A program made the translations under genes and the position numbers. Under the pieces are notes generated by a model. It was given only the letters and a program-made list of their open reading frames with translations. It was not told the origin of the DNA and searched no databases. A stretch of 64,000 nucleotides of DNA. Origin: Candidatus Adlerbacteria bacterium (GTDB lineage Bacteria; Patescibacteriota; Minisyncoccia; Phycocordibacterales; SBAW01). Positions within the stretch are counted from its first letter, which is position 1; each line of letters starts with the position of its first letter. This document shows, one piece after another, positions 1 to 64,000 of the stretch. The DNA lies in NCBI GenBank assembly GCA_003135635.1, contig PLCJ01000003.1, forward strand, positions 53,087 to 117,086, in the 5' to 3' direction.

Positions 1-5
1 AAAAA

Positions 6-770
6 GTGGAGCGCCGTGGTGACATTATTTATGTCACACTGCATTTTTCCGCACTTCGAGGTATCGGGAGACGCCCTGAACAGGAAATAGATTTCATTAT
101 CGGAAAACATTTTCTTATCACCACCCATTATGAAACGAACGACCCGCTCCATGCATTTGCTAAAGCATTTGAAGTTGATTCAGTACTTGATCAGAATCAG
201 ACACAGATTCATGGGGGCCATTTGTTCGTAGAGATGGTGGGAAATTTGTATCGGGCACTCATAGAAGAATGTGAATTGCTGGAGCGTCGACTTATTGACA
301 TTGAAGAGCGAATCTTTGATGGAAGCACCCCACATATGGTTGCAGAAATTTCCCAAACAGGTCGTATTATTCATGATTTTCATCAATCGCTTCTTCCCCA
401 CCGAGAAATGTTGACCTCCCTTGAACCAGTGGCAAATCGTATGTTTGGCAGTGAATTTTTGTATCATCTGCGCAATCTTGAGGGAGTATACAACCGTCTC
501 GAGCAGACACTTAAAAATCTCCGGGAATCGCTCATGGAGCTGCGCGAGACAAATAACTCGCTTTTATCGACAAAACAAAACGAGATTATGAAAACGCTTA
601 CTGTGCTTACTTTTATTTTCTTTCCCTTGGTATTTGTCGGCAGTATTTTAGACCTCTACCTGCAGTACGCAGTGGGCGGCCACGCATACATTTTTTGGAT
701 CACCATTGGCGCAATGGCTCTGGTAGCGCTCTTTTGTCTCGTGTATTTCAAGCGGAAGGGTTGGTTGTAA
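6..770 (+). CDS. CorA-family divalent cation transporter, C-terminal part (N-terminus outside window)
   Basis: Two C-terminal TM helices ending in the CorA-typical YFKRKGWL tail, preceded by a long coiled-coil cytoplasmic region. The canonical GMN loop motif is replaced by LDL. Confidence 0.7.
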   Translation: MERRGDIIYVTLHFSALRGIGRRPEQEIDFIIGKHFLITTHYETNDPLHAFAKAFEVDSVLDQNQTQIHGGHLFVEMVGNLYRALIEECELLERRLIDIEERIFDGSTPHMVAEISQTGRIIHDFHQSLLPHREMLTSLEPVANRMFGSEFLYHLRNLEGVYNRLEQTLKNLRESLMELRETNNSLLSTKQNEIMKTLTVLTFIFFPLVFVGSILDLYLQYAVGGHAYIFWITIGAMALVALFCLVYFKRKGWL

Positions 771-780
771 TACACATTAT

Positions 781-2217
781 ATGGAATTACCTGGTTTTCG
801 CTTGAGTAAAAAAACAACGCTACCTCCTTTACGATTTCACAATACGCTCTCGGGAAAAATTGAGGTGTTTACTCCCCTCTCTGAGAAAGAAATCAAAATA
901 TATAACTGTGGACCCACTGCATATGATAGGCAACACATTGGTAATCTATTTCCTCCTATTGTTGCCAATCTTATACAGAGAACTCTTCTGGTATGGGGAT
1001 ATAGCGTACAGGAAGTAAATAACATTACCGACTTTGGTCATATTTCTGAAGATGAAGATACCGAGGACAAAATGACAAAAGGGCTCAGGCGTGAAGGCAT
1101 GACTCTCACGCTTCCACACATGCGGGCCCTTGCAGAAAGATATGCTGCACTGTTTTTTGAAGATTTGCCTTTACTTGGGGTTGATCCGGGTAAGGTAACC
1201 TATCCACGCGCGAGCGATTATATCCCGGAGCAGATTGCGGTAATTAAAACTCTAGAGCAAAAAGGATACGCGTATCGTACGAGTGATGGTGTGTATTTTG
1301 ATACATCGAAATTTACCAACTACGGCGAGCTGGGCGGCATACGTCTTTCAGGGCTAAAGGAAGGTGCCCGTATCGAGCACAACCCGCAGAAACATACCCC
1401 GCATGATTTTGCGCTGTGGAAACTAGATACAAAACTCGGGTGGGAGTCTCCTTGGGGACTCGGTTTTCCTGGCTGGCATACAGAATGCGTGGCAATGATA
1501 TTTAAAATTCTTGGTAAGCAGATAGATATTCATATGGGTGGCGTTGACCTTATACCGATTCATCACAACAACGAGATAGCGCAGGCAGAAGCAATCACTG
1601 GAAAACAGTTTGTGAAATATTGGATACACAATGCGCATATTACCGTCGAAGGAAAGAAAGTATCTAAATCGCTTGGTAATACAATTTATGTAAGTGACTT
1701 AGTCGATAGAGGCCTTTCTCCTTCGGCCTTGCGATACTGGTTTCTTACCGCGCATTATCGAACCCCCACAAATTTCACTTGGGATGCTATCGAAGGAGCA
1801 AACACCGCTCTCTCGCGTCTTCGCATATTTTTTGAAAGCCTCGCCACTGTCAGTCATGAAGAGCCTGATCAAAAATTCATGAATGATTTTTATGGCGCAT
1901 TTGCAAATGATCTTGATACCCCCAAGACTATAGCCCTTGTCTGGGAGCTTATTAAAAACCCCGACGTCTCAGCGCAGTCAAAACGAGCCTCCCTCCTTAA
2001 GGCAGATGAGATCCTCGGTCTTGGTCTTTCAGAGCCTCTTAAGAGTGCATCTTCCTCTATCGAGGTACCCGAAGCGGTCCAAGCCTTAGTAAAAGAACGC
2101 GAAAAAGCCCGAAAAATGAAGCATTTTGCTGAAGCCGATAAGCTCCGTAGTCACATTGAGGAGCTCGGATATGATATTACTGATACCTCTGAGGGTCCGC
2201 GACTGAGTCCTCGCTGA
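781..2217 (+). CDS. cysS: Cysteinyl-tRNA synthetase
   Basis: NCGPTAYDRQHIGN matches the class I HIGH region (HIGN variant). KVSKSLGN matches KMSKS. Zn-ligand Cys/His pattern and length fit CysRS. The true start may lie about 20 codons downstream. Confidence 0.9.
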   Translation: MELPGFRLSKKTTLPPLRFHNTLSGKIEVFTPLSEKEIKIYNCGPTAYDRQHIGNLFPPIVANLIQRTLLVWGYSVQEVNNITDFGHISEDEDTEDKMTKGLRREGMTLTLPHMRALAERYAALFFEDLPLLGVDPGKVTYPRASDYIPEQIAVIKTLEQKGYAYRTSDGVYFDTSKFTNYGELGGIRLSGLKEGARIEHNPQKHTPHDFALWKLDTKLGWESPWGLGFPGWHTECVAMIFKILGKQIDIHMGGVDLIPIHHNNEIAQAEAITGKQFVKYWIHNAHITVEGKKVSKSLGNTIYVSDLVDRGLSPSALRYWFLTAHYRTPTNFTWDAIEGANTALSRLRIFFESLATVSHEEPDQKFMNDFYGAFANDLDTPKTIALVWELIKNPDVSAQSKRASLLKADEILGLGLSEPLKSASSSIEVPEAVQALVKEREKARKMKHFAEADKLRSHIEELGYDITDTSEGPRLSPR

Positions 2218-2310
2218 ACTTCTTTTTTCCACTTGTTTTCCACACTATATCCGACTTGAAATAGCAAAAAAGCGCTTCCCCCTTATCCCCAAAAAAGGTA
2301 CTCTAAGAAG

Positions 2311-3699
2311 ATGGCGGTAAGAAAAAAAGTTACCAATGAATTCCGAGTACCTCCTCAGACTATCGAATCAGAGAAAGCGCTTCTTGGTGCACTCATGATC
2401 CGCCCAGAGGGCATGGGTGAATCAGTGGATGTACTGTCACCTGAAGCTTTTTATAGCGAGAAGCATCGTATTTTATACCGTGCAATGTTGGCACTTTTCA
2501 ATAAAAATGAGCCGATAGATGTTGAAAGTGTACGAACCTGTCTTTCCGATCAAAAGCAGCTCGTGGCAATCGGTGGAGTTTCCTATCTGGCAGAGCTGGT
2601 GAGTGACGTGCCAGCGGCCAGTAATGCGCGCCACTATGCACAGCAAGTACAGAAAAAATATATGTTGCGTTCGCTTATTGACGTCGGCGAGTACGTCGCC
2701 GAGCTTGGCTACGATGAAGGTGAAAACTTGGAAGAAACGCTTGATCGCGCAGAGAAAAAAATTTATGAGGTAACCTCAACCCCTACTCTTTCAAAGTTTA
2801 CCTCTCTGCGGGAAACGCTTGCAGCAGCGTGGGAGCGATTTGAGTATCTCCAGCAGCACAAAGATGAACTGCGTGGCATACGTACAGGATTTAAAGATCT
2901 CGACGCACTCCTTGCTGGTTTGCAGAAGTCCGATCTTATTATTCTTGCCGCTCGACCTAGTATGGGCAAAACGTCCCTCGCGCTTGATATTGCAAGGCAG
3001 GCAGCAGTGCAGCATCAAGTGACCGTTGGCATCTTTTCCCTTGAAATGGATGCACAACAATTGGTTGATCGCATGGTGGCCGCTGAGGCAAATGTTAATT
3101 CATGGAATCTGCGGATCGGGCGTATTACTAATGATGAAGACTTCTCTCGAATCAGGGATGCCTATGACCGCCTCTCGCAAGCACCCATTTTTATTGATGA
3201 TCAGCCCGCCAATAATATTCTTAAAATGCGCGCGGTGGCACGCCGATTAAAAAAACAACATGGCCTCGGGCTTTTGGTGGTCGATTACTTGCAACTTATG
3301 GCGCCTACTACCGCGCGAGCCAGTGATTCTTTGGTCCAGCAGGTTACTGAGATCTCTCGCTCACTGAAACATCTTGCCCGCGAGCTTGATGTGCCGGTTC
3401 TTGCGCTGTCGCAGCTTTCTCGTGCAATTGAAACGCGCCGAGGAAAACCACGCCTCTCTGACCTGCGCGATTCGGGTTCCATTGAGCAAGACGCCGATGT
3501 GGTTATGTTCATACATCGCGATGACAAGTTTAATGAAGGATCAGAGCGCCCCAATATCGCTGAAATTTTGGTTGAAAAACACCGTAATGGTCCGACAGGA
3601 AAAATTGAATTGTATTTTGACGAGAAGCGCACGAGCTTTCTATCACTTGAGAAAACTGACTTTAGTGTGTTTGAGAAATCATCAACTGAGAACCTTTAA
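2311..3699 (+). CDS. dnaB: Replicative DNA helicase DnaB
   Basis: N-terminal DnaB domain (SIESEKALLGALM), Walker A ARPSMGKTSLAL, RecA-like C-terminal domain. Confidence 0.95.
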   Translation: MAVRKKVTNEFRVPPQTIESEKALLGALMIRPEGMGESVDVLSPEAFYSEKHRILYRAMLALFNKNEPIDVESVRTCLSDQKQLVAIGGVSYLAELVSDVPAASNARHYAQQVQKKYMLRSLIDVGEYVAELGYDEGENLEETLDRAEKKIYEVTSTPTLSKFTSLRETLAAAWERFEYLQQHKDELRGIRTGFKDLDALLAGLQKSDLIILAARPSMGKTSLALDIARQAAVQHQVTVGIFSLEMDAQQLVDRMVAAEANVNSWNLRIGRITNDEDFSRIRDAYDRLSQAPIFIDDQPANNILKMRAVARRLKKQHGLGLLVVDYLQLMAPTTARASDSLVQQVTEISRSLKHLARELDVPVLALSQLSRAIETRRGKPRLSDLRDSGSIEQDADVVMFIHRDDKFNEGSERPNIAEILVEKHRNGPTGKIELYFDEKRTSFLSLEKTDFSVFEKSSTENL

Positions 3700-3717
3700 T
3701 CTGCGGCATAGATATCT

Positions 3718-4335
3718 ATGGATCCTCTTGAGCGGCTTGTAGAAATATTCGAGCATTTTCCTGGCATCGGCCCACGACAGGCACGCCGATTCGTACAATT
3801 TCTTCTTGTACAACGACCTTCTTTTAGGACTGACTTAGCCCAAGCAATCAAAGAGCTGGGGAGCCGCACTCAGCAGTGTGCGTTGTGTTTTCGTTGGTTT
3901 GCGAAGTCAGATAGCACTGAGCGCCGGTGCGATATTTGTATAAATCAAACGCGCGATTCTGGTGTGCTTTTTGTGGTTGAAAAGGATGCAGATATAAGAA
4001 ATGTAGAAGGAAGTGGGTTTCAGGGGCTCTACTTTGTACTGGGGGGCACCATTCCCCTGGCTACGCAAGAGCCTGAAAAACAGGTTCGTTTGCGAGAGCT
4101 TATCTCTCGAATCGATGCAGATGGCGCTCAAAAAAAACTCAAAGAAATCATATTGGGACTTTCTGCAACCACTGAGGGAGACCATACGCGACTGATACTT
4201 CAAGAGAAAATCCGTCCGCTTGCAGAAGGTTTTAACATTAAGGTATCCTCCCTCGGCCGCGGTCTTTCAACTGGATCGGAGCTTGAATATGCTGATCCAG
4301 ATACGTTGGCAAACGCACTTCATTCAAGAAATTAA
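3718..4335 (+). CDS. recR: Recombination protein RecR
   Basis: HhH FPGIGPRQARRF, C4 zinc finger CALC...CDIC, Toprim domain. Length 205 aa. Confidence 0.95.
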   Translation: MDPLERLVEIFEHFPGIGPRQARRFVQFLLVQRPSFRTDLAQAIKELGSRTQQCALCFRWFAKSDSTERRCDICINQTRDSGVLFVVEKDADIRNVEGSGFQGLYFVLGGTIPLATQEPEKQVRLRELISRIDADGAQKKLKEIILGLSATTEGDHTRLILQEKIRPLAEGFNIKVSSLGRGLSTGSELEYADPDTLANALHSRN

Positions 4336-4341
4336 AAACGT

Positions 4342-4662
4342 TTAGGAAAACTTCAGGATCTTTACTTCAAAAAAAGGCTGGCGGTGACCACGCTTTTTAA
4401 AATAATTGCTTTTTGCTTTATATTTAATGACTACAACCTTTTTTTTTCGAGATATTTTTTCAATCTTGCCTTCAACCGTTGCCCCAGCAATATAGGGTGT
4501 CCCGAGCGTAGTATCAGAGCCATTATCGACAACTAGTACTTTATTAAATACCACCGCATCCCCGGTTTTATATTCACCTTTCATTTTCTCTATTTGAACA
4601 ATATCACCTGCCGAGACAAGGTATTGTTTTCCTCCGGTTTCTATAATGGCAAACTCTTTCAT
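4342..4662 (-). CDS. rplU: 50S ribosomal protein L21
   Basis: MKEFAIIETGGKQYLVSAGD matches the L21 family. Start trimmed from the longer ORF to the internal Met. Confidence 0.9.
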   Translation of the reverse strand: MKEFAIIETGGKQYLVSAGDIVQIEKMKGEYKTGDAVVFNKVLVVDNGSDTTLGTPYIAGATVEGKIEKISRKKKVVVIKYKAKSNYFKKRGHRQPFFEVKILKFS

Positions 4663-4730
4663 GGTTTTAACAGAAATGAGTATAGCCAAAAAATCTATAA
4701 AATGCAAACAAAAAACACTAAACAGAGATG

Positions 4731-5816
4731 TTACTCCCTGCCTTCGAGCGCTGGTTTATCTAATTGTTCGACGTCGATTTCTATTGCACCACCGGTAACA
4801 CGCAAGACATCTTTATCTATCTTGCCGAGCTCTTTATAGCCGACATTGTAATGATTGACCGTGGTTGAAAGTGCGTTTCCAATTTTTTTGTAATAATCCT
4901 CGTATGCTTTGATATGACGGGAAAGATTCTCGACATTTTTAATTATTTCTTTTGAATTCTCTTCTACTTTGAATGCTTGCAGACCATTTGCAACTGATAG
5001 CAAATATGCCATAAAAGTCGTTGGAGAGGCTATGATAACTTTCTTATCTCGGTATGCATAATCTATTAGATTGCGCGCATTGACCTTCCCTTCATTAACT
5101 TCCCCTACAAGAAGATCGTAATAAATCGCTTCTGCGGGAATATACATAAACGCCAAGGGCAAAGTACCATCTTTGGGGCGTATATACTTGGCGGTTTCAT
5201 CTATCCGCGCCTTAAGATCATTTTTGAAAGTTTTCTCTAGTTCTGTGCGCTGATTTTCATCAACGGCATTCGCAAGCCGGGTATAATTATCAAGCGAGAA
5301 TTTTGCGTCGATCGGGATCATGCCGTCCTTGGTTAATATCACAGCATCTACTGTTTCACCCCCAGGAAATTGATATTGTGTTTTAAAAGCCGTTGGCGGC
5401 AGAAAATTTTCCAATATCAATTTCAAGGAGGCTTCTCCCCAATTCCCTCTTTGTTTTTGGTGGGTAAGTATTTTCTCCAGATTTTTTAATTGTTCTGCTA
5501 TTGTAAAAACTTGCCGAGTTGATTCCTTTGTCTCTGAAACACCCTTCACAACCTCCAAAAGCTGATCCGAAACTTGTTTGTTTATTGTACTTATGAGAAC
5601 TCGCGCCTGTTCTGATTGGGTAGACATGAATTCAGACATAGTCCGATTACCTTCCCCTAGTTTTTGGTCCATTGCCCGGGTAAGGTCTTGTAATTGATTT
5701 TGAAGAAGCACCATCCCCTGAACATCAGTAGATACTTTACCGCGCTGCCAAAGGAGATACAAAGCTGAAATGTTACCTACCACAAGAATTGCTAGAAGCA
5801 CAATGAGCCAGGTCAT
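4731..5816 (-). CDS. rmuC: DNA recombination protein RmuC
   Basis: N-terminal TM, long coiled coil, C-terminal RmuC nuclease-like domain (IIASPTTFMAYL). Confidence 0.8.
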   Translation of the reverse strand: MTWLIVLLAILVVGNISALYLLWQRGKVSTDVQGMVLLQNQLQDLTRAMDQKLGEGNRTMSEFMSTQSEQARVLISTINKQVSDQLLEVVKGVSETKESTRQVFTIAEQLKNLEKILTHQKQRGNWGEASLKLILENFLPPTAFKTQYQFPGGETVDAVILTKDGMIPIDAKFSLDNYTRLANAVDENQRTELEKTFKNDLKARIDETAKYIRPKDGTLPLAFMYIPAEAIYYDLLVGEVNEGKVNARNLIDYAYRDKKVIIASPTTFMAYLLSVANGLQAFKVEENSKEIIKNVENLSRHIKAYEDYYKKIGNALSTTVNHYNVGYKELGKIDKDVLRVTGGAIEIDVEQLDKPALEGRE

Positions 5817-5838
5817 GAACGTATAGTATCACGCGCGA

Positions 5839-6312
5839 ATGTTTGATAGTATACATTCTATGACTCACCAAGAATTAAAAGGTTCCGTCAAGATTGCAAT
5901 GAAAAATAGAGAGCTCGATAAACTTTCAGTACTCCGGGGACTTATGGCTGCCGCAACCAATGAGCTCGTTGCAAAAGGAAGGAAGCCCGACGAGGAACTC
6001 TCTGAAGAAGATGTTATGACTTTGATACGCAGGGGGGCAAGACAACGTAAAGATTCTATTGAGCAGTTTGAAAAAGGAGGACGTGCTGATCTTGCTGAGC
6101 ATGAAAAAACTGAACTAACTATTCTTGAAGCTTTCCTTCCTACACAAATGTCAGAAGAAGAGATACGACCCATTGCTCAGACAAAAGCTAAAGAAATGGG
6201 TATCATTGATAATACAAAAACGAATCAGCTCATGGGTGTGCTTATGAAGGATTTAAAGGGCAAGGCAGATGGGACAGTGGTAAAACGTGTTGTAGAAAGC
6301 CTTTTTCAGTGA
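5839..6312 (+). CDS. GatB/YqeY domain protein
   Basis: YqeY-like helical domain at about 150 aa. The conserved EAFLP...KGKADG pattern is present. Confidence 0.8.
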   Translation: MFDSIHSMTHQELKGSVKIAMKNRELDKLSVLRGLMAAATNELVAKGRKPDEELSEEDVMTLIRRGARQRKDSIEQFEKGGRADLAEHEKTELTILEAFLPTQMSEEEIRPIAQTKAKEMGIIDNTKTNQLMGVLMKDLKGKADGTVVKRVVESLFQ

Positions 6313-6386
6313 CTTGACTTTTTTATTTTTACTGTTATCATTAAACCCAGTAGCTGCCATTGAAACTTTCAAAGGAGTGTTAGCCA

Positions 6387-6641
6387 GTGGCTGAAAATAT
6401 CGACTTGGATTCTACTCTTTTGCAAAACCTGGTAGATAGGTGGAGCAGGGAGCAGAAATTCTGGAGTAAACAATATTCCTATCCCCTAGCGATCTACAGA
6501 ATGACGGAGAGAGAGCTGCGGGAGAGAGGAATACGTGAAAATCTGACCACACAATCGCAAGCTTACGCCAAGGGTGTTCGTAAAATACTCGATTCTCGTC
6601 GTCGCCCGAAGCGCCAATTGCGTTTCAAACTAGGAGTATGA
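6387..6641 (+). CDS. hypothetical small basic protein
   Basis: 84-aa ORF in an intergenic gap, no recognisable family. Confidence 0.3.
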   Translation: MAENIDLDSTLLQNLVDRWSREQKFWSKQYSYPLAIYRMTERELRERGIRENLTTQSQAYAKGVRKILDSRRRPKRQLRFKLGV

Positions 6642-6708
6642 AAAACCATGCTCCTATTTTCTTCTAGAAAGATATATAAATCACCAAGATTTTTACCCAT
6701 TTTTTTCA

Positions 6709-7209
6709 TCAAACTCTCTGCCACTCGACTTTGATGCCTTTCCGTTGGTTTTCTGCCATCACCAGCTCATCTAAAATACCATCGATGAGTTGATAGTTCT
6801 TAGCTTCTTTCAGTGTTACCCAACGGAAATCATCGGCTTCATCAGGTTTGAGAATTACTTCGCCCAACTGGTAATCAGCGAGACAAGAGATAACCAGAGA
6901 AGGATTACCATCCCCATGGATAGTTGCCAAACTTGTTACGTATACAATATTGGAAATTTCTAAGCCGACTTCTTCTTTCACTTCTCTCCGCAAGACTTTT
7001 TCAAGTACATTGTACCAATAATTAGTTGTGTCTTTTGGTAAATTAATATAATCGTCCGTTTCAAGTTTACCGCCAGGAACTGTCCACATGCCAGGAAAAC
7101 GCTTTTTATTTAGCGAGCGGCGGGTGATTAGATATTTCTCATTCTTAACAATGATTGCGGTAATTGCAACTTCATGAAGATACTTATTTCCCATATTTTT
7201 ACCACTCAT
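6709..7209 (-). CDS. NUDIX hydrolase
   Basis: Nudix box GGKLETDD...REVKEEVGLE. Confidence 0.85.
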   Translation of the reverse strand: MSGKNMGNKYLHEVAITAIIVKNEKYLITRRSLNKKRFPGMWTVPGGKLETDDYINLPKDTTNYWYNVLEKVLRREVKEEVGLEISNIVYVTSLATIHGDGNPSLVISCLADYQLGEVILKPDEADDFRWVTLKEAKNYQLIDGILDELVMAENQRKGIKVEWQRV

Positions 7210-8069
7210 TTGAACAGCCCCATAAACTTCATAGGATCAATCGACACACCTTGTATACGCACAGATACGTGCAAGTGGGGACCATCCGCATAGCCGGTGC
7301 TTCCGCTCAAACCAATTACTTGTCCCTGTTCAACAAGTTCACCGACTACGACCTTTATTTTAGAAAGATGCATATAAAACGTGAACAGTCCGAGACCATG
7401 ATCGATAACTATGGTATTTCCATACGTAGTGTAAAACTGGGTTTTTCTTACAATACCCCGATTCATCGCCATGACGGGAGTTCCGGTCACCGCACGAAAA
7501 TCAGTCCCTAAATGTGCTATTAAATATCCATCAGTTTGCCGCGTATACCCATAGGGGTCAGTAATCGTAGTAGTGCCGAGTAGGGGTAGGGTGAATATAT
7601 TACTCCAGAGTGTATGATTTACAGTTTTAATATTAGCCAGACTTTTATTATCTTTTGTAAGCGTACTCACCAGATTCTTCGCACTTGCTGCGGTATTGCC
7701 CCCAAGTTTTGCAGGAATACCAAGAGGTTTTTCTATATTTTGGCGTGCTCCGATTGTAATTGTCTTTTCTATTGTTTGTCCATTTTTCATGATGGCTTGT
7801 AGGGAGTAACCACCAGGCTTTTTTGAAAGAGGTACACCTACAAAAGCCGTTGGAATAGCCTTGTACGTAAAAACATTTACCACCATCCCATCGAACAAAA
7901 TCTTTTTCATATCAGTGGTAATCGCATCTCCCTGTATCTGGATCATAAACGGCTCACCCTGAATTATTTGACCAGGAGTTACGACTATTGAAATAGTTTG
8001 TGCAGCTACGGGTGGAACCGTAAGAAAAAATAGCCCAACTAGAACTATGGGTAAAATAGTATACTTCAC
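7206..8069 (-). CDS. M23 family peptidase (LytM domain), secreted
   Basis: Signal peptide. HLGTDF...IDHGLG...GSTGYADGPHLH metal-ligand motifs of peptidase M23. Confidence 0.85.
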   Translation of the reverse strand: MKYTILPIVLVGLFFLTVPPVAAQTISIVVTPGQIIQGEPFMIQIQGDAITTDMKKILFDGMVVNVFTYKAIPTAFVGVPLSKKPGGYSLQAIMKNGQTIEKTITIGARQNIEKPLGIPAKLGGNTAASAKNLVSTLTKDNKSLANIKTVNHTLWSNIFTLPLLGTTTITDPYGYTRQTDGYLIAHLGTDFRAVTGTPVMAMNRGIVRKTQFYTTYGNTIVIDHGLGLFTFYMHLSKIKVVVGELVEQGQVIGLSGSTGYADGPHLHVSVRIQGVSIDPMKFMGLFK

Positions 8070-8104
8070 TAATACAGTGTAGCAAAAAAGCTAAGCTGCC
8101 GATG

Positions 8105-8176
8105 TGACCCTACGGGGAGTCGAACCCCGATTTACGCCGTGAGAGGGCGCTGTCCTAACCATTAGACGATAGGGCC
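8105..8176 (-). tRNA. tRNA-Glu (anticodon CUC)
   Basis: Reverse complement folds as a cloverleaf: acceptor GGCCCUA/UAGGGUC, D-arm GUCU..GGAC, anticodon stem GCGCC/GGCGU with loop CUCUCAC, T-arm CGGGG-UUCGACU-CCCCG. CCA is not encoded. Confidence 0.85.
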
Positions 8177-8199
8177 AGTGGACTAACCTTATAATATTT

Positions 8200-9519
8200 C
8201 TATCGCTTCTTCCACTCTTTATCTTGTCGCACTAATAATTCGCTCGCACGTTCAGGTTCAGCCATAATTTCTTCGACGATGCGCTCCATCCGCATAGACT
8301 GTGAACCCTTCACAAGAATCAAATCCCCTTCCGTTAACATATTTTGAAGTTCATTTCCTACCACAGCAACATCTTCATACTGAAAAATTGCAGAATCTGA
8401 CATCCCTGCATCAAGCGCTCCCTCAGCAATATCACGAGCGCGAAATCCCACAGTGATAAGAAGCTGGGCGTTTTTGGCTGCATGGGCGCCTACTTTCCGG
8501 TGTTCTTTAACCGACTGTCGGCCAAGCTCAAGCATACCGCCCAAAACCGCAATAGTGCGTCCTTTCAAGGGAGTGTGCTGAGCAATAAAAGCAAGCGTAT
8601 CAAGAGCAGCAGTTACCGCAGCAGGAGAGGAGTTATAGGTGTCATCAATAATAAGTGTCTTCTTGATGCCCCTAATAAGGTACATGCGTCCAGGAGGAGG
8701 TGCGAAGGATTGCAGTATCTCAAGTGTTGGAGACATATCCTTGCCAAGAGCTTGAGCCACCGCTACCGCTACCAACAGTGAGAGAAAGGTATGCGCACCA
8801 GCAGCGCCGATAAGAAATAAAGAACCTGAAGTAATGTGTGTACTTATCCGAGCCCGCATACCGACAACCTGCTGTGTTCCCTCTTCAAAGAGAAGCGCAA
8901 ATTCATCAGCGCGAATATCCGCAGCTGCAGAAACCCCAAAGGTGAGTATCTTGGCCTGTCGCAGAGCCGCCCGCTGCTGCAGCGCAGAAACCCGATCGTC
9001 ATCAGCATACACGATTAAGACACCCCCCGGTCGCAAGGTATCGATAAGGGAGGATTTTTCTTCCACTAGCGCCTCGACAGATTCAAAAAACTCCACATGC
9101 ACTGGCACTTCAGGAAGCCGAGTAATAACCACGACATCAACCGTAAGCCATGAAGCGAGTGATTTGATATCGCCCGGCCGATCAGCACCTATCTCAAGCA
9201 CCAACCACTCAGGGTATGGGGAGCGAAAAAGAAGAAGAAATATTCCATCAGAGAGATTTTGGAGCCATCGCACGGGATTGTGCCATGCATTGGGGGCACC
9301 GAGGATAGTAAGCGGGATCCCGATCTCTCCATTGAAACTTTTTTCACTTTTGCGCACATGGGTGTCTCGCGCAAGCACGGTGTAGATGGCATCTTTCGCA
9401 GATGTCTTGCCCACACTGCCCGTCACCGCAACGATGTGGGGTTTGTATTTGCGCAACACCAACCGAGCTTCAAGGGTGAGCAAAAAAATTACTGCGTGTT
9501 TAAGCATATGTAGTATCAA
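8200..9519 (-). CDS. murF: Mur ligase, most likely UDP-MurNAc-pentapeptide synthetase MurF (short N-terminal domain)
   Basis: P-loop VAVTGSVGKTSAKD about 30 aa from the start. DDTYNSSP motif typical of MurF. Position after ftsI in the dcw cluster. Confidence 0.7.
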   Translation of the reverse strand: MILHMLKHAVIFLLTLEARLVLRKYKPHIVAVTGSVGKTSAKDAIYTVLARDTHVRKSEKSFNGEIGIPLTILGAPNAWHNPVRWLQNLSDGIFLLLFRSPYPEWLVLEIGADRPGDIKSLASWLTVDVVVITRLPEVPVHVEFFESVEALVEEKSSLIDTLRPGGVLIVYADDDRVSALQQRAALRQAKILTFGVSAAADIRADEFALLFEEGTQQVVGMRARISTHITSGSLFLIGAAGAHTFLSLLVAVAVAQALGKDMSPTLEILQSFAPPPGRMYLIRGIKKTLIIDDTYNSSPAAVTAALDTLAFIAQHTPLKGRTIAVLGGMLELGRQSVKEHRKVGAHAAKNAQLLITVGFRARDIAEGALDAGMSDSAIFQYEDVAVVGNELQNMLTEGDLILVKGSQSMRMERIVEEIMAEPERASELLVRQDKEWKKR

Positions 9520-9524
9520 TATCT

Positions 9525-11231
9525 TTATCGATCAGGCGGCACATTATAGTAGTTGATAAGAAACTGAACAAGACTGTGGAAATATGTCCCCCATGTTTCT
9601 GAGGAATACGGCGCGCCGACCGGTTCATATCCAAAAAGAAAGATGATAAATTTTGGATTGGAGGCTGGGAAGTAGCCAAAATAACTGTGCACATAGGTGT
9701 CGGGATAGTACTGGCCCGTCGCCGGATTGGCAATTTGTGCTGTTCCCGTCTTGGCAGAGACGCTGTAATTGGGAAAACTTATCCCCTTGGCAAACCCCAC
9801 ATCAACCACCGTCACGAGCATCTGGGTCACGGTGGCAGCCGTTTGAGGCTTTAGCACCGGACCTGTCTTCGGCCAATTAAGCGTTGTAGTAATGCCGGTG
9901 TCGTAATTAATGGCACGCACGAGATGCGGCGTCACGAGATAGCCGCCATTTGCAAGTACAGCAAGCGCGCGGATCATGGTGATGGGGCTCACCGCAATGC
10001 CTTGCCCGAATGCTGCAGTATCATAATCAACCTGTTGGAGGGTATGGAGGTTAGCGACCAGACCTGCTTGTTCGTTTGGTAAATCAATGCCAGTTATTCC
10101 TCCCAGATTATAATGGTTCAAAAAATAATCGCGCATCGTCGTGGTACCCATTTGCGTTGCAATAAATGACGCACCAACGTTGAGCGATTGGCTTAAAACT
10201 TGCTGCATGGGAATAACGCCACGTGCCTTGAGGTCATAGTTGCAAATCCTGGCCGTATTGACGGTGATGCAGCCGGTGTCGTTGTAGGTGGTCGTTGCAG
10301 TAATCGCGCCAGAATCGATGCCCGCGGCCATGGTGAGCGGTTTCATAATCGAGCCCATTTCATAGATATTGTTTACCATGGCATTGCCATATATGGCGGG
10401 ATCTGTTTGAGCGCCAAAATCCTTGAGATCAAAGGTTGGTGATACCGCCATTGCATAAATTTCCCCGTTTTGTGGATTCATGATGATGCCACCGGCGAGT
10501 TTCGGATGCCACTGTGCGTCATACAGCACCAAATCGCGCTCTAATTCTTGCTGGACTGAGGGCTCTATTGTGGTAGTAAGATTGCCTGTTTGGGAGTTGC
10601 CTTGAAGTGTAGATTTTACTCCTCCAAATAGTTGTACAAAAAAGTTTGTGTACAGATCTTGGCTATTTCGCGTGAGTGTCATGTTGTATTTCTTCTCAAG
10701 TCCGTATTGGCCCTCTACTAGGTTGCCACTATAGGCAACAAAACCAATTTCTTGCGCCGCAAGGGAGCCACCAGGATAATATCGCCAGCGGTCCTCAGAG
10801 ATAATAACCCCGGGAAGGTTTGCCGCTTCAAGCGTCTGTCCTTCGCTGGTTGGCAAGTGACCTGCCATGAGAACGTACTGTACCCCCGATTGTTTTGCTT
10901 TCGCGATAAAAGTATTGTGATCAATGGGTACGATAGGATTAATTTGATTATAGAGCGCTTCGGGATCAGTGATTTTGGTTGGATTAAGCGCAAGGGAAAA
11001 ACCTTCTTCAAGCGTTGCGGCAAGAATCTGTGTGTTATTTTTATCGGTAAAATAAATTGATGCGCGATCAATAAGCGGACTCTGCGGCAAAATAAATTGC
11101 GCATTCGCCCGTGCAAAGTACTGACTGCCTTGTATTATTTGAAGTATATATAGCCGTCCCACAATGAGAGCGGTAATACCTATAAAGGCAACGGCTAGCC
11201 ACCTGGTACGAAGCACAAACCTTTTATTCAT
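9525..11231 (-). CDS. ftsI: Penicillin-binding protein (FtsI-type transpeptidase)
   Basis: N-terminal TM, dimerisation domain, SxxK (GSIMKP), SxN, KTGTAQ motifs. dcw context. Confidence 0.85.
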   Translation of the reverse strand: MNKRFVLRTRWLAVAFIGITALIVGRLYILQIIQGSQYFARANAQFILPQSPLIDRASIYFTDKNNTQILAATLEEGFSLALNPTKITDPEALYNQINPIVPIDHNTFIAKAKQSGVQYVLMAGHLPTSEGQTLEAANLPGVIISEDRWRYYPGGSLAAQEIGFVAYSGNLVEGQYGLEKKYNMTLTRNSQDLYTNFFVQLFGGVKSTLQGNSQTGNLTTTIEPSVQQELERDLVLYDAQWHPKLAGGIIMNPQNGEIYAMAVSPTFDLKDFGAQTDPAIYGNAMVNNIYEMGSIMKPLTMAAGIDSGAITATTTYNDTGCITVNTARICNYDLKARGVIPMQQVLSQSLNVGASFIATQMGTTTMRDYFLNHYNLGGITGIDLPNEQAGLVANLHTLQQVDYDTAAFGQGIAVSPITMIRALAVLANGGYLVTPHLVRAINYDTGITTTLNWPKTGPVLKPQTAATVTQMLVTVVDVGFAKGISFPNYSVSAKTGTAQIANPATGQYYPDTYVHSYFGYFPASNPKFIIFLFGYEPVGAPYSSETWGTYFHSLVQFLINYYNVPPDR

Positions 11232-11232
11232 A

Positions 11233-11550
11233 CTATTCCCCTATTCTAAGTGATAGAGGGTTTATGTCAGTACTTGCTACGGTTGAAATTACCGTGGGAG
11301 TTACCATTCCTAACTGAGCGGCTGTACTGGGAGTTATGCTTTCTGTTTTTTGAAGATATTGCGCTTCAAGTGTGCCAACTTGCGTCGCGAGGCTCCCAAT
11401 ATGCGCCTGGGCACTTTGGCGTGCTGCTGCATGCATTACGGTCATCAAAAGAAGCACCGCATACACAAAAGCGGCAAAAACACTCACGATTGCAAGGCTC
11501 ACGGACGCACGAGTGAGATATGATGATGCAACAAAGGTGATAGCTTTCAT
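11233..11550 (-). CDS. FtsL-like small membrane/coiled-coil cell-division protein
   Basis: Single TM plus coiled coil, located between rsmH and ftsI. Confidence 0.45.
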   Translation of the reverse strand: MKAITFVASSYLTRASVSLAIVSVFAAFVYAVLLLMTVMHAAARQSAQAHIGSLATQVGTLEAQYLQKTESITPSTAAQLGMVTPTVISTVASTDINPLSLRIGE

Positions 11551-12524
11551 ATTTTTTCAATAACACGCATCTTTGCGCTGCGTGCCGAGGGATTAGCTTC
11601 TAATTCTTCTTTTGCGGGCACGAGCGGCTTTTTTGCAATGCGTTTACCGCCCTGCATAGAAAATGTTTGAAAAAGTTTTTTAACAGCACGGTCTTCGACG
11701 CTGTGAAAAGTAATAACAGCGATGCGTCCACCTGGGTGCATATGCTTCCACGCGCTTTGCAGTCCCCGATTCAGTACTCCCATTTCATCATTGACTGCAA
11801 TGCGCAATGCTTGAAACGTGCGTGTCGCGGGATGGATGCGACCACGACGATAGGCCGGTGGTACTGCACCCACAATTACTTCGACAAGTTGGTTTGTGAG
11901 CACAAAAGGTTCTTTTGTTCGAGTTTCAACTATTTTTTTTGCAATGCGTCGTGCGTAGCGCTCTTCTCCATATCCAAAAAACACATCGGCAAGAGTTTTT
12001 TCGCTCCACATATTGAGCGCTTCGGCGACAGTAAAACCTGAGGCTGGGTGGCGCCCATAACTCATATTGAGTGGTTCATCGCGCAGAAAGGAAAAACCAC
12101 GACCAGAAAAAAGCTGCCCGCGGTTCCATCCAAGATCAAACAATGCCTTATCAATCGTCGACTCATTAAGTTTTTTAAGAACTGCACTTAAGTCCCCGAA
12201 GTTCGCTTCAACAACTCTCACTCGATCTCCAAAGCGAGAAAGCCGTTTGCGAGTATCCCTCACCGCCTGGGGATCCGCATCAAGAGCAATAAGGGACACG
12301 GGCGCCGCTTTGAGTATTCGTTCACTGTGACCGCCTTGCCCAGCAGTTGCATCGAGTACGAGATCTCCTTTTTTAAGAGCAAGAAGAGCAACTGCCTCGA
12401 AGGGAAAGACTGTTTGATGGGAAGATTCTATGAGTCGCTGCTCTGGCTTCTGCTCATGCGCAACAGCATCCTCCTCTCGAAAGAGACGTCGCCCCGCACG
12501 AACAGAAGTCAAAGTAATACTCAT
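11547..12524 (-). CDS. rsmH: 16S rRNA m4C1402 methyltransferase RsmH (MraW)
   Basis: GQGGHSE SAM-binding motif and RsmH-length body. Start set at internal ATG 12522-12524 so the gene abuts mraZ instead of overlapping it by 130 nt. Confidence 0.9.
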   Translation of the reverse strand: MSITLTSVRAGRRLFREEDAVAHEQKPEQRLIESSHQTVFPFEAVALLALKKGDLVLDATAGQGGHSERILKAAPVSLIALDADPQAVRDTRKRLSRFGDRVRVVEANFGDLSAVLKKLNESTIDKALFDLGWNRGQLFSGRGFSFLRDEPLNMSYGRHPASGFTVAEALNMWSEKTLADVFFGYGEERYARRIAKKIVETRTKEPFVLTNQLVEVIVGAVPPAYRRGRIHPATRTFQALRIAVNDEMGVLNRGLQSAWKHMHPGGRIAVITFHSVEDRAVKKLFQTFSMQGGKRIAKKPLVPAKEELEANPSARSAKMRVIEKI

Positions 12525-12528
12525 GTCG

Positions 12529-12984
12529 CTATAAAATTCCGAGCTCACCAAGCTTTTGTGCCATTTGATCGGCACTGTGTTCCATGCGTCGCTTATATGC
12601 TTCCCATGCTTTTTCATTCCAGAGTTCAATACGGTCAGAAAGGCCAGCAAGTACAACGCGAGATTTAAGTTGAGCGAAATCTTTCAAAAAATCAGGAATG
12701 AGAATACGACCTGCACTATCAAGCTCTGTCTCAACAGCTCCAGCAAGCAAGAAACGACTCATACCTCGTGTGTCCGCTTGCCCAACGGGAAGTAAGGCAA
12801 GTTTTTGTGCAATGGTGCTCCATGCTTTCTCAGAAAACACAAAGAGACAAGTATCAAGACCACGTGTAACTACTATTTTCTTTCCTACTTCCTTGCGAAA
12901 TTTTGCAGGAAGCGAGAGACGTTTCTTTTCGTCAAGCGTGTGTCGATATTCACCAATGAGCATGCCAATTTGGTGGAATCCCAC
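12529..12984 (-). CDS. mraZ: Transcriptional regulator MraZ
   Basis: Duplicated MraZ/SpoVT-AbrB fold (DEKKRLSLPAKFR...). First gene of the dcw cluster. Confidence 0.85.
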   Translation of the reverse strand: MGFHQIGMLIGEYRHTLDEKKRLSLPAKFRKEVGKKIVVTRGLDTCLFVFSEKAWSTIAQKLALLPVGQADTRGMSRFLLAGAVETELDSAGRILIPDFLKDFAQLKSRVVLAGLSDRIELWNEKAWEAYKRRMEHSADQMAQKLGELGIL

Positions 12985-13109
12985 TTAATCCCACTGACCT
13001 GTTATTCTACTGCACTTTATCCCACCAATAGGCATATGTTATCCACACGTGCGAAATTGTCCCTCGGCGACAGATAGGCACTCCCCCACTCCAAAGTCGG
13101 ATTAAAAAC

Positions 13110-13195
13110 CCGTCTGCCAGCAAACCGCTTGGAGGACGATTTTGCCTTATTTATTCAATCAACTCTTCTATCTCCTCTAGTGAAAAAAGTCAACT
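13110..13195 (+). repeat. Composite island element, copy A (type I hairpin with GGAGGA loop, then degenerate core)
   Basis: cagcaaaccgcttGGAGGAcgattttgcc hairpin followed by a T-rich run and caatcaactcttctatctcctctagtgaaaaaag. Confidence 0.5.
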
Positions 13196-13544
13196 TTTTT
13201 GATATAGTGCACATGCCCGAGACATCTCCCGGGTAGAGTGTTGGCCCTACCTACAAATAGAAAAGATACGGCGTTTCGGGCAGCGGGCATGAAACAGCCA
13301 TTCTTTTCACCAACCGGAGCATCGTGCCCCGTAATGTATTGTGGCATGTTAAGGGGAATTCTTGAGTGCTTTTCTCCCAAGATGCTATGAACAAGCAACA
13401 CGAGGACAGGGCAGACCAACTGCTCCCCACCACGTCGAAAGGCTTGGTGGGTTTTACTTTTTATATCTTCAAACGGATTTGAACATCGTCTGCAAGGGAG
13501 AAAAAAACAACACAAAATTCCTTTATAAGGTAGAATCCGTAGTG

Positions 13545-14150
13545 ATGAAAAAGGACAACACGGGATCCGTTATTGAGTTTTATAAAGTACTAAATATATT
13601 TCAGCATGTGGTACGTGTGCCACATGTCCCCGGAGAAAACCGACGTGAAAACGATGTTGAACACAGTTATTTTTTAGCAATGATGGCATGGTATATGATC
13701 GATATCCTCAAACTCAATCTGGATATGAGTAGGGTTTTGCGATACGCACTAATACATGATTTGGTAGAGGTGTATGCAGGAGACACATATGTGTTTTCAA
13801 AAAATAAAGAGCTTCTTGAGACAAAACATAAGCGTGAGGGTGAAGCACAGAAGAGACTCAAATCTGAGTTTCCAGAAATTGAAAGCATGCACGAATGTAT
13901 CGAGCAGTATGAACGACGAAGTGATTCAGAAAGTGTATTTATTCATGCCCTTGATAAACTTATGCCGGTTCTTAACCAATATATTCAAGATGGTCGTACA
14001 TGGAAATCTGAAAAAATCTCCTTCTCAGATATTGTGACATTGAAACGCCGCACAGTTGCAGCTTCTCCAGAAATAAAAAACTTATTAGAACAATTAATCC
14101 AGCTAATAGAAAAAGATAGGAAACGCTTCTTCGGTGAATTAATAGATTAA
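13545..14150 (+). CDS. HD-domain phosphohydrolase (YfbR-like 5'-deoxynucleotidase family)
   Basis: H...HD...D metal-binding pattern (EHSYFLAMMAW, IHDLVEVYAGD). Start trimmed to MKKDNTG. Confidence 0.75.
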   Translation: MKKDNTGSVIEFYKVLNIFQHVVRVPHVPGENRRENDVEHSYFLAMMAWYMIDILKLNLDMSRVLRYALIHDLVEVYAGDTYVFSKNKELLETKHKREGEAQKRLKSEFPEIESMHECIEQYERRSDSESVFIHALDKLMPVLNQYIQDGRTWKSEKISFSDIVTLKRRTVAASPEIKNLLEQLIQLIEKDRKRFFGELID

Positions 14151-14299
14151 GAATAGACAAGTTTGAAAATCATCCCATTGGGAGAGCTGGAAAGAATTAT
14201 TTAAGAAGATTTTGAGATACTTGACATAATGCAATTGAGATGGAAATATCATCGCATTGTTCACTGACTGAAGTGAATGTTCTTTGAGGAAACAAAATT

Positions 14300-14710
14300 A
14301 TGCGCAAGGTCCTAGTTGCCTTGATCGTCGCTTTGGTATGCGGAAGCACCGCACAAGCGCGATCTAATTCCATCGCCATATCCCCGAATATGAAATCGCC
14401 GTGCGTTGGTACACCCATGATAGCTCAGCAACCTGCACCGGCGCCCCGCTACCTTGTGTGTGGCGTAACAACGTACTTGGTGGACGAGCGGGATAACGTG
14501 ATCTCCAACGCCTGGTATGACAAATTTCAACGGTTGCAGAACGGCAGCTGGGTTGGGAAACAAGGTGCCCTGTTCTATCTCTTAAGAAACGGCCAACCCA
14601 TTTCATATGGGTACCACAGAATCGTTCCAATAAAGAACGGCTACCGTACCGAGTTGGGAGCATTTCGCTTCATCCTCAACACGAACGGTCAGGTTGTTCC
14701 ACAACATTAG
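14300..14710 (+). CDS. hypothetical secreted protein
   Basis: Signal peptide MRKVLVALIVALVCGSTAQA. RBS gaggaaa. Confidence 0.6.
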   Translation: MRKVLVALIVALVCGSTAQARSNSIAISPNMKSPCVGTPMIAQQPAPAPRYLVCGVTTYLVDERDNVISNAWYDKFQRLQNGSWVGKQGALFYLLRNGQPISYGYHRIVPIKNGYRTELGAFRFILNTNGQVVPQH

Positions 14711-14716
14711 AGTTGG

Positions 14717-14831
14717 CTCCGCGCCGACAGGAAGCTCTGTATTGACTTTCTGTAGTGCGGAGTTTTCTTTTTATACCCTCACTCCCCTATTTACATAAGT
14801 TCCAACATCCTCTAAGGCACGGAGCAAAAAT
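14717..14831 (+). repeat. Composite island element, copy B (type III hairpin CTCCGC..GCGGAG, T-run, ATACCCTCAC, core)
   Basis: gtgcggagttttctttttataccctcac...gttccaacatcctctaaggcacggagcaaaaat. Confidence 0.8.
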
Positions 14832-14895
14832 ATACCCAGGGATACTCTTTACAAACAACCAAACTTATGCTTTACTTCGGTCAGGAGGGAGTGCT

Positions 14896-15177
14896 ATGCT
14901 CCATTTCATTGCACAGACCTGGTGGGTGTGGTTGTTGTTCACAGTAAGCGCCACCTTCTACGTCGTCTATTACGTGTTGCACGCAATACGCGGTAGCATA
15001 CAAGCAGCAAGAGGATACAAAAAGTTCAAACTTAATGACCCTTCCAACATCTGGAAGATAGACGGTTTCTTAACACTCATCGCGGGTATAAAGATACTGT
15101 TTGTCTGCCTGTGGGTCATACCCATAGCGGGACTTATGCTTGTTCTTTCAACACTCCTCGTCATATTTCGCTACTGA
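14896..15177 (+). CDS. hypothetical membrane protein (2-3 TM)
   Basis: Start at ATG preceded by GGAGGGAG. Hydrophobic helices. The longer ORF upstream reads through element copy B. Confidence 0.55.
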   Translation: MLHFIAQTWWVWLLFTVSATFYVVYYVLHAIRGSIQAARGYKKFKLNDPSNIWKIDGFLTLIAGIKILFVCLWVIPIAGLMLVLSTLLVIFRY

Positions 15178-15285
15178 GCCGCCTTTCGAAAGATTGGCGG
15201 TTCTCTCGTCAGTACAGTAAAAGCGAAGCAGCAGCGTGGCTCAAAAGTCACTACCACAACTAGCTCAAGCCATCACTTGCCATTC

Positions 15286-15366
15286 ACCAGCAAGCCGCCT
15301 GGAGGACGGTTTTGTTTTTTTATACACTTAACCAGGTTCTAACATCCTCCACGAGGGTAAGCGGAT
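15286..15366 (+). repeat. Composite island element, copy C (type I hairpin, T-run, ATACAC, core)
   Basis: accagcaagccgcctGGAGGAcggttttgtttttttatacacttaaccaGGTTCTAACATCCTCCAcgagggtaagcgg. Confidence 0.85.
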
Positions 15367-15474
15367 TTTACTAATAAATTGGGAACCGTATACCCTCTAG
15401 TTACCTTTCATTCTCTGGTATATACTCGCGTCAGAAGATTTCGCGTCGCTGGCACTGCCAGAGAGGAGGAGGTC

Positions 15475-15855
15475 TTGCTGCGAATCGTAGTAATACTTAG
15501 TTCAAGTGTTCTTTTCGTGTTTCTCACCATCGAAATTGCCGTCGCGCAAGGTGCTGGTGCTACCATCCGGCATGGAGAATCAGTTATCGTGTGGAACCGC
15601 TACATTGGTAACGACTCTGGACGTTTATGCCGCATAAAACGGGGAGCAATGCTTACAGTCATTGGAGTACGTGATAGCGGAATAGGCGAAAGCGGGAAAA
15701 AAGAAAAACTGCTGGTAGTTCGCTACGACACTGAAGAGGGCGTGACGTATGTTAACGCTAAGCACGAGTGTACCAACCATGTCGTGCTTTTGAAGACACG
15801 TCAGGAGTACAATTCCCTTGTCTCCAACAAACCATTTCATGGTAATAAGCATTGA
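15475..15855 (+). CDS. hypothetical secreted protein
   Basis: TTG start after gaggaggagg. Signal peptide LLRIVVILSSSVLFVFLTIEIAVAQG. Confidence 0.5.
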   Translation: MLRIVVILSSSVLFVFLTIEIAVAQGAGATIRHGESVIVWNRYIGNDSGRLCRIKRGAMLTVIGVRDSGIGESGKKEKLLVVRYDTEEGVTYVNAKHECTNHVVLLKTRQEYNSLVSNKPFHGNKH

Positions 15856-15950
15856 AGAGTCTGTCTGCAACAGGCTCTTCTTTTTTATACAATCACCAGC
15901 ACCTTTATTGGGCAGGTTTAAAAGTCATCTACAGTAGAGCAATTAAAAAC
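15854..15950 (+). repeat. Composite island element, copy R (terminator, T-run, ATACAATCACC, degenerate core)
   Basis: gaagagtctgtctgcaacaggctcttcttttttatacaatcacc...ggcaggtttaaaagtcatctacagtagagcaattaaaaac. Confidence 0.5.
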
Positions 15951-16218
15951 GGGATGCCAAAGCAATTTGCAATGGCAGCCCGTTTCTTGTTCAGGTATCT
16001 AGGGTATGTGTTGTAGAGAGGTAACTGTTTACAAACCACCTCCTTCGATCACAAAACGATTACACTTTCGAGTCTAGTTGAATTGTAACAAGAAAAGACG
16101 AAAAAGCAAGATATCGTGTTGGTAACTGTTTAATCTATAATCTAGCGGGGCCCATTTTCATGTTTTGACTCGTATGATATAGGATGTTATCTTTTAACCA
16201 GAACCTCGCGCGAAGGGG

Positions 16219-16455
16219 GTGAACATAGTGCGACAACTATCAGAGGGCTATATCTTTATAGATTACGAAACAGACGCTAAAGGAAGAAATATCGCTGCAA
16301 TATTCAAATCTAATACTACGTCTGGATCTGAACCTGTGGAGACTCATCGCTGGGGTAGGCCGTTCTGCGAGCAGCGCTTAAGCGCCCTCAAAAGCGGGAA
16401 GTTGCCCTCTGAGCACATGCAGCGTGCCTTAGACGGCTGGGACAGCAAGCCCTAG
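16219..16455 (+). CDS. hypothetical small protein
   Basis: GTG start after aagggggtg. 78 aa. Followed by an element hairpin. Confidence 0.4.
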   Translation: MNIVRQLSEGYIFIDYETDAKGRNIAAIFKSNTTSGSEPVETHRWGRPFCEQRLSALKSGKLPSEHMQRALDGWDSKP

Positions 16456-16461
16456 CGATAT

Positions 16462-16556
16462 CCGCCCACCGGAAGACTGACCCATCAGTCCATGGTGTGG
16501 CGGTCTTCTTTTTATTCAACCAGCTTTCACTATCAAATAGGTTTAAATCTTGTCTA
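16462..16556 (+). repeat. Composite island element, copy S (type II hairpin CCGCCC..GGCGGTCTTCTTTTTATT, degenerate core)
   Basis: The 18-mer GGCGGTCTTCTTTTTATT is shared with copy N. ataggtttaaatcttgtc resembles the core. Confidence 0.5.
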
Positions 16557-16573
16557 TAATGGTTTGCGAAGGC

Positions 16574-18166
16574 TTACTTGCTCACTTCCTGGAGTCGTTT
16601 TAATACAAACTCCTTATCCAGCACTGAAAGAAACCACCCAGCCTTAGGACCATACGATTTACCGAGAAATGAAAGGTATAAGGCACTAAAAAAATCAGCG
16701 GGGGCAATGTGTTCTTTTTCCTTTATTTCGTGTAATGTGTGGTGCAATGTTTCTCCATTGGGCATCTCTGATTGTTCCTGCAGATATTCCCGCAGGAGCG
16801 CAAGAGTATGTTTTTGAGCCATAGTGAGTGAAGCAACGGCGGCAGGTAGCGTATGCTGTAATTTGAATACAAATTTGTCTGGCGCATAAAGTTCAAGCCA
16901 TGTCCGGGCATATACTGCACGCTCGGAAAGCTCTATTTTATCTGCTTGTGAAAGTGGAGAGCCTTTTAAATGCGCAACCTCAGTCTCTAAATCCAAATGT
17001 GGCATCTGTACAAGAAACGCTACTTGGGAGAACCGCGCCAGATATTCCGGTACAACAAGATTTGATCTTTCTTTGGCAGGATGCGCAAATAGAAATAAAC
17101 GAGTAAAATCGTCCTGCACGCCCTCCTTATAGTTGAGTGCTAATTTGTCGTACAGATCATACAGCACTGGAATAGTATCTCCTTCCGGATCAAAATTGAA
17201 GGCTTGATTAATGTCTTTAAAAATAAGAGCGAGACGAAAGATTTTGGTAGGCAAAAGGTTTGCAATTTCCTGAGCTGAGTTCCCGCGCCCTTTTGAGGAG
17301 GACATTTTTCTGCCTCCGACGAGAAAAAATTCATAGGGAATATCAAACGGGGGTGGATAATGAAATACTTCTTTGGAAATATGGTTTCCCACATCCCGTG
17401 AACCTCCTTTTGTTGAGTGGTCCTTGCCGCCACCCTCAACGTTTACCCGCATAACTTTCCATTTCGCTGGCCATTCCACTTTCCAAGAAAGTTTAGCACC
17501 ACCGGCAAATGGACTCAGACGACCTTCAAATCCGCAGCCTCGAGTCCACGGTAATTTATTTTCTAGACACTGTACTTTGATTGTTTTCCCATCAAAATCA
17601 CTTGCATCCGTCGTTGAAAGTTTGCCACAACGCGGACATAAAGCAGCAAGGGGCAGCCATCCTTCTGGCCGTTGAGCTCCAGAGACTTCCCTATATATCC
17701 GGCGAATCGTTTCTGCCCCTTCAATGGCTTCGACAATAACACTATCCATTTTGCCTGAGAAGTACAATTCACTTCCCCAATAAAATTCAGGTTTCCAGCC
17801 AGCGTTTTCTATCACCCTGCGAAATTCATTTGCAAAGTATTGTGCAAAATTATTTGCAGAGGGGTCTGGGGAAGGAATATTTCGTAGTGGCATTCCCAAG
17901 TATCGTTCAAACTGCTCCCGCTGCAGATAGGGCGGGATATCATCCATAGGGTCAAAATCATTAAACTCGTACAAAAATTTATTCCCTATTTTACGCTCAG
18001 TCAGTGCCTCCGATACTGAGCCATGGATAGCAACCCCCCGCATGGAGCCCACATGTACGGGGCCTGAAGTAGTTTTCTCATCCCGGATGATACATGGCTC
18101 TCCACTAGGTAGAGCATGTGCTCGTTCCTTTTCTATAGCACTGCCAATTCTGTCGGCCCAAAACAT
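16574..18166 (-). CDS. lysK: Lysyl-tRNA synthetase, class I
   Basis: HVGSMRG (HIGH-like) and KMSSSKG (KMSKS). Internal Zn-binding CPRCGK..C..C insertion. About 530 aa, as in class I LysRS. Confidence 0.85.
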   Translation of the reverse strand: MFWADRIGSAIEKERAHALPSGEPCIIRDEKTTSGPVHVGSMRGVAIHGSVSEALTERKIGNKFLYEFNDFDPMDDIPPYLQREQFERYLGMPLRNIPSPDPSANNFAQYFANEFRRVIENAGWKPEFYWGSELYFSGKMDSVIVEAIEGAETIRRIYREVSGAQRPEGWLPLAALCPRCGKLSTTDASDFDGKTIKVQCLENKLPWTRGCGFEGRLSPFAGGAKLSWKVEWPAKWKVMRVNVEGGGKDHSTKGGSRDVGNHISKEVFHYPPPFDIPYEFFLVGGRKMSSSKGRGNSAQEIANLLPTKIFRLALIFKDINQAFNFDPEGDTIPVLYDLYDKLALNYKEGVQDDFTRLFLFAHPAKERSNLVVPEYLARFSQVAFLVQMPHLDLETEVAHLKGSPLSQADKIELSERAVYARTWLELYAPDKFVFKLQHTLPAAVASLTMAQKHTLALLREYLQEQSEMPNGETLHHTLHEIKEKEHIAPADFFSALYLSFLGKSYGPKAGWFLSVLDKEFVLKRLQEVSK

Positions 18167-18175
18167 GGAGTAAGT

Positions 18176-18640
18176 TTACTCCACTTTAAGGATTTTGTAG
18201 CGTTGCGTACCCTTTGGGGTATGGAAGGAAAACTCCTCCCCTGCCTTTTTTCCAAGGAGCGCCCCACCAAGCGGTGAATGATAAGAGATTTTTCCAGAAA
18301 ACATATCTGCTTCTTCTGCGCCCACAATAGTGTAGCTATGTTTTTCAGTTCCCCCGAGCTTTTGCAGCGATGCCACCGAGCCCATGCCGACGGTATCACT
18401 TTTTGTGCTGCGAACAATTTTTGCGTGTTTTAAAATAGTCTCAAGCTTCTGGATACGCTCTTCCACTGCAGCCTGTAATCCTCGCGCCTCCTGATATTCA
18501 GCATTCTCAGAAAGATCTCCGAGTGAACGGGCATATTCAAGCTGCTCTGCAACTTCCTTTCTGCGTGTTGTGTGAAGCTCGTTGAGCTCCTGAGTTAGTT
18601 CCTCGAATTTTTCTTGTGAAATAAACTCCGCAGTAGCCAT
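18176..18640 (-). CDS. greA: Transcription elongation factor GreA
   Basis: Coiled-coil N-domain with GDLSENAEY, FKBP-like C-domain. Confidence 0.9.
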   Translation of the reverse strand: MATAEFISQEKFEELTQELNELHTTRRKEVAEQLEYARSLGDLSENAEYQEARGLQAAVEERIQKLETILKHAKIVRSTKSDTVGMGSVASLQKLGGTEKHSYTIVGAEEADMFSGKISYHSPLGGALLGKKAGEEFSFHTPKGTQRYKILKVE

Positions 18641-18680
18641 TGAGAAGAAAGTGTAACGAATTCAAAACGAATGTCAACCT

Positions 18681-20585
18681 TTATGTAGAGGTGGCGTTTT
18701 GGAGATACTGTGGTGTGTTTGTCTCCATCCACTGTAAAAAATTTCCCACCGCAACTGGTGCCCCTATAAGTGTTCCTGTGGGGGCTTTTTCCAGTACCAC
18801 CGCATATGCATAGCGCGGATGCTCGTACGGGAAGAATCCTATCATCCAGGAATTTTCATATTGGTTATTTGCTCCCAGTTGGGCGGTACCGGTCTTTCCT
18901 GCAACATGTACAAAATCAAACTTTACTGCCTGTGAAATGCCACTGGTGACTCCGAGGCGCATACCTTGTTGTATTATCTGAATGTTATAAAGAGGCACTC
19001 CGAGCTGTTTTCCCTCAGGCGTTGAGCTTGCGATAAGTGTCGGCGTCATGAGGGTCCCTCCGTTTGCAATAGCTGCCGCTTCGCGCACCGCTTGGAGAGG
19101 AGTTATGGTGACCCCATACTGACCGATCGTCGTGTGATAGGTATCGCCGATCCGCCAGGTGGGATCCGTGGGGAAATTTTGTGCTTTCCAAGCGGGAGAT
19201 GGAACCGTGCCGGAGGGTTCAGTAAAGCCCGCAAGTCCAGTAGGACTTCCGAAACCAAAAAGATGCATATAGGTATCAATGCCGCTGATACCAATTCCCG
19301 GCTGATTCTGGTAGCCTCCCCCAACTTCATAAAAATAAACATCTGAAGACCATGCAATCGCCAGACGCATATCAACCCATCCATTCGCTCGCCAATCTTT
19401 AAAAATAGAAGGGTGCTTGGGATCAAATGGATTAGGAACACTAATAGAACCGGTGCTGAGTATCTGTGTATTTTCATTGATAACCCCCTCGGTGAGAGCA
19501 CCGACTCCTATAATGGGCTTCACTATCGAACCAGGGGCGTACAGCCCATCAACCGCTCGATTCAGAAATGGCTGGCGGGGGTCGGCGTTATAGCCTGAAA
19601 TGGCGGCAGTATCGCCGTTTGTCATTGCCTGGGGAGAGTACTGCGGATAGCTAGTGAGTGCCAAAATTTCTCCCGTAGTAACATCCATAACAACCCCCGC
19701 GCCCGCCTGAAAGCCTGATTTCTGTACTCTATCGGCAATGGCGGTATATAACGCTTGGGTAACACTGGCATCAATCGATAGAGTGATTTTTTTACCGGGA
19801 ACGGGTGGCTGGAGGACATCTTCTGACACTACTCCACCGTGTGCATTGGCCTCGGTGAGTTTGAGACCGTTTTGGCCCGCAAGCTCTTGGTTATATGCTT
19901 TCTCTATCCCATCCATTCCGACAAATTCGTCTCGGAAATATACCCCACTGCTGTCTTTTGCTGGAGGCACCGCGTATCCCAACACCAGTGCAAGCCCCTG
20001 CAGGGGGGTATACACGCGTTGCGCGAAATCGTCAGTAAGGTTGACACGGTTATTTCCTGCAAGTAATACGCCGTTTCGATCTACTATGATGCCGCGATCA
20101 GCAAAGATGACTTGCTGAATAAGTGGGTTATCGGCCGCTTGTTTTGCATAGGTTTGGCCGTGCGCAATCTCAAGATCGCCCGCGCGGATAACCAGTAGCG
20201 CAAAGATTATGGCAACAATACTTCCCGCCGCAACAATAGAGCGCCGAGAAATCGGACGCTCAAGACGGCCTTCAAACTGATCCTTATCAAATGCAGGAAG
20301 ATTTGATGAGTCGATGAAGATTTCCTCCGGATTAATCTCGGCTGAAATTTTTTTCCGGCCCCACATCTTTCTTCTTCCCATGAGGCAAGTATAGCTCTCC
20401 GGGGTTCTCTCATCCAATTTTTCCCTTCCTTTAAGAGCACAAAAGTGCCTATAGCCGGTCGGGCATCCGCAGACGGATGCGCCCGAGGAGCATATGCCGA
20501 AAAGCAACGACAACGCATGCACACAAGGTCCACGGCAACAAAAGAAAATGAAAAAATCCTGTTGGTGTTCCCCACAAAAGATCAA
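18681..20585 (-). CDS. mrdA: Penicillin-binding protein 2 (elongasome transpeptidase)
   Basis: SxxK GSIVKP, KTGTAQL. Directly downstream of mreBCD. The real start is probably internal (MGRRKMWGRKK). Confidence 0.85.
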   Translation of the reverse strand: MIFCGEHQQDFFIFFCCRGPCVHALSLLFGICSSGASVCGCPTGYRHFCALKGREKLDERTPESYTCLMGRRKMWGRKKISAEINPEEIFIDSSNLPAFDKDQFEGRLERPISRRSIVAAGSIVAIIFALLVIRAGDLEIAHGQTYAKQAADNPLIQQVIFADRGIIVDRNGVLLAGNNRVNLTDDFAQRVYTPLQGLALVLGYAVPPAKDSSGVYFRDEFVGMDGIEKAYNQELAGQNGLKLTEANAHGGVVSEDVLQPPVPGKKITLSIDASVTQALYTAIADRVQKSGFQAGAGVVMDVTTGEILALTSYPQYSPQAMTNGDTAAISGYNADPRQPFLNRAVDGLYAPGSIVKPIIGVGALTEGVINENTQILSTGSISVPNPFDPKHPSIFKDWRANGWVDMRLAIAWSSDVYFYEVGGGYQNQPGIGISGIDTYMHLFGFGSPTGLAGFTEPSGTVPSPAWKAQNFPTDPTWRIGDTYHTTIGQYGVTITPLQAVREAAAIANGGTLMTPTLIASSTPEGKQLGVPLYNIQIIQQGMRLGVTSGISQAVKFDFVHVAGKTGTAQLGANNQYENSWMIGFFPYEHPRYAYAVVLEKAPTGTLIGAPVAVGNFLQWMETNTPQYLQNATST

Positions 20586-20760
20586 GAAAAATTCCTATGC
20601 ATACAGCAAGCACCCACCTTCCTTGAATAGCGGCAAACAGTAACCCCAAAACCGCAAGGGGCCAAAAGGATAGAAGCAATCCTACCAGTAGAATTATGAG
20701 CGCGATAAGAGATCCGATGCTGCGGGACATACTTAACTTATTGTTTCCAAACCTCAACAT
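20449..20760 (-). CDS. mreD: MreD-like membrane protein
   Basis: Small polytopic membrane protein between mreC and mrdA. Confidence 0.5.
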   Translation of the reverse strand: MLRFGNNKLSMSRSIGSLIALIILLVGLLLSFWPLAVLGLLFAAIQGRWVLAVCIGIFLDLLWGTPTGFFHFLLLPWTLCACVVVAFRHMLLGRIRLRMPDRL

Positions 20761-21616
20761 ATTGAAGTGCGAAAGGATTTACCGGCATCTGAAGATAAAG
20801 TGTTTCAAACGATTGATCTTGGGGCGCTACCACTGCAGAAACCGTCGCCATTATGCCGCCGGAGAGAGTGGGAAGGACTACCGAATCTCCAACTGAGGCC
20901 GCAACACCAATCGGCACTTTTGAAACAAGAGAACCACCCCCTTGCCCTTCTATCGAAATGGGAGTGAGCGTACCGTTTTGGCTGTGCAACAGGGCAGCAT
21001 ACGTTTCCCCCGGTGTTGAAAAAAGCGTGACCCGCGATGTTGTGTCATATACCTGCGAAACAATACCAATAAAAAGGGTGCCGCCAGCAGAGACAAGATC
21101 ATTGGTAATAACGCCATTGCTACTGCCGACATCAATAACAAAAACGTCATAGGGTAGCGCGGGCGGACGCATGAGGACTACCCCAAGAATAGTTTTTGTA
21201 CTGCCATTTCGGCTCAAACGATTTTCAAGGTCAAGGGTTTCTTGATAGAGCATGTTGCGATCGGCAAGAAGCGCCGTGGTTGAGGCAAGCTCCGCCTGAA
21301 GAATGGTATTCTCTTTTTCAAGAGCCGCTTTTGAGGCGAAAGGATTTGCTACATCTCCGAGCGTCATACGAACCTGTGCTACCTGAGACCATATGCGCCA
21401 AAAAAAATTCTCAAGGGTAGGACGCAATATCAGAACTCCTATAAGAATAAGAACTCCCAAGAGAGCCACGACAACGCTACCGTGACGTATCTTCGATCGC
21501 TTCTCGCGATTAGGCGAGGTCATCTTCATACTCAATAAGCATATCGCGATAGAGATCGATATTCTCAAGAATAACGCCAGTACCACGGGCAACGGAGGTA
21601 AGCGGATCCTCCGCAA
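20738..21616 (-). CDS. mreC: Rod shape-determining protein MreC
   Basis: N-terminal TM, coiled coil, beta-rich C-terminal domain. Directly downstream of mreB. Confidence 0.65.
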   Translation of the reverse strand: MRRIRLPPLPVVLALFLRISISIAICLLSMKMTSPNREKRSKIRHGSVVVALLGVLILIGVLILRPTLENFFWRIWSQVAQVRMTLGDVANPFASKAALEKENTILQAELASTTALLADRNMLYQETLDLENRLSRNGSTKTILGVVLMRPPALPYDVFVIDVGSSNGVITNDLVSAGGTLFIGIVSQVYDTTSRVTLFSTPGETYAALLHSQNGTLTPISIEGQGGGSLVSKVPIGVAASVGDSVVLPTLSGGIMATVSAVVAPQDQSFETLYLQMPVNPFALQYVEVWKQ

Positions 21617-22565
21617 TCACGACCGGTATCTTCAGCCATTCACTCATGAGCCTTCCCAAGCCCTTAAGGAGTGCTCCGCCGCCTGAAAGTACGATACCTG
21701 AGCGCATAATGTCCCCTAAGATCTCTGGTGGGGTCGTTTCAAGCACTTCTCGCACCGATTCAATGAGTACATCAATTGTCTGGGAAATTGCTTCGCGGAC
21801 ATCAGAGTCTGTAAGCACCACCTCCCGCGGCAGCCCGGTGATAAGATCACGACCGCACACAACCATCTCAAGTGGGATTCCTTCCCCTATGACTGCACCA
21901 ATCGTTATTTTCACCTCCTCGGCAGTTTTCTCACCAATCAAAATCTTAAATTCGGAGCGTACATATGAAGCGATATCCCGATTGAGTTTATCGCCAGCAA
22001 CGCGCAGATTCTTGGAGCGCACAATTCCGCCAAGTGACAAGACGGCGATATCGGTAGTCCCTCCACCGATATCAACGATCATATTTCCAATCGCCTCACG
22101 AATAGGCATGCGAATACCAAGCGCTGCAGCCACGGGCTGCTCCACGATAAATACTTCCCGTGCGCCTGCGTTTTCTGCCGCATCCTTAACCGCACGTATT
22201 TCAACATTGGTAATGCCTGAGGGAACACCGATCACCGCTCGTGGACCGAGTGTTTTTTTGTGTAGTGCCTGTGCGCGATTAATAAAGTATGCGAGCATTT
22301 CCTCCGTTGCCTCAAAGTCTGACACCACACCATCTACCAAAGGCCGAATAGCGACTAAGTGGCCGGGGGTGCGGCCGAGCATTTCTTTTGCCTCAGCTCC
22401 TACTGCTACCACTTGTCCTGTTTTTTGATTCACCGACACGACAGAGGGCTCCATAATGACAATCCCCTTGCCGCGCAGGTATACCAGTGTATTTGCTGTC
22501 CCCAGATCAATTCCGATGTCGTTGGAAAGCAGGGGTAATATTTTTTTAGTGATTTGCTCAAACAT
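21510..22565 (-). CDS. mreB: Rod shape-determining protein MreB
   Basis: Actin-fold motifs DIGIDLGTANTLVY, DIGGGTTD. Confidence 0.9.
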   Translation of the reverse strand: MFEQITKKILPLLSNDIGIDLGTANTLVYLRGKGIVIMEPSVVSVNQKTGQVVAVGAEAKEMLGRTPGHLVAIRPLVDGVVSDFEATEEMLAYFINRAQALHKKTLGPRAVIGVPSGITNVEIRAVKDAAENAGAREVFIVEQPVAAALGIRMPIREAIGNMIVDIGGGTTDIAVLSLGGIVRSKNLRVAGDKLNRDIASYVRSEFKILIGEKTAEEVKITIGAVIGEGIPLEMVVCGRDLITGLPREVVLTDSDVREAISQTIDVLIESVREVLETTPPEILGDIMRSGIVLSGGGALLKGLGRLMSEWLKIPVVIAEDPLTSVARGTGVILENIDLYRDMLIEYEDDLA

Positions 22566-23829
22566 GTCGCAACAATCCAATTAATTCTGATATGCTCACC
22601 AGTGCTGTCTTTCCTGTTTTGCGCTCCACACATTCAAACTTGCCTGCGGATAGCGTCTTCTCCGACACCACCACACGCAGTGGAATACCAATGAGATCGC
22701 TGTCGGCAAATTTTTCTCCTGCGCGAGCGTCTCGGTCATCCCATAGCACCTCTACTCCCTCCTGGATGAGTTCCCGATACAACTCCTTGGCTTCCGCTTT
22801 TACCTCCTCGTTACTTCCTTGCAGCTCAATCATGTGCACATCAAAGGGAGCCACACTCCGGGGCCAGACAATACCCTTTTCATCGGATAATTTCTCTACA
22901 ATAACCCCCATGACGCGCGAGGGCCCGAGCCCATAGCAACCCATATAGACCAATTGCTGTTTTCCCTCTTCGTCCGTATAGGTGTAGTTAAACGCTTTGC
23001 TAAACTTAATATTGAGCGGGAAAATATTTCCCACCTCGCATGCATGCACCTGCTCAAGCGCAGCAAAATCAACGTTGAGCTTCTTGCTATTTTCTTCGCT
23101 TATAATTTCTTTGTTATATGCGATTTTGTGTGTGCGGTCGAGATAAATGATATCTTCGCCAGCATCGCACAGCGTTTGGAACTCGTGTGAAAAATCAAGC
23201 GTGAAGTCCCCTCCTGAGGCAAGGGTGATAAATGTATCAGTGCCGATTTCAAGTCGGTCAAAAATCGTCTGGTAGGAATCTTTCACCTTTTCGTAATAGC
23301 GCTTCAGGTCTTCTTCATCACGATGGAAACTATAGAGATCCTTCATGCGGAACTCCCGTCCGCGCAAAAGGCCAGACTTCGCTCGCACTTCGTTTCGAAA
23401 CTTAGTTTGAATCTGATAATACGCAACAGGCAAGTCTTTGTATGACTGATTGAATTGTTGTGCTATTGGCGTGATGAGTTCTTCATTTGAGTAATTCAAA
23501 ATATACGAAGAATCGTTCTTCGCAAGTGAGAGCTCGTTGGCCCCCAGCGTGCGCATGAGCACATCCACGCTGTTAAGGCGGCCAGTCTGCTTCCAGGGCT
23601 CCAGAGGTGAGAGAGCCGACATCAATATTTCTCTACCAATTTTGTCCATCTCCTCGCGCACGATTCCTTCTATCTTTTGAAGTACCCGAAGACCCAGCGG
23701 CAGAAATGAATATACCCCCGCCATTTCTTTATGCAGATATCCACCCCGTATCAAAAGCTGGGCATTTTTAGCAACTTCGTCCTTAGGCGCTTCACGCCGA
23801 GTCTTGGTAAAAAGCTGTGATTGAAGCAT
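22558..23829 (-). CDS. proS: Prolyl-tRNA synthetase (short form without INS editing domain)
   Basis: Class II motifs. N-terminus aligns with ProRS (ELITPIAQ...RGREF). 423 aa. Confidence 0.85.
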   Translation of the reverse strand: MLQSQLFTKTRREAPKDEVAKNAQLLIRGGYLHKEMAGVYSFLPLGLRVLQKIEGIVREEMDKIGREILMSALSPLEPWKQTGRLNSVDVLMRTLGANELSLAKNDSSYILNYSNEELITPIAQQFNQSYKDLPVAYYQIQTKFRNEVRAKSGLLRGREFRMKDLYSFHRDEEDLKRYYEKVKDSYQTIFDRLEIGTDTFITLASGGDFTLDFSHEFQTLCDAGEDIIYLDRTHKIAYNKEIISEENSKKLNVDFAALEQVHACEVGNIFPLNIKFSKAFNYTYTDEEGKQQLVYMGCYGLGPSRVMGVIVEKLSDEKGIVWPRSVAPFDVHMIELQGSNEEVKAEAKELYRELIQEGVEVLWDDRDARAGEKFADSDLIGIPLRVVVSEKTLSAGKFECVERKTGKTALVSISELIGLLRHV

Positions 23830-23875
23830 AGAGTGCCATTGTAATGGTAAACGCCACTACCGGCAAAATGAGCAT

Positions 23876-24982
23876 TTAGAAATGAAAGAGACGAACAATA
23901 TCGTGATAGGAAATGATGACCATAAACATGAGAAGAAGAGCGAAACTTGCAATTGTAAGATTGGTAGTCAAACGCTCGGGAAGAGGGCGGCCTCGGAGAG
24001 CTTCAATGACAATAAAAGCCAAACGTCCCCCATCAAGACCGGGAATAGGAAGCACGTTGATGAACGCAAGGTTGATGGAGATAAGTGCGGTCAGGAGAAG
24101 TACGGAAGTAAATCCTTGCCGCACCGCTGCCGAGCCGATATATGCAATGCCGATTGGACCTGCAACTTCACTGAAACTTGCCACACCGTGGAGAATACTT
24201 GCAAAAAAAGTTACTAATCCGACGGCGGTTGAGTCAACCATTTGGGAGAATAAGATTGCTCCCTGAACAAGCGCAAGGGGTAGCGACAATCGCAATGTAC
24301 CCACATCGTCAAGTTCGATGCCGATCGCCTGGTGTCCTGGTACGATTCCCGCTGCAGGTTTTGCCAAAAATACATCTTGAACTCCATTACGCTCAACAAA
24401 AAGCACAATACTCTCCCCTGCATGACCCGCAATGAACTGCTGCAGCGCGCTTGAGGACGCTCCGGGGGCGAGCGTTGCCGTAGCAGTTTGAATTTTTACT
24501 ACTTGGTCTCCCGCTTGTATTCCCGCTTGCTCTGCCGGAGAGCCGGGGAGCACATAAACAATCGTCGTATGTACACCCTGCACTACACCCATGGTATGCT
24601 CCCCTGCGCTGGCGGGAAGTCCTACCAGGTAGCCCACAGAGAGCAACAACCACGCAAAAACCAGATTGCACGCAATGCCAGCCACAATGACCGCTCCTTG
24701 TACCCAGGGTGAGCGGTGGGTAAAGCTTCGTTTCTTCTCACTGTCTGAGAGCAATTGGTTCTTTTTTTCGCTTTCTTCGCCAAAAATCTTTACATACCCA
24801 CCCAAAAGAAGCAGATTAAAAGAATAGAGAGTTCCTCCTTTGAAAAAGGAAAAAAGTCGCGGGGGGAACCCTATTGCAAACTCCTCCACTGCTATACCAA
24901 AAGCTTTTGCAGCAAAAAAATGCCCCCATTCATGTACGAGAATAAGACCGATAAGGATGCATACAAAGATAAATAGTGACAT
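23876..24982 (-). CDS. rseP: Site-2 protease RseP (M50 zinc metalloprotease with PDZ)
   Basis: HEWGH zinc motif in TM1, PDZ domain, LDGG motif. Confidence 0.85.
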   Translation of the reverse strand: MSLFIFVCILIGLILVHEWGHFFAAKAFGIAVEEFAIGFPPRLFSFFKGGTLYSFNLLLLGGYVKIFGEESEKKNQLLSDSEKKRSFTHRSPWVQGAVIVAGIACNLVFAWLLLSVGYLVGLPASAGEHTMGVVQGVHTTIVYVLPGSPAEQAGIQAGDQVVKIQTATATLAPGASSSALQQFIAGHAGESIVLFVERNGVQDVFLAKPAAGIVPGHQAIGIELDDVGTLRLSLPLALVQGAILFSQMVDSTAVGLVTFFASILHGVASFSEVAGPIGIAYIGSAAVRQGFTSVLLLTALISINLAFINVLPIPGLDGGRLAFIVIEALRGRPLPERLTTNLTIASFALLLMFMVIISYHDIVRLFHF

Positions 24983-24984
24983 AG

Positions 24985-25536
24985 CTATCCGCCTATTTCT
25001 TTCTCTTTACGGGCAAACATCTCGTCAAACTCTTTATTGAGAGCATCGACACGCTTTTGCATGTCCTCTTTGTTGCGAAATTTATCATCCTCGGTTATGG
25101 TGCCGTCCCGCTCCTTTGCTTGGATATCGCTCCATACTTCATCGCGCACCGCCCGTAGGGCGGTGCGTGCCTCCTCAAGCTTGGCCTTAGCAATTTTTAT
25201 AAGTGCACTGCGACGCTCAGCCGTAAGTTCAGGGAAAAATACGCGTACTCCTTTTTCATCAGCACCCACTGAAAGGCCGAGGTTTGCAGCAAGAATTGCT
25301 TTCTCTATCTCTTTTGCCTGACTGGGTTCCCAGGGAGCGATGCGCAGGGTGCGTGCATCCTCCGTGGCAATGTTGGCCAGTTGTGCGATCGGCATACGAG
25401 TGCCATAACTTTCAACCATGATACCGTCAAGGATTGCCGAGGAGGCGCGGCCGGTGCGCACGCTTGAAAATTCACGGGATAAACGATCTTGTATTTCCGT
25501 TAGATGTTTTTGAAAAAGAGTGAAATCGTACGCCAT
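24985..25536 (-). CDS. frr: Ribosome recycling factor
   Basis: Full-length RRF fold signature (183 aa). Confidence 0.95.
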   Translation of the reverse strand: MAYDFTLFQKHLTEIQDRLSREFSSVRTGRASSAILDGIMVESYGTRMPIAQLANIATEDARTLRIAPWEPSQAKEIEKAILAANLGLSVGADEKGVRVFFPELTAERRSALIKIAKAKLEEARTALRAVRDEVWSDIQAKERDGTITEDDKFRNKEDMQKRVDALNKEFDEMFARKEKEIGG

Positions 25537-25550
25537 AGTGAATAAGTATA

Positions 25551-26213
25551 CTATACGCGAAAACGCTTGGCGGCAGGCGGATATATTTTTACGAGTGGAT
25601 CTTTACTGAGATCATATTTTCTAGCCGGCGCAATTTGGCGGCCATACTCAATGACCCGGTAGGTAAAAGGGAGCCATTCTTTTTTTGGAAGTAACTGCAT
25701 AAGATCTCGCTCGATTCGCACCGGATCTGTATAGTCAGAAAGATCGTAGCGGATCACAAAACGTATAACGTGAGTATCAACAGCGATACCCTCCACTATC
25801 CCAAAGGCATTGCCTAAGACAACATTTGCCGTTTTGCGCGCCACACCCGGCAGGCGAAGGATTTCTGTCATCGTTTGCGGCACACTGCCACCAAATTCTT
25901 TTTTTAGCATCTGCGCTGCAGCTAAAATATTTTTCGCCTTCGCACGATAAAAACCTGCTGCATAGATATCGCGTTCAAATTCCTGTGGTTTGGCTCGCAC
26001 GTATGCCTCAAGTGTTTTGTACTTTTTAAAAAGCTTCTTAGTAATACGGTTGACCATGCTGTCCGTACATTGCGCGCTGAGCTGTACTGCCACAACAAGC
26101 TCCCAGGTAGTATTGAAGTTAAGTGCAATATGAGCGTCGGGGAAAAGTTTTTTAAGAGCGTGGTTGAGTTTTGTTATTCGTTTGCGTCGTGCTTCCAGGT
26201 GCTCATTTTTCAT
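25551..26213 (-). CDS. nth: Endonuclease III-like HhH-GPD DNA glycosylase (no Fe-S cysteines)
   Basis: HhH-GPD LPGVARKTANVVL, catalytic K and D present. The C-terminal 4Cys cluster is absent. Confidence 0.75.
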   Translation of the reverse strand: MKNEHLEARRKRITKLNHALKKLFPDAHIALNFNTTWELVVAVQLSAQCTDSMVNRITKKLFKKYKTLEAYVRAKPQEFERDIYAAGFYRAKAKNILAAAQMLKKEFGGSVPQTMTEILRLPGVARKTANVVLGNAFGIVEGIAVDTHVIRFVIRYDLSDYTDPVRIERDLMQLLPKKEWLPFTYRVIEYGRQIAPARKYDLSKDPLVKIYPPAAKRFRV

Positions 26214-26860
26214 GGTGTGCGTGGGAGTGTGGCAGCCACGTGCTCAAGAAGCATCTTCAAAGATGCCGATCGGTCAGGAAGATAGGAGCGGATGAGTGCA
26301 ATATCGGCAAGCCCCTGACGCATTCCTGCACTTTGGGCGAGATGCGGATATAGCTCCGCCTCGATTGCTTGCAAAAAGTCCCGCACACGGTCGCGTGCTC
26401 CCTCTTCCTCTTCAAGGAGTTCGCTGAGATACGCGCTGCGCTCCTTATACGGAAGCGATAGAAAATGAGCTCCCGGATGTGAGGCGGTGATGCCTGGTAT
26501 GAGGAGCTCCTCGGGGTATGGCGTGAAGCGCGAACGGAGCGTTGCCAGGAGTACACCCGGGGGCACCAAGAGCACAAATACCATTCCCGTTTGAGGCTCT
26601 TCAAATAATTTCAAAAGGGCCTGTTGCGCTTCAGTGGTAATTGAAGAGACACCCACCAAGTAAAGGGCACGGCCGGTGATATTTTTAAGTGCACTTCGTG
26701 TGCGCAAAGCGCGTGCTTCCTCTATGCCAAATTTCTCCCACTCTTCAATATAGAGCTCACCACCAATCTCCCTGCTAAACCCGAAACGCAAGCATGCATC
26801 TTCGGCAAGTGCGCTCAGCTGCGTTCGCGGTCCTTCGTATAGATATGCGTGATGCTCCAT
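26210..26860 (-). CDS. holB: DNA polymerase III delta' subunit-like (degenerate AAA+)
   Basis: ALLKLFEEP box and HAYLYEGP N-terminus. No intact Walker A. Confidence 0.6.
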   Translation of the reverse strand: MEHHAYLYEGPRTQLSALAEDACLRFGFSREIGGELYIEEWEKFGIEEARALRTRSALKNITGRALYLVGVSSITTEAQQALLKLFEEPQTGMVFVLLVPPGVLLATLRSRFTPYPEELLIPGITASHPGAHFLSLPYKERSAYLSELLEEEEGARDRVRDFLQAIEAELYPHLAQSAGMRQGLADIALIRSYLPDRSASLKMLLEHVAATLPRTP

Positions 26861-26871
26861 AGAGCTCCCTT

Positions 26872-27885
26872 TTAGCGCTTAGCGATAATAGCTTTTTTAT
26901 AGGTATCTAAATGTTCAAGAGCAATACCCGTCCCACGCACAACACAAAAAAGTGGGTCCTCTGCCACGTGAGCTTTGACGCCTGTGCGCCGAAGCACCAA
27001 CTCGGGGAAATGGCGCAAGAGAGAAGTGCCTCCGGTCATAACAATGCCTCGTTCGATGATATCGCTTGCAAACTCTGGGGGGGTTTCTTGCAAGACGTCC
27101 CGAATCGCTTTTATGATCTCGCGTAATTCTTTTCCCATTGCTTTGACAATATCGTTTGTCTTGAGCTCCGCTGAGCGAGGCAGACCGGTAATAAAATCGC
27201 GCCCGTGTACGTTCATGACAAGCTCTTCATCAAGCGGCACCGCTGAACCAATAGCAATTTTAATATCTTCTGCAGTTTTTTCGCCGATCGCAAGGTTGTG
27301 TGTTTTTTTTATGTAATCAGCGATAGCGTGGTCAAGTCGATCTCCTGCACATTTAACGGATATCGATGCGACGATGCCGCCCAGAGATATGACTGCGACA
27401 TCGGTTGTTCCTCCTCCGATGTCAATAACCATATTTCCTCGTGGTTCTTGAATAGGTATGCCCGCACCAATAGCCGCTAGCACCGACTCTTTGACGACGT
27501 AGGCGCTCTTGGCTCCTGCTCGAATGGCAGCCTCTACCACAGCGCGACGCTCAGTTGAGGTGACCCCGGTGGGCACTGATACCATTACTTCAGGGCGAAA
27601 AAGCTGAAATCGTCCTAACGCTTTACCGATGAAATAGCGCAGCATCGCTTGGGTTACCCGATAATCAGCGATTACTCCATCTTTAAGTGGTCGGTATGCA
27701 ATTATTTCACTTGGTGTCCGACCAATCATCTCCTTTGCTCTGGCGCCCACCGCCAAAATCCGTTTATCCACTTCAGAAATTGCAACAACTGAAGCTTCAT
27801 TGAGTACCACCCCACGCCCAGGCACAAACACCAGCGTATTGGCTGTACCTAAATCAATGCCGAGCTTAGGGTTAAAAAAAGCCAT
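26872..27885 (-). CDS. MreB/Mbl-like actin homolog (second paralog)
   Basis: LGIDLGTANTLVF, DIGGGTTD. 337 aa. Confidence 0.85.
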   Translation of the reverse strand: MAFFNPKLGIDLGTANTLVFVPGRGVVLNEASVVAISEVDKRILAVGARAKEMIGRTPSEIIAYRPLKDGVIADYRVTQAMLRYFIGKALGRFQLFRPEVMVSVPTGVTSTERRAVVEAAIRAGAKSAYVVKESVLAAIGAGIPIQEPRGNMVIDIGGGTTDVAVISLGGIVASISVKCAGDRLDHAIADYIKKTHNLAIGEKTAEDIKIAIGSAVPLDEELVMNVHGRDFITGLPRSAELKTNDIVKAMGKELREIIKAIRDVLQETPPEFASDIIERGIVMTGGTSLLRHFPELVLRRTGVKAHVAEDPLFCVVRGTGIALEHLDTYKKAIIAKR

Positions 27886-27964
27886 GGAGCGTCATGATAC
27901 CTGAGCGCGTGCGGTAAAACAAACTTTGTCAACGTGTGCGCGCTGCGGTAAGCTAGAAATCCCG

Positions 27965-29287
27965 ATGCAGCCTACACTTAATTTTAAAATCGAAGGGGGA
28001 AGAAAGCTCCATGGCAGCGTCGTGGTCAATCCTTCGAAGAATGGTGCGGTAGCGCTCTTGTGCGCGGCGCTTATAAACCGCGGAACGACAACACTTACTC
28101 AGGTACCCAAGATCGAGGAAGTGCACCGCCTCATTGAGGTACTGCGCTCCATCGGCGCGGTGGTGGAGTGGCGCGGGAGTGCAGTCGTCATCACGCCGCC
28201 CAAAAAATTTACGCTGGGGGCCATTGACCGCGATGCCGCGGAGCAGACACGAAGTATCATTATGTTTGCCGGCGCTTTAGTGCATGCGCTCACCTCTTTT
28301 TCTCTGCCGCGGGTGGGTGGCTGCAAACTTGGTTTGCGCACCGTGCGTCCGCACCTGTATGCACTTGAAAAATTCGGTATTGATATTACAACCGTAGATG
28401 GCTTTTGGCGTATCTCCCGGAAAAAAAGACTGCGTGCTGCTGAAGTAATAATGTATGAATCCGGTGATACGGCAACTATCAATGCAATTCTTGCTGCCGC
28501 GGGTATTGCCGGCACCAGCCATATAAAATACGCCTCAGCAAACTATCAAGTACAAGAGCTGTGTTTCTTTCTGCGCAAATTCGGGATCTCAGTTGAAGGG
28601 ATCGGCACCACAACACTTATTATTCAGGGGAAGGGCCGCATCAAAAAAAATGTAACCTACCCCATTGGTGAAGATCCGACCGATGCGATGTTTTTTCTTG
28701 CTACTGCGATAGTCACTCGATCTTCAATCATAATTCGCCGCTGTCCAATTGATTTCATCGAACTCGAACTCTTGATGCTTGAAAAAATGGGTTTTAAATA
28801 CACTGCTTCCGCACGCTACAAGGGGCGCGATGGGCATATTAACTTGGTCAATATACGAACGTTCCCGAGTCTTTTGGTGGCCTCTCCTGAGAAAATACAC
28901 CCGCGCCCGTACCCGGGGCTGAACATGGATAATCTTCCCTTTTTTGCGGTTATCGCCACACAAGCCCGCGGCACGACCCTTATTCACGACTGGGTGTATG
29001 AGAAGCGCGCACTATACTTTACTGAGCTTGATAAGTTTGGTGCGACAACGCTCCTTGCCGACCCGCATCGTATCTTTATCTCTGGCAGAACCCCACTCCA
29101 CGCAGTTGACCTTGTGTGTCCCCCGGCACTGCGACCGGCCACCATTCTCCTTATCGCCATGCTTGCAGCGCCAGGCACCTCCACTCTGCGCAACATCTAC
29201 AGTATCAACCGCGGGTACGAGGGGCTCGTTTCGAGGCTGACTTCTTTGGGAGCAAAGATCGAGATGGTTGAGGAGCGTGCTTCTTAG
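27965..29287 (+). CDS. murA: UDP-N-acetylglucosamine 1-carboxyvinyltransferase
   Basis: EPT-fold enzyme. N-terminus aligns with MurA (KIEGGRKLHGSVVVNPSKNGAVAL). Start set at MQPTLNF. Confidence 0.85.
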   Translation: MQPTLNFKIEGGRKLHGSVVVNPSKNGAVALLCAALINRGTTTLTQVPKIEEVHRLIEVLRSIGAVVEWRGSAVVITPPKKFTLGAIDRDAAEQTRSIIMFAGALVHALTSFSLPRVGGCKLGLRTVRPHLYALEKFGIDITTVDGFWRISRKKRLRAAEVIMYESGDTATINAILAAAGIAGTSHIKYASANYQVQELCFFLRKFGISVEGIGTTTLIIQGKGRIKKNVTYPIGEDPTDAMFFLATAIVTRSSIIIRRCPIDFIELELLMLEKMGFKYTASARYKGRDGHINLVNIRTFPSLLVASPEKIHPRPYPGLNMDNLPFFAVIATQARGTTLIHDWVYEKRALYFTELDKFGATTLLADPHRIFISGRTPLHAVDLVCPPALRPATILLIAMLAAPGTSTLRNIYSINRGYEGLVSRLTSLGAKIEMVEERAS

Positions 29288-29465
29288 GGTTTACTTCCCA
29301 CCAAAATTTTTTTGAAAAACTACTTGCCTGCTCACAGACACTTTTGAGGTAATAAATATCGCGCGTTGGTATTCCCTCCAGAATACGCCCCATGCGTGGC
29401 ATGGAGAGCGCTGGCAAGCCGTCGCGAATGCGCGTGGCATTGAGTTTCTCAAGAAAGTAGCGCAT
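29205..29465 (-). CDS. hypothetical protein (doubtful)
   Basis: ORF convergent with murA, overlapping its 3' end. No family assignment. Confidence 0.2.
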   Translation of the reverse strand: MRYFLEKLNATRIRDGLPALSMPRMGRILEGIPTRDIYYLKSVCEQASSFSKKFWWEVNPKKHAPQPSRSLLPKKSASKRAPRTRG

Positions 29466-29630
29466 GAGTTCGCCGCGCTCGGTTGCCTTTTCTTTTGGGC
29501 GCTCTGAAGCCGATATATGGGAGCTGATATGACGCATAAAAATAGTATACCAACGTCTCACACGTGTTACAAAAAATTATAGTCCTGTGCCTTGGCTCAA
29601 GTGTTTTTTTGTATATACTCAATATCTAAT

Positions 29631-30167
29631 ATGATTCTACAACTAGACAATCCACTTTTGCGTAAAAGGGCAAAACCGGTACTCAAAAAAGACATGGGGA
29701 CACCCAGGCTACGTTTGGCACTTCAACGTATGAAAAAAGCTCTCTCTGCAGAAGAAAGTGGAGTGGCCATTGCCGCGCCGCAAATCGGGGTTTCCTGGCG
29801 GATTTTTATTATTGCAGGCAGAGCATTTGAAATGGAAAAAGAATCCTCTCCTGAAAAAACTCCGATAAGTCAGACCCGGGTGTTTATTAATCCTGAGATC
29901 GTGCGCCTTTCACGTGCTACCCATGAAGTATCTGAGGGCTGTCTTTCGGTGCGAGGAATTTATGGAATCGTTAGCCGACACGAGAAGGCAACGGTCAGGG
30001 CTCTCAATGAAGCTGGAGAAATATTCACTTATCACGGCTCTGGACTTATTTCCCAAATTTTTCAGCATGAAATAGATCACCTCGAAGGCGTCCTCTACGT
30101 CGACAAAGCGGAGCGGTTTGAAAAAGAGTCTGCGCAAGAAAATTCCTCTAAGACCCCTCAGTTGTAA
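29631..30167 (+). CDS. def: Peptide deformylase
   Basis: Motifs GIAAPQIG, EGCLSV, QHEIDHLEG. Confidence 0.9.
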   Translation: MILQLDNPLLRKRAKPVLKKDMGTPRLRLALQRMKKALSAEESGVAIAAPQIGVSWRIFIIAGRAFEMEKESSPEKTPISQTRVFINPEIVRLSRATHEVSEGCLSVRGIYGIVSRHEKATVRALNEAGEIFTYHGSGLISQIFQHEIDHLEGVLYVDKAERFEKESAQENSSKTPQL

Positions 30168-30170
30168 TCT

Positions 30171-31058
30171 ATGAGCCTGCCCCATCTTCCTCGCTTTGCG
30201 TTTTTTGGTACACCCCGCTTTGCCGTGCGGGTACTTGGCGCCCTTGAAACTCAAGGCCTTATGCCTGCGGTTGTAATCACTGCGCCGGACAAGCCTCGCG
30301 GCCGTGGGCTTGTCTCTTCAGCTGCTCCCGCTAAAGAGTGGGCGCTTGAGCGCGATATTGACGTTGTCACACCCGAGCAGCTGAAAGATTCCAATTTTAT
30401 TACAGAACTTGCCAACACTGAGTGGGATGTATTCGTAGTTGCTGCGTATGGGAAGCTGATACCAAAAAATATACTAGAAATGCCTCGAGTGGGCGCTCTT
30501 AACGTGCACCCGTCACTTCTGCCAAAATTTCGCGGCCCCTCGCCTGTTATTTCGGCTATTCTTGCAGATGAGCGCGTTACTGGCGTCACCATCATGCTTA
30601 TGGATGAGCGCATGGACCATGGACCAATCATTGCGCAAGGCCGCATAGAACTTGAAGAGAGCGCATGGCCACCGCAAGGAAGCATGTTTGAAGATCTTCT
30701 TGCAACTGAAGGAGGAAATCTCTTGGCGGAAGCATTGAAGCCCTGGCTTGAGAAAGAAATAACACCGGTGCCCCAAAATGAACACGAGGCCACGTATACA
30801 AAGAAATTCTCAGATGCAGATGCGCGTATTGATCTCAAAGGAGAACCGTATGAGCAGCTTCTCAAAATTCGAGCGTTTGATAGCAACCCAAGAGCTCATT
30901 TTTTCACTCAAACCCCAAGCGGCAGGGATTTTCGCGTTTTAGTGACTGAGGCGGATATAGAAAATAATATGCTACGTATTTTACGAGTCATTCCAGAAGG
31001 AAAGCCGGAAATGGATTACGAAACATTTCTACATTCAGCTGCTAGAAACGATTCCTAA
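30171..31058 (+). CDS. fmt: Methionyl-tRNA formyltransferase
   Basis: N-terminal formyltransferase domain (FFGTP...), C-terminal Fmt domain. Operon with def. Confidence 0.9.
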   Translation: MSLPHLPRFAFFGTPRFAVRVLGALETQGLMPAVVITAPDKPRGRGLVSSAAPAKEWALERDIDVVTPEQLKDSNFITELANTEWDVFVVAAYGKLIPKNILEMPRVGALNVHPSLLPKFRGPSPVISAILADERVTGVTIMLMDERMDHGPIIAQGRIELEESAWPPQGSMFEDLLATEGGNLLAEALKPWLEKEITPVPQNEHEATYTKKFSDADARIDLKGEPYEQLLKIRAFDSNPRAHFFTQTPSGRDFRVLVTEADIENNMLRILRVIPEGKPEMDYETFLHSAARNDS

Positions 31059-31404
31059 GCCCCCGAAGAAAATCTTTTACCCGAGCTGCACTATGGCGCA
31101 TAATATGCTGTCGTTTTTCTTTAACACGCACCACTTCGCGCGTGAATTCTTCAACTGCAAGGTCAATTGCTTCGTGAAGCGTGATACCCTCAGCGCGCGC
31201 ATACAATGCTCTTTTACTGAGTATACTCTTAAGGGAGACGTGATATTTTGCAGCCGGTGCAGCAGAATCGTATGATAATTCTACATCAAGTGGGCTAGCT
31301 GTTCCGTTATGTAAAAACTTTTCTATGTGCGTAACTTTTCGATCGAGATACTCACGCATTTCCAAGGAGAGCGATAAACCGGTACCCTTAAGGTTATAGT
31401 CCAT
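31042..31404 (-). CDS. hpf: Ribosome hibernation promoting factor / RaiA family
   Basis: YfiA/HPF fold signature, 120 aa. Confidence 0.85.
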   Translation of the reverse strand: MDYNLKGTGLSLSLEMREYLDRKVTHIEKFLHNGTASPLDVELSYDSAAPAAKYHVSLKSILSKRALYARAEGITLHEAIDLAVEEFTREVVRVKEKRQHIMRHSAARVKDFLRGLRNRF

Positions 31405-31539
31405 AGGCTGTTTTTACCATCCAAGATAACTATTGCGGGTTATAAGAAGTTTCCTTTAGGAGTTCGACATAAGTATACGCTTGGACAGCCTTTTCTGAAA
31501 GAACTTTCTTGAGTATACTTTACAACGTTCAAAAAAGAT

Positions 31540-31611
31540 TCCGGCGTAGCTCAATGGTAGAGCAGCTCCCTGTTAAGGAGTTGGTTGTAGGTTCGAGTCC
31601 TACCGCCGGAG
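31540..31611 (+). tRNA. tRNA-Asn (anticodon GUU)
   Basis: Cloverleaf: acceptor UCCGGCG/CGCCGGA, D-arm GCUC-AAUGGUA-GAGC, anticodon stem GCUCC/GGAGU with loop CUGUUAA, T-arm GUAGG-UUCGAGU-CCUAC, discriminator G. Confidence 0.85.
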
Positions 31612-32913
31612 CAAGATAGGATTTTTTGAGTACAAATCATCCATATCCCTTGTGTTTGCTTTGTTTTCTACAGGTTCTAACTTTGCGTGAATAGCGCGGA
31701 CCTCAATTGCCATCGTTTGTATTGGGAATAACAGATTATCCCAGTCAATGCTCAACTTCCTGCCTTTTAAGATGAGGTCCGAACCTAGCGCGGCGAAAAT
31801 CTCTTTCCGAGTCTCAAGGTCGTTTCTTTTCTTTGCCTCGGCAAAAACAGCCATCCCCTTCTCTGCAAAGTTGAAACCGCGCTCGGCAATCTCAAGCCAG
31901 TTCTCCACACGCTTATCAGTATCCTTGAGGAGTTCTTGAAGTCGTCCCTTTTCAGCAAGGAGTGTTTGTTTTCTGCCCTTGAACTCCCCCTCTGTCAGCT
32001 CACCGTTGGCACGCATATCAATGAGGTTGTCTACCCTGCGCACACATGCCTCATATTCGCGCCTCTGTGCACCGTAGATACGGTCTCGGTCCGATACCTC
32101 TTGCGTGTTCATCTCACGAAGGCGTGCTAAAGCCCAGTTATTGAAATCAGTAGGTATCTCTATTGAGCCCAGCTCCTTTGCTATCTGTTTCTCAAGCTCC
32201 GCTTCCTCAATCGCTGGCTCTTTGCAGTTCGGGTTCCTGCGTTTGGTGCAATGATAGTAAGTGTAGTGGTGCGTGTTGCCGTTTTTCTGGTATTTCACTT
32301 TTTCCTCGGCAGTAACCATAGCGCCACATCCTCCACACTTGATAGGTCCGCGATACATAATCTCGTGCTTCTTTGGGTGCGGGTAGTTCTTTCGTCCAAT
32401 CAAAAACTGTATGCGGTCATACTCCTCGCGGGTAATCATCGGCTTGTGGATGCCCTTCATCGTGCTAAAGAGTTTCATATCCCGATACTTGTTTGTAGTC
32501 CACGCGGGCACGATGCTCCAAAAGTGGAGTTGTCCATTGTCGCCGATTTTACGGAGAATGACTTTGATTTTGCGCCCATCGGTGATAGCGATAATGCCCC
32601 AATACTTCACGGGCTTTGCTTTGAGTATTTTTTTCTTATGACTTTTGACCTCAAACTGTTTGATAGTTTCTTCGTATTCTTGATAGGTATTAGAGTGCCC
32701 TATGAGTTTTATGGCGCGTGGCAGGAGCTTGAAGCGTAGTATTTGTGATGGACGCTCTCGCTCACTCCGTGAACCTTTGAAAATGATGTGATTGAAACCC
32801 TCTGCTGTGAAATGCACATACTCGTTGAGTGCGGGCGACATAATAGGGCGGGTGGCGCTATAGAGTTTTTGAGCGTCCTCACGGAGTTTGTCGTAGTTAG
32901 AAAGGTCTTCCAT
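31600..32913 (-). CDS. Large-serine-recombinase-like protein (recombinase domain, Zn beta-ribbon, coiled coil) without recognisable resolvase catalytic domain
   Basis: ITREEYDRIQFLIGRK then GPIKCGGCGAMV...YTYYHC...C matches the LSR recombinase/zinc-ribbon region. Long C-terminal coiled coil. The N-terminal 150 aa lack the YxRVSxxxQ serine motif. The 3' end overlaps tRNA-Asn by 12 nt. Confidence 0.65.
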   Translation of the reverse strand: MEDLSNYDKLREDAQKLYSATRPIMSPALNEYVHFTAEGFNHIIFKGSRSERERPSQILRFKLLPRAIKLIGHSNTYQEYEETIKQFEVKSHKKKILKAKPVKYWGIIAITDGRKIKVILRKIGDNGQLHFWSIVPAWTTNKYRDMKLFSTMKGIHKPMITREEYDRIQFLIGRKNYPHPKKHEIMYRGPIKCGGCGAMVTAEEKVKYQKNGNTHHYTYYHCTKRRNPNCKEPAIEEAELEKQIAKELGSIEIPTDFNNWALARLREMNTQEVSDRDRIYGAQRREYEACVRRVDNLIDMRANGELTEGEFKGRKQTLLAEKGRLQELLKDTDKRVENWLEIAERGFNFAEKGMAVFAEAKKRNDLETRKEIFAALGSDLILKGRKLSIDWDNLLFPIQTMAIEVRAIHAKLEPVENKANTRDMDDLYSKNPILLRR

Positions 32914-32970
32914 AGCAAATAGTTTACACTACCCTGCCCCGTTATGGTTTGCACTTAAATACATAAACAA

Positions 32971-33399
32971 ATGCGCTATAATGCAGCAATGTATCGGGCA
33001 ACGAACCTTCAGAAAAAACTACTCTTTATTGCTCTCATAGCGTTTGTGATATTGAGCATGCCCGCTTCCGCTTCTCTAGCTATGCCCGTGGGCACAGACG
33101 GTCATATGTCAGGGTGTACCTTTATGAACGGCGGCTCAATCTGTACCATGGCTCCTTTGGAACACATAGCCGCTTGGCAAAGCATGTTCACCGCGGCGCA
33201 TCTCAAAGAAGCATCTCTTTTTCTCAACCTCATTCTAATCACTCTGTTCTCCGTCTTTCTTTTCTTACGACGTTTGGATACAAGTCAGCTTCAAAACAAA
33301 TCATTGTATACTCAACGTTTCAGATACCCTCGCTATTCAATTCGTAATGAATTACAAGAAGCGTTTTCTAGCGGCATTCTCCATCCCAAAGTTTTTTAG
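32971..33399 (+). CDS. hypothetical membrane protein
   Basis: Two hydrophobic segments. TATAAT promoter upstream. Confidence 0.45.
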   Translation: MRYNAAMYRATNLQKKLLFIALIAFVILSMPASASLAMPVGTDGHMSGCTFMNGGSICTMAPLEHIAAWQSMFTAAHLKEASLFLNLILITLFSVFLFLRRLDTSQLQNKSLYTQRFRYPRYSIRNELQEAFSSGILHPKVF

Positions 33400-33462
33400 A
33401 GCCGTATCAGAGCGTGTTGAATACCGCACGCAGTGTTTTTCTATTACCTAACTTTGTAACCT

Positions 33463-34182
33463 ATGGAACAAGAAACTAAAAAACTACAACTATCCCAGCC
33501 AGTCGCAATTATTATCGCAGGGGTCATCATAGCGGGAGCTGTCATCTGGAGCAGTGGTAACAGAAATGCTGCGCCAAATACAACTGGGAGTACCCAACAG
33601 CAGGGCTCTACCGTTGCTGTAGACAGCAGCAAAGTGAATATCCAAGGCGAGCCATTTATCGGCAATCCCAACGCTCCGCTTATCATCGCATACTGGTTTG
33701 ACTACCAGTGTCCGTTCTGTCAGCGCAATGAGGAGACCGCTATGCCGCAACTAATCAAGGACTATGTAGACACAGGCAAAGCAAAGCTCGTGTTCAAGGA
33801 TTACGAGTTCTTGGGCGATGACTCACAGACACTAGGACAATACGCCCGTGCAGTATGGGCAACAGCACCTGACAAGTTCTACCCGTGGCACAAAGCTATC
33901 TTTGACAATCAAGGTCAAGAGAATAGTGGCTGGGCAACACAGGCAAAAATCCTCTCCATCACAACAAGCGTACTTGGCGCTAGCGATACGGCTAAAGTAG
34001 TAGCTCTCGTAAAAACAAATGGGGCTGCTTACCAGAAAGTAATGGATGCAGATAAAGCCGAAGGTTCAGCAAACGGTGTTACAGGTACTCCAGGTATGGT
34101 CATAGGCAAGCATTTGGTTTCTGGTGCAATACCCTACGCTCAAATAAAGGCAACCATAGAAGCGGCTCTCAAAAACCAATAA
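33463..34182 (+). CDS. DsbA-family thiol:disulfide oxidoreductase (membrane-anchored)
   Basis: N-terminal TM. Thioredoxin fold with CPFC active site. Confidence 0.8.
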   Translation: MEQETKKLQLSQPVAIIIAGVIIAGAVIWSSGNRNAAPNTTGSTQQQGSTVAVDSSKVNIQGEPFIGNPNAPLIIAYWFDYQCPFCQRNEETAMPQLIKDYVDTGKAKLVFKDYEFLGDDSQTLGQYARAVWATAPDKFYPWHKAIFDNQGQENSGWATQAKILSITTSVLGASDTAKVVALVKTNGAAYQKVMDADKAEGSANGVTGTPGMVIGKHLVSGAIPYAQIKATIEAALKNQ

Positions 34183-34184
34183 GT

Positions 34185-34853
34185 ATGCAAAAGAAAACAT
34201 ACACTCCGCTGCTTATCCTAGCGGGCGCACTCCTCATAAGCGGCTTTATTGTTACCAAATCCAGCATCGTACCCAAAGCAAATGCACAGCTCACTGCTAC
34301 ATATAACAGTATTCCAACTGTGAGCGGTAAGGTGCTGTTCATGCAACAGAGCCAAAATCTAACACAGAGCGTTGACCCCGCGCTTGTTGATTTGGACTCC
34401 CAGCTCATTACTTGCAGTCCCAATGTAGATAGTTTGCTTACAGCTAAGCCTATGCTTGGAGGAAGCTGTCTGGCAGGAGATAGTACACTCGGCACAACAA
34501 CGGGCATGTTTTTAGGCGGTCAGTGCTGTGGGTCAATGAAAAATCTAACGGACTATAACACTGAACTTCAAAACCTTCAGCAATACAAAGACATTCCTGA
34601 TTTGCCAATGAACCCATACAAAACGCCCGTGGCTCTTGCGAAGAAATGGATTGACTACGACAAGGCAACTAACCTCACACCTTCAGAACAAGCAACTATG
34701 GACCAAGCAATGCATATGTCAAAAGAAGGTCCATGTTGCTGCAAATGTTGGCACTACTTCGTCAATGAAGGTATCGCAAAGAAAATGATAAAGGATTACC
34801 ACTACAGCGCTCAACAAGTTGCGGCATACTGGGATACTTCAAGTATCTGCTAA
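34185..34853 (+). CDS. hypothetical Cys-rich secreted protein
   Basis: Signal anchor. 13 Cys including CCGS and CCCKC clusters. Confidence 0.6.
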   Translation: MQKKTYTPLLILAGALLISGFIVTKSSIVPKANAQLTATYNSIPTVSGKVLFMQQSQNLTQSVDPALVDLDSQLITCSPNVDSLLTAKPMLGGSCLAGDSTLGTTTGMFLGGQCCGSMKNLTDYNTELQNLQQYKDIPDLPMNPYKTPVALAKKWIDYDKATNLTPSEQATMDQAMHMSKEGPCCCKCWHYFVNEGIAKKMIKDYHYSAQQVAAYWDTSSIC

Positions 34854-34856
34854 CCT

Positions 34857-35483
34857 ATGCGTATGTATATCTGCCCAATGCACCCAGAGGTTCGGCAAGA
34901 CAAGCCTGGTCGTTGTCCTAAATGCGGCATGGCTCTTGTAGATGAGAGCACGTACCAAGCTAAACCCGTTATTGCTGACAAGGGACTTGGGCAGATTACA
35001 TGGCGCAGTTACATACCACTGGCTGTCATTGGGATGCTATTACTGCTCTCTACTCTCGCTGTATCGGTACACCAGTATCTTTTGGGAAGTTTCTTACCCG
35101 CAAATGCCATATCCTACTTTATGGCGGGTTTTTTCATTGTGTTTGCGGGTTTCAAACTTATGGACTTGAAAGGGTTTGCGGAAGGGTACTCAACGTACGA
35201 CTTACTGGCAGGACGCTGGTTTCGCTACGGCTATGTTTATCCGTTTATTGAGCTTGGATTTGGTATGGCTATGCTCGCAGGAATAGTGAACCCCTCCCTT
35301 TTGTGGGCAGAGTTGATAGTAATGTTGTTCAGCGGTATAGGTGTTGCAATCAAACTGGCAAAAGGCGAGAAGTTTCAGTGCGCCTGTCTTGGAACTTTTC
35401 TCAAAGTACCCCTTACAAAAATCACACTCATTGAGGATTTCGGTATGGCACTACTCGCACTAGCACTTCTGCTCATAGGTTGA
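34857..35483 (+). CDS. Heavy-metal-binding domain fused to MauE/DoxX-like membrane oxidoreductase domain
   Basis: N-terminal YICPMHPE...PGRCPKCGMAL. 4-TM body with C-terminal CAC motif (FQCACLG), as in the MauE family. Confidence 0.7.
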   Translation: MRMYICPMHPEVRQDKPGRCPKCGMALVDESTYQAKPVIADKGLGQITWRSYIPLAVIGMLLLLSTLAVSVHQYLLGSFLPANAISYFMAGFFIVFAGFKLMDLKGFAEGYSTYDLLAGRWFRYGYVYPFIELGFGMAMLAGIVNPSLLWAELIVMLFSGIGVAIKLAKGEKFQCACLGTFLKVPLTKITLIEDFGMALLALALLLIG

Positions 35484-35737
35484 AAAACGTATCGGTATTT
35501 ATGCAAGCAGTTTTGGTGAGGGATTTGCCCAACAACTTCAAGTGTGTCTTGTTTTATTATCCTGCCGCATTTAGCGCAAACATAGAGATTTTTCCAGCCG
35601 CTGCCCTTGTCTGGAGAAACCTCGTCTCCTTTTTCATCGCAAGGATAAAAGCCGTCGCTTGTGGGAGTGTTATTGCAGAGACAAATCCACGCCTCCTCAT
35701 TTCCAGCTTCGTGAGTAATGTACTCTTTTTGGTCCAT
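35375..35737 (-). CDS. hypothetical small zinc-ribbon protein
   Basis: CLC...C...CAKCG cysteine pairs. Overlaps the 3' end of the convergent gene by about 100 nt, which lowers confidence. Confidence 0.35.
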   Translation of the reverse strand: MDQKEYITHEAGNEEAWICLCNNTPTSDGFYPCDEKGDEVSPDKGSGWKNLYVCAKCGRIIKQDTLEVVGQIPHQNCLHKYRYVFQPMSRSASASSAIPKSSMSVIFVRGTLRKVPRQAH

Positions 35738-35785
35738 AATTGAATTATACGCCCAGAGCAAATGCAGGACAACGAAAGAAAAATG

Positions 35786-35843
35786 CGCTTTTACCCTCTA
35801 TCAAACAGGTTCTAACACAGTCCAGTTCGCGGAGCTAAAAAAG
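35786..35843 (+). repeat. Composite island element, copy D (TTTTACCCTCTATC, core)
   Basis: cttttaccctctatcaaacaGGTTCTAACAcagtCCAgttcGCGGAGCtAAAAaag. Confidence 0.7.
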
Positions 35844-35868
35844 CCCTATTTCACAATCCTTTTTATAC

Positions 35869-35897
35869 TTGACAATAACTGTTATATATGATTAAAT
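35869..35897 (+). promoter_or_regulatory. sigma70-like promoter candidate for the 35940 gene
   Basis: TTGACA, 17-nt spacer, TTAAAT. GTG start with RBS aaggaga 40 nt downstream. Confidence 0.3.
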
Positions 35898-35939
35898 GTT
35901 CTTGAACGTACCTACACAATTCAACGAAAGGAGAACGTC

Positions 35940-36422
35940 GTGGGCTACTACTATGCCAAGGCAAGGCAGAAAAAAGAGCTCACCGCTCTTCAACAAGAAC
36001 GGTATGGAGAACTTCGTGGAAGTTTTAACGAACTCCACCCTGACCTCGCAACCGATTTGCCCTCTGCGCTTCGGGAACGACTCGTATACGACAAAGACTA
36101 CATCGGGCCCATCTTCAATGGCGAGACTTGGTCCGCCCTGGAAGAACTGGTGGAGGATACTTTGGTCAACTGGGTTTTGGCTGAGGAAAATCCCCAACGA
36201 GTTAAGTGGCTCGATCCCAAGGATCTGGTGGTGCCAGAACCTCCTCCAACTGAAGAAGAGCTCGAAGAGGGTAGGAAGCGGTGGGAAGATCTTATTCGCA
36301 GACAGGAAAAGCGACAAAAAGAAGATGCCCGAATCGATTTTGAAATTCGGTTCTGGTGGCTTCCCGAGCTAATCAAGCGCCCTATGCGAAAAATGGTCAC
36401 CGGCTGTGAATCAGCTCCTTAG
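35940..36422 (+). CDS. hypothetical charged soluble protein
   Basis: GTG start after aaggaga. 160 aa, E/K/R-rich C-terminus. Confidence 0.6.
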   Translation: MGYYYAKARQKKELTALQQERYGELRGSFNELHPDLATDLPSALRERLVYDKDYIGPIFNGETWSALEELVEDTLVNWVLAEENPQRVKWLDPKDLVVPEPPPTEEELEEGRKRWEDLIRRQEKRQKEDARIDFEIRFWWLPELIKRPMRKMVTGCESAP

Positions 36423-36437
36423 GTCGAATGCCTATAG

Positions 36438-36536
36438 CCCCGATGAGACTTCGTTCTCAACGGGGTTTCATTGTTTTTATACCCTCACTTCCCTTCCGAG
36501 ACTGGTTCTAACATCCTCCAGGGCGGGGAGCAAAAT
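36438..36536 (+). repeat. Composite island element, copy E (hairpin, T-run, ATACCCTCAC, core)
   Basis: ccccgatgagacttcgttctcaacggggtttcattgtttttataccctcacttcccttccgagactGGTTCTAACATCCTCCAgggcggggagcaaaat. Confidence 0.85.
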
Positions 36537-36552
36537 AGGTCAAGTTCGGAAC

Positions 36553-36561
36553 TGATATGAT
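36553..36561 (+). promoter_or_regulatory. extended -10 promoter (TGaTATGAT), probably producing a leaderless mRNA
   Basis: TGnTATGAT lies 7 nt upstream of the ATG at 36569. There is no SD. Confidence 0.4.
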
Positions 36562-36568
36562 AAGTCAC

Positions 36569-37009
36569 ATGAATCCATCGCTCAAACAACTGGAGCCATT
36601 GGTTGGTAAATGGGTCATGGAATTGTCCAATGCTTCCTTTCTTCCTGATCATTCTACCACTGTACGAGGAACCACTTCCTGCGAATGGATTGAGGGGGGT
36701 GATTTTTTAGCTGTGCGCCAAGGAGCCAAGGGAGCAGGAACTCCCTATTCTGTATGGCTTATTGGTCGTGACAAAGCATCTTCCGAGTATACTGCTCTTT
36801 ATTTTGACGACCGTGGAGTCTCAAGGGTATATAGAATGAGTTTTAAGAGCGGAATCTGGAAACTCTGGCGGGTCACACCTAAATTCTCGCAACGCTTCGA
36901 GGGCAAACTAAGCAAAGACAAAAAGACCATTAAAGCTCAATGGGAGAAAAAGTTTGGAAGCAAAAAGTGGGAACACGATTTCGACCTAACTTATAGCAAG
37001 CGTAAATAG
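36569..37009 (+). CDS. hypothetical protein (beta-rich, possibly lipocalin/DUF1579-like)
   Basis: 146 aa. Start set at MNPSLKQ downstream of the extended -10. Confidence 0.55.
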   Translation: MNPSLKQLEPLVGKWVMELSNASFLPDHSTTVRGTTSCEWIEGGDFLAVRQGAKGAGTPYSVWLIGRDKASSEYTALYFDDRGVSRVYRMSFKSGIWKLWRVTPKFSQRFEGKLSKDKKTIKAQWEKKFGSKKWEHDFDLTYSKRK

Positions 37010-37042
37010 CTTCTAACATTCTCCAAGGTACGGAGCAAAAAG
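37008..37042 (+). repeat. Composite island element, copy F (core only, abuts the stop codon)
   Basis: agCTTCTAACATtCTCCAaggtacGGAGCAAAAag. Confidence 0.8.
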
Positions 37043-37069
37043 CAGTAGATTACGTGTTACACTAAATCC

Positions 37070-37180
37070 GTGAATATAGCAGCAATATTTTCTTGGGGGT
37101 CACCATTAGGCATAGGACTTTGGATGGCAGGTTTAGGTGTATTTTTTTGGGGCCTGAGCAAATTCATTCACAGGAATTAA
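37070..37180 (+). CDS. candidate 36-aa hydrophobic peptide
   Basis: GTG start. VNIAAIFSWGSPLGIGLWMAGLGVFFWGLSKFIHRN. Lies exactly between element copies F and G. Confidence 0.25.
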   Translation: MNIAAIFSWGSPLGIGLWMAGLGVFFWGLSKFIHRN

Positions 37181-37186
37181 TTAGGC

Positions 37187-37224
37187 TGGTTCTAACATCC
37201 TCCAAGGTGCGGAGCTATTTTTTA
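37187..37224 (+). repeat. Composite island element, copy G (core)
   Basis: ctGGTTCTAACATCCTCCAaggtgcGGAGCtatttttt. Confidence 0.85.
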
Positions 37225-37306
37225 TGCCTTATTTTCAATGGGATTTTTGATACCCCAATTGGACATCAGAACTTTTAATTGGCAATCTCAGTGCTAGGAT
37301 ATACAT

Positions 37307-37489
37307 ATGAACAAGCGACCGCTGTATGTGTACGTAATCGGAGTTGTTGTTGTGTGGGCGATTATTCTCACACTCTCATGGTTTGGAGTCATCTGGAAAC
37401 CCTTCAATGAAGTTGTCACAGTATGTGCGGGCTTCGCCCTCGGGATGCTCGCGATGTATATCGCCGTACACCTGTATAGGTGGAAATAA
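37307..37489 (+). CDS. small membrane protein (2 TM, 60 aa)
   Basis: Two hydrophobic helices (VYVIGVVVVWAIILTL, VCAGFALGMLAMYIAV). Confidence 0.5.
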   Translation: MNKRPLYVYVIGVVVVWAIILTLSWFGVIWKPFNEVVTVCAGFALGMLAMYIAVHLYRWK

Positions 37490-37521
37490 TCTAGCGGACA
37501 ACTCCTGCCCGCAGAGGACAA

Positions 37522-37530
37522 TGGTATAAT
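37522..37530 (+). promoter_or_regulatory. extended -10 promoter (TGgTATAAT), leaderless candidate
   Basis: atgGTATAAT lies 9 nt upstream of the ATG at 37540. Same architecture as at 48602-48610. Confidence 0.4.
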
Positions 37531-37539
37531 AACGACATC

Positions 37540-37719
37540 ATGGACAAATGGCGCTCGACATACGTCAAGCTAGTAGTACTTGAACTTGTACTAAGTGTGG
37601 TGTTCTTTGCACTCGGGCATTACATTGGGAACGCTTATTTTCGTGGCGTAGGTGTCGGCTTGTTAATCGCTTGGGTCACGGGCGCCTTAGCTTATTTTAT
37701 TGTGAAGAGAAGAGTTTGA
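37540..37719 (+). CDS. small membrane protein (2 TM, 59 aa; absent from the ORF track, which omits ORFs under 60 aa)
   Basis: MDKWRSTYVKLVVLELVLSVVFFALGHYIGNAYFRGVGVGLLIAWVTGALAYFIVKRRV. Confidence 0.45.
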   Translation: MDKWRSTYVKLVVLELVLSVVFFALGHYIGNAYFRGVGVGLLIAWVTGALAYFIVKRRV

Positions 37720-37776
37720 ATGTTTGTTTACACAAACCCCAACATTTGAATTTCTTTCGCTAGCGTTGCCCAATCC

Positions 37777-37812
37777 AGAGTTCTGAACGTGTCCAACGAG
37801 TGGAGCAACTAC
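37777..37812 (+). repeat. Composite island element, copy P (degenerate core), immediately followed by TTGACT
   Basis: agaGTTCTgAACgTgTCCAacgagtGGAGCAActac. Confidence 0.5.
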
Positions 37813-37886
37813 TAATTGACTCGACAGATTAACTTATTATGTTAGTCTAATTTTAGAATCTTAAAAGTGCCTACGGGAGAGCAATT

Positions 37887-38111
37887 ATGCGCGACAGGAC
37901 CGACTACGGTCATCAATTTCTCGCCAACCAGGATCCTAAGTTCTGGATGAATAGTTGGGGGCCGTTGATTCTTGTCTTTCCCCCCGGACCTTTCCGAAAC
38001 GGATACTGGAAACTCTTCATCCCAAAAACAGACAAGAGTATCGGGTTCACGGGAGAAACTGCAGAGCAGTCAGCATTTCTATTTGCTGCAATTTTTTCCG
38101 GATCAGCCTAA
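37887..38111 (+). CDS. hypothetical small protein
   Basis: RBS gggagag. 74 aa. Confidence 0.5.
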   Translation: MRDRTDYGHQFLANQDPKFWMNSWGPLILVFPPGPFRNGYWKLFIPKTDKSIGFTGETAEQSAFLFAAIFSGSA

Positions 38112-38121
38112 CCAAGCCGTT

Positions 38122-38201
38122 CACCAGCAAGCCGCCTGGAGGACGGTTTTGCTTTTTATATCTTCAGGCTAGTCCTCACATCCTCCAGAGTGGGCTATAC
38201 C
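38122..38201 (+). repeat. Composite island element, copy H (type I hairpin identical to copy C, then diverged core)
   Basis: accagcaagccgcctGGAGGAcggttttgctttttatatcttcaggctagtcctcACATCCTCCAgagtgggc. Confidence 0.8.
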
Positions 38202-38559
38202 AAATGAAAGGGCCTACGATTGCTCGTGGGCTCAGTTGGGAAGATCGATTTTGAAGTGTTATCGAACTTTTCAGCTCTAGTCTTGAATGAGATGCTGCAA
38301 CCTTTGATACGGATTACTCCGCTTCTCTAGTATTCACAAGTCATTGTTTGACCACTTCTGCCTCGCCGGCACCAACCCGATGTTTAAGCCAGCTACCTGT
38401 TAAGATTTCCGGCTCACCCATCTTGCGTGGCGCGACGACAAAGAACTATCTGGCTTCCTCTATACTAAACATATAGATGTGGATATAGGTGGTCAAGCAT
38501 CATATATAAGAATATCGCTGAATAAGCTGTGCACAATATGTGCAGAAGTGGCATAAAAC

Positions 38560-38646
38560 GGTGGATAGTGCATCCGAGACTTTTTTTATTACTTTGGCAA
38601 GGGGCTAAGATAGGTTCTAACATCTTCCACGAGGGGAGCAAAATGC
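38560..38646 (+). repeat. Composite island element, copy I (weak hairpin, T-run, core)
   Basis: gagactttttttattactttggcaaggggctaagataGGTTCTAACATCtTCCAcgaggggagcaaaatgc. Confidence 0.8.
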
Positions 38647-38746
38647 TTTTTTGTGAAAAGAACTTAAATTACTTGCTTTTTTATACATAGATGCTTTTAT
38701 TGCCAAAGAACCCAAACCTGTAGAGTTTTGTCTTGAGGAGGCAACG

Positions 38747-39400
38747 TTGAAAATAATTCGCCGGCAGATAATCCTAGGAATTGCCGTACTTTTGGTTTTG
38801 TGCGGATGCCAAGGAGCTGCTACAAACACACCTGTTCTTTCACAAACACCCATTCCAGCTTCGACCGTATACTCTCTCGATAATTTTGCGGGTGCGAATG
38901 GGAGCTTGCTGACGGCCCACATCCCGGACATCGGTCCCCTTTGGAGGATCATGACTGATCCAACCAAATGGATCCTTCAATCAGGTGCTCTTACCCGTTC
39001 TTATTTCGTAATCGACCAGGCATGTGTCGATACGAAACAGACTGATGTCGTCATTAGCGCAAACTTCACCTCCCTTAACGGTCTCTCATCGCTCCTTGTG
39101 CGTCGTCAGAATGGGGGGAATTATTGGGGGCTCTTCTACGACACCGTCCGAAACGGCTGGCAAATGGACAAAGTACTAGGAGGTCCTGATCAATTCCAAG
39201 GACCTCTCCTTCCCGGATCGATCGGGATCGTCAGTCTGAGCGCTAAGGGCAACACTATCACGGCGGTAGGACCACGTGGTGATGTGTTTAGTGTCACCGA
39301 TCCAGCACTCAATACTCAGACACAAGCATGTCTCGTCCTTGACGGAGATGGGACAAATGCTTCTACCGTCAAAAGTTGGAAAGCGACCAGCGTCATATAA
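38747..39400 (+). CDS. hypothetical lipoprotein
   Basis: TTG start after gaggagg. Signal peptide with LVLCGC lipobox-like cysteine. Confidence 0.65.
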   Translation: MKIIRRQIILGIAVLLVLCGCQGAATNTPVLSQTPIPASTVYSLDNFAGANGSLLTAHIPDIGPLWRIMTDPTKWILQSGALTRSYFVIDQACVDTKQTDVVISANFTSLNGLSSLLVRRQNGGNYWGLFYDTVRNGWQMDKVLGGPDQFQGPLLPGSIGIVSLSAKGNTITAVGPRGDVFSVTDPALNTQTQACLVLDGDGTNASTVKSWKATSVI

Positions 39401-39421
39401 GGATAAGAACATTTATTCGAG

Positions 39422-39459
39422 GGAGCTTCGTCTTAGTACGAAGCTCCTTTCCATTTTTG
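39422..39459 (+). terminator. intrinsic terminator (10-bp perfect stem GGAGCTTCGT/ACGAAGCTCC, then T-run)
   Basis: ggagcttcgtcttagtacgaagctcctttccatttttg. Forms the 5' part of element copy J. Confidence 0.7.
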
Positions 39460-39502
39460 TGCGTTTATGTAGGTTCGAACATCCTTCATGAGGGAGAGTT
39501 CG
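39422..39502 (+). repeat. Composite island element, copy J (terminator, T-run, core closest to the tRNA-Asn 3' end)
   Basis: tgtAGGTTCGAacatCCTtCAtgaGGGAGAG shares the 10-mer GTAGGTTCGA with the tRNA-Asn T-arm. Confidence 0.8.
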
Positions 39503-39704
39503 TTGTCTCACCTCACTCTAGTGGAGATACATATAAAAATCGAAAGGACCGTGTTCGAGAGAAGGGTGCGAACACCACAACCTATCGAACACGGCCTTGT
39601 CTTTGCTACAACCTCCGAGCGCCAACGCGTTCATTTTTAAGGTCAACAACAGTCAACTTAGAAACTTCGGGAAGCTTGATCGATACCAACTATGGGTCAT
39701 GTCA

Positions 39705-40532
39705 TTAGAATGCTCCCGCGAAGCTGAAAGCCGAACCGATGAGGTTTTCCTGGTACGTATTCCAGAACGGGCTGGACCCCTTTGCGTTTTCGAACGCTCC
39801 AATGCTGGGGCCGAATTCAGTAAAGTAAACCGGCTTCGACGTTCCGAACGCGGCTTGGACTGCCGTGATTGCTGAGCGCATCCCATCGTCGGTCTGCCTG
39901 TACGGATGCAGGCCGTAGCCGTCAACGTAGGGCGCCAGCGACGCGATTGCTTGATCCCATCCGATGTCGAGTCCAGACGTTCCGCCCGTGATAATCGTCG
40001 CGCTCGGGCATGCGGCGCGGATTGCCGGCGCTGTCGCCTTAACGAGCGAGAGATACGCGGTGTAATCGATATTTGCTTGGCCGTTCGGCGCGTCTGGCTC
40101 GTTGTATATCTCGAAGATAAGCGACGGGACTGAACCACAACGCCGCGTGGCCTCGGCTGCGACGTAGACCGCGTAAGCGGCGGGGCTATACGGGAGGCGC
40201 TCGGCGAACGTGCCGTCTGTGTGAATGTACGGCGTGATCTCCATCACGCTGAGATTGTCAGCAGAAGCCGCCGCAAAAAACGCGTCGTAGTACGCTTCGC
40301 CGTACTCCTTCGTGTAGTCAACGCGCACGGCATTTGCCTTCATCGCGACTGCCACTGAAAGTTGCACAGTCGGATCACCGTACTGCGGATGGACTTCAAC
40401 AGAGCGCAGCGTCGTGTAGAGGTTCGTGGACACGGGCGGGATGCTTGGAATCGCGCCACCACCTCCACCACAGCCAGCGAGTGCGGCGATGAATAAAATC
40501 GCGAGGGGTGAGAAGTTCTTTGATATCTTCAC
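39705..40532 (-). CDS. Glycoside hydrolase family 5-like lipoprotein
   Basis: Lipobox LAGC. IFEIYNEPD (acid/base Glu) and YFTEFG (nucleophile Glu). The gene is clearly more GC-rich than its surroundings. Confidence 0.7.
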   Translation of the reverse strand: MKISKNFSPLAILFIAALAGCGGGGGAIPSIPPVSTNLYTTLRSVEVHPQYGDPTVQLSVAVAMKANAVRVDYTKEYGEAYYDAFFAAASADNLSVMEITPYIHTDGTFAERLPYSPAAYAVYVAAEATRRCGSVPSLIFEIYNEPDAPNGQANIDYTAYLSLVKATAPAIRAACPSATIITGGTSGLDIGWDQAIASLAPYVDGYGLHPYRQTDDGMRSAITAVQAAFGTSKPVYFTEFGPSIGAFENAKGSSPFWNTYQENLIGSAFSFAGAF

Positions 40533-40841
40533 GGGAACCGGCCCTTCGTCGGTGCTGAATGGTACCGTTGTCTGGGATATACAATAAATTACTATCGATA
40601 TTTCGTCAATAGCGCGTGCCCTAAATTTAACTATACACTTGACAAATAATTAATACATGGTACACTAGTCCCAGACGCTAAACATTCTCGCGGATTAAGT
40701 GGAATGTACGTTCCTAGAAGGGGTACCACATGTCCTACGCTCTCGACAACCACGGCCAACCACACTTCGGATCGTTCGTTAAAGCATCACAGTCGGCGAC
40801 CGACACCAACAAGAAGTAACACTTCCCGGCCGGTGCGTCAG

Positions 40842-40927
40842 GAGACCTCGCAGCAATTTTGCGGGGTCTCTTTTTTTTTATACAATCAAACTGTTTTGAA
40901 CATCCTCAAGGGTGCGGAGCAATAAAC
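40842..40927 (+). repeat. Composite island element, copy K (terminator, T-run, ATACAATCAAAC, core)
   Basis: gagacctcgcagcaattttgcggggtctcttttttttatacaatcaaactgTTTTGAACATCCTCAAgggtgcGGAGCAAtaaac. Confidence 0.8.
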
Positions 40928-40934
40928 TTGATTT

Positions 40935-41366
40935 CTAGTGCAAGAGTCCCATATGAGTAAATCCAGCATGAATTAGGTAAGCACTAACCACCAAGATAAT
41001 AATGGCATACAGATAGAAAAACTTTTCTAAGTTGACCGAGCGTGCCCAGCGGACGATGGTCTTAGGAATAAAGAGAAGAGCGGCGCCCTTAAGTAAGGCT
41101 GCCCACCCGGTAATGGTAATAACAAGGGCAAGAATCCCTGCATTCCAGTAGTTGTGGTTAAGCACCAATAACAACCCGAGGAGCATCGCAATCCAACCGG
41201 CTAAGAATAGGGAGGTCGAACCACTGTAGAATTCATTTATTACCTCAAGAAACATCTTCTTTCGAAGCAACATCAAAAGTCCCACGAAGAGCAAATACAG
41301 ACCGATAAGCTGAGCGAGAAAATAAGTTAGTCCCATAAAAATTGATGAAACTGATAAGGGGTGCAT
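40935..41366 (-). CDS. hypothetical polytopic membrane protein
   Basis: 4 hydrophobic helices, 143 aa. Confidence 0.6.
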   Translation of the reverse strand: MHPLSVSSIFMGLTYFLAQLIGLYLLFVGLLMLLRKKMFLEVINEFYSGSTSLFLAGWIAMLLGLLLVLNHNYWNAGILALVITITGWAALLKGAALLFIPKTIVRWARSVNLEKFFYLYAIIILVVSAYLIHAGFTHMGLLH

Positions 41367-41386
41367 TCATACTATAGCACCTAAAC

Positions 41387-41422
41387 GGGTTCTGGTACCT
41401 TCCACGAGGAGGAACAAAAAGG
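41387..41422 (+). repeat. Composite island element, copy L (degenerate core)
   Basis: gGGTTCTggtACcTtCCAcgaggagGAaCAAAAagg. Confidence 0.5.
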
Positions 41423-41635
41423 AACCCCGCAGTTGTATGCGGGGCCTTAGGCCTAATCTTTCCTACGATGCGAGTCTATTTACGAGCCTTTTTACCTTTT
41501 CTGGATCCAGCTCGAAGAAGGACCTGCTCACTCCCGTCGACACTAAGAAGCAATCGGCAAGGAGATATCCTCCTATGTTTTCTAGTGTCATGCCGCTTGC
41601 GATCGCAAGTGGATGATCGCCTATTGCTTCCTTCA

Positions 41636-42163
41636 TCACACGGATTTTTCCACGTCTGGTGGAGTTCCTGTCTTTGACCCGCTAGTAGTGATGACATCGA
41701 TGTAGGGGGTCGCTAATTGGGCAACGCGAGCTACGTCATACACAGTTTCCTGGCCCTTGAATGCGACTCCCCCGAAGAGAGGAAAATATTCAGGGAGCAG
41801 GTGTTTTTTCCAATCATGCGTATCGCGGGCCTGACGTACAGGGTCTTCTGCACGCTCACGAATACCGCCGTCGTCTACCCAAAGACCCGACACTGAAGGA
41901 TCTTTCTCAATTTTCCGAATCGCTGTTCTGTTGTCGAGACTAAGATAGTTGAGACCAATCCATAAGTCAGGAAAGGCCTTTCGAGCGAAAAGGTAGCATC
42001 CATCAAGTCGGCCGTGGAGGTCACTATGGTCGATGAGAAAGACCCCATCTGCTCCCGCCTCGCACACAGTGCGCACGTTTCTAAGTGTCTGCTCAACATC
42101 TTTTACATGGATGACGATGAGGAGTGTGTGGGGCTTCGGAAAGATATTTGTGAAGGGGTTCAT
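41636..42163 (-). CDS. hypothetical protein (possible TIM-barrel-like fold)
   Basis: 175 aa. Alternating beta/alpha pattern. No confident family. Confidence 0.5.
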   Translation of the reverse strand: MNPFTNIFPKPHTLLIVIHVKDVEQTLRNVRTVCEAGADGVFLIDHSDLHGRLDGCYLFARKAFPDLWIGLNYLSLDNRTAIRKIEKDPSVSGLWVDDGGIRERAEDPVRQARDTHDWKKHLLPEYFPLFGGVAFKGQETVYDVARVAQLATPYIDVITTSGSKTGTPPDVEKSV

Positions 42164-42247
42164 GACACCTCCTTTCTTTTTTTAATGTTCAGTAGCTGGC
42201 AGAACTATGTGAGATAGCGCCACAGAAGTCAAACTTTGTAATGAAAA

Positions 42248-42285
42248 TAGGTTCGAACATCCTCCACGAAGGGAGCAAACAAAAT
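42248..42285 (+). repeat. Composite island element, copy M (core)
   Basis: tAGGTTCgAACATCCTCCAcgaagGGAGCAAAcaaaat. Confidence 0.85.
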
Positions 42286-42716
42286 AAAATCATCCTGCTG
42301 GTCCTCAGGATGATTCTCTATGACCCCCAAAGGTCAGGCACTAGCTTCTTTTAGCTCGCCGTGCCGGTGTGTTGCCTTATGAGCTTCTATACCCCCTTCG
42401 GATAATAAACCAGGGAAGCCGTTGGCAAATAGATGATGCCAAATTTAAACAGAATAATCAAATATAACTGATAGTGAACATCGTTAACATAACACGAATG
42501 TAAGAACCTTAACTCCCCCACTTCTTCCTATCAGACCTTATAAAAGCTTGTATTTTTCAAACAGATATCCTAAACTCCCATTGGGTTGGAGAAGTGTGTG
42601 TTGGGGACCTTCAAAGCACCGACGCTCGTCGTGGCCACGCTAGGGCCTGGCGGAGACACAATGAGGAGAGTCTCATACTCCCTCTCATTAGCTGGCCTCC
42701 TTCTCTGACTTTTTTA

Positions 42717-42792
42717 CTCCGCCTTGTGCGGAGTTTTCCTTATTATACAATCACCGACTTTCTTCATCATCCGCTTAAGCGAAGAGTGCACC
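42717..42792 (+). repeat. Composite island element, copy Q (type III hairpin, ATACAATCACC, degenerate core)
   Basis: ctccgccttgtgcggagttttccttattatacaatcaccgactttcTTCatCATCCgCttAAGcGaaGAGtgcAcc. Confidence 0.5.
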
Positions 42793-42846
42793 TCTCCCCA
42801 CTCCAATCTCTACCGTCTGACCTTTTATTGCCCCTGCCAACCAAGG

Positions 42847-42855
42847 TTGTATAAT
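42847..42855 (+). promoter_or_regulatory. extended -10 promoter TTGTATAAT for the surface-protein gene
   Basis: TGTATAAT lies 37 nt upstream of the ATG at 42892. Confidence 0.45.
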
Positions 42856-42891
42856 TATTGACACCATTTAATATCATTAATAATAAGAGCT

Positions 42892-44124
42892 ATGGATACA
42901 CAACCATCTGGTAATTATCATCGAAGCATGTGGCCGAGTGGAGCAAAATACACGATTATCACAAGAATTGTTATCGGTGCGATAGTTATAGTGTTTTTAA
43001 TCGTGGTTGGCGTTGTTATTATCGGCATGAGGAATAATTCGTCCTTCAACATCAATCCCGGCTCAGGGAAAGAGGGAACCGAGATCACGATCGTGTATCC
43101 AAAGGCACCGTCTTCCCTTTCCGGTTCAGCAACTGTAAAGTTCTATGATGCTGGTGAGCATGGCTGGTATATGGTTAGTGGCGGCGCCGCAGTTTATGTC
43201 GCCTACGATTCAACCAAGGGTTTGACCTATAGCGCTCCAGCTACGGCTACAGGCTCTAACAACAATGGCGCGAGCTACACGGCAACCGTCCCTCAGGGGA
43301 TTTGCGGATTCATAATTCAATCTGATCAGGCAACACCCGCTCCGCCAAAGGTGCTTGATGTCTCCATAGCAGGGCCTGACGGCACGCCGATCCCGGGGAC
43401 ACATCCGACAAAGTTTAATCTGATATGCGATAAATATACGCTGAAGGCGAAAATCACAGCTAATCCCGACAAGGTTCTGCCGGACGGTGCCAGCCAGTCA
43501 ACCATAACTGCAAACTTGAGCGTGACGGGGCCGGCTCAAGTTGTTATCGGCCAGAAAATTACAAAACCTACTCAACCAATTATTCTAGTGTCACCGCTTG
43601 GTTTGGTGATGGTCCACTTCAATACCAGCCTCGGTACGATTGCGCCGAATCCAGCCAATGTTAAGACCGATTTAAGTGGAGATGCCGTTGTGACTCTTAC
43701 CTCGATGGATGCGGGCATAGCCAAGGTTCAGGCGGTTGCTTCAGGCATCGGAGACGCCATTGCTAATGTTTATTTTGAGCCAAAGATCACCGGCGTCCAG
43801 GAAAATTTCGTCCAGCCAAACAGCCCGACCAATTATCAGATATCCACAATTCCCGCGAATCCAAAGGATCTTACTTTCGATTGGGAGATCATTCGTCCTG
43901 CCGGGCCCGTCTGCGGGAGTCTCACCGGCCCCGCAAGCGGCTTGGGTGAATCAATGAACGGTTTCTTCCATGGACTGACTTCCGATTTTCCGAACGGCTG
44001 CGACGAAACTTATGAATTCGCCACTCAGATCAAAGTCACAGTCACCGACAAGGATGGACAAAGTGATAGTAAAACTTTCTCAGCGAGAGCTCTCGAGGGA
44101 CAGGGCGTGGTCAAGTTGCCGTAG
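42892..44124 (+). CDS. membrane-anchored surface protein with bacterial Ig-like (Big) domains
   Basis: N-terminal TM. Repeated beta-sandwich segments (DGASQSTITANLSVTG, LSGDAVVTLTSMDAGIAKVQAV). Confidence 0.65.
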   Translation: MDTQPSGNYHRSMWPSGAKYTIITRIVIGAIVIVFLIVVGVVIIGMRNNSSFNINPGSGKEGTEITIVYPKAPSSLSGSATVKFYDAGEHGWYMVSGGAAVYVAYDSTKGLTYSAPATATGSNNNGASYTATVPQGICGFIIQSDQATPAPPKVLDVSIAGPDGTPIPGTHPTKFNLICDKYTLKAKITANPDKVLPDGASQSTITANLSVTGPAQVVIGQKITKPTQPIILVSPLGLVMVHFNTSLGTIAPNPANVKTDLSGDAVVTLTSMDAGIAKVQAVASGIGDAIANVYFEPKITGVQENFVQPNSPTNYQISTIPANPKDLTFDWEIIRPAGPVCGSLTGPASGLGESMNGFFHGLTSDFPNGCDETYEFATQIKVTVTDKDGQSDSKTFSARALEGQGVVKLP

Positions 44125-44211
44125 AAGTCAAAAACGAGTTTGAAAGTCGCCCCATCGGAAACAGATATAAAGAAGACGCCGCTCTTTTCAGAACGGCGCT
44201 TGTGCTGCGGT

Positions 44212-44598
44212 TTAACACGCAAGTAAGCTTCTCATCCGATTTATTGTTAGACAGGCCGTTGTGGCTTCTTCGCATGTGGCCGCAAGTTTCTGCAGTCCAG
44301 AAGAATCATCATTGTGCGGTAATGCAGTTTCCACAACATTTACGATGAGCTCATGAAGACCACCAGGCATCGGATGGCTAAGAAGTTCGGAAAGGTGTCT
44401 GTGTGCCTGTTCGGCTCTCTGGCGCTGACCCGCAACAAAGAGGATGTATTTTCTGGAACCTGAATGCTGAGTCGGGTCGGCGTTGAGACAGAAGTACCGT
44501 ATGGCCGAAAGGTCTCGGGCCGCTTGTTGAATGCTCTGGCGCTGATTTCCTTCAGGGAATGAAGGCACAGTTTCGGTCCTCCTTTCAAGTGAAACCAT
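44212..44598 (-). CDS. hypothetical protein (doubtful)
   Basis: ORF in a GC-rich patch, no family. Alternative frames overlap it. Confidence 0.3.
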   Translation of the reverse strand: MVSLERRTETVPSFPEGNQRQSIQQAARDLSAIRYFCLNADPTQHSGSRKYILFVAGQRQRAEQAHRHLSELLSHPMPGGLHELIVNVVETALPHNDDSSGLQKLAATCEEATTACLTINRMRSLLAC

Positions 44599-44687
44599 TC
44601 CTACAATACCTAAAATTTTAAGGATGTCTACAACTGAAGTTTGGGTCGCAAAACACCATCTATCAAAATATAATTTCGGTGGTCTGC

Positions 44688-44975
44688 TTAGTAGTGAATC
44701 GTCGTAGTGGTACTTGTGACAGTACCACTGGTACTGTTTGGAACAGCGGTGGATCCACTACTTGGAACGTTTACTTGAATCGTGCTGGCGGGAGTTGAAT
44801 TATTCCCGACCCTGTAAAAACCAAACCATGCTATAAAACCTACAACCAGCAGCACTAGCAAGACGACGATGACAGTTAACGCTGAACCAGAGTCATTGCC
44901 ACCTCCTGTGTTATTAATTTCTGTAACCATACTATTGGATAGAGTAAATTCTAATAATAATTGGACCTTAGACAA
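44688..44975 (-). CDS. small membrane protein (1 TM, S/T-rich tail)
   Basis: TM ALTVIVVLLVLLVVGFIAWFGF. Confidence 0.45.
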   Translation of the reverse strand: MSKVQLLLEFTLSNSMVTEINNTGGGNDSGSALTVIVVLLVLLVVGFIAWFGFYRVGNNSTPASTIQVNVPSSGSTAVPNSTSGTVTSTTTTIHY

Positions 44976-45189
44976 GCCTTAAACCTCCAAGGAGCATGAG
45001 AACACCTACGATAATTGCCACAACTGCTACGACCATTGCTAAGGTGCGACTTGGAAAGAAGAAATGAATACCATACCCCAGAAAGAAAATGATTTCGCAC
45101 AATGTAAGTAAAGACATGGTTTGGTAGATTACTAATAATTTAGGAACTGCATCATGAATACGTTTTAGATTATGACAATAAAAAAACAA
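44968..45189 (-). CDS. small membrane protein (2 TM)
   Basis: Hydrophobic helices. Adjacent to the preceding small membrane gene. Confidence 0.4.
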   Translation of the reverse strand: MFFYCHNLKRIHDAVPKLLVIYQTMSLLTLCEIIFFLGYGIHFFFPSRTLAMVVAVVAIIVGVLMLLGGLRLV

Positions 45190-45431
45190 AAAAGCAAGGA
45201 AATCCTGTTGATATTAAAACTGACTCCAGTTCAAGATGTAGCGGTCTTTTTTTGTCCAACCAGCTTCCCTATCTCATCTATCACCCGCCCCGGTGAAGTA
45301 TATACTTCTTCCCACGCAGTAGTTTGAAAGTTGCTCCATAAGGAAGGGCGACATTTGATATTTTGTTACATTGTGTTATACTATTTGTAGTATCGTTCTA
45401 AAGAAAACTCTACGGAAGGACGTAAACAACC

Positions 45432-45668
45432 ATGGCGAGCAAGGAAGCTTCCCAGAGTATCCACCTCCTAGGCCTTGTTTCTGGTGCCGTCATCAATGGC
45501 AAGCGTTTCCATATGACAACCAAAGACCGTAAGATTGCGGAGCGAGAGGCCCAAGCCCTGGGTGGCGTTGTCCGAGACTACGGAGTCGACCTGAAGAGGA
45601 TCAATCCCAGTACACTGGAGGCAATAGACTGGGAGAAAACGAAAGGGTTCTCTGTTTGGCTCGATTAG
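45432..45668 (+). CDS. hypothetical small protein
   Basis: RBS ggaagga. 78 aa. Confidence 0.5.
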   Translation: MASKEASQSIHLLGLVSGAVINGKRFHMTTKDRKIAEREAQALGGVVRDYGVDLKRINPSTLEAIDWEKTKGFSVWLD

Positions 45669-45676
45669 ACTCCAAA

Positions 45677-45762
45677 CCGCCCAAGGAAGACCTCCTTCGG
45701 GCGGTCTTCTTTTTATTTGATTAAATAGGTTCAAACACCGTTTATGGCGGGAAGCGAAACAG
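45677..45762 (+). repeat. Composite island element, copy N (type II hairpin, T-run, degenerate core)
   Basis: ccgcccaaggaagacctccttcgggcggtcttctttttatttgattaaatAGGTTCaAACAcCgTttAtggcgggaagcgaaacag. Confidence 0.55.
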
Positions 45763-45874
45763 TCAAAAAAAGATTTAAATATCTGACCTTAATGTAGAGA
45801 ATTATAATTTGAGAAAATTTTGTTATACTGAATAGGATGTGTTTATCTAATCACCATTTTAACAAAATAATTTT

Positions 45875-46234
45875 ATGATAAGAAATATTGCATTTAGTGT
45901 GTATGCCGTAACAGATATGCTAAGGGCCAGAGCCTTTTATGAAGGTATGCTTGGATTAACACCGAGCCCTGAATACGACGGGAGCAAAAATCAAAACTGG
46001 GTTGAGTACAATATAGGAGCGGGCACTCTATCCATAGGATCCTCGCCAGATTGGAAACCATCAGAAGACGGAGCGGTGGTAGCTCTGGAGGTTGATAATT
46101 TTCATGAGTTTGTTGGGCAATTAAAAACTCACAATGTTTCTTTTAAACTTGAGCCACAGCAGTACCCAACCTGCGACATGGCGGTCATAGAAGATCCAGA
46201 TAAAAACAAGATTCTTATTCATCACAAAAAATAG
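45875..46234 (+). CDS. VOC/glyoxalase-bleomycin resistance family protein
   Basis: Paired beta-alpha-beta-beta-beta modules. 119 aa. Confidence 0.75.
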   Translation: MIRNIAFSVYAVTDMLRARAFYEGMLGLTPSPEYDGSKNQNWVEYNIGAGTLSIGSSPDWKPSEDGAVVALEVDNFHEFVGQLKTHNVSFKLEPQQYPTCDMAVIEDPDKNKILIHHKK

Positions 46235-46253
46235 TTTTGCTTAAAAACTACGT

Positions 46254-46721
46254 ATGGACAAGGGTACATGGATTGGAATTACATTGTTATGTATTCTGAC
46301 TTTAGGTCTTGTATATCTTATGGAACAAGTTCAAAACAATAACGGAAGTTCACAATCTGCGACATCCGCTCCAAGTGTCTCAACTCAAACAACAACTAAT
46401 AATACTTCGCAAACTACAAATACGACTGGCTTAGATTGTCAAACAATTGCAAATGAAGCAGCACAAAATAATCAGACAAAACAAGGCCAAACCACCACAG
46501 TGATACAGGCCCATTTAAATCAATCGCTGAATCAATGTTATTACGAACTGAATATTTTTACCGCGTCGGGTGATGAAACAGATATTAGAGTTGCACCCAA
46601 CGACACGATAGTGGCATATTGCATCACCATACCCTCAGGACTATCCTGTCAGAAACCTGGAGTTGGAGCTATAACGGAGCCGCAATTTAAACAGTTCTTA
46701 AAAAGCTATTTTACAAACTAA
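46254..46721 (+). CDS. hypothetical membrane-anchored S/T/N/Q-rich protein
   Basis: N-terminal TM, low-complexity linker, C-terminal Cys-containing domain. Confidence 0.55.
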   Translation: MDKGTWIGITLLCILTLGLVYLMEQVQNNNGSSQSATSAPSVSTQTTTNNTSQTTNTTGLDCQTIANEAAQNNQTKQGQTTTVIQAHLNQSLNQCYYELNIFTASGDETDIRVAPNDTIVAYCITIPSGLSCQKPGVGAITEPQFKQFLKSYFTN

Positions 46722-46761
46722 CTGACCCAGTAGAACGACTTGGTTTATAGAACTTCTTATC

Positions 46762-48126
46762 ATGAAGAACGCTTTAGAAAAATTCGTCGGTGAACCAGCA
46801 ATCCTAATGGAAAAAGGGATTGAGAAAGCTAAAAAACTAGAGGAGGAACTTATAAGTAAAAAACCCTTTAAACTTGCTGAAGAATACTGGGATACTTTAG
46901 GTCCTGGACTCACAACAGGAGCAGCAGATGATGATCCATCTGGAATCGCTACGTACTCTCAAACCGGTGCGCAATATGGATTCCAGTTGCTCTGGCTTGC
47001 AGCGTTTACTTTTCCACTCATGGCAGTTGTCCAGGAAATGTGTGCTCGCATCGGAGTCGTCACTGGGAGAGGTCTTGCTGCAAATATTAAACACCATTAT
47101 TCACGCCCCATATTGTATGTCACAACGATATTATTATTTGCCGCTAATACATTTAACATTGGTGCTGACTTAGGTGCTATGGCTCAAGGTGTGCGCTTAT
47201 TTGCTCCGAATTTCGCTCTCCCCTTCTTAATCATTGCTTTTGCATGTATCAGTTTGCTCTTACAAATCTTCACCACCTACGTCCGCTACGCGAAGTATTT
47301 GAAGTATTTGACACTAGTTTTGTTCGCGTATGTTTTCTCTGCTCTTTTGAGTCATTTGAACTGGACACAGGTCGCCGTTCACTCTATTGTGCCGTCGATA
47401 AGTTTTAACAAGGAACAAATTTATCTCATTTGCGCTATTTTAGGAACCACAATTTCTCCATATCTATTTTTTTGGCAAACTTCTCAGGAAGTCGAGGAAC
47501 AAAATTTGCAAATGCACAATACGGAAGCAGGATGGCATCAACATCCGGCTAAAAAAGATGTGCGCAATCTAAGAACCGATGTGTGGACAGGGATGTTTTT
47601 CTCCAATCTCATCATGTTCTTCATTATCGCTGCCTGCGCAGGGACACTGTTCGTACATGGTATTACTAACATCGCTACAGCTGCAGATGCAGCAACAGCA
47701 TTGCGGCCACTTGCTGGAGATGCCGCATATTTTCTCTTTGGAATTGGAATCATCGGAACTGGCATGCTTGCTATACCAGTATTAGCTGGTTCAACTTCAT
47801 ATGCCATATCCGAGAGTTTCGGCTGGAAGCATGGTCTCTATCGCAAACTTAAAGAAGCGTACGCATTTTATGGTGTCATCATCATTTCGATGTTACTTGG
47901 TATTATTATGAACTTTATAGGTCTAGATCCAATCAAGGCGCTCATTTATTCGGCGGTGGGCAATGCTTTGGTAGCTCCCGTTGTGCTTGTGTTTATTGTT
48001 CGCATGAGCAGTAACAAAAAAATTATGGAAGAGTACGTTAATCATCGGGCCGTAACTTGGGCGGGATGGTTTGTTACGGGAATTATGCTGATTTCTGGAA
48101 TAGCAGCTATCGTATCCCTTTTTTAA
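46762..48126 (+). CDS. mntH: NRAMP-family divalent metal (Mn2+/Fe2+) transporter
   Basis: GPG...DPSGIATYSQTGAQYGFQLLW matches the Nramp consensus. 11-12 TM. Confidence 0.85.
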   Translation: MKNALEKFVGEPAILMEKGIEKAKKLEEELISKKPFKLAEEYWDTLGPGLTTGAADDDPSGIATYSQTGAQYGFQLLWLAAFTFPLMAVVQEMCARIGVVTGRGLAANIKHHYSRPILYVTTILLFAANTFNIGADLGAMAQGVRLFAPNFALPFLIIAFACISLLLQIFTTYVRYAKYLKYLTLVLFAYVFSALLSHLNWTQVAVHSIVPSISFNKEQIYLICAILGTTISPYLFFWQTSQEVEEQNLQMHNTEAGWHQHPAKKDVRNLRTDVWTGMFFSNLIMFFIIAACAGTLFVHGITNIATAADAATALRPLAGDAAYFLFGIGIIGTGMLAIPVLAGSTSYAISESFGWKHGLYRKLKEAYAFYGVIIISMLLGIIMNFIGLDPIKALIYSAVGNALVAPVVLVFIVRMSSNKKIMEEYVNHRAVTWAGWFVTGIMLISGIAAIVSLF

Positions 48127-48170
48127 TGCGACTATTAAAGAGGGTTCATACCCCCATCTAGTCTGCGTGT

Positions 48171-48195
48171 ATAGGAGGTTCGAGTCCCATCGCTG
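48171..48195 (+). other. tRNA-Asn 3'-end-like fragment (possible distal att repeat of island 2)
   Basis: ataggAGGTTCGAGTCCcAtCGCtg against the tRNA-Asn tail gtAGGTTCGAGTCCtAcCGCcgg: 12-nt exact match plus flanking similarity, with a 3-nt insertion. Does not fold as a T-arm. Confidence 0.35.
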
Positions 48196-48255
48196 TTTTT
48201 GCGAAAATAAAAAATAGTGTTACTTTAATATAAGCTTGTTTGTCGGGAGGTTACA

Positions 48256-48483
48256 ATGACCAAGAAAAGACAGGGAGAGATAGCTCTCTTGCTTGTTGAG
48301 CACACAATGAGAAAGAAGGGTCTTTCTCTTACACAAGAATCCAGAGACGATAGCGCCCTCCTAGCTGAACAGATCGGCGTTCCTCAAAGAGAACTCGCTA
48401 GGTTCACTGCAACCACTTCGTCTAGGTTAGTCAAAGAATGGGCCGCGAAGAAGCCGACCGCGAAGACACCCAAAGATGTATGA
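48256..48483 (+). CDS. hypothetical small protein
   Basis: RBS gggagg. 75 aa. Confidence 0.5.
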   Translation: MTKKRQGEIALLLVEHTMRKKGLSLTQESRDDSALLAEQIGVPQRELARFTATTSSRLVKEWAAKKPTAKTPKDV

Positions 48484-48494
48484 CCACCGTCCCC

Positions 48495-48575
48495 AGCGAA
48501 GATCGTTAGGAGGACGGTTTTCGCTTTTTTATGTGCTCAGACTGGTTCTAACATCCTCCAAGGCGGGGAGCCAGC
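48495..48575 (+). repeat. Composite island element, copy O (type I hairpin with compensatory stem changes, T-run, core)
   Basis: agcgaagatcgttaGGAGGAcggttttcgcttttttatgtgctcagactGGTTCTAACATCCTCCAaggcggggagccagc. Confidence 0.85.
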
Positions 48576-48581
48576 AAGATA

Positions 48582-48610
48582 TTGATTTTTTAATTGATTT
48601 ATGGTATTAT
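48582..48610 (+). promoter_or_regulatory. sigma70-like promoter with extended -10, leaderless candidate
   Basis: TTGATT, 17 nt, TGgTATTAT. The ATG at 48619 lies 8 nt downstream. Confidence 0.45.
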
Positions 48611-48618
48611 TGTGGGAC

Positions 48619-48852
48619 ATGAAAAAACACCTTAAAGAGTTAGAAGAAAGCCAAATACAGATATCCCTTTTAGATTTTCTGAAATCCTATAATCAAAATA
48701 TGCCTCCAAATTTTCCCCGAGTCTCTACCGCACTGTTACAGAAGTTCAAAGATACGCATTCGATACTTTTTAAGCACGGTGATTTGTGGTCAATTGACCA
48801 ACATCGAAAAAAGATCATCGATTGGCTTCCTCTAAACAGTGACGTTTCATAA
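48619..48852 (+). CDS. hypothetical small protein
   Basis: Start set at MKKHLKE immediately downstream of the promoter. Confidence 0.5.
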   Translation: MKKHLKELEESQIQISLLDFLKSYNQNMPPNFPRVSTALLQKFKDTHSILFKHGDLWSIDQHRKKIIDWLPLNSDVS

Positions 48853-48951
48853 AAATATTTTACTAGTTTTCTTTTGGCTCATTAAATAGACTCGAGCGTC
48901 TTTTATGCTTGAGTCTAAGTATGTAAAACACTTCTATAGTAGAATTTCAGG

Positions 48952-49584
48952 ATGGAAAAGAAGCAACCGATTCAAAGCTCATTAAAAGTCCTTCGAAAGA
49001 ACCATCGTTTTGCTCCACTAATCTATAAACATGGTCCTCCTGATCTTTCGCGAGGAAAGAACCCATTTAAAGCGCTTGCTCGCTCTATCATCTACCAGCA
49101 ACTATCCGGTAAGGCAGCAGGCACTATTTACAATCGATTTGTTTCTCTTTTCGGAGATAGGAAAAGGTTTCCCACTCCCCAAGAAGTGAGTGAGGTGTCA
49201 GTGAAAAAATTGCGCTCTGCGGGACTCTCTGCTCAGAAAAGTACGTATCTGCATGATCTCGCAAAAAAGTTCTCTGATGGAACAATCAACTATCGAGGGC
49301 TTGGTCGAATGACAAATGAAGAAATTGTCGAACATCTCATCCAAATAAAAGGTGTTGGAGAATGGACAATACATATGTTCCTCATCTTTACTTTAAACCG
49401 AACAAATATATTGCCAACTGGAGATCTAGGTATTCGAAAAGGATTCCAGATAGTCTATCGACTCAAGACACTCCCAGACAAGGCAAAGATGGAACAAATT
49501 GCACTACCCTGGCGTGAGCATGCAACAGTGGCCTCCTGGTACCTCTGGAAAGCGGCAGATGAGATTAAAGCATCGTCGGCGTGA
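48952..49584 (+). CDS. alkA: HhH-GPD DNA glycosylase, AlkA-like 3-methyladenine glycosylase
   Basis: HhH-GPD IKGVGEWTIHMFLIF...D. 210 aa. Confidence 0.75.
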   Translation: MEKKQPIQSSLKVLRKNHRFAPLIYKHGPPDLSRGKNPFKALARSIIYQQLSGKAAGTIYNRFVSLFGDRKRFPTPQEVSEVSVKKLRSAGLSAQKSTYLHDLAKKFSDGTINYRGLGRMTNEEIVEHLIQIKGVGEWTIHMFLIFTLNRTNILPTGDLGIRKGFQIVYRLKTLPDKAKMEQIALPWREHATVASWYLWKAADEIKASSA

Positions 49585-49841
49585 ACTCCGGTGGACTGGG
49601 TGAATATTCCACGAGAAAAGCTCATTTTCTTGGGCCTCTTATGGGTGTTTTTATCAAAATGCCTAGATTCTATAAAGTTCGAAAATGATGCCGGGTGTGG
49701 AATAAAATATTGACTAAATACTCATAACATGATACCTTACAGGTATTCATCTCAGTGCTGATTAAGAGAAACGAGGATCGAGTTTTGATCTTCAGCCCAC
49801 TGTAGTTGATATATTACTAATTGTGAATTTCTCTCATAATC

Positions 49842-50042
49842 ATGCAGGAAGGAACTATCGCCCGAGTCACTGACAGAGGCTTCGGATTCATCAAGCGTCC
49901 GAATGTGGAAAAAGATCTCTTTTTCCACTCCAACGAGCTCAAGAACGCCCAGTTCGATGAGCTTCGCGAAGGAGATAAGGTGACGTTTGAAGTAGCGGAA
50001 GGTCCCAAAGGACCAAACGCAACAAACGTCAGCAAAGTCTAA
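49842..50042 (+). CDS. cspA: Cold-shock protein (CspA family)
   Basis: RNP1 GFGFI, RNP2-like FFHS. 66 aa. Long 5' UTR. Confidence 0.9.
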   Translation: MQEGTIARVTDRGFGFIKRPNVEKDLFFHSNELKNAQFDELREGDKVTFEVAEGPKGPNATNVSKV

Positions 50043-50047
50043 GCATA

Positions 50048-50076
50048 AAGCGCCCCACTCCGGGGCGTTTTGCTTT
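50048..50076 (+). terminator. intrinsic terminator after csp
   Basis: aaGCGCCCCactccGGGGCGttttgctttt. Confidence 0.7.
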
Positions 50077-50249
50077 TGGGAAGTTTAATTCATTTCGAAT
50101 GTAAGAATGCGGATCCAGGCGAAGAAGCTTAGGAAAAGTTGGGCTGCATTGTAAAAAATTGACGATCTATAGGGATGGGTACAATTACTTGTCACTTTAA
50201 GACTTTTTTGAATGTCGAAATTGGAACTGGTGCAGAAGAGATACATCAC

Positions 50250-51683
50250 ATGAATACAGACAAGAGTATAATTGGAAATTCAATAACTTTTATTGCATTT
50301 GGTATTACCGGTGATCTCATGAAACAAAAAATACTTCCTGCCCTTTTTCAATTACATCTCAAGAAAAATCTTCCTAAGAGGTTCCATATTATCGGTATTT
50401 CTCGTCAAGCATGGAATCAAAAACAGCTCCAAACCTATATAACAGAGGTCATACGGGCAATATATCCGACAGAACATGGAGTGCTTTCCTCATTTCTAGA
50501 ATTATTCCAATTTTTTCAAGGAGATATCAATGACAAAGAAAGTTACACACAACTTAAGAAAACTCTCGCTGACCATGATACACAATTAAACGCTTGTACA
50601 AACAAGCTTTTTTATCTCGCAATTGGGCCCAAATTACACGAATCTACCCTCTCACACCTTATTCTTAGCGGTATTATTGAGAAAAATAATACGGGAAATT
50701 ATTGGACACGAATTATTATTGAAAAACCTTTCGGGAATGACCTCACCAGCGCGAAGAGACTTGAAGCACTTATTGAACCCTCTTTCAAAGAGGAGCAAGT
50801 ATATCGTGCGGATCATTATCTCTTGAAGAAAACGGTTCACAACATCCTTGATTTTCGCTTTGTAAATAACTTGTTTGAGTCTCGATTGAATAATGAATAT
50901 GTTAAGCACATTCATATCAAGCTCCTGGAAGATGTGGGGGTAGAAAAACGTGCTGCATTTTACGATGGGGTTGGAGCTCTACGAGATATGGGACAAAGTC
51001 ATCTTTTAGAGATACTTGCACTTTTTACTATGGAAAAGCCAGCGAGCTTGGAAGCGACGGCCGTACGGACTAGGCGCGCAGAAATTTTAGAGATGCTTGT
51101 TATTCTCTCCTCCCAAGAAACCCCAATTGCAACCTTTCGTGCACAGTACCAAGGCTATAGAGATATTGAAGGAGTTGCTCCAGATTCCCAAACAGAAACT
51201 TATTTCAAGATTCAGGCTACTCTCTCTTCTCCGCGTTGGCGGGGGGTTCCTATTTTTCTTGAAAGCGGTAAACGCTTAGGTCACCCATTAAAGGAAGTCA
51301 GTATCACCTTTAAACCTATAGACTTGAACATTTCTTCCTCTCATGGCAGAAACAACGATTCTCTCATTTTCCCCTTGGAATTGAAAGAGAATCAAGCTAT
51401 ATACGAATCAAAAGAATCTGGTGCTCGAGGAGAAGCACAGCAAGAGATAGATTTGTTCTGGTCTGCAGCAAAAGGCGTGTATACAGAATATGAAAGACTC
51501 ATACTTGACTGCATAGGAGGGAATCAAACTCTTTTTGTCAGTATCCAAGAGGTTATGGCAACCTGGCGTTACATTGATCCCATTGTAGCTATGTGGCAAA
51601 AAAACCTGGTACCCCTCAACATATACCCCCAGGGCACCGAACGTATTTTAGAAGAGTCAAAATACATAGAAAATATTCGATAA
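50250..51683 (+). CDS. zwf: Glucose-6-phosphate 1-dehydrogenase
   Basis: NADP-binding AFGITGDL...KILPAL. EKPFGND and RADHYL(L)K motifs. Start trimmed to MNTDKS. Confidence 0.85.
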   Translation: MNTDKSIIGNSITFIAFGITGDLMKQKILPALFQLHLKKNLPKRFHIIGISRQAWNQKQLQTYITEVIRAIYPTEHGVLSSFLELFQFFQGDINDKESYTQLKKTLADHDTQLNACTNKLFYLAIGPKLHESTLSHLILSGIIEKNNTGNYWTRIIIEKPFGNDLTSAKRLEALIEPSFKEEQVYRADHYLLKKTVHNILDFRFVNNLFESRLNNEYVKHIHIKLLEDVGVEKRAAFYDGVGALRDMGQSHLLEILALFTMEKPASLEATAVRTRRAEILEMLVILSSQETPIATFRAQYQGYRDIEGVAPDSQTETYFKIQATLSSPRWRGVPIFLESGKRLGHPLKEVSITFKPIDLNISSSHGRNNDSLIFPLELKENQAIYESKESGARGEAQQEIDLFWSAAKGVYTEYERLILDCIGGNQTLFVSIQEVMATWRYIDPIVAMWQKNLVPLNIYPQGTERILEESKYIENIR

Positions 51684-51745
51684 GCACATTAAGGACATCT
51701 TTTATTTATCGTGATATATTAATATTCTATAATAAATATATGTAT

Positions 51746-51997
51746 ATGCATTGGAATAACTTAAGTGGATTTTCACCAGCTTTTGCAGATACTGTCTTCA
51801 TCCTATTTCTTTTTGCCCTAATCTGGTCATTAATTTGGAAAGGTATTGCGCTGTGGCACGCCGCACGAGATGGAAGCAAGGTTTGGTTTGTAGTATTTCT
51901 TTTTATCAACACTCTTGGCATTTTAGAAATTCTTTATGTGTATTTGTTCAGAAAGAAAAAACATTCTTTAGGAGAGGAAAATAATAAGGAAGTGTAA
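51746..51997 (+). CDS. small membrane protein (DUF5652-like)
   Basis: Two TM helices with WKGIALWHAARDGSKVWFVV. Start trimmed to MHWNN. Confidence 0.5.
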   Translation: MHWNNLSGFSPAFADTVFILFLFALIWSLIWKGIALWHAARDGSKVWFVVFLFINTLGILEILYVYLFRKKKHSLGEENNKEV

Positions 51998-52025
51998 CTA
52001 TCTAGTTATTATTTCTTTATACGTT

Positions 52026-52751
52026 CTACATACGGATATCCTGATATTCCTTTGAAAAAGGTTTCCCCATGAAGATTATCCCAAAATAGTTTGTAACGTA
52101 ATGTAAGCCCGTAGATACTATCCCCTCGCCTATAAGACGACGACCCGAAGAATAAGCAGGTAGAGCAAAAGTCCATTTCACTGTACCTATCTCACTAAGC
52201 CGACGAGCAATATCCGTATCTTCGCCATAAAATGCAATAGAGGTGTCGTAACCACCAACTGATTCCCATGCCTCTCGTTGTATGACAAAGTTGCCGCCCT
52301 GCAACATCGCCATACCAAAAAGCCAATGACTAACATAACCTGAAATATAAAACATACGTACAAGAAAACGTGAGGGGGGTGAAATGTCGTGATATAAAAA
52401 TGGGCCGGAAAGTGCCACTATATCCTTATGTGTGGAAAACTCTGTAAACACTTTTGCGAGCCATCCGATAGGTAAAATGGTATCAGCATCAATATTTGCC
52501 ACCAGCTCCCCTGTCGTTGCCTCAAATCCAGCCTTGCGGGCAAATACAAGACCTTTCCGATCTTCATCTATGACCCGTATCCCTGGAATGCTACTTGCAA
52601 TTTCCTTAGTACGATCAGTTGAAGCGTTATTTACAAGCACTATCTCTGCCTGGCATGGAGTATGCATGAGCTCGTTTAAGATAGAGTGTAGACATCTTTC
52701 AAGCACCGCCTCTTCGTTGTATGCCGGCACTACAAAACTAATTTTTGTCAT
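52026..52751 (-). CDS. Family 2 glycosyltransferase
   Basis: FVVPAYNEE, D.D (NIDADT) and QxxRW-like region. Confidence 0.8.
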   Translation of the reverse strand: MTKISFVVPAYNEEAVLERCLHSILNELMHTPCQAEIVLVNNASTDRTKEIASSIPGIRVIDEDRKGLVFARKAGFEATTGELVANIDADTILPIGWLAKVFTEFSTHKDIVALSGPFLYHDISPPSRFLVRMFYISGYVSHWLFGMAMLQGGNFVIQREAWESVGGYDTSIAFYGEDTDIARRLSEIGTVKWTFALPAYSSGRRLIGEGIVSTGLHYVTNYFGIIFMGKPFSKEYQDIRM

Positions 52752-52779
52752 GTTGGGGCAAAATAATTATTCTCTATTT

Positions 52780-53418
52780 TTATTCTTGATATTGTGTCAT
52801 AAACCAATCTCGAAGGATCTTTTCAAACATAACAATTATAACAAAAATAATTATATATACAGTAATAAGTATCACATGGAGAAAGGTATTTGTAGTCTCT
52901 GAAAATAAGTGGCCAAAAAGAAAACCAACAGAAATTAGTGCGCCACTCCATATAATTTGTCCAACTATATTGACTGCCAAATAGTGCCGAAAGGGTACGC
53001 GAGCAAACCCTGCGGTAAAAAGAGTGACGATTGAGAAACCGAGACCCATAGTTACTTTTGAGAAAAAAAGTATTTTACGCTGATGATCACGAAAAAGTCT
53101 TTTTATTGTACGTATATGAACATCTTTAATACCGAAATATATACCGAACTTTTTTGTAAATGCATCTCCAAATCGATATCCAATCCAATACCACACTACA
53201 TCCCCTATAAGTTCGCCAATAATAAGAGAAAGATAGGTCGGCAACAAAGCAATATACCCTAATCGAATCAAAGAACCTGCAAATAAAGAAACTATAGGCC
53301 CGCCGATTAGAGCTGCAGGAATGAGTACAAAGTATTTATACTGGAAAATAAGCTGCGTCAATATATTTAAGGACATATACAGTAGAAAGCTCCGAGCAGA
53401 ATGTATAGTATAGACCAA
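52780..53418 (-). CDS. DedA/VTT-domain membrane protein
   Basis: GELIGDVVWYWIGYRFG signature. 5-6 TM. Confidence 0.8.
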   Translation of the reverse strand: MVYTIHSARSFLLYMSLNILTQLIFQYKYFVLIPAALIGGPIVSLFAGSLIRLGYIALLPTYLSLIIGELIGDVVWYWIGYRFGDAFTKKFGIYFGIKDVHIRTIKRLFRDHQRKILFFSKVTMGLGFSIVTLFTAGFARVPFRHYLAVNIVGQIIWSGALISVGFLFGHLFSETTNTFLHVILITVYIIIFVIIVMFEKILRDWFMTQYQE

Positions 53419-53526
53419 TAACCCGAGAACCGCATCAACACATCTTCAAAATTGTATCATGATCGATTCTGAGAAAGAAAAGGTTTTTATATACCCAGAA
53501 TCTTTTTTAGGAGAGCAATTTTACCC

Positions 53527-54309
53527 CTATCGTAGCGAGTGTTTTACTTGATATTCTCCTACTTTTGTTCGAAGAATATGAATCGCAAGCGCAGAATATT
53601 TCAAATGCTCACCAAGAGCGTGTGCAATTGAACGTGCATAGGTACCTGAAGAACAAGATATCTCAATGGTGGCACAAGGAAATTCGCGTGTGCCCTCCCC
53701 GTGTAGTGCACGTTTCCATACTTGTATCACCTCTTCTTGACGAAAATTTCCTTGTACTTTCTCAATAGACGACTCAATATATGAGAGAAATGTTCGTTCC
53801 TTGAGTCTATAAAGACTCGTAAGTGAAATATTAGAGATAGTTACTGTGCGGCGCGGTAAGATCATCGTACCGATTGCGCCCGCGCGAGCCCAGGCAAATA
53901 GGGGTTTACCCTCTAATGTTTTTGAAGAAAAGGGTGGGTATTCTTGTGATACGGTACCGCGGAATTCATTGAGTGTCTGTTGTATGTCAGTACGCGTGAG
54001 ATCTTTTGTGTCAGTATTTTCCACCACTTTTCCGAGAATATCGTACGTATCCGTTGAAAAGCCGAAAAGGACATTAAGAACATACTCCTTGCTCATATTG
54101 AGGTATACATCACGTGTTTTATTTGCAGAGCCTACAAGACAGATAAGAACACCTTCTGCCATTGGATCAAGACGTCCAGCATAGGAAAGAACCTCGTGCT
54201 GATATTCAGGACGTTGTGATCGTAATCGTTCTATACGTTCTCTGGGTGTTTCTCCTAAGTTTTTATAGAGATTAAGTACAGACCCCGTCTGTATGAGTTT
54301 TCCATTCAT
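53527..54309 (-). CDS. truB: tRNA pseudouridine(55) synthase TruB
   Basis: GRLDPMAEGVLIC catalytic Asp motif. About 260 aa. Confidence 0.85.
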   Translation of the reverse strand: MNGKLIQTGSVLNLYKNLGETPRERIERLRSQRPEYQHEVLSYAGRLDPMAEGVLICLVGSANKTRDVYLNMSKEYVLNVLFGFSTDTYDILGKVVENTDTKDLTRTDIQQTLNEFRGTVSQEYPPFSSKTLEGKPLFAWARAGAIGTMILPRRTVTISNISLTSLYRLKERTFLSYIESSIEKVQGNFRQEEVIQVWKRALHGEGTREFPCATIEISCSSGTYARSIAHALGEHLKYSALAIHILRTKVGEYQVKHSLR

Positions 54310-54337
54310 TTCTGCTACAATACCTTACACCTAGGCT

Positions 54338-55579
54338 ATGAGCAAAAAAAGGAAACTTTCTAGCGAAGCATATAAGGGAGTGCGAGATTTTTATCCCGAA
54401 GACCAAGCCCTTTTAAGATATTTTTCCACTATTCAGCGTGGTGTCGTAGAGCGTTTTGGGTATGAAGAATATCATGCATCGATACTTGAACCCACTGAAC
54501 TCTATCGTGAAAAAACCAGTGAGGAAATCTTCAATGAACAGATGTACACTTTTACAGATCGTGGAGGTCGTGAAGTAACACTACGTCCTGAAATGACGCC
54601 GACAGTGGCACGAATGATAGCAAAAAGGCGGCGGGAATTGGGTTTCCCCTTACGTTTATATTCCATCCCAAACGTTTTCCGCTATGAACGACCGCAGCGA
54701 GGACGTTTGCGTGAACACTGGCAACTCAATGTGGATTTTTTTGGTTCAGAATCTCTTAATGCAGATGCAGAAATTATTCACGTAGCTCACGCAATTATGT
54801 CAGCGTTCGGTGCTACCGAGAGTGACTTTACTATTCAGGTCAGTAGTCGAACATTTCTAAATGAAAGGGCACAAAAATTAAATCTTTCTGAAGATCGACT
54901 ACGAGCTTTACGTACTCATCTTGACCAGCGCGATAAGATGACGCTGCAGCAATTCAACGAAGGAATTGAAGCATTTGGAATCCTGCCTGATTCTCTTTTC
55001 CCTGACTTCCCCCCAAAAGATGTCGCGGAAGTGCTCCAACTTTTGGAGGAGCAAGGGATTAAAAATGCCATCTTTGCTCCCCATATTGTTCGAGGTTTTG
55101 ACTATTACAGTGGTGTTGTATTTGAAATATTTGATACCAATCCTGATAATAACCGAGCACTTTTTGGAGGTGGCCGATTTGACAACTTGTTGGAACTTTT
55201 TGATGACGAACATATTCCTGCGGTGGGTTTTGGTATGGGTGACGTAACACTTCGTGATTTCCTTGAGACACGAGGTCTTTTACCACCTTATCTTCCCACT
55301 ACTCAGGTATATATCGCGGTCCCCTCTTTGGCGTGTATACCCCAGGCGCAGGAACTCTGCAATTTCTTGCGTTCACAGGGAGTCAATGTAGCCATCGATT
55401 TTGGAGAAAAAAAGCTTGCAGATCAAATCCGTACTGCAAGCAAACATGCTATCCCCTATCTCATTGTGGTGGGTGAAACAGAAATAAGTTCAGGATCCTT
55501 TGTAATACGCGATCTTAGAAGTGGAGAAGAGCATACCTACACTCGTCAACAGTTACCAGCATTTTTCCTGATGGCTTAA
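54338..55579 (+). CDS. hisS: Histidyl-tRNA synthetase
   Basis: Class II motifs. KGVRDFYPED N-terminus. GGGRFD HisA motif. C-terminal anticodon-binding domain. Confidence 0.9.
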   Translation: MSKKRKLSSEAYKGVRDFYPEDQALLRYFSTIQRGVVERFGYEEYHASILEPTELYREKTSEEIFNEQMYTFTDRGGREVTLRPEMTPTVARMIAKRRRELGFPLRLYSIPNVFRYERPQRGRLREHWQLNVDFFGSESLNADAEIIHVAHAIMSAFGATESDFTIQVSSRTFLNERAQKLNLSEDRLRALRTHLDQRDKMTLQQFNEGIEAFGILPDSLFPDFPPKDVAEVLQLLEEQGIKNAIFAPHIVRGFDYYSGVVFEIFDTNPDNNRALFGGGRFDNLLELFDDEHIPAVGFGMGDVTLRDFLETRGLLPPYLPTTQVYIAVPSLACIPQAQELCNFLRSQGVNVAIDFGEKKLADQIRTASKHAIPYLIVVGETEISSGSFVIRDLRSGEEHTYTRQQLPAFFLMA

Positions 55580-55580
55580 T

Positions 55581-56153
55581 ATGCGCCGCATTACGTTAGA
55601 TATAGAAACTATAGGAAATCTTATCCAGGGTGATTTATCCCTTCTGGAAATAACCGTCGTGGGTATTCATGATTCTGAAACAGACAAGTATACAAGTTTT
55701 CTTAAAAATGAGCTTGGGAAACTTTGGCCGATACTTGAACGAGCGGATATACTTATTGGCTATAATTGTGATCATTTTGATATTCCTATACTCAATAAAT
55801 ACTATGCTGGCGACCTCACTAAAATTAAAAGTGTAGACTTGCTCAAAGAAATACGCGGCGTACTTGGACGACGATTAAAGCTCGACAATATTGCCGAGGC
55901 GACTCTCGGTAAAAAGAAATCTGGTACCGGATTAGAAGCCATGAAATGGTGGACGCAAGGAAATGTGGAAAAAGTCCGAAGTTACTGTCTGGATGATGTA
56001 CGGATTACGAAAGAAATTTATGACTATGCCTTGAAAAATGCGTCTCTTAAATATCGTGATTTCGATGGTATCCGGGAGATTAAACTTGATACTTCTACTT
56101 GGGAAGTAGTATTAAACATCAATCCTTCACTTACTCATACGTTGCCATTTTAG
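55581..56153 (+). CDS. DEDDh 3'-5' exonuclease (RNase T/DnaQ-like)
   Basis: Exo I LDIETIG, Exo II YNCDHFDIPIL, Exo III YCLDDVRITKEIY. Confidence 0.7.
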   Translation: MRRITLDIETIGNLIQGDLSLLEITVVGIHDSETDKYTSFLKNELGKLWPILERADILIGYNCDHFDIPILNKYYAGDLTKIKSVDLLKEIRGVLGRRLKLDNIAEATLGKKKSGTGLEAMKWWTQGNVEKVRSYCLDDVRITKEIYDYALKNASLKYRDFDGIREIKLDTSTWEVVLNINPSLTHTLPF

Positions 56154-56198
56154 GCCTTGTATATATACTATAACTAAGTAATCTAATTGTAATAACTT

Positions 56199-56918
56199 AT
56201 GAAAAGCCAGTACGTATTGCCTATTACTATTGTCGTTGCCGGTGCGCTTATTGCTGGAGCTGTTTTTTTGATCGGTAAACAAAATGCGCCAACAAATAGT
56301 CAAACCAATACTCAATTTCAAGCGGATAAGGCGGCACCCGTAACAAGTAGTGATCATATTCTTGGCAATCCGAATGCCCTAGTAAAGGTTATAGAGTATG
56401 CCGATCTTGAGTGTCCGTATTGCAAAGAGTTTCAAACAACGATGAACCAAATAATGGGTTATTACGGCCCGGCAGGAAAAGTAGCTTGGATCTTTCGTGC
56501 TTTTCCACTTGCACAGATCCATTCTAAGGCACCAGAGGAAGCACAGGCTGCTGAGTGTGCAGCTGATCAAGGCGGTAACCAGGCTTTCTTTAATTACATT
56601 GATAAAGTGTATGCAATTACACCATCTGAAAATAATCTTGACCTCTCCCAGCTACCAATTATTGCGGGAGAAATTGGGCTTAATGTAGCTACCTTTAACC
56701 AATGTTTAAGCAGCGGTAAATTTGCCAGTAAGGTTCAACAGAGCTATAACGATGCTATAAATGCTGGCGGTCAAGGCACACCGTTTATTCTTGTGAGCTT
56801 TAATGGCGGAGCTATACCACTTGAAGGTGCACAACCTTATGACTCAATGCGTGCGGTTATTGATGCTGCGCTGGCGCAACTTCCTGCATCCTCAGGTGCT
56901 ACAACGACTGTGCAATAG
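56199..56918 (+). CDS. DsbA-family thiol:disulfide oxidoreductase (second paralog)
   Basis: N-terminal TM. CPYC active site. Same architecture as the gene at 33463-34182. Confidence 0.8.
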   Translation: MKSQYVLPITIVVAGALIAGAVFLIGKQNAPTNSQTNTQFQADKAAPVTSSDHILGNPNALVKVIEYADLECPYCKEFQTTMNQIMGYYGPAGKVAWIFRAFPLAQIHSKAPEEAQAAECAADQGGNQAFFNYIDKVYAITPSENNLDLSQLPIIAGEIGLNVATFNQCLSSGKFASKVQQSYNDAINAGGQGTPFILVSFNGGAIPLEGAQPYDSMRAVIDAALAQLPASSGATTTVQ

Positions 56919-56971
56919 TGAATGCACAACTAAAACCCAATTGATTTAAGAAACCCCTTCGGTCTATAAAA

Positions 56972-59900
56972 TTATCGAGATAATTTGTTTGTGTGCGCCA
57001 GTGATGGACCCATAAATTCTTTAAGTGCACAGTAGCGACACTCTTTTTTACTACATCCCTTTGATACGAAACGAAGATACCAGATTTCTGTTGCTATACT
57101 ACGCACAAGAGTTTGCAGTTGGATACTTTCTTCAGTTGTAAGAGGAATCTGTTCACGTATGCAACGACCTCTTTCATCTGGTTCTAAAAACTCTATAACA
57201 CCTGTGTTAACTTCTTGTAAGGCGCCTCGTATGCGCTGGGAAGTGCTCCGAAGATCAAAAAGCAATTTATAAAATACCAATTGACGTTTATAATTATTCC
57301 AACCAGAAGCATCCGACTTTCCTATTATTTTGCCGTGAGTTTTGCGTTTACCTGTTTTGTAATCATGTATGATCACACCATTATCATTAAAAGATACTTT
57401 ATCGACATCGCCTCGTAGCCGCAAATAGGATAACCCGGTTAGATCTATCGGCAGTAATGCGGTAAGTTTATACTCATTGATAATTGAGCGACTCCAATCT
57501 GTATGCCATTGTTTATAATACGCCGTAAGCGCACGGGTGCCTTTAGAAAGTGCTTCGCGGTATGCTGTGTCACTTAAGGATGATTTTTGCAGAGCCCGTT
57601 TAAAACGTACAACTAAGCCCCGCGCGCCGGGGTTATCCCCTTCTTTCCACAGTTCAAAAAATTCTCGAAGAGCAGTGTGAACCGCTGTTCCATATTCGAG
57701 TGCTTTCTCTGGTGCTTCAGGTATACGTAAAAGATTTCGGTAAAAATAGCGCCACGGACATTCAAGATAATTATTAATTGCCGTCGCCGAAAGTCCTTGT
57801 TCTGTAAAAAGGCTTTTCAACAGGGTTTGATCAAGCCATTTCCCCACAGATGATTGGGAATGTCGAACTGGAAAATGCATGTCCTCGAGTTCTTGTCGGA
57901 ATAAAAACTTATTCCCGATTTCCTCGATATACTGTGAAGGAAGAGCTGAGGCACCACTTTCGCTTTCTCGAGAATACGTTATGGTCACTTTTCGCTTCGC
58001 TCGTGTAAGCGCAACATAAAAAAGCCGTCGTTCATCTTCAATATCATTGCTACTTTTAGTTTCGCTTAGTGGAGAGAAATATGCGCGTTCGCTACGATTG
58101 CCCCAGTGTTTATCACGCGCATGAATAATATAAACATATTCAAATTCAAGTCCTTTCGCTCGATGTGCGGTCATAAGACGCACGGCTTGACGTTCCTTAA
58201 AATTAGAAGAAGCTGAAATTGGTAGATGATATTCCTCAAGAAGAGCAAGATGATCAAGAAATGCTTGTAATGATGCATGGCGGTTAACCATACACACAGC
58301 GCGCGCTTCAGTATATAACGCACCCAGTGTGGCCAATCGCTCCTCAGGATAGGGCGCTTGTAAAATGGCTGCGAGGAGTCCTGACTCTTCAGCAACAGCA
58401 TCCAGCGTCTCCATAAGTGTGCTGTTGTGTGCGAGTATCTTCCAACGTTCAAGCTTTTTTGCAAATAACAGAAACGGCACCGGTCGTTTAATACCAATCT
58501 TCTCGAGCATTTTTCTATTAGTAAGCGCCTCAAATAAGTTATGTTTCACTCGAGCTAGAAATATTGCGACGGAAAGTGGAGGAAGACCAATGAAGTCGAG
58601 ATACAAGCTTGGCACAAGCAAGTCATCGTGACCATACCCCGCAATAGCTGCAAGAATGGCAAGAAATTTTCGTATCCATAGATCAGCTAGTATATTTTGC
58701 TCGGAATCTACAACACTTGGAATAGCCTCAGCAGTAAGTGCTTCCACTATTCCCTGCGCATCACGATTAACACGATACAAAACCGCGATATCCCGTGGCC
58801 GTACACCTTTGGCGATATTGTGCTTAATTTCCTTTACAACATAGGTAAGTTCATCCGCCAATCGCGGGAGTGAAATTACCTGTATCTTTTCAGCAAAATC
58901 TTGGTGCCGTGCAATGAGTGGTAATGCGGGAAATTTTTTATATAGCTGAGCCTGTGATATGAGTGCGTGTGCTGAGTCTAATATAGACTGCGTTGAGCGA
59001 TAATTTTTTCGTAAAGTTATTATAGTTGCTTTTGGATAGCGTTTTTTAAAAAATAAAAAATTCTCCATCGATGCACCCTGAAATCGAAAAATTGCCTGCT
59101 TTTCATCCCCAACTACAAATACGTTTGGGCTTGCATGAAAACTGATGAGAAGTTCTAGTAGGCGATTCTGACTTTCATTGGCATCCTGGTGTTCATCGGC
59201 AAGCACATATTGACATTCCTCTTGGAGAGTAAGCAAGAGTTCCCGATTTTTTTCCAAGGCATGGATAACTTCCAACAACATGTCTTCATAATCGTATACA
59301 TGTCGCTTCGCAAGAGCATTTTCATACGCACGATACAAGCGCAGAAGTTCTCGATCTCGAGCAAGACGCCTCGCTGTTTGAGCATACTTACCGCGAATAG
59401 CATTCTTTTGACCATGAGCTTTATCATATAGATCGGGAATAGATTCAAATAAGTTAAGACGTTTTTTAAGAATTTTATCGTAACTAAAAGGAGATATATT
59501 TTCGCGTTTAAGTTCTGAGATTTTTTGAGATAAGGCTGGAACATAAAAGTATATATTGCCAAATGGACGCAATATAGTAAGAGGAGTAACATCAATCAAT
59601 TCTTGTAAAAGAGAGATGCGTTCAATATTAGTAAGTGCCCGACTTCCGACAATACGAGGAAAAGAATCTGGAAACCGTTGTATTATCTCGTTGGCGTAAC
59701 CATGAAAAGTATGTATTTGAACTCGATATCCATTGGCCCCGACGATATCAACGAGCCGACGACGGCAAGTTGCTGCTGCTGACTCAGTAAATGTAAGAGC
59801 TAAAATAGCCTCTGGGGGAGTATCGGTTTTGCGAAGTATATTTGCAATGCGCAAAGTAAGGATTTGTGTTTTTCCTGTGCCAGGCCCAGCGATAACAATG

Positions 59901-59983
59901 ACGGGCCCTTCAATTGTGTCAACTGCCTGTTTTTGTTCAGCATTGAGCTTGTTATAGAGAGCGGTAAACGTATGAGCGGCCAT
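56972..59983 (-). CDS. UvrD/PcrA-type helicase fused to C-terminal RecB-like PD-(D/E)xK nuclease with Cys cluster (AddA/AddB-like)
   Basis: N-terminal AGPGTGKT Walker A and UvrD motifs. C-terminal ...IIHDYKTGKRK nuclease motif. Terminal C-x4-C-x2-C plus an upstream Cys. Confidence 0.8.
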   Translation of the reverse strand: MAAHTFTALYNKLNAEQKQAVDTIEGPVIVIAGPGTGKTQILTLRIANILRKTDTPPEAILALTFTESAAATCRRRLVDIVGANGYRVQIHTFHGYANEIIQRFPDSFPRIVGSRALTNIERISLLQELIDVTPLTILRPFGNIYFYVPALSQKISELKRENISPFSYDKILKKRLNLFESIPDLYDKAHGQKNAIRGKYAQTARRLARDRELLRLYRAYENALAKRHVYDYEDMLLEVIHALEKNRELLLTLQEECQYVLADEHQDANESQNRLLELLISFHASPNVFVVGDEKQAIFRFQGASMENFLFFKKRYPKATIITLRKNYRSTQSILDSAHALISQAQLYKKFPALPLIARHQDFAEKIQVISLPRLADELTYVVKEIKHNIAKGVRPRDIAVLYRVNRDAQGIVEALTAEAIPSVVDSEQNILADLWIRKFLAILAAIAGYGHDDLLVPSLYLDFIGLPPLSVAIFLARVKHNLFEALTNRKMLEKIGIKRPVPFLLFAKKLERWKILAHNSTLMETLDAVAEESGLLAAILQAPYPEERLATLGALYTEARAVCMVNRHASLQAFLDHLALLEEYHLPISASSNFKERQAVRLMTAHRAKGLEFEYVYIIHARDKHWGNRSERAYFSPLSETKSSNDIEDERRLFYVALTRAKRKVTITYSRESESGASALPSQYIEEIGNKFLFRQELEDMHFPVRHSQSSVGKWLDQTLLKSLFTEQGLSATAINNYLECPWRYFYRNLLRIPEAPEKALEYGTAVHTALREFFELWKEGDNPGARGLVVRFKRALQKSSLSDTAYREALSKGTRALTAYYKQWHTDWSRSIINEYKLTALLPIDLTGLSYLRLRGDVDKVSFNDNGVIIHDYKTGKRKTHGKIIGKSDASGWNNYKRQLVFYKLLFDLRSTSQRIRGALQEVNTGVIEFLEPDERGRCIREQIPLTTEESIQLQTLVRSIATEIWYLRFVSKGCSKKECRYCALKEFMGPSLAHTNKLSR

Positions 59984-60070
59984 GTGGAATTATTATAAAC
60001 AATTAGGCAAAAAGAGAATATGCTGACACAAAGACCAGCTAATTAAGTTTCCCTTCAACTTTTATTTCCC

Positions 60071-61372
60071 CTAATAGCTTCGAAGACGTTTTGCTCTTTC
60101 ATGGGTACGAATACGTTCAAGAGACTTCGCTTCTATTTGACGAATACGTTCGCGCGTAACACCAAATTTTTTTCCCACCTCTTCAAGAGTGTGGTATACA
60201 CCATCTTCAAGACCGTGTCGCAGCTTCAAGATTTCGCGTTCCTTGGGTGAGAGCTCATCTAGGATATCGCGTAATTGATCAGCAAGAATACGATGTGCCA
60301 CCTCCTGATCCGGTGAGAGCATTTTATCGTCTTTAATGAAATCACCAAGTACCGATTTGCCATCACCATCATCATCCCCAACCGGACTCTCAAGAGAAAC
60401 GGTCTCTTGATCAATTTTTTCTATCTGATAGATCTTATCGACATCAACACCCATTTCAAGAGCAATTTCTTCAGCCAAGGGATCACGACCAAGATCTTGA
60501 GCAAGTCGACGTGTTACTTGCTTGTATTTAGCGATAGTTTCTACCATGTGAACTGGAATGCGGATGGTGCGACTCTGATCAGCAAGTGCGCGAGTGATTG
60601 CTTGACGAATCCACCAGGTCGCATATGTTGAGAATTTAAAACCTTTCGAATAATCAAATTTCTCAACTGCTTTATGAAGACCGAGATTTCCTTCTTGGAT
60701 AAGATCAAGAAGAGTAAGGTCTGGGCTACGACCGACATATTTCTTTGCGATAGAGACCACAAGACGCAAATTCGCACGCCAAAGAAGATTTTTTGCCTCG
60801 ATATCACCTTCAACAATACGTTTTGCTAGATTGCGCTCTTCTGGGCCAGATAAAAGTGGATATTTACCTATCTCACGCAAATACATCTGGATTGAGTCAT
60901 ATTGTGAATCGGAACGTGTATAGCCTCTTTCAACCGGTTCTTCTTGTATTTCAAGCATTCCACCGCCTTCCAAAACATCAATATGCGCGGTCGAGAATCG
61001 TTCATAAAGTTCTTCCAGAAAGAAAACATCAACCTCAATATTAGGAAAACTCTTGAGAATTTCATCGTAGGTGACAAAGCCGCGTTCGCGTCCGCGGGCT
61101 ATCAGCTGTTCGGATTTTTTGTTCTGCTCTTCAACTTTCTTGCTAGTTTTGGACTGTGTTTTGTGTATTATTGAAGGCTCATTCTTGATTCTTTTTGCCA
61201 ATTTTTTTGCTGAAACAATGCGCCGTCTTCCTGCAGCAACTTTGTAAAAATGCGCTTTGGTACGCACTTTACTAATAGTGGAACGACCATAAAAAATACG
61301 TTTACCTGAACGAGAGGTCTTCCGGACGGACTTTTTTTTAAGAGATTTTTTTATCTTTGCCATTTTAATCAT
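60071..61372 (-). CDS. rpoD: RNA polymerase sigma factor RpoD (sigma-70)
   Basis: Regions 1.2-4. [40 protein letters not shown]. Confidence 0.9.
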
Positions 61373-61386
61373 CTTAACAGAAAAAA

Positions 61387-63111
61387 TTACTTTCTCAATT
61401 CCTCTTGGCGACGCTTGAGAGTAGTAAGTCTTTTAAGGGACTGAACTTCGTCTCCGCTCTTGCCTAGCGGAGTATTACGCAGCTCTTTTTGGAGAAAACG
61501 CAGTTCTTCTTCTATTACACCTCGCTCTATGCTTTGTAAGAGTGCTGCAACTATATCTTCCACCTCTTCTCCTAGCGCATCAAAGGCAAAACGAAGCGAT
61601 TCTGCTTCCTTTTGCTTTGGCAGTTGCTTGATAAGAATTGCAGCACGTTGAGTTCCGAGCAATTCGTGTACTCGAGCTACCTCGATTGAAGTTGGAGAAT
61701 AATAAGAAAGGATCATCGCTGCAGCACGTTCGTGCGACAAAAGTTCTATTTCCCCCTTTCTCTCTTCCGCAAAGGAATCAGTGACACTTTCCGCTTCCCC
61801 ATATTCATACCGCTGAGATAGTACAATCTTGCCGACTTCTTCCTGCACAGCGATTTCTGGCACACCGAGCTGATACGCAACTAGAGATATAAAATGTGCC
61901 TGATCGATTTTACTTTTTATCGTTGCAATAAGAGGTAATATTTGTGCTTCAACTACTTTTTTATACGTACGTTCATCTCGTGCTGTTTTATGTAATGTTT
62001 CAAGAAAAAACTCAATAGCTGTTTTTGAGTTGCGAATAGTGTTTTTTAATAGATCTGGGTGCTCTCTTGCGATATCTGCTGGGTCTTTTCCTTCTGGAAA
62101 CGCTGGAATTTTAACATCAAACCCTTCCGAAAGTGCCATGTAGGTACTTTTAAGACCTGAACGCAAGCCAGCAAGATCGGCATCAAGTGCAAGCACTAGA
62201 CGTTTGGATAATCGACTAAGAAGAAAGAGATGCTCGGAAGTAAGTGCTGTGCCGGAGAGGGCAACTGTAAAGGGTAAGCCGGACTGGTGGCAAAGAACAA
62301 GATCAAACTGACCTTCAACAAGTAAAGCACAATCAGCCTTACGGATGGCCTGCTTAGCGCGGTCAAACCCATAGAGTATACGAGATTTTTTAAAAAGAGG
62401 GGTTTCAGGCGAATTAAGGTATTTTGCTGGATCTTTTTCTTCTTGGGATCCAGAGACTTTTTCAAAGAACCTTCCTGAGAAGGCTATAACTCTTCCGTTT
62501 GTGTCAAAGAGAGGGAAGATAATTCGTCCGCGAAAGCGGTCATATATCTCGGCTTGTTTTTTCTCTGATTGTACTGCAAGACCCGACTCAATGATTTCAT
62601 CTTTCGAAAACCCTTCTGCGGATAAATATTTGGAAAGATCCTCCCAAGTTGCTGGTGCATAGCCGAGACGCCATGTTATTTGTGTTTCTTTTTTAACACC
62701 ACGACCCTGTAGGTATATTTCTATATCTTTTCGCCGTGTAAGTATTAACTCAAAATATTTTGTCGCTGACTCACATACTGCATATAAGCGTTCATCTTTA
62801 TTTTTTTCTTCAGGAGAACGTATAGTTTGTTGTTGAAGCGTTACGCCCGCACGTTCGGCAAGTTGTCGCAATGCTTCACTAAAATTTATCCCTTCTATCT
62901 TTTGCAAAAATGAAAAGATATCTCCTTTTTCTCCACAGCCAAAACATATATATGTACCCCGCTCAGATGAAACAAAAAACGATGGTGTTTTTTCTTTGTG
63001 GAATGGGCATCGCGCGCGTAGACTCCTACCCGCCCGTTCGAGCTTAACATATTGCCCTACCACATCGGCAATAGATATATGTTCTTTTATTTCTTGCACT
63101 TGCGAGTTCAT
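61387..63111 (-). CDS. dnaG: DNA primase DnaG
   Basis: Zinc-binding [11 protein letters not shown]...CFGCG. Toprim EGQFD...DAD. Sits upstream of rpoD. Confidence 0.9.
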
Positions 63112-63214
63112 ACTAATGTAGTGTAATCCTTTTTTGGAGATAGAGAAACCATTTAGGCTTTTTTCAAGGAACCTTCTCTCCCGTTGAAAAAAGCTTAGTC
63201 TGTTTTATGGCTAG

Positions 63215-64000
63215 CTATACAACTTCTTTTTCTTTCCCCACTAGGCCACTTGAGGAAAGCAGACCAGATTTTTCAATCAAGTGCGCTTTAGGACTACCGA
63301 GGAAACCTGTACCTGCAGGGATAAGCCTACCGATAATCACATTTTCCTTTAAGCCCTTTAAATGATCAACTGCGCCATACAAAGAAGCAAGAATAAGTGT
63401 ACGCGTTGTATGTTGAAATGAGGCGGCAGAGAGAAAACTTGCACGAGACAGAGATACGCCAACAATACCCATAACGAGACCTTCCGATGTCGCCGCCTTA
63501 CCCCCCTCCTGCTTCACGCGATCATTAGCAGCAAGCAGATCCGCCTCAGCAGTGACATCTCCCACGGAGTATTCGGTCCCGCCTGGTTCTGTCACCTTAA
63601 CCCGAGAGAACATTTGTCGGACGATGACTTCAAGATGTTTGACGGAAATGTTAGCTCCTTGGAGCTCATAGATCTTCACCACTTCAGAAATAATATGCTC
63701 TTGTGTTTTTTCTTTACCAGCGTATTTATAGAGTTCTGAAATATCGGCAGAACCGTCTGTAAGAATTTGACCCTTTAGAACCGTATCTCCCACCTTCACG
63801 ATAGGTACGCGACGAACGTGGGCTGAATATTCCACAAATTCCTTTTTACCCTTACCGCGATGCTCAAGATCTGGAGCAACGATAATCAATTTCTCCTTAC
63901 CACTGTCTTTAATTTCAGTTACTACCCCGGGAACCGTTGCAATTACTGCTGGGTTACGGGGTGCGCGCCGTTCAAAAATTTCTTCAACACGTGGAAGGCC
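63215..64000 (-). CDS. rpoC: DNA-directed RNA polymerase beta' subunit, C-terminal end (gene continues beyond window)
   Basis: SFLSAASFQHTTRTL...LKGLKENVIIGRLIPAGTG matches the RpoC C-terminus. The reading frame is open up to the window edge. Confidence 0.85.
   Translation of the reverse strand, partial: GLPRVEEIFERRAPRNPAVIATVPGVVTEIKDSGKEKLIIVAPDLEHRGKGKKEFVEYSAHVRRVPIVKVGDTVLKGQILTDGSADISELYKYAGKEKTQEHIISEVVKIYELQGANISVKHLEVIVRQMFSRVKVTEPGGTEYSVGDVTAEADLLAANDRVKQEGGKAATSEGLVMGIVGVSLSRASFLSAASFQHTTRTLILASLYGAVDHLKGLKENVIIGRLIPAGTGFLGSPKAHLIEKSGLLSSSGLVGKEKEVV

What the first reader, a model, noticed from the sequence alone, without database searches (positions are those of the whole stretch)
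37070..37719. Tandem cluster of tiny hydrophobic peptides, each behind its own element or promoter
Within 650 bp there are three peptides. One is a 36-aa peptide (GTG start, no SD) sitting exactly between copies F and G. The other two are 60-aa and 59-aa two-TM peptides. The 59-aa peptide falls below the ORF track's 60-aa cutoff and so is not listed, and has a TGgTATAAT leaderless promoter. This resembles type I toxin or bacteriocin/immunity-like small membrane peptides embedded in the cassette array.
Basis: partly seen in the sequence, partly recalled or inferred. Interest (0 to 1): 0.5.

Follow-up and report, generated by a model that had tools for sequence, protein, structure and literature searches.

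The report
Conserved small membrane-protein pair in cassette array
Two of the three tiny hydrophobic ORFs are real, conserved genes that form a recurring pair of two-helix membrane proteins in candidate-phyla-radiation bacteria, the third has no support, and nothing indicates toxins or bacteriocins; the most unusual thing here is the repeat-delimited cassette array next to a tRNA-Asn gene that carries them.

Summary
All three ORFs exist at the stated coordinates. The 60-aa ORF (B, 37307-37489) and the 59-aa ORF (C, 37540-37719) are genuine genes. B has 178 database homologues and C has 108, almost all 55-80 aa. Both are under purifying selection (dN/dS 0.07-0.35), and AlphaFold2 predicts a confident two-helix hairpin for each. 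They are unrelated in sequence, yet they lie side by side in seven genomic contexts, in either order, so they are probably a functional pair. A TGnTAnAAT box 9 nt before C's ATG is conserved in three loci.

The 36-aa ORF (A) has no homologue, was not called as a gene in the two assemblies examined, and is no longer than chance allows (about 10% of shuffles).

The type I toxin and bacteriocin/immunity readings found no support. There is no conserved antisense signal, no leader peptide and no export gene, and the proteins are widely conserved rather than patchy.

The "elements" are copies of a 28-nt bipartite DNA motif (GGTTCKAACATCCTCC-N7-GGAGC). The motif resembles the 3' end of tRNA-Asn, is always co-oriented, lies downstream of tRNA-Asn in many metagenomes, and bounds units that are gained and lost whole. 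Large serine recombinase genes are the only recombinases found beside it. The function of B and C remains inferred.

The parts
37004..37036 (+). Repeat copy 'F'. The 28-nt core is 37009-37036 (GCTTCTAACATTCTCCAAGGTACGGAGC). It overlaps the stop codon of the upstream DUF1579-like ORF (36557-37009).
37070..37180 (+). ORF A, 36 aa, GTG start, one hydrophobic stretch. It is probably not a gene. It fills a 146-nt inter-repeat unit that looks like a remnant or spacer.
   Evidence: the ORF and an overlapping 36-aa antisense ORF; no homologue; not called; 9.7% of shuffles reach this length; no unusual RNA structure
37183..37215 (+). Repeat copy 'G'. The 28-nt core is 37188-37215 (GGTTCTAACATCCTCCAAGGTGCGGAGC). 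It marks the upstream boundary of the B-C unit. A similar copy sits just upstream of B in L011.
37292..37300 (+). Possible extended -10 box (TGcTAGGAT) 6 nt before B's ATG. This is read from the sequence and inferred only. The promoter scan did not flag it.
   Evidence: sequence; no consensus promoter found upstream of B; L011 has TACAGT-N6-ATG
37307..37489 (+). Gene B: a 60-aa two-helix membrane protein. Family motif: GFxLGMLAMYIAVHLYxWK.
37494..37512 (.). Inverted repeat GCGGACAACTCCTGCCCGC in the B-C spacer. It is absent from L011, so it is not a conserved part of the module.
37522..37530 (+). Extended -10 box TGgTATAAT, 9 nt before C's ATG. It implies a 2-4 nt leader. The arrangement is conserved in L011 and L005.
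37540..37719 (+). Gene C: a 59-aa two-helix membrane protein. It has a conserved Glu15 in helix 1, a conserved Arg35, and the motif YFRGVGVGLLIAWVTGALAY in helix 2.
37779..37806 (+). Diverged repeat copy (AGTTCTGAACGTGTCCAACGAGTGGAGC). It closes the B-C unit and separates it from the next unit.
   Evidence: weak nhmmer match at 37792-37810; sequence read by eye; 20 of 177 family members also start with AGTTC
37816..37843 (+). Promoter-like site TTGACT-N16-TATGTT, 9 nt after the diverged repeat and upstream of ORF D.
   Evidence: (a promoter directly downstream of the repeat in 12.6% of copies against 0.7% of control positions)
37887..38111 (+). ORF D, 74 aa, not hydrophobic, called as a gene in L001 and L002. 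It belongs to the next unit, which ends with a degenerate repeat at 38166-38198.
31540..31612 (+). tRNA-Asn(GTT), the anchor of the array. Its 3' end (GGTTCGAGTCCTACCGCCGGAGC) resembles the repeat.
31600..32913 (-). 437-aa protein next to the tRNA. Residues 153-436 are homologous to the C-terminal half of large serine recombinases. Residues 1-152 are unrelated to the resolvase catalytic domain. The element it sits in is flanked by ACAGGTTCTAAC at about 31668 and at 35806.

Best explanation
B and C are a conserved two-gene module. It encodes two unrelated two-helix (N-in/C-in) inner-membrane proteins specific to Paceibacteria/Minisyncoccia-like candidate-phyla-radiation bacteria. The most likely mechanism, which is inferred, is that the two proteins assemble in the membrane into a hetero-oligomer through their highly conserved second helices, which carry small-residue packing motifs. 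The complex would then act as an accessory or ion-handling factor, comparable to AtpI/AtpZ, rather than as a toxin.

In this genome the pair is the cargo of one unit (37216-37806) of an array of co-oriented units delimited by a 28-nt motif, downstream of tRNA-Asn. C appears to have its own extended -10 promoter giving a nearly leaderless mRNA. ORF A is most likely a chance ORF in a 146-nt remnant unit.

Shown: that B and C are real genes, their conservation, their pairing, the two-helix fold, and the array context. Inferred: the hetero-oligomer, the function, and promoter use.
For: B and C are real genes.
- B has 178 homologues and C has 108, almost all 55-80 aa.
- dN/dS is 0.14-0.35 for B and 0.07-0.17 for C.
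- Both were called as genes in independent assemblies.
- In the alignments the second helix is nearly invariant in both families.

Fold: both AlphaFold2 models are confident hairpins.

Pairing.
- B and C are adjacent in the order B-C in the window, in L011 and in L137.
- They are adjacent in the order C-B in L004-L006, in L136 and in L138; in L005 and L138 the two genes overlap by 4 nt.
- In L012/L013, C is followed by a weakly B-like ORF.
- Between the window and the syntenic locus L011, the B-C pair and an inverted Nramp gene are the only segments shared beyond fmt.

Relationship between the two: they are not paralogues by hhalign.

Hints at function.
- 20 of 50 C-family members give sub-threshold matches to Pfam ATP-synt_I. 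The four individual matches examined all cover profile positions 2-52 (one 2-50).
- C has a conserved membrane-embedded Glu and a GVGVG helix.
- In L004-L006 the pair sits two genes upstream of a P-type cation ATPase, with one uncharacterised 113-138 aa ORF between.
- The window array also carries Nramp and HMBD-MauE/DsbA cargo.

Promoter: TGnTAnAAT-N9-ATG occurs upstream of C in three loci with otherwise different upstream sequence.

Array context.
Against: - No experiment and no annotated homologue gives a function.
- The ATP-synt_I matches are below Pfam's cut-off (17.7-18.7 bits in the members examined individually, against a 25.1-bit cut-off) and could reflect composition shared among transmembrane helices.
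- B occurs without C in L007 and L009, and C occurs without B in L014. Pairing is therefore frequent but not obligatory.
- The promoter scan found no consensus promoter for B or C. Leaderless initiation is inferred from spacing only.
- A profile search found only 83 C-family clusters, all small and with no fused domain, so it added no functional clue.
- Fold and sequence searches against solved structures were empty.
Confidence: 0.6

Rival explanations
1. B and/or C (and A) are type I toxin-like membrane peptides whose translation is held in check by an antisense RNA. The cassette array keeps them as addiction or stabilising modules, as toxin-antitoxin cassettes do in chromosomal integrons.
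For: The ORFs are small, hydrophobic and located in a mobile, hypervariable region. On the minus strand there is a promoter-like match inside C (37666-37637) and a terminator-like hairpin at 37512-37494. Together they could define an antisense RNA of about 135 nt over C's start.
Against: - Both proteins have two helices, and they are widely conserved under purifying selection, including in non-mobile housekeeping contexts such as folD-B-SIMPL-secE-nusG in L009.
- Promoter- and terminator-like counts do not exceed shuffles: 4 against 2.3 +/- 1.4, and 2 against 1.2 +/- 1.1.
- The spacer hairpin is missing in L011.
- No toxin family matched in Pfam, NCBIfam or PHROGs.
- A has no homologue at all.
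Confidence: 0.07
2. B and C are a bacteriocin (or two-peptide bacteriocin) and its immunity protein.
For: Two adjacent small hydrophobic proteins, with GxxxG-like motifs of the kind seen in two-peptide bacteriocins.
Against: - Neither protein has an N-terminal leader or a double-glycine site. Both begin with a short cationic stretch running straight into helix 1, and both end with cationic residues, which is the signature of integral N-in/C-in membrane proteins.
- No ABC/C39 exporter or modification enzyme turned up among the ORFs scanned in the window, or among the genes called with Pfam hits in L004-L014 and L136-L138.
- The gene order is interchangeable, and each gene also occurs alone.
Confidence: 0.04
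3. B and C are mobile-element functions, such as a holin/antiholin-like or superinfection-exclusion pair, brought in by integrative elements that target the repeat.
For: - The pair lies in a recombinase-associated array.
- B-family genes lie 0.7-1.7 kb downstream of tRNA genes in L004/L005 and L007, and a large serine recombinase gene is nearby in L005.
- Nine B-family members give weak matches to a 3-TM holin family, with best E-value 0.22.
Against: - No B relative, and only one 17-residue fragment resembling C, was found in 2.9 million viral contigs.
- There are no significant PHROGs matches.
- No lysis, capsid or replication genes were identified among the neighbouring genes that have Pfam hits.
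- The proteins also occur in core-gene neighbourhoods.
Confidence: 0.1
4. B and C are real but functionally independent small membrane proteins. Their adjacency only reflects co-transfer as neighbouring cargo.
For: Each occurs alone in some genomes. The two are not homologous. Hypervariable arrays are full of unrelated small membrane proteins, for example L102.
Against: Adjacency survives changes of gene order, of spacer (overlap, 15 nt, 30 nt, 50 nt) and of genomic context at 60-90% protein identity. That is hard to explain without selection for linkage.
Confidence: 0.15

Closest known systems
AtpI / AtpZ small membrane proteins of F-type ATPase operons (Pfam PF03899 ATP-synt_I). From general knowledge, AtpI acts as a c-ring assembly chaperone and AtpZ+AtpI have been linked to Mg2+ uptake in Bacillus.
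   Same: Small helical-hairpin membrane proteins. C-family members repeatedly align to the first hairpin (positions 2-52) of the ATP-synt_I profile. Like AtpZ and AtpI, B and C are two small hydrophobic genes side by side.
   Different: Scores are below Pfam's cut-off. None of the loci examined places B-C in an atp operon. B has no detectable relation to AtpI or AtpZ. C is half the length of AtpI.
Type I toxin-antitoxin toxins (Hok, TisB, Fst, Ibs and similar)
   Same: Proteins of 60 aa or less, hydrophobic, in a variable region, with a short or absent leader.
   Different: B and C have two helices instead of the usual one. They belong to broad, purifying-selected families. No conserved antisense RNA signals were found. 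They form a protein-protein gene pair rather than a protein-RNA pair.
Integron gene-cassette arrays
   Same: Co-oriented short recombination sites separate one- or two-gene units. In 56 of 56 multi-copy loci all copies are on one strand. Median spacing is 645 nt. Units are gained and lost whole, and the site travels at the 3' end of the unit.
   Different: - There is no IntI among the ORFs scanned, and no attC-type R''/R' inverted repeat.
- The putative 4-bp stem shows uncompensated changes.
- Units often carry their own promoter and terminator.
- The array is anchored at tRNA-Asn.
- The only recombinases seen nearby are large serine recombinases.
tRNA-anchored additive genomic islands / tycheposons of Prochlorococcus (bioRxiv 10.1101/2020.12.28.424599)
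   Same: A hypervariable island directly downstream of a specific tRNA gene. It contains repeated tRNA-3'-end-like sites and degenerated elements. Its integrases include large serine recombinases (compared).
   Different: - The repeated site is not a plain partial tRNA copy. It is a conserved 28-nt variant, 5 nt longer than the 23-nt tRNA 3' end.
- Units are much smaller, often a single gene of a few hundred bases.
- Most units lack any integrase.
- The lineage is candidate-phyla-radiation bacteria.

Membership tests
Type I toxin-antitoxin system | Small hydrophobic toxin, usually with a single transmembrane helix | tested here: not met
   The size fits, but AlphaFold2 gives two helices for B and for C. 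A has one hydrophobic stretch but no support as a gene.
Type I toxin-antitoxin system | Antisense or divergent small RNA gene overlapping the toxin mRNA | tested here: inconclusive
   One minus-strand promoter-like site and one terminator-like site exist. Their counts do not exceed shuffles, and the hairpin is not conserved in L011. No transcript data are available.
Type I toxin-antitoxin system | Toxicity on overexpression | not testable with these tools
   This needs heterologous expression.
Class II bacteriocin plus immunity protein | N-terminal leader with a double-glycine (or Sec) cleavage site on the bacteriocin | tested here: not met
   The conserved N-termini MNKRPLYVYV (B) and MDKWRST (C) run directly into helix 1, with no GG motif.
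Class II bacteriocin plus immunity protein | Neighbouring ABC exporter with a C39 peptidase, or accessory genes | tested here: not met
   No such domain was found among the ORFs scanned in the window, or among genes with Pfam hits in ten other loci carrying B or C.
AtpI (Pfam PF03899 ATP-synt_I) | Score at or above the Pfam gathering threshold (25.1 bits) | tested here: not met
   The individually examined members scored 17.7-18.7 bits, and the best E-value across the family was 4e-4. 20 of 50 members match weakly, and the four matches examined individually all cover profile positions 2-52 (one 2-50). The window's own C scores nothing for this family.
AtpI (Pfam PF03899 ATP-synt_I) | Location at the head of an atp operon | tested here: not met
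   No ATP synthase genes flank B or C in any of the loci read.
Integron gene cassette | attC site: an imperfect inverted repeat (R''-L''...L'-R') of 57-141 bp ending in GTTRRRY | tested here: not met
   The repeat is a 28-nt bipartite site with no second arm. Twelve C-to-G changes at position 13 are not compensated at position 27.
Integron gene cassette | Adjacent IntI tyrosine recombinase and attI | tested here: not met
   No Phage_integrase domain was found in the ORFs scanned around the array. The tRNA-proximal gene is related to large serine recombinases.
tRNA-anchored integrative island (tycheposon-like) | Island directly downstream of a specific tRNA gene, with co-oriented repeats resembling the tRNA 3' end | tested here: met
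   14 of the 20 tRNAs found in motif-bearing loci are tRNA-Asn. In every case the tRNA is upstream of the motif copies and on the same strand. The sequence resemblance is shown.
tRNA-anchored integrative island (tycheposon-like) | Site-specific integrase that uses the repeat as its attachment site | tested here: inconclusive
   The junctions of large-serine-recombinase elements share the core GGTTCTAAC in the window and in L035. Whole-unit insertions bounded by the motif are seen in L123 against L035 and in L025 against L079. The window's own protein lacks the catalytic domain. There is no activity assay.

The most novel reading that the evidence does not exclude
The peptides are cargo of a previously undescribed, integron-like gene-capture system of candidate-phyla-radiation bacteria. 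It consists of arrays of small units, often with their own promoter and terminator, each ending in a co-oriented 28-nt bipartite site (GGTTCKAACATCCTCC-N7-GGAGC). The site mimics the tRNA-Asn 3' end with 5 extra bases. The arrays are anchored downstream of tRNA-Asn and are assembled by large serine recombinases acting in trans on integrase-less mini-elements. On this reading the B-C pair is one of its recurrent adaptive cargoes.
Probability: 0.3. Interest if true: 0.75.

Novelty: new member of a known kind. Interest (0 to 1): 0.4.

Why it matters
On their own, B and C add two uncharacterised but clearly real families to the small membrane proteins of candidate-phyla-radiation bacteria. In these organisms much of the proteome is unknown, and they live on other cells through their envelope. 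A conserved, linked pair with an invariant membrane-embedded Glu and glycine-zipper helices is a tractable target for interaction and transport assays.

The larger point is the context. The same 28-nt site organises co-oriented mini-cassette arrays next to tRNA-Asn in many metagenomes. Whole-unit gain and loss is directly visible, and large serine recombinases are the only linked recombinases. If that holds up, it describes how these reduced genomes shuffle accessory genes, and it would be a serine-recombinase counterpart to integrons.

Tried and rejected
- **Rfam.** The gathering-threshold search of the whole window found only two tRNAs. The permissive search of 36400-38300 found nothing credible. 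The repeat is not a described RNA family.
- **attC reading.** No second arm was found in a 14-copy alignment. No IntI was found.
- **Xer/dif-like 11-6-11 reading of the 28-mer.** Rejected by inspection because the two arms share no dyad symmetry.
- **Hairpin CTCC-N7-GGAG.** Rejected as a conserved structure because changes at position 13 are not compensated.
- **Literature search for the repeat sequence.** No hits. Searches on Patescibacteria plus integrons, and on candidate-phyla-radiation islands plus serine recombinase, gave nothing relevant.
- **GTDB representative genomes.** The strict, window-specific pattern gave one hit that looks like chance.
- **Viral contigs.** No B relative was found, and only a 17-residue fragment resembling C.
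- **Solved structures.** The profile search for C and the Foldseek search for B were both empty.
- **Family libraries.** Pfam, NCBIfam and PHROGs gave nothing significant for A, B, C or D.
- **B and C as paralogues.** Rejected by hhalign.
- **Codon-usage scoring of A.** Uninformative at this length.
- **RNA folding of the 146-nt A unit, both strands.** No different from shuffles.
- **First junction script.** It timed out and was redone with BLAST.
Full report
**What is in the sequence.**
The region holds three + strand ORFs exactly as described.
- A is 37070-37180: 36 aa, GTG start, no Shine-Dalgarno sequence.
- B is 37307-37489: 60 aa.
- C is 37540-37719: 59 aa.

The "elements" are copies of a repeat family. 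A 17-nt pattern taken from the repeat matches 10 times in the window against 0.27 expected. The repeat finder lists 12 co-oriented copies between 35.8 and 48.6 kb, with spacings of 179-3478 nt. A profile search adds two more copies at 14.8 and 15.3 kb. A lies in the 146 nt between copy F (37004-37036) and copy G (37183-37215). B and C follow copy G. A diverged copy at 37779-37806 closes the B-C unit. A promoter-like TTGACT-N16-TATGTT (37816-37843) then precedes a further ORF, D, of 74 aa.

**Source organism.**
The same DNA is found on a 340-kb metagenome contig. Homologues of B and C that carry a name come from Minisyncoccia, Paceibacterota or "Pacebacteria". The window therefore most likely comes from a candidate-phyla-radiation (Patescibacteria) bacterium.

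**Are the ORFs genes?**
B and C are.
- B has 178 homologues at E <= 0.01, nearly all 59-63 aa and 53-97% identical.
- C has 108 homologues of 53-102 aa.
- An exhaustive profile search found 83 C-family clusters at 50% identity among 1.8 billion representatives. All are small and none has a fused domain.
- Against three other loci, dN/dS is 0.14-0.35 for B and 0.07-0.17 for C.
- The non-coding DNA around the two genes does not align between loci.
- In both alignments the second helix is almost invariant: GFxLGMLAMYIAVHLYxWK in B and YFRGVGVGLLIAWVTGALAY in C. C also has a conserved Glu15 in helix 1 and a conserved Arg35.
- AlphaFold2 gives confident two-helix hairpins, with pLDDT 85 for B and 89.5 for C.
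- Cationic residues at both ends of each protein suggest an N-in/C-in topology. This is an inference from the sequences.

A is not supported.
- No protein in 5.8 billion clusters shares enough words with it to be a search candidate.
- It was not called as a gene in the two assemblies examined, L001 and L002.
- A 36-aa ORF overlaps it on the other strand.
- 9.7% of shuffles of the unit give an ORF at least as long.
- The unit shows no unusual RNA folding on either strand.

**B and C form a pair.**
They are not homologous to each other, yet they are neighbours in seven contexts.
- Order B-C: the window, L011 (15-nt spacer) and L137.
- Order C-B: L004-L006, L136 and L138. In L005 and L138 the two genes overlap by 4 nt.
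- In L012/L013, C is followed 4 nt later by a 66-aa ORF that is weakly B-like (hhalign E = 0.004).

B occurs alone in L007 and L009, and C alone in L014. L011 is syntenic with the window through mreB-aroA-def-fmt. Beyond fmt it shares only the B-C pair and an inverted Nramp gene. Linkage that survives changes of order, spacer and context argues for a functional partnership.

**Expression signals.**
TGgTATAAT lies 9 nt before C's ATG. L011 has TGaTATAAT-N9-ATG and L005 has TGcTACAAT-N9-ATG, although the upstream context differs in each. B has TGcTAGGAT 6 nt before its ATG, and L011 has TACAGT-N6-ATG at the same place. The consensus scan flagged neither.

**Toxin or bacteriocin?**
Nothing supports either.
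- Minus-strand promoter- and terminator-like matches are no more frequent than in shuffles.
- The spacer hairpin at 37494-37512 is absent from L011.
- Neither protein has a leader or a double-glycine motif.
- No exporter or C39 peptidase turned up among the ORFs scanned in the window, or among the annotated genes in ten other loci.
- Pfam, NCBIfam and PHROGs give no significant match.
- The families are essentially absent from viral contigs.
- B also sits in housekeeping surroundings, for example folD-B-SIMPL-secE-nusG in L009.

**What might B and C do?**
Only weak clues exist.
- 20 of 50 C-family members give sub-threshold matches to Pfam ATP-synt_I. The four matches examined individually all cover the first hairpin of that profile, positions 2-52 (one 2-50).
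- Some C relatives are circularly permuted, with the Gly-rich helix first and the Glu helix second.
- In L004-L006 the pair sits two genes upstream of a P-type cation ATPase, with one uncharacterised ORF between.
- The window's array also carries Nramp, an HMBD-MauE fusion and a DsbA-like protein.

I therefore favour a hetero-oligomeric membrane complex with an accessory or ion-handling role. This is an inference with low confidence in the specific function.

**The array.**
The repeat is a 28-nt bipartite DNA site. Positions 2-5, 7-8 and 24-28 are almost invariant, and positions 18-22 are essentially free. The hits share consensus features outside the pattern.
- In 56 loci with two or more copies, all copies are on one strand. 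Median spacing is 645 nt.
- 14 of the 20 tRNAs in these loci are tRNA-Asn. In every case the tRNA is upstream of the motif copies and co-oriented with them.
- The tRNA's 3' end (GGTTCGAnTCCnnnCnnnnGGAGC, 23 nt) resembles the site. The same unit starts can follow either the tRNA end or a site copy.
- T-runs precede the site in 49% of copies against 24% of control positions. TTGAC-N17-20-TAnnnT promoters follow it in 12.6% against 0.7%. Many units are thus self-contained transcription units.
- Among pairs of site copies, 11 share only the left flank and 4 share only the right flank. Sequence divergence usually starts right after GGAGC.
- Two empty-versus-occupied comparisons show whole units inserted after GGAGC that bring their own site copy at their 3' end: L035 against L123 (1.25 kb, carrying RhuM/Fic) and L079 against L025 (2.76 kb).
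- The 4-bp stem CTCC/GGAG is not maintained by compensatory change, so this is a DNA site rather than a hairpin.

The most frequently recurring protein family near the site is a large serine recombinase. In L035 and in the window, the junctions of such an element share the core (A)GGTTCTAAC, about 60-70 nt downstream of the tRNA and again at a full site copy. The window's 437-aa protein keeps only the C-terminal half of such a recombinase.

No Rfam family and no paper in the searchable library matches the site. The closest described analogue is the tRNA-anchored additive island of the tycheposon model. The array also resembles integrons in layout, but not in its site or its enzyme.

**Verdict.**
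The array that carries it is the more interesting object and deserves its own follow-up.

Noticed in passing
window 14799-14831, 15328-15354, and 35798-48575 (about 14 copies); loci L015-L134: A 28-nt bipartite site, GGTTCKAACATCCTCC-N7-GGAGC, forms co-oriented arrays (median spacing 645 nt) downstream of tRNA-Asn in many metagenome contigs. It has no Rfam or literature match. Whole units bounded by the site are present or absent between related contigs (L035/L123, L079/L025).
   Followed up: partly
window 31600-32913 (-): A 437-aa protein next to tRNA-Asn. Residues 153-436 are 40% identical to the C-terminal half of the large serine recombinase in L035. Residues 1-152 replace the resolvase catalytic domain with an unrelated domain, which also occurs near site copies in L059 and L082. 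The ORF's 3' end runs across the element junction into the tRNA.
   Followed up: partly
window 31540-31612 compared with the site copies; L035, L104, L105, L120: The tRNA-Asn 3' end (23 nt from GGTTCGA to GGAGC) and the array site (28 nt) share both conserved blocks but differ by 5 nt in spacing. From general knowledge of large serine integrases, attP half-sites place the zinc-ribbon-domain motif 5 bp further out than attB half-sites. The parallel is suggestive but untested.
   Followed up: no
window 38116-38157, 15279-15320, 13117-13154, 48509-48529: A second repeat, CACCAGCAAGCCGCCTGGAGGACGGTTTTGCTTTTTATA, looks like a terminator module and precedes several site copies. Its loop, CCTGGAGGA, is complementary to TCCTCCAGG inside the site. 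This is not a general feature in other metagenome loci.
   Followed up: partly
L011 4712-5016: The tRNA-Asn of the related genome appears to be interrupted after the anticodon-loop CCCTGT by an insert of about 230 nt, possibly an intron. ARAGORN does not call the gene.
   Followed up: no
proteins P0226, P0263 (C family): These are circularly permuted C homologues: the Gly-rich helix (YFRGVGIGL...) comes first and the Glu-containing helix second. That is the helix order of ATP-synthase c-subunit-type proteolipids.
   Followed up: no
window 33463-35483 and 45875-48126: Other cargo in the same array or island relates to metals or redox: a DsbA-like thioredoxin, an HMBD-MauE fusion, a glyoxalase-fold protein, a weakly Ctr-like 155-aa protein and an Nramp transporter.
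   Followed up: no
L102 1-5065: A 5-kb contig carries five identical site copies. Most of its units encode small multi-helix membrane proteins of unknown function, which suggests such proteins are typical cargo of these arrays.
   Followed up: no
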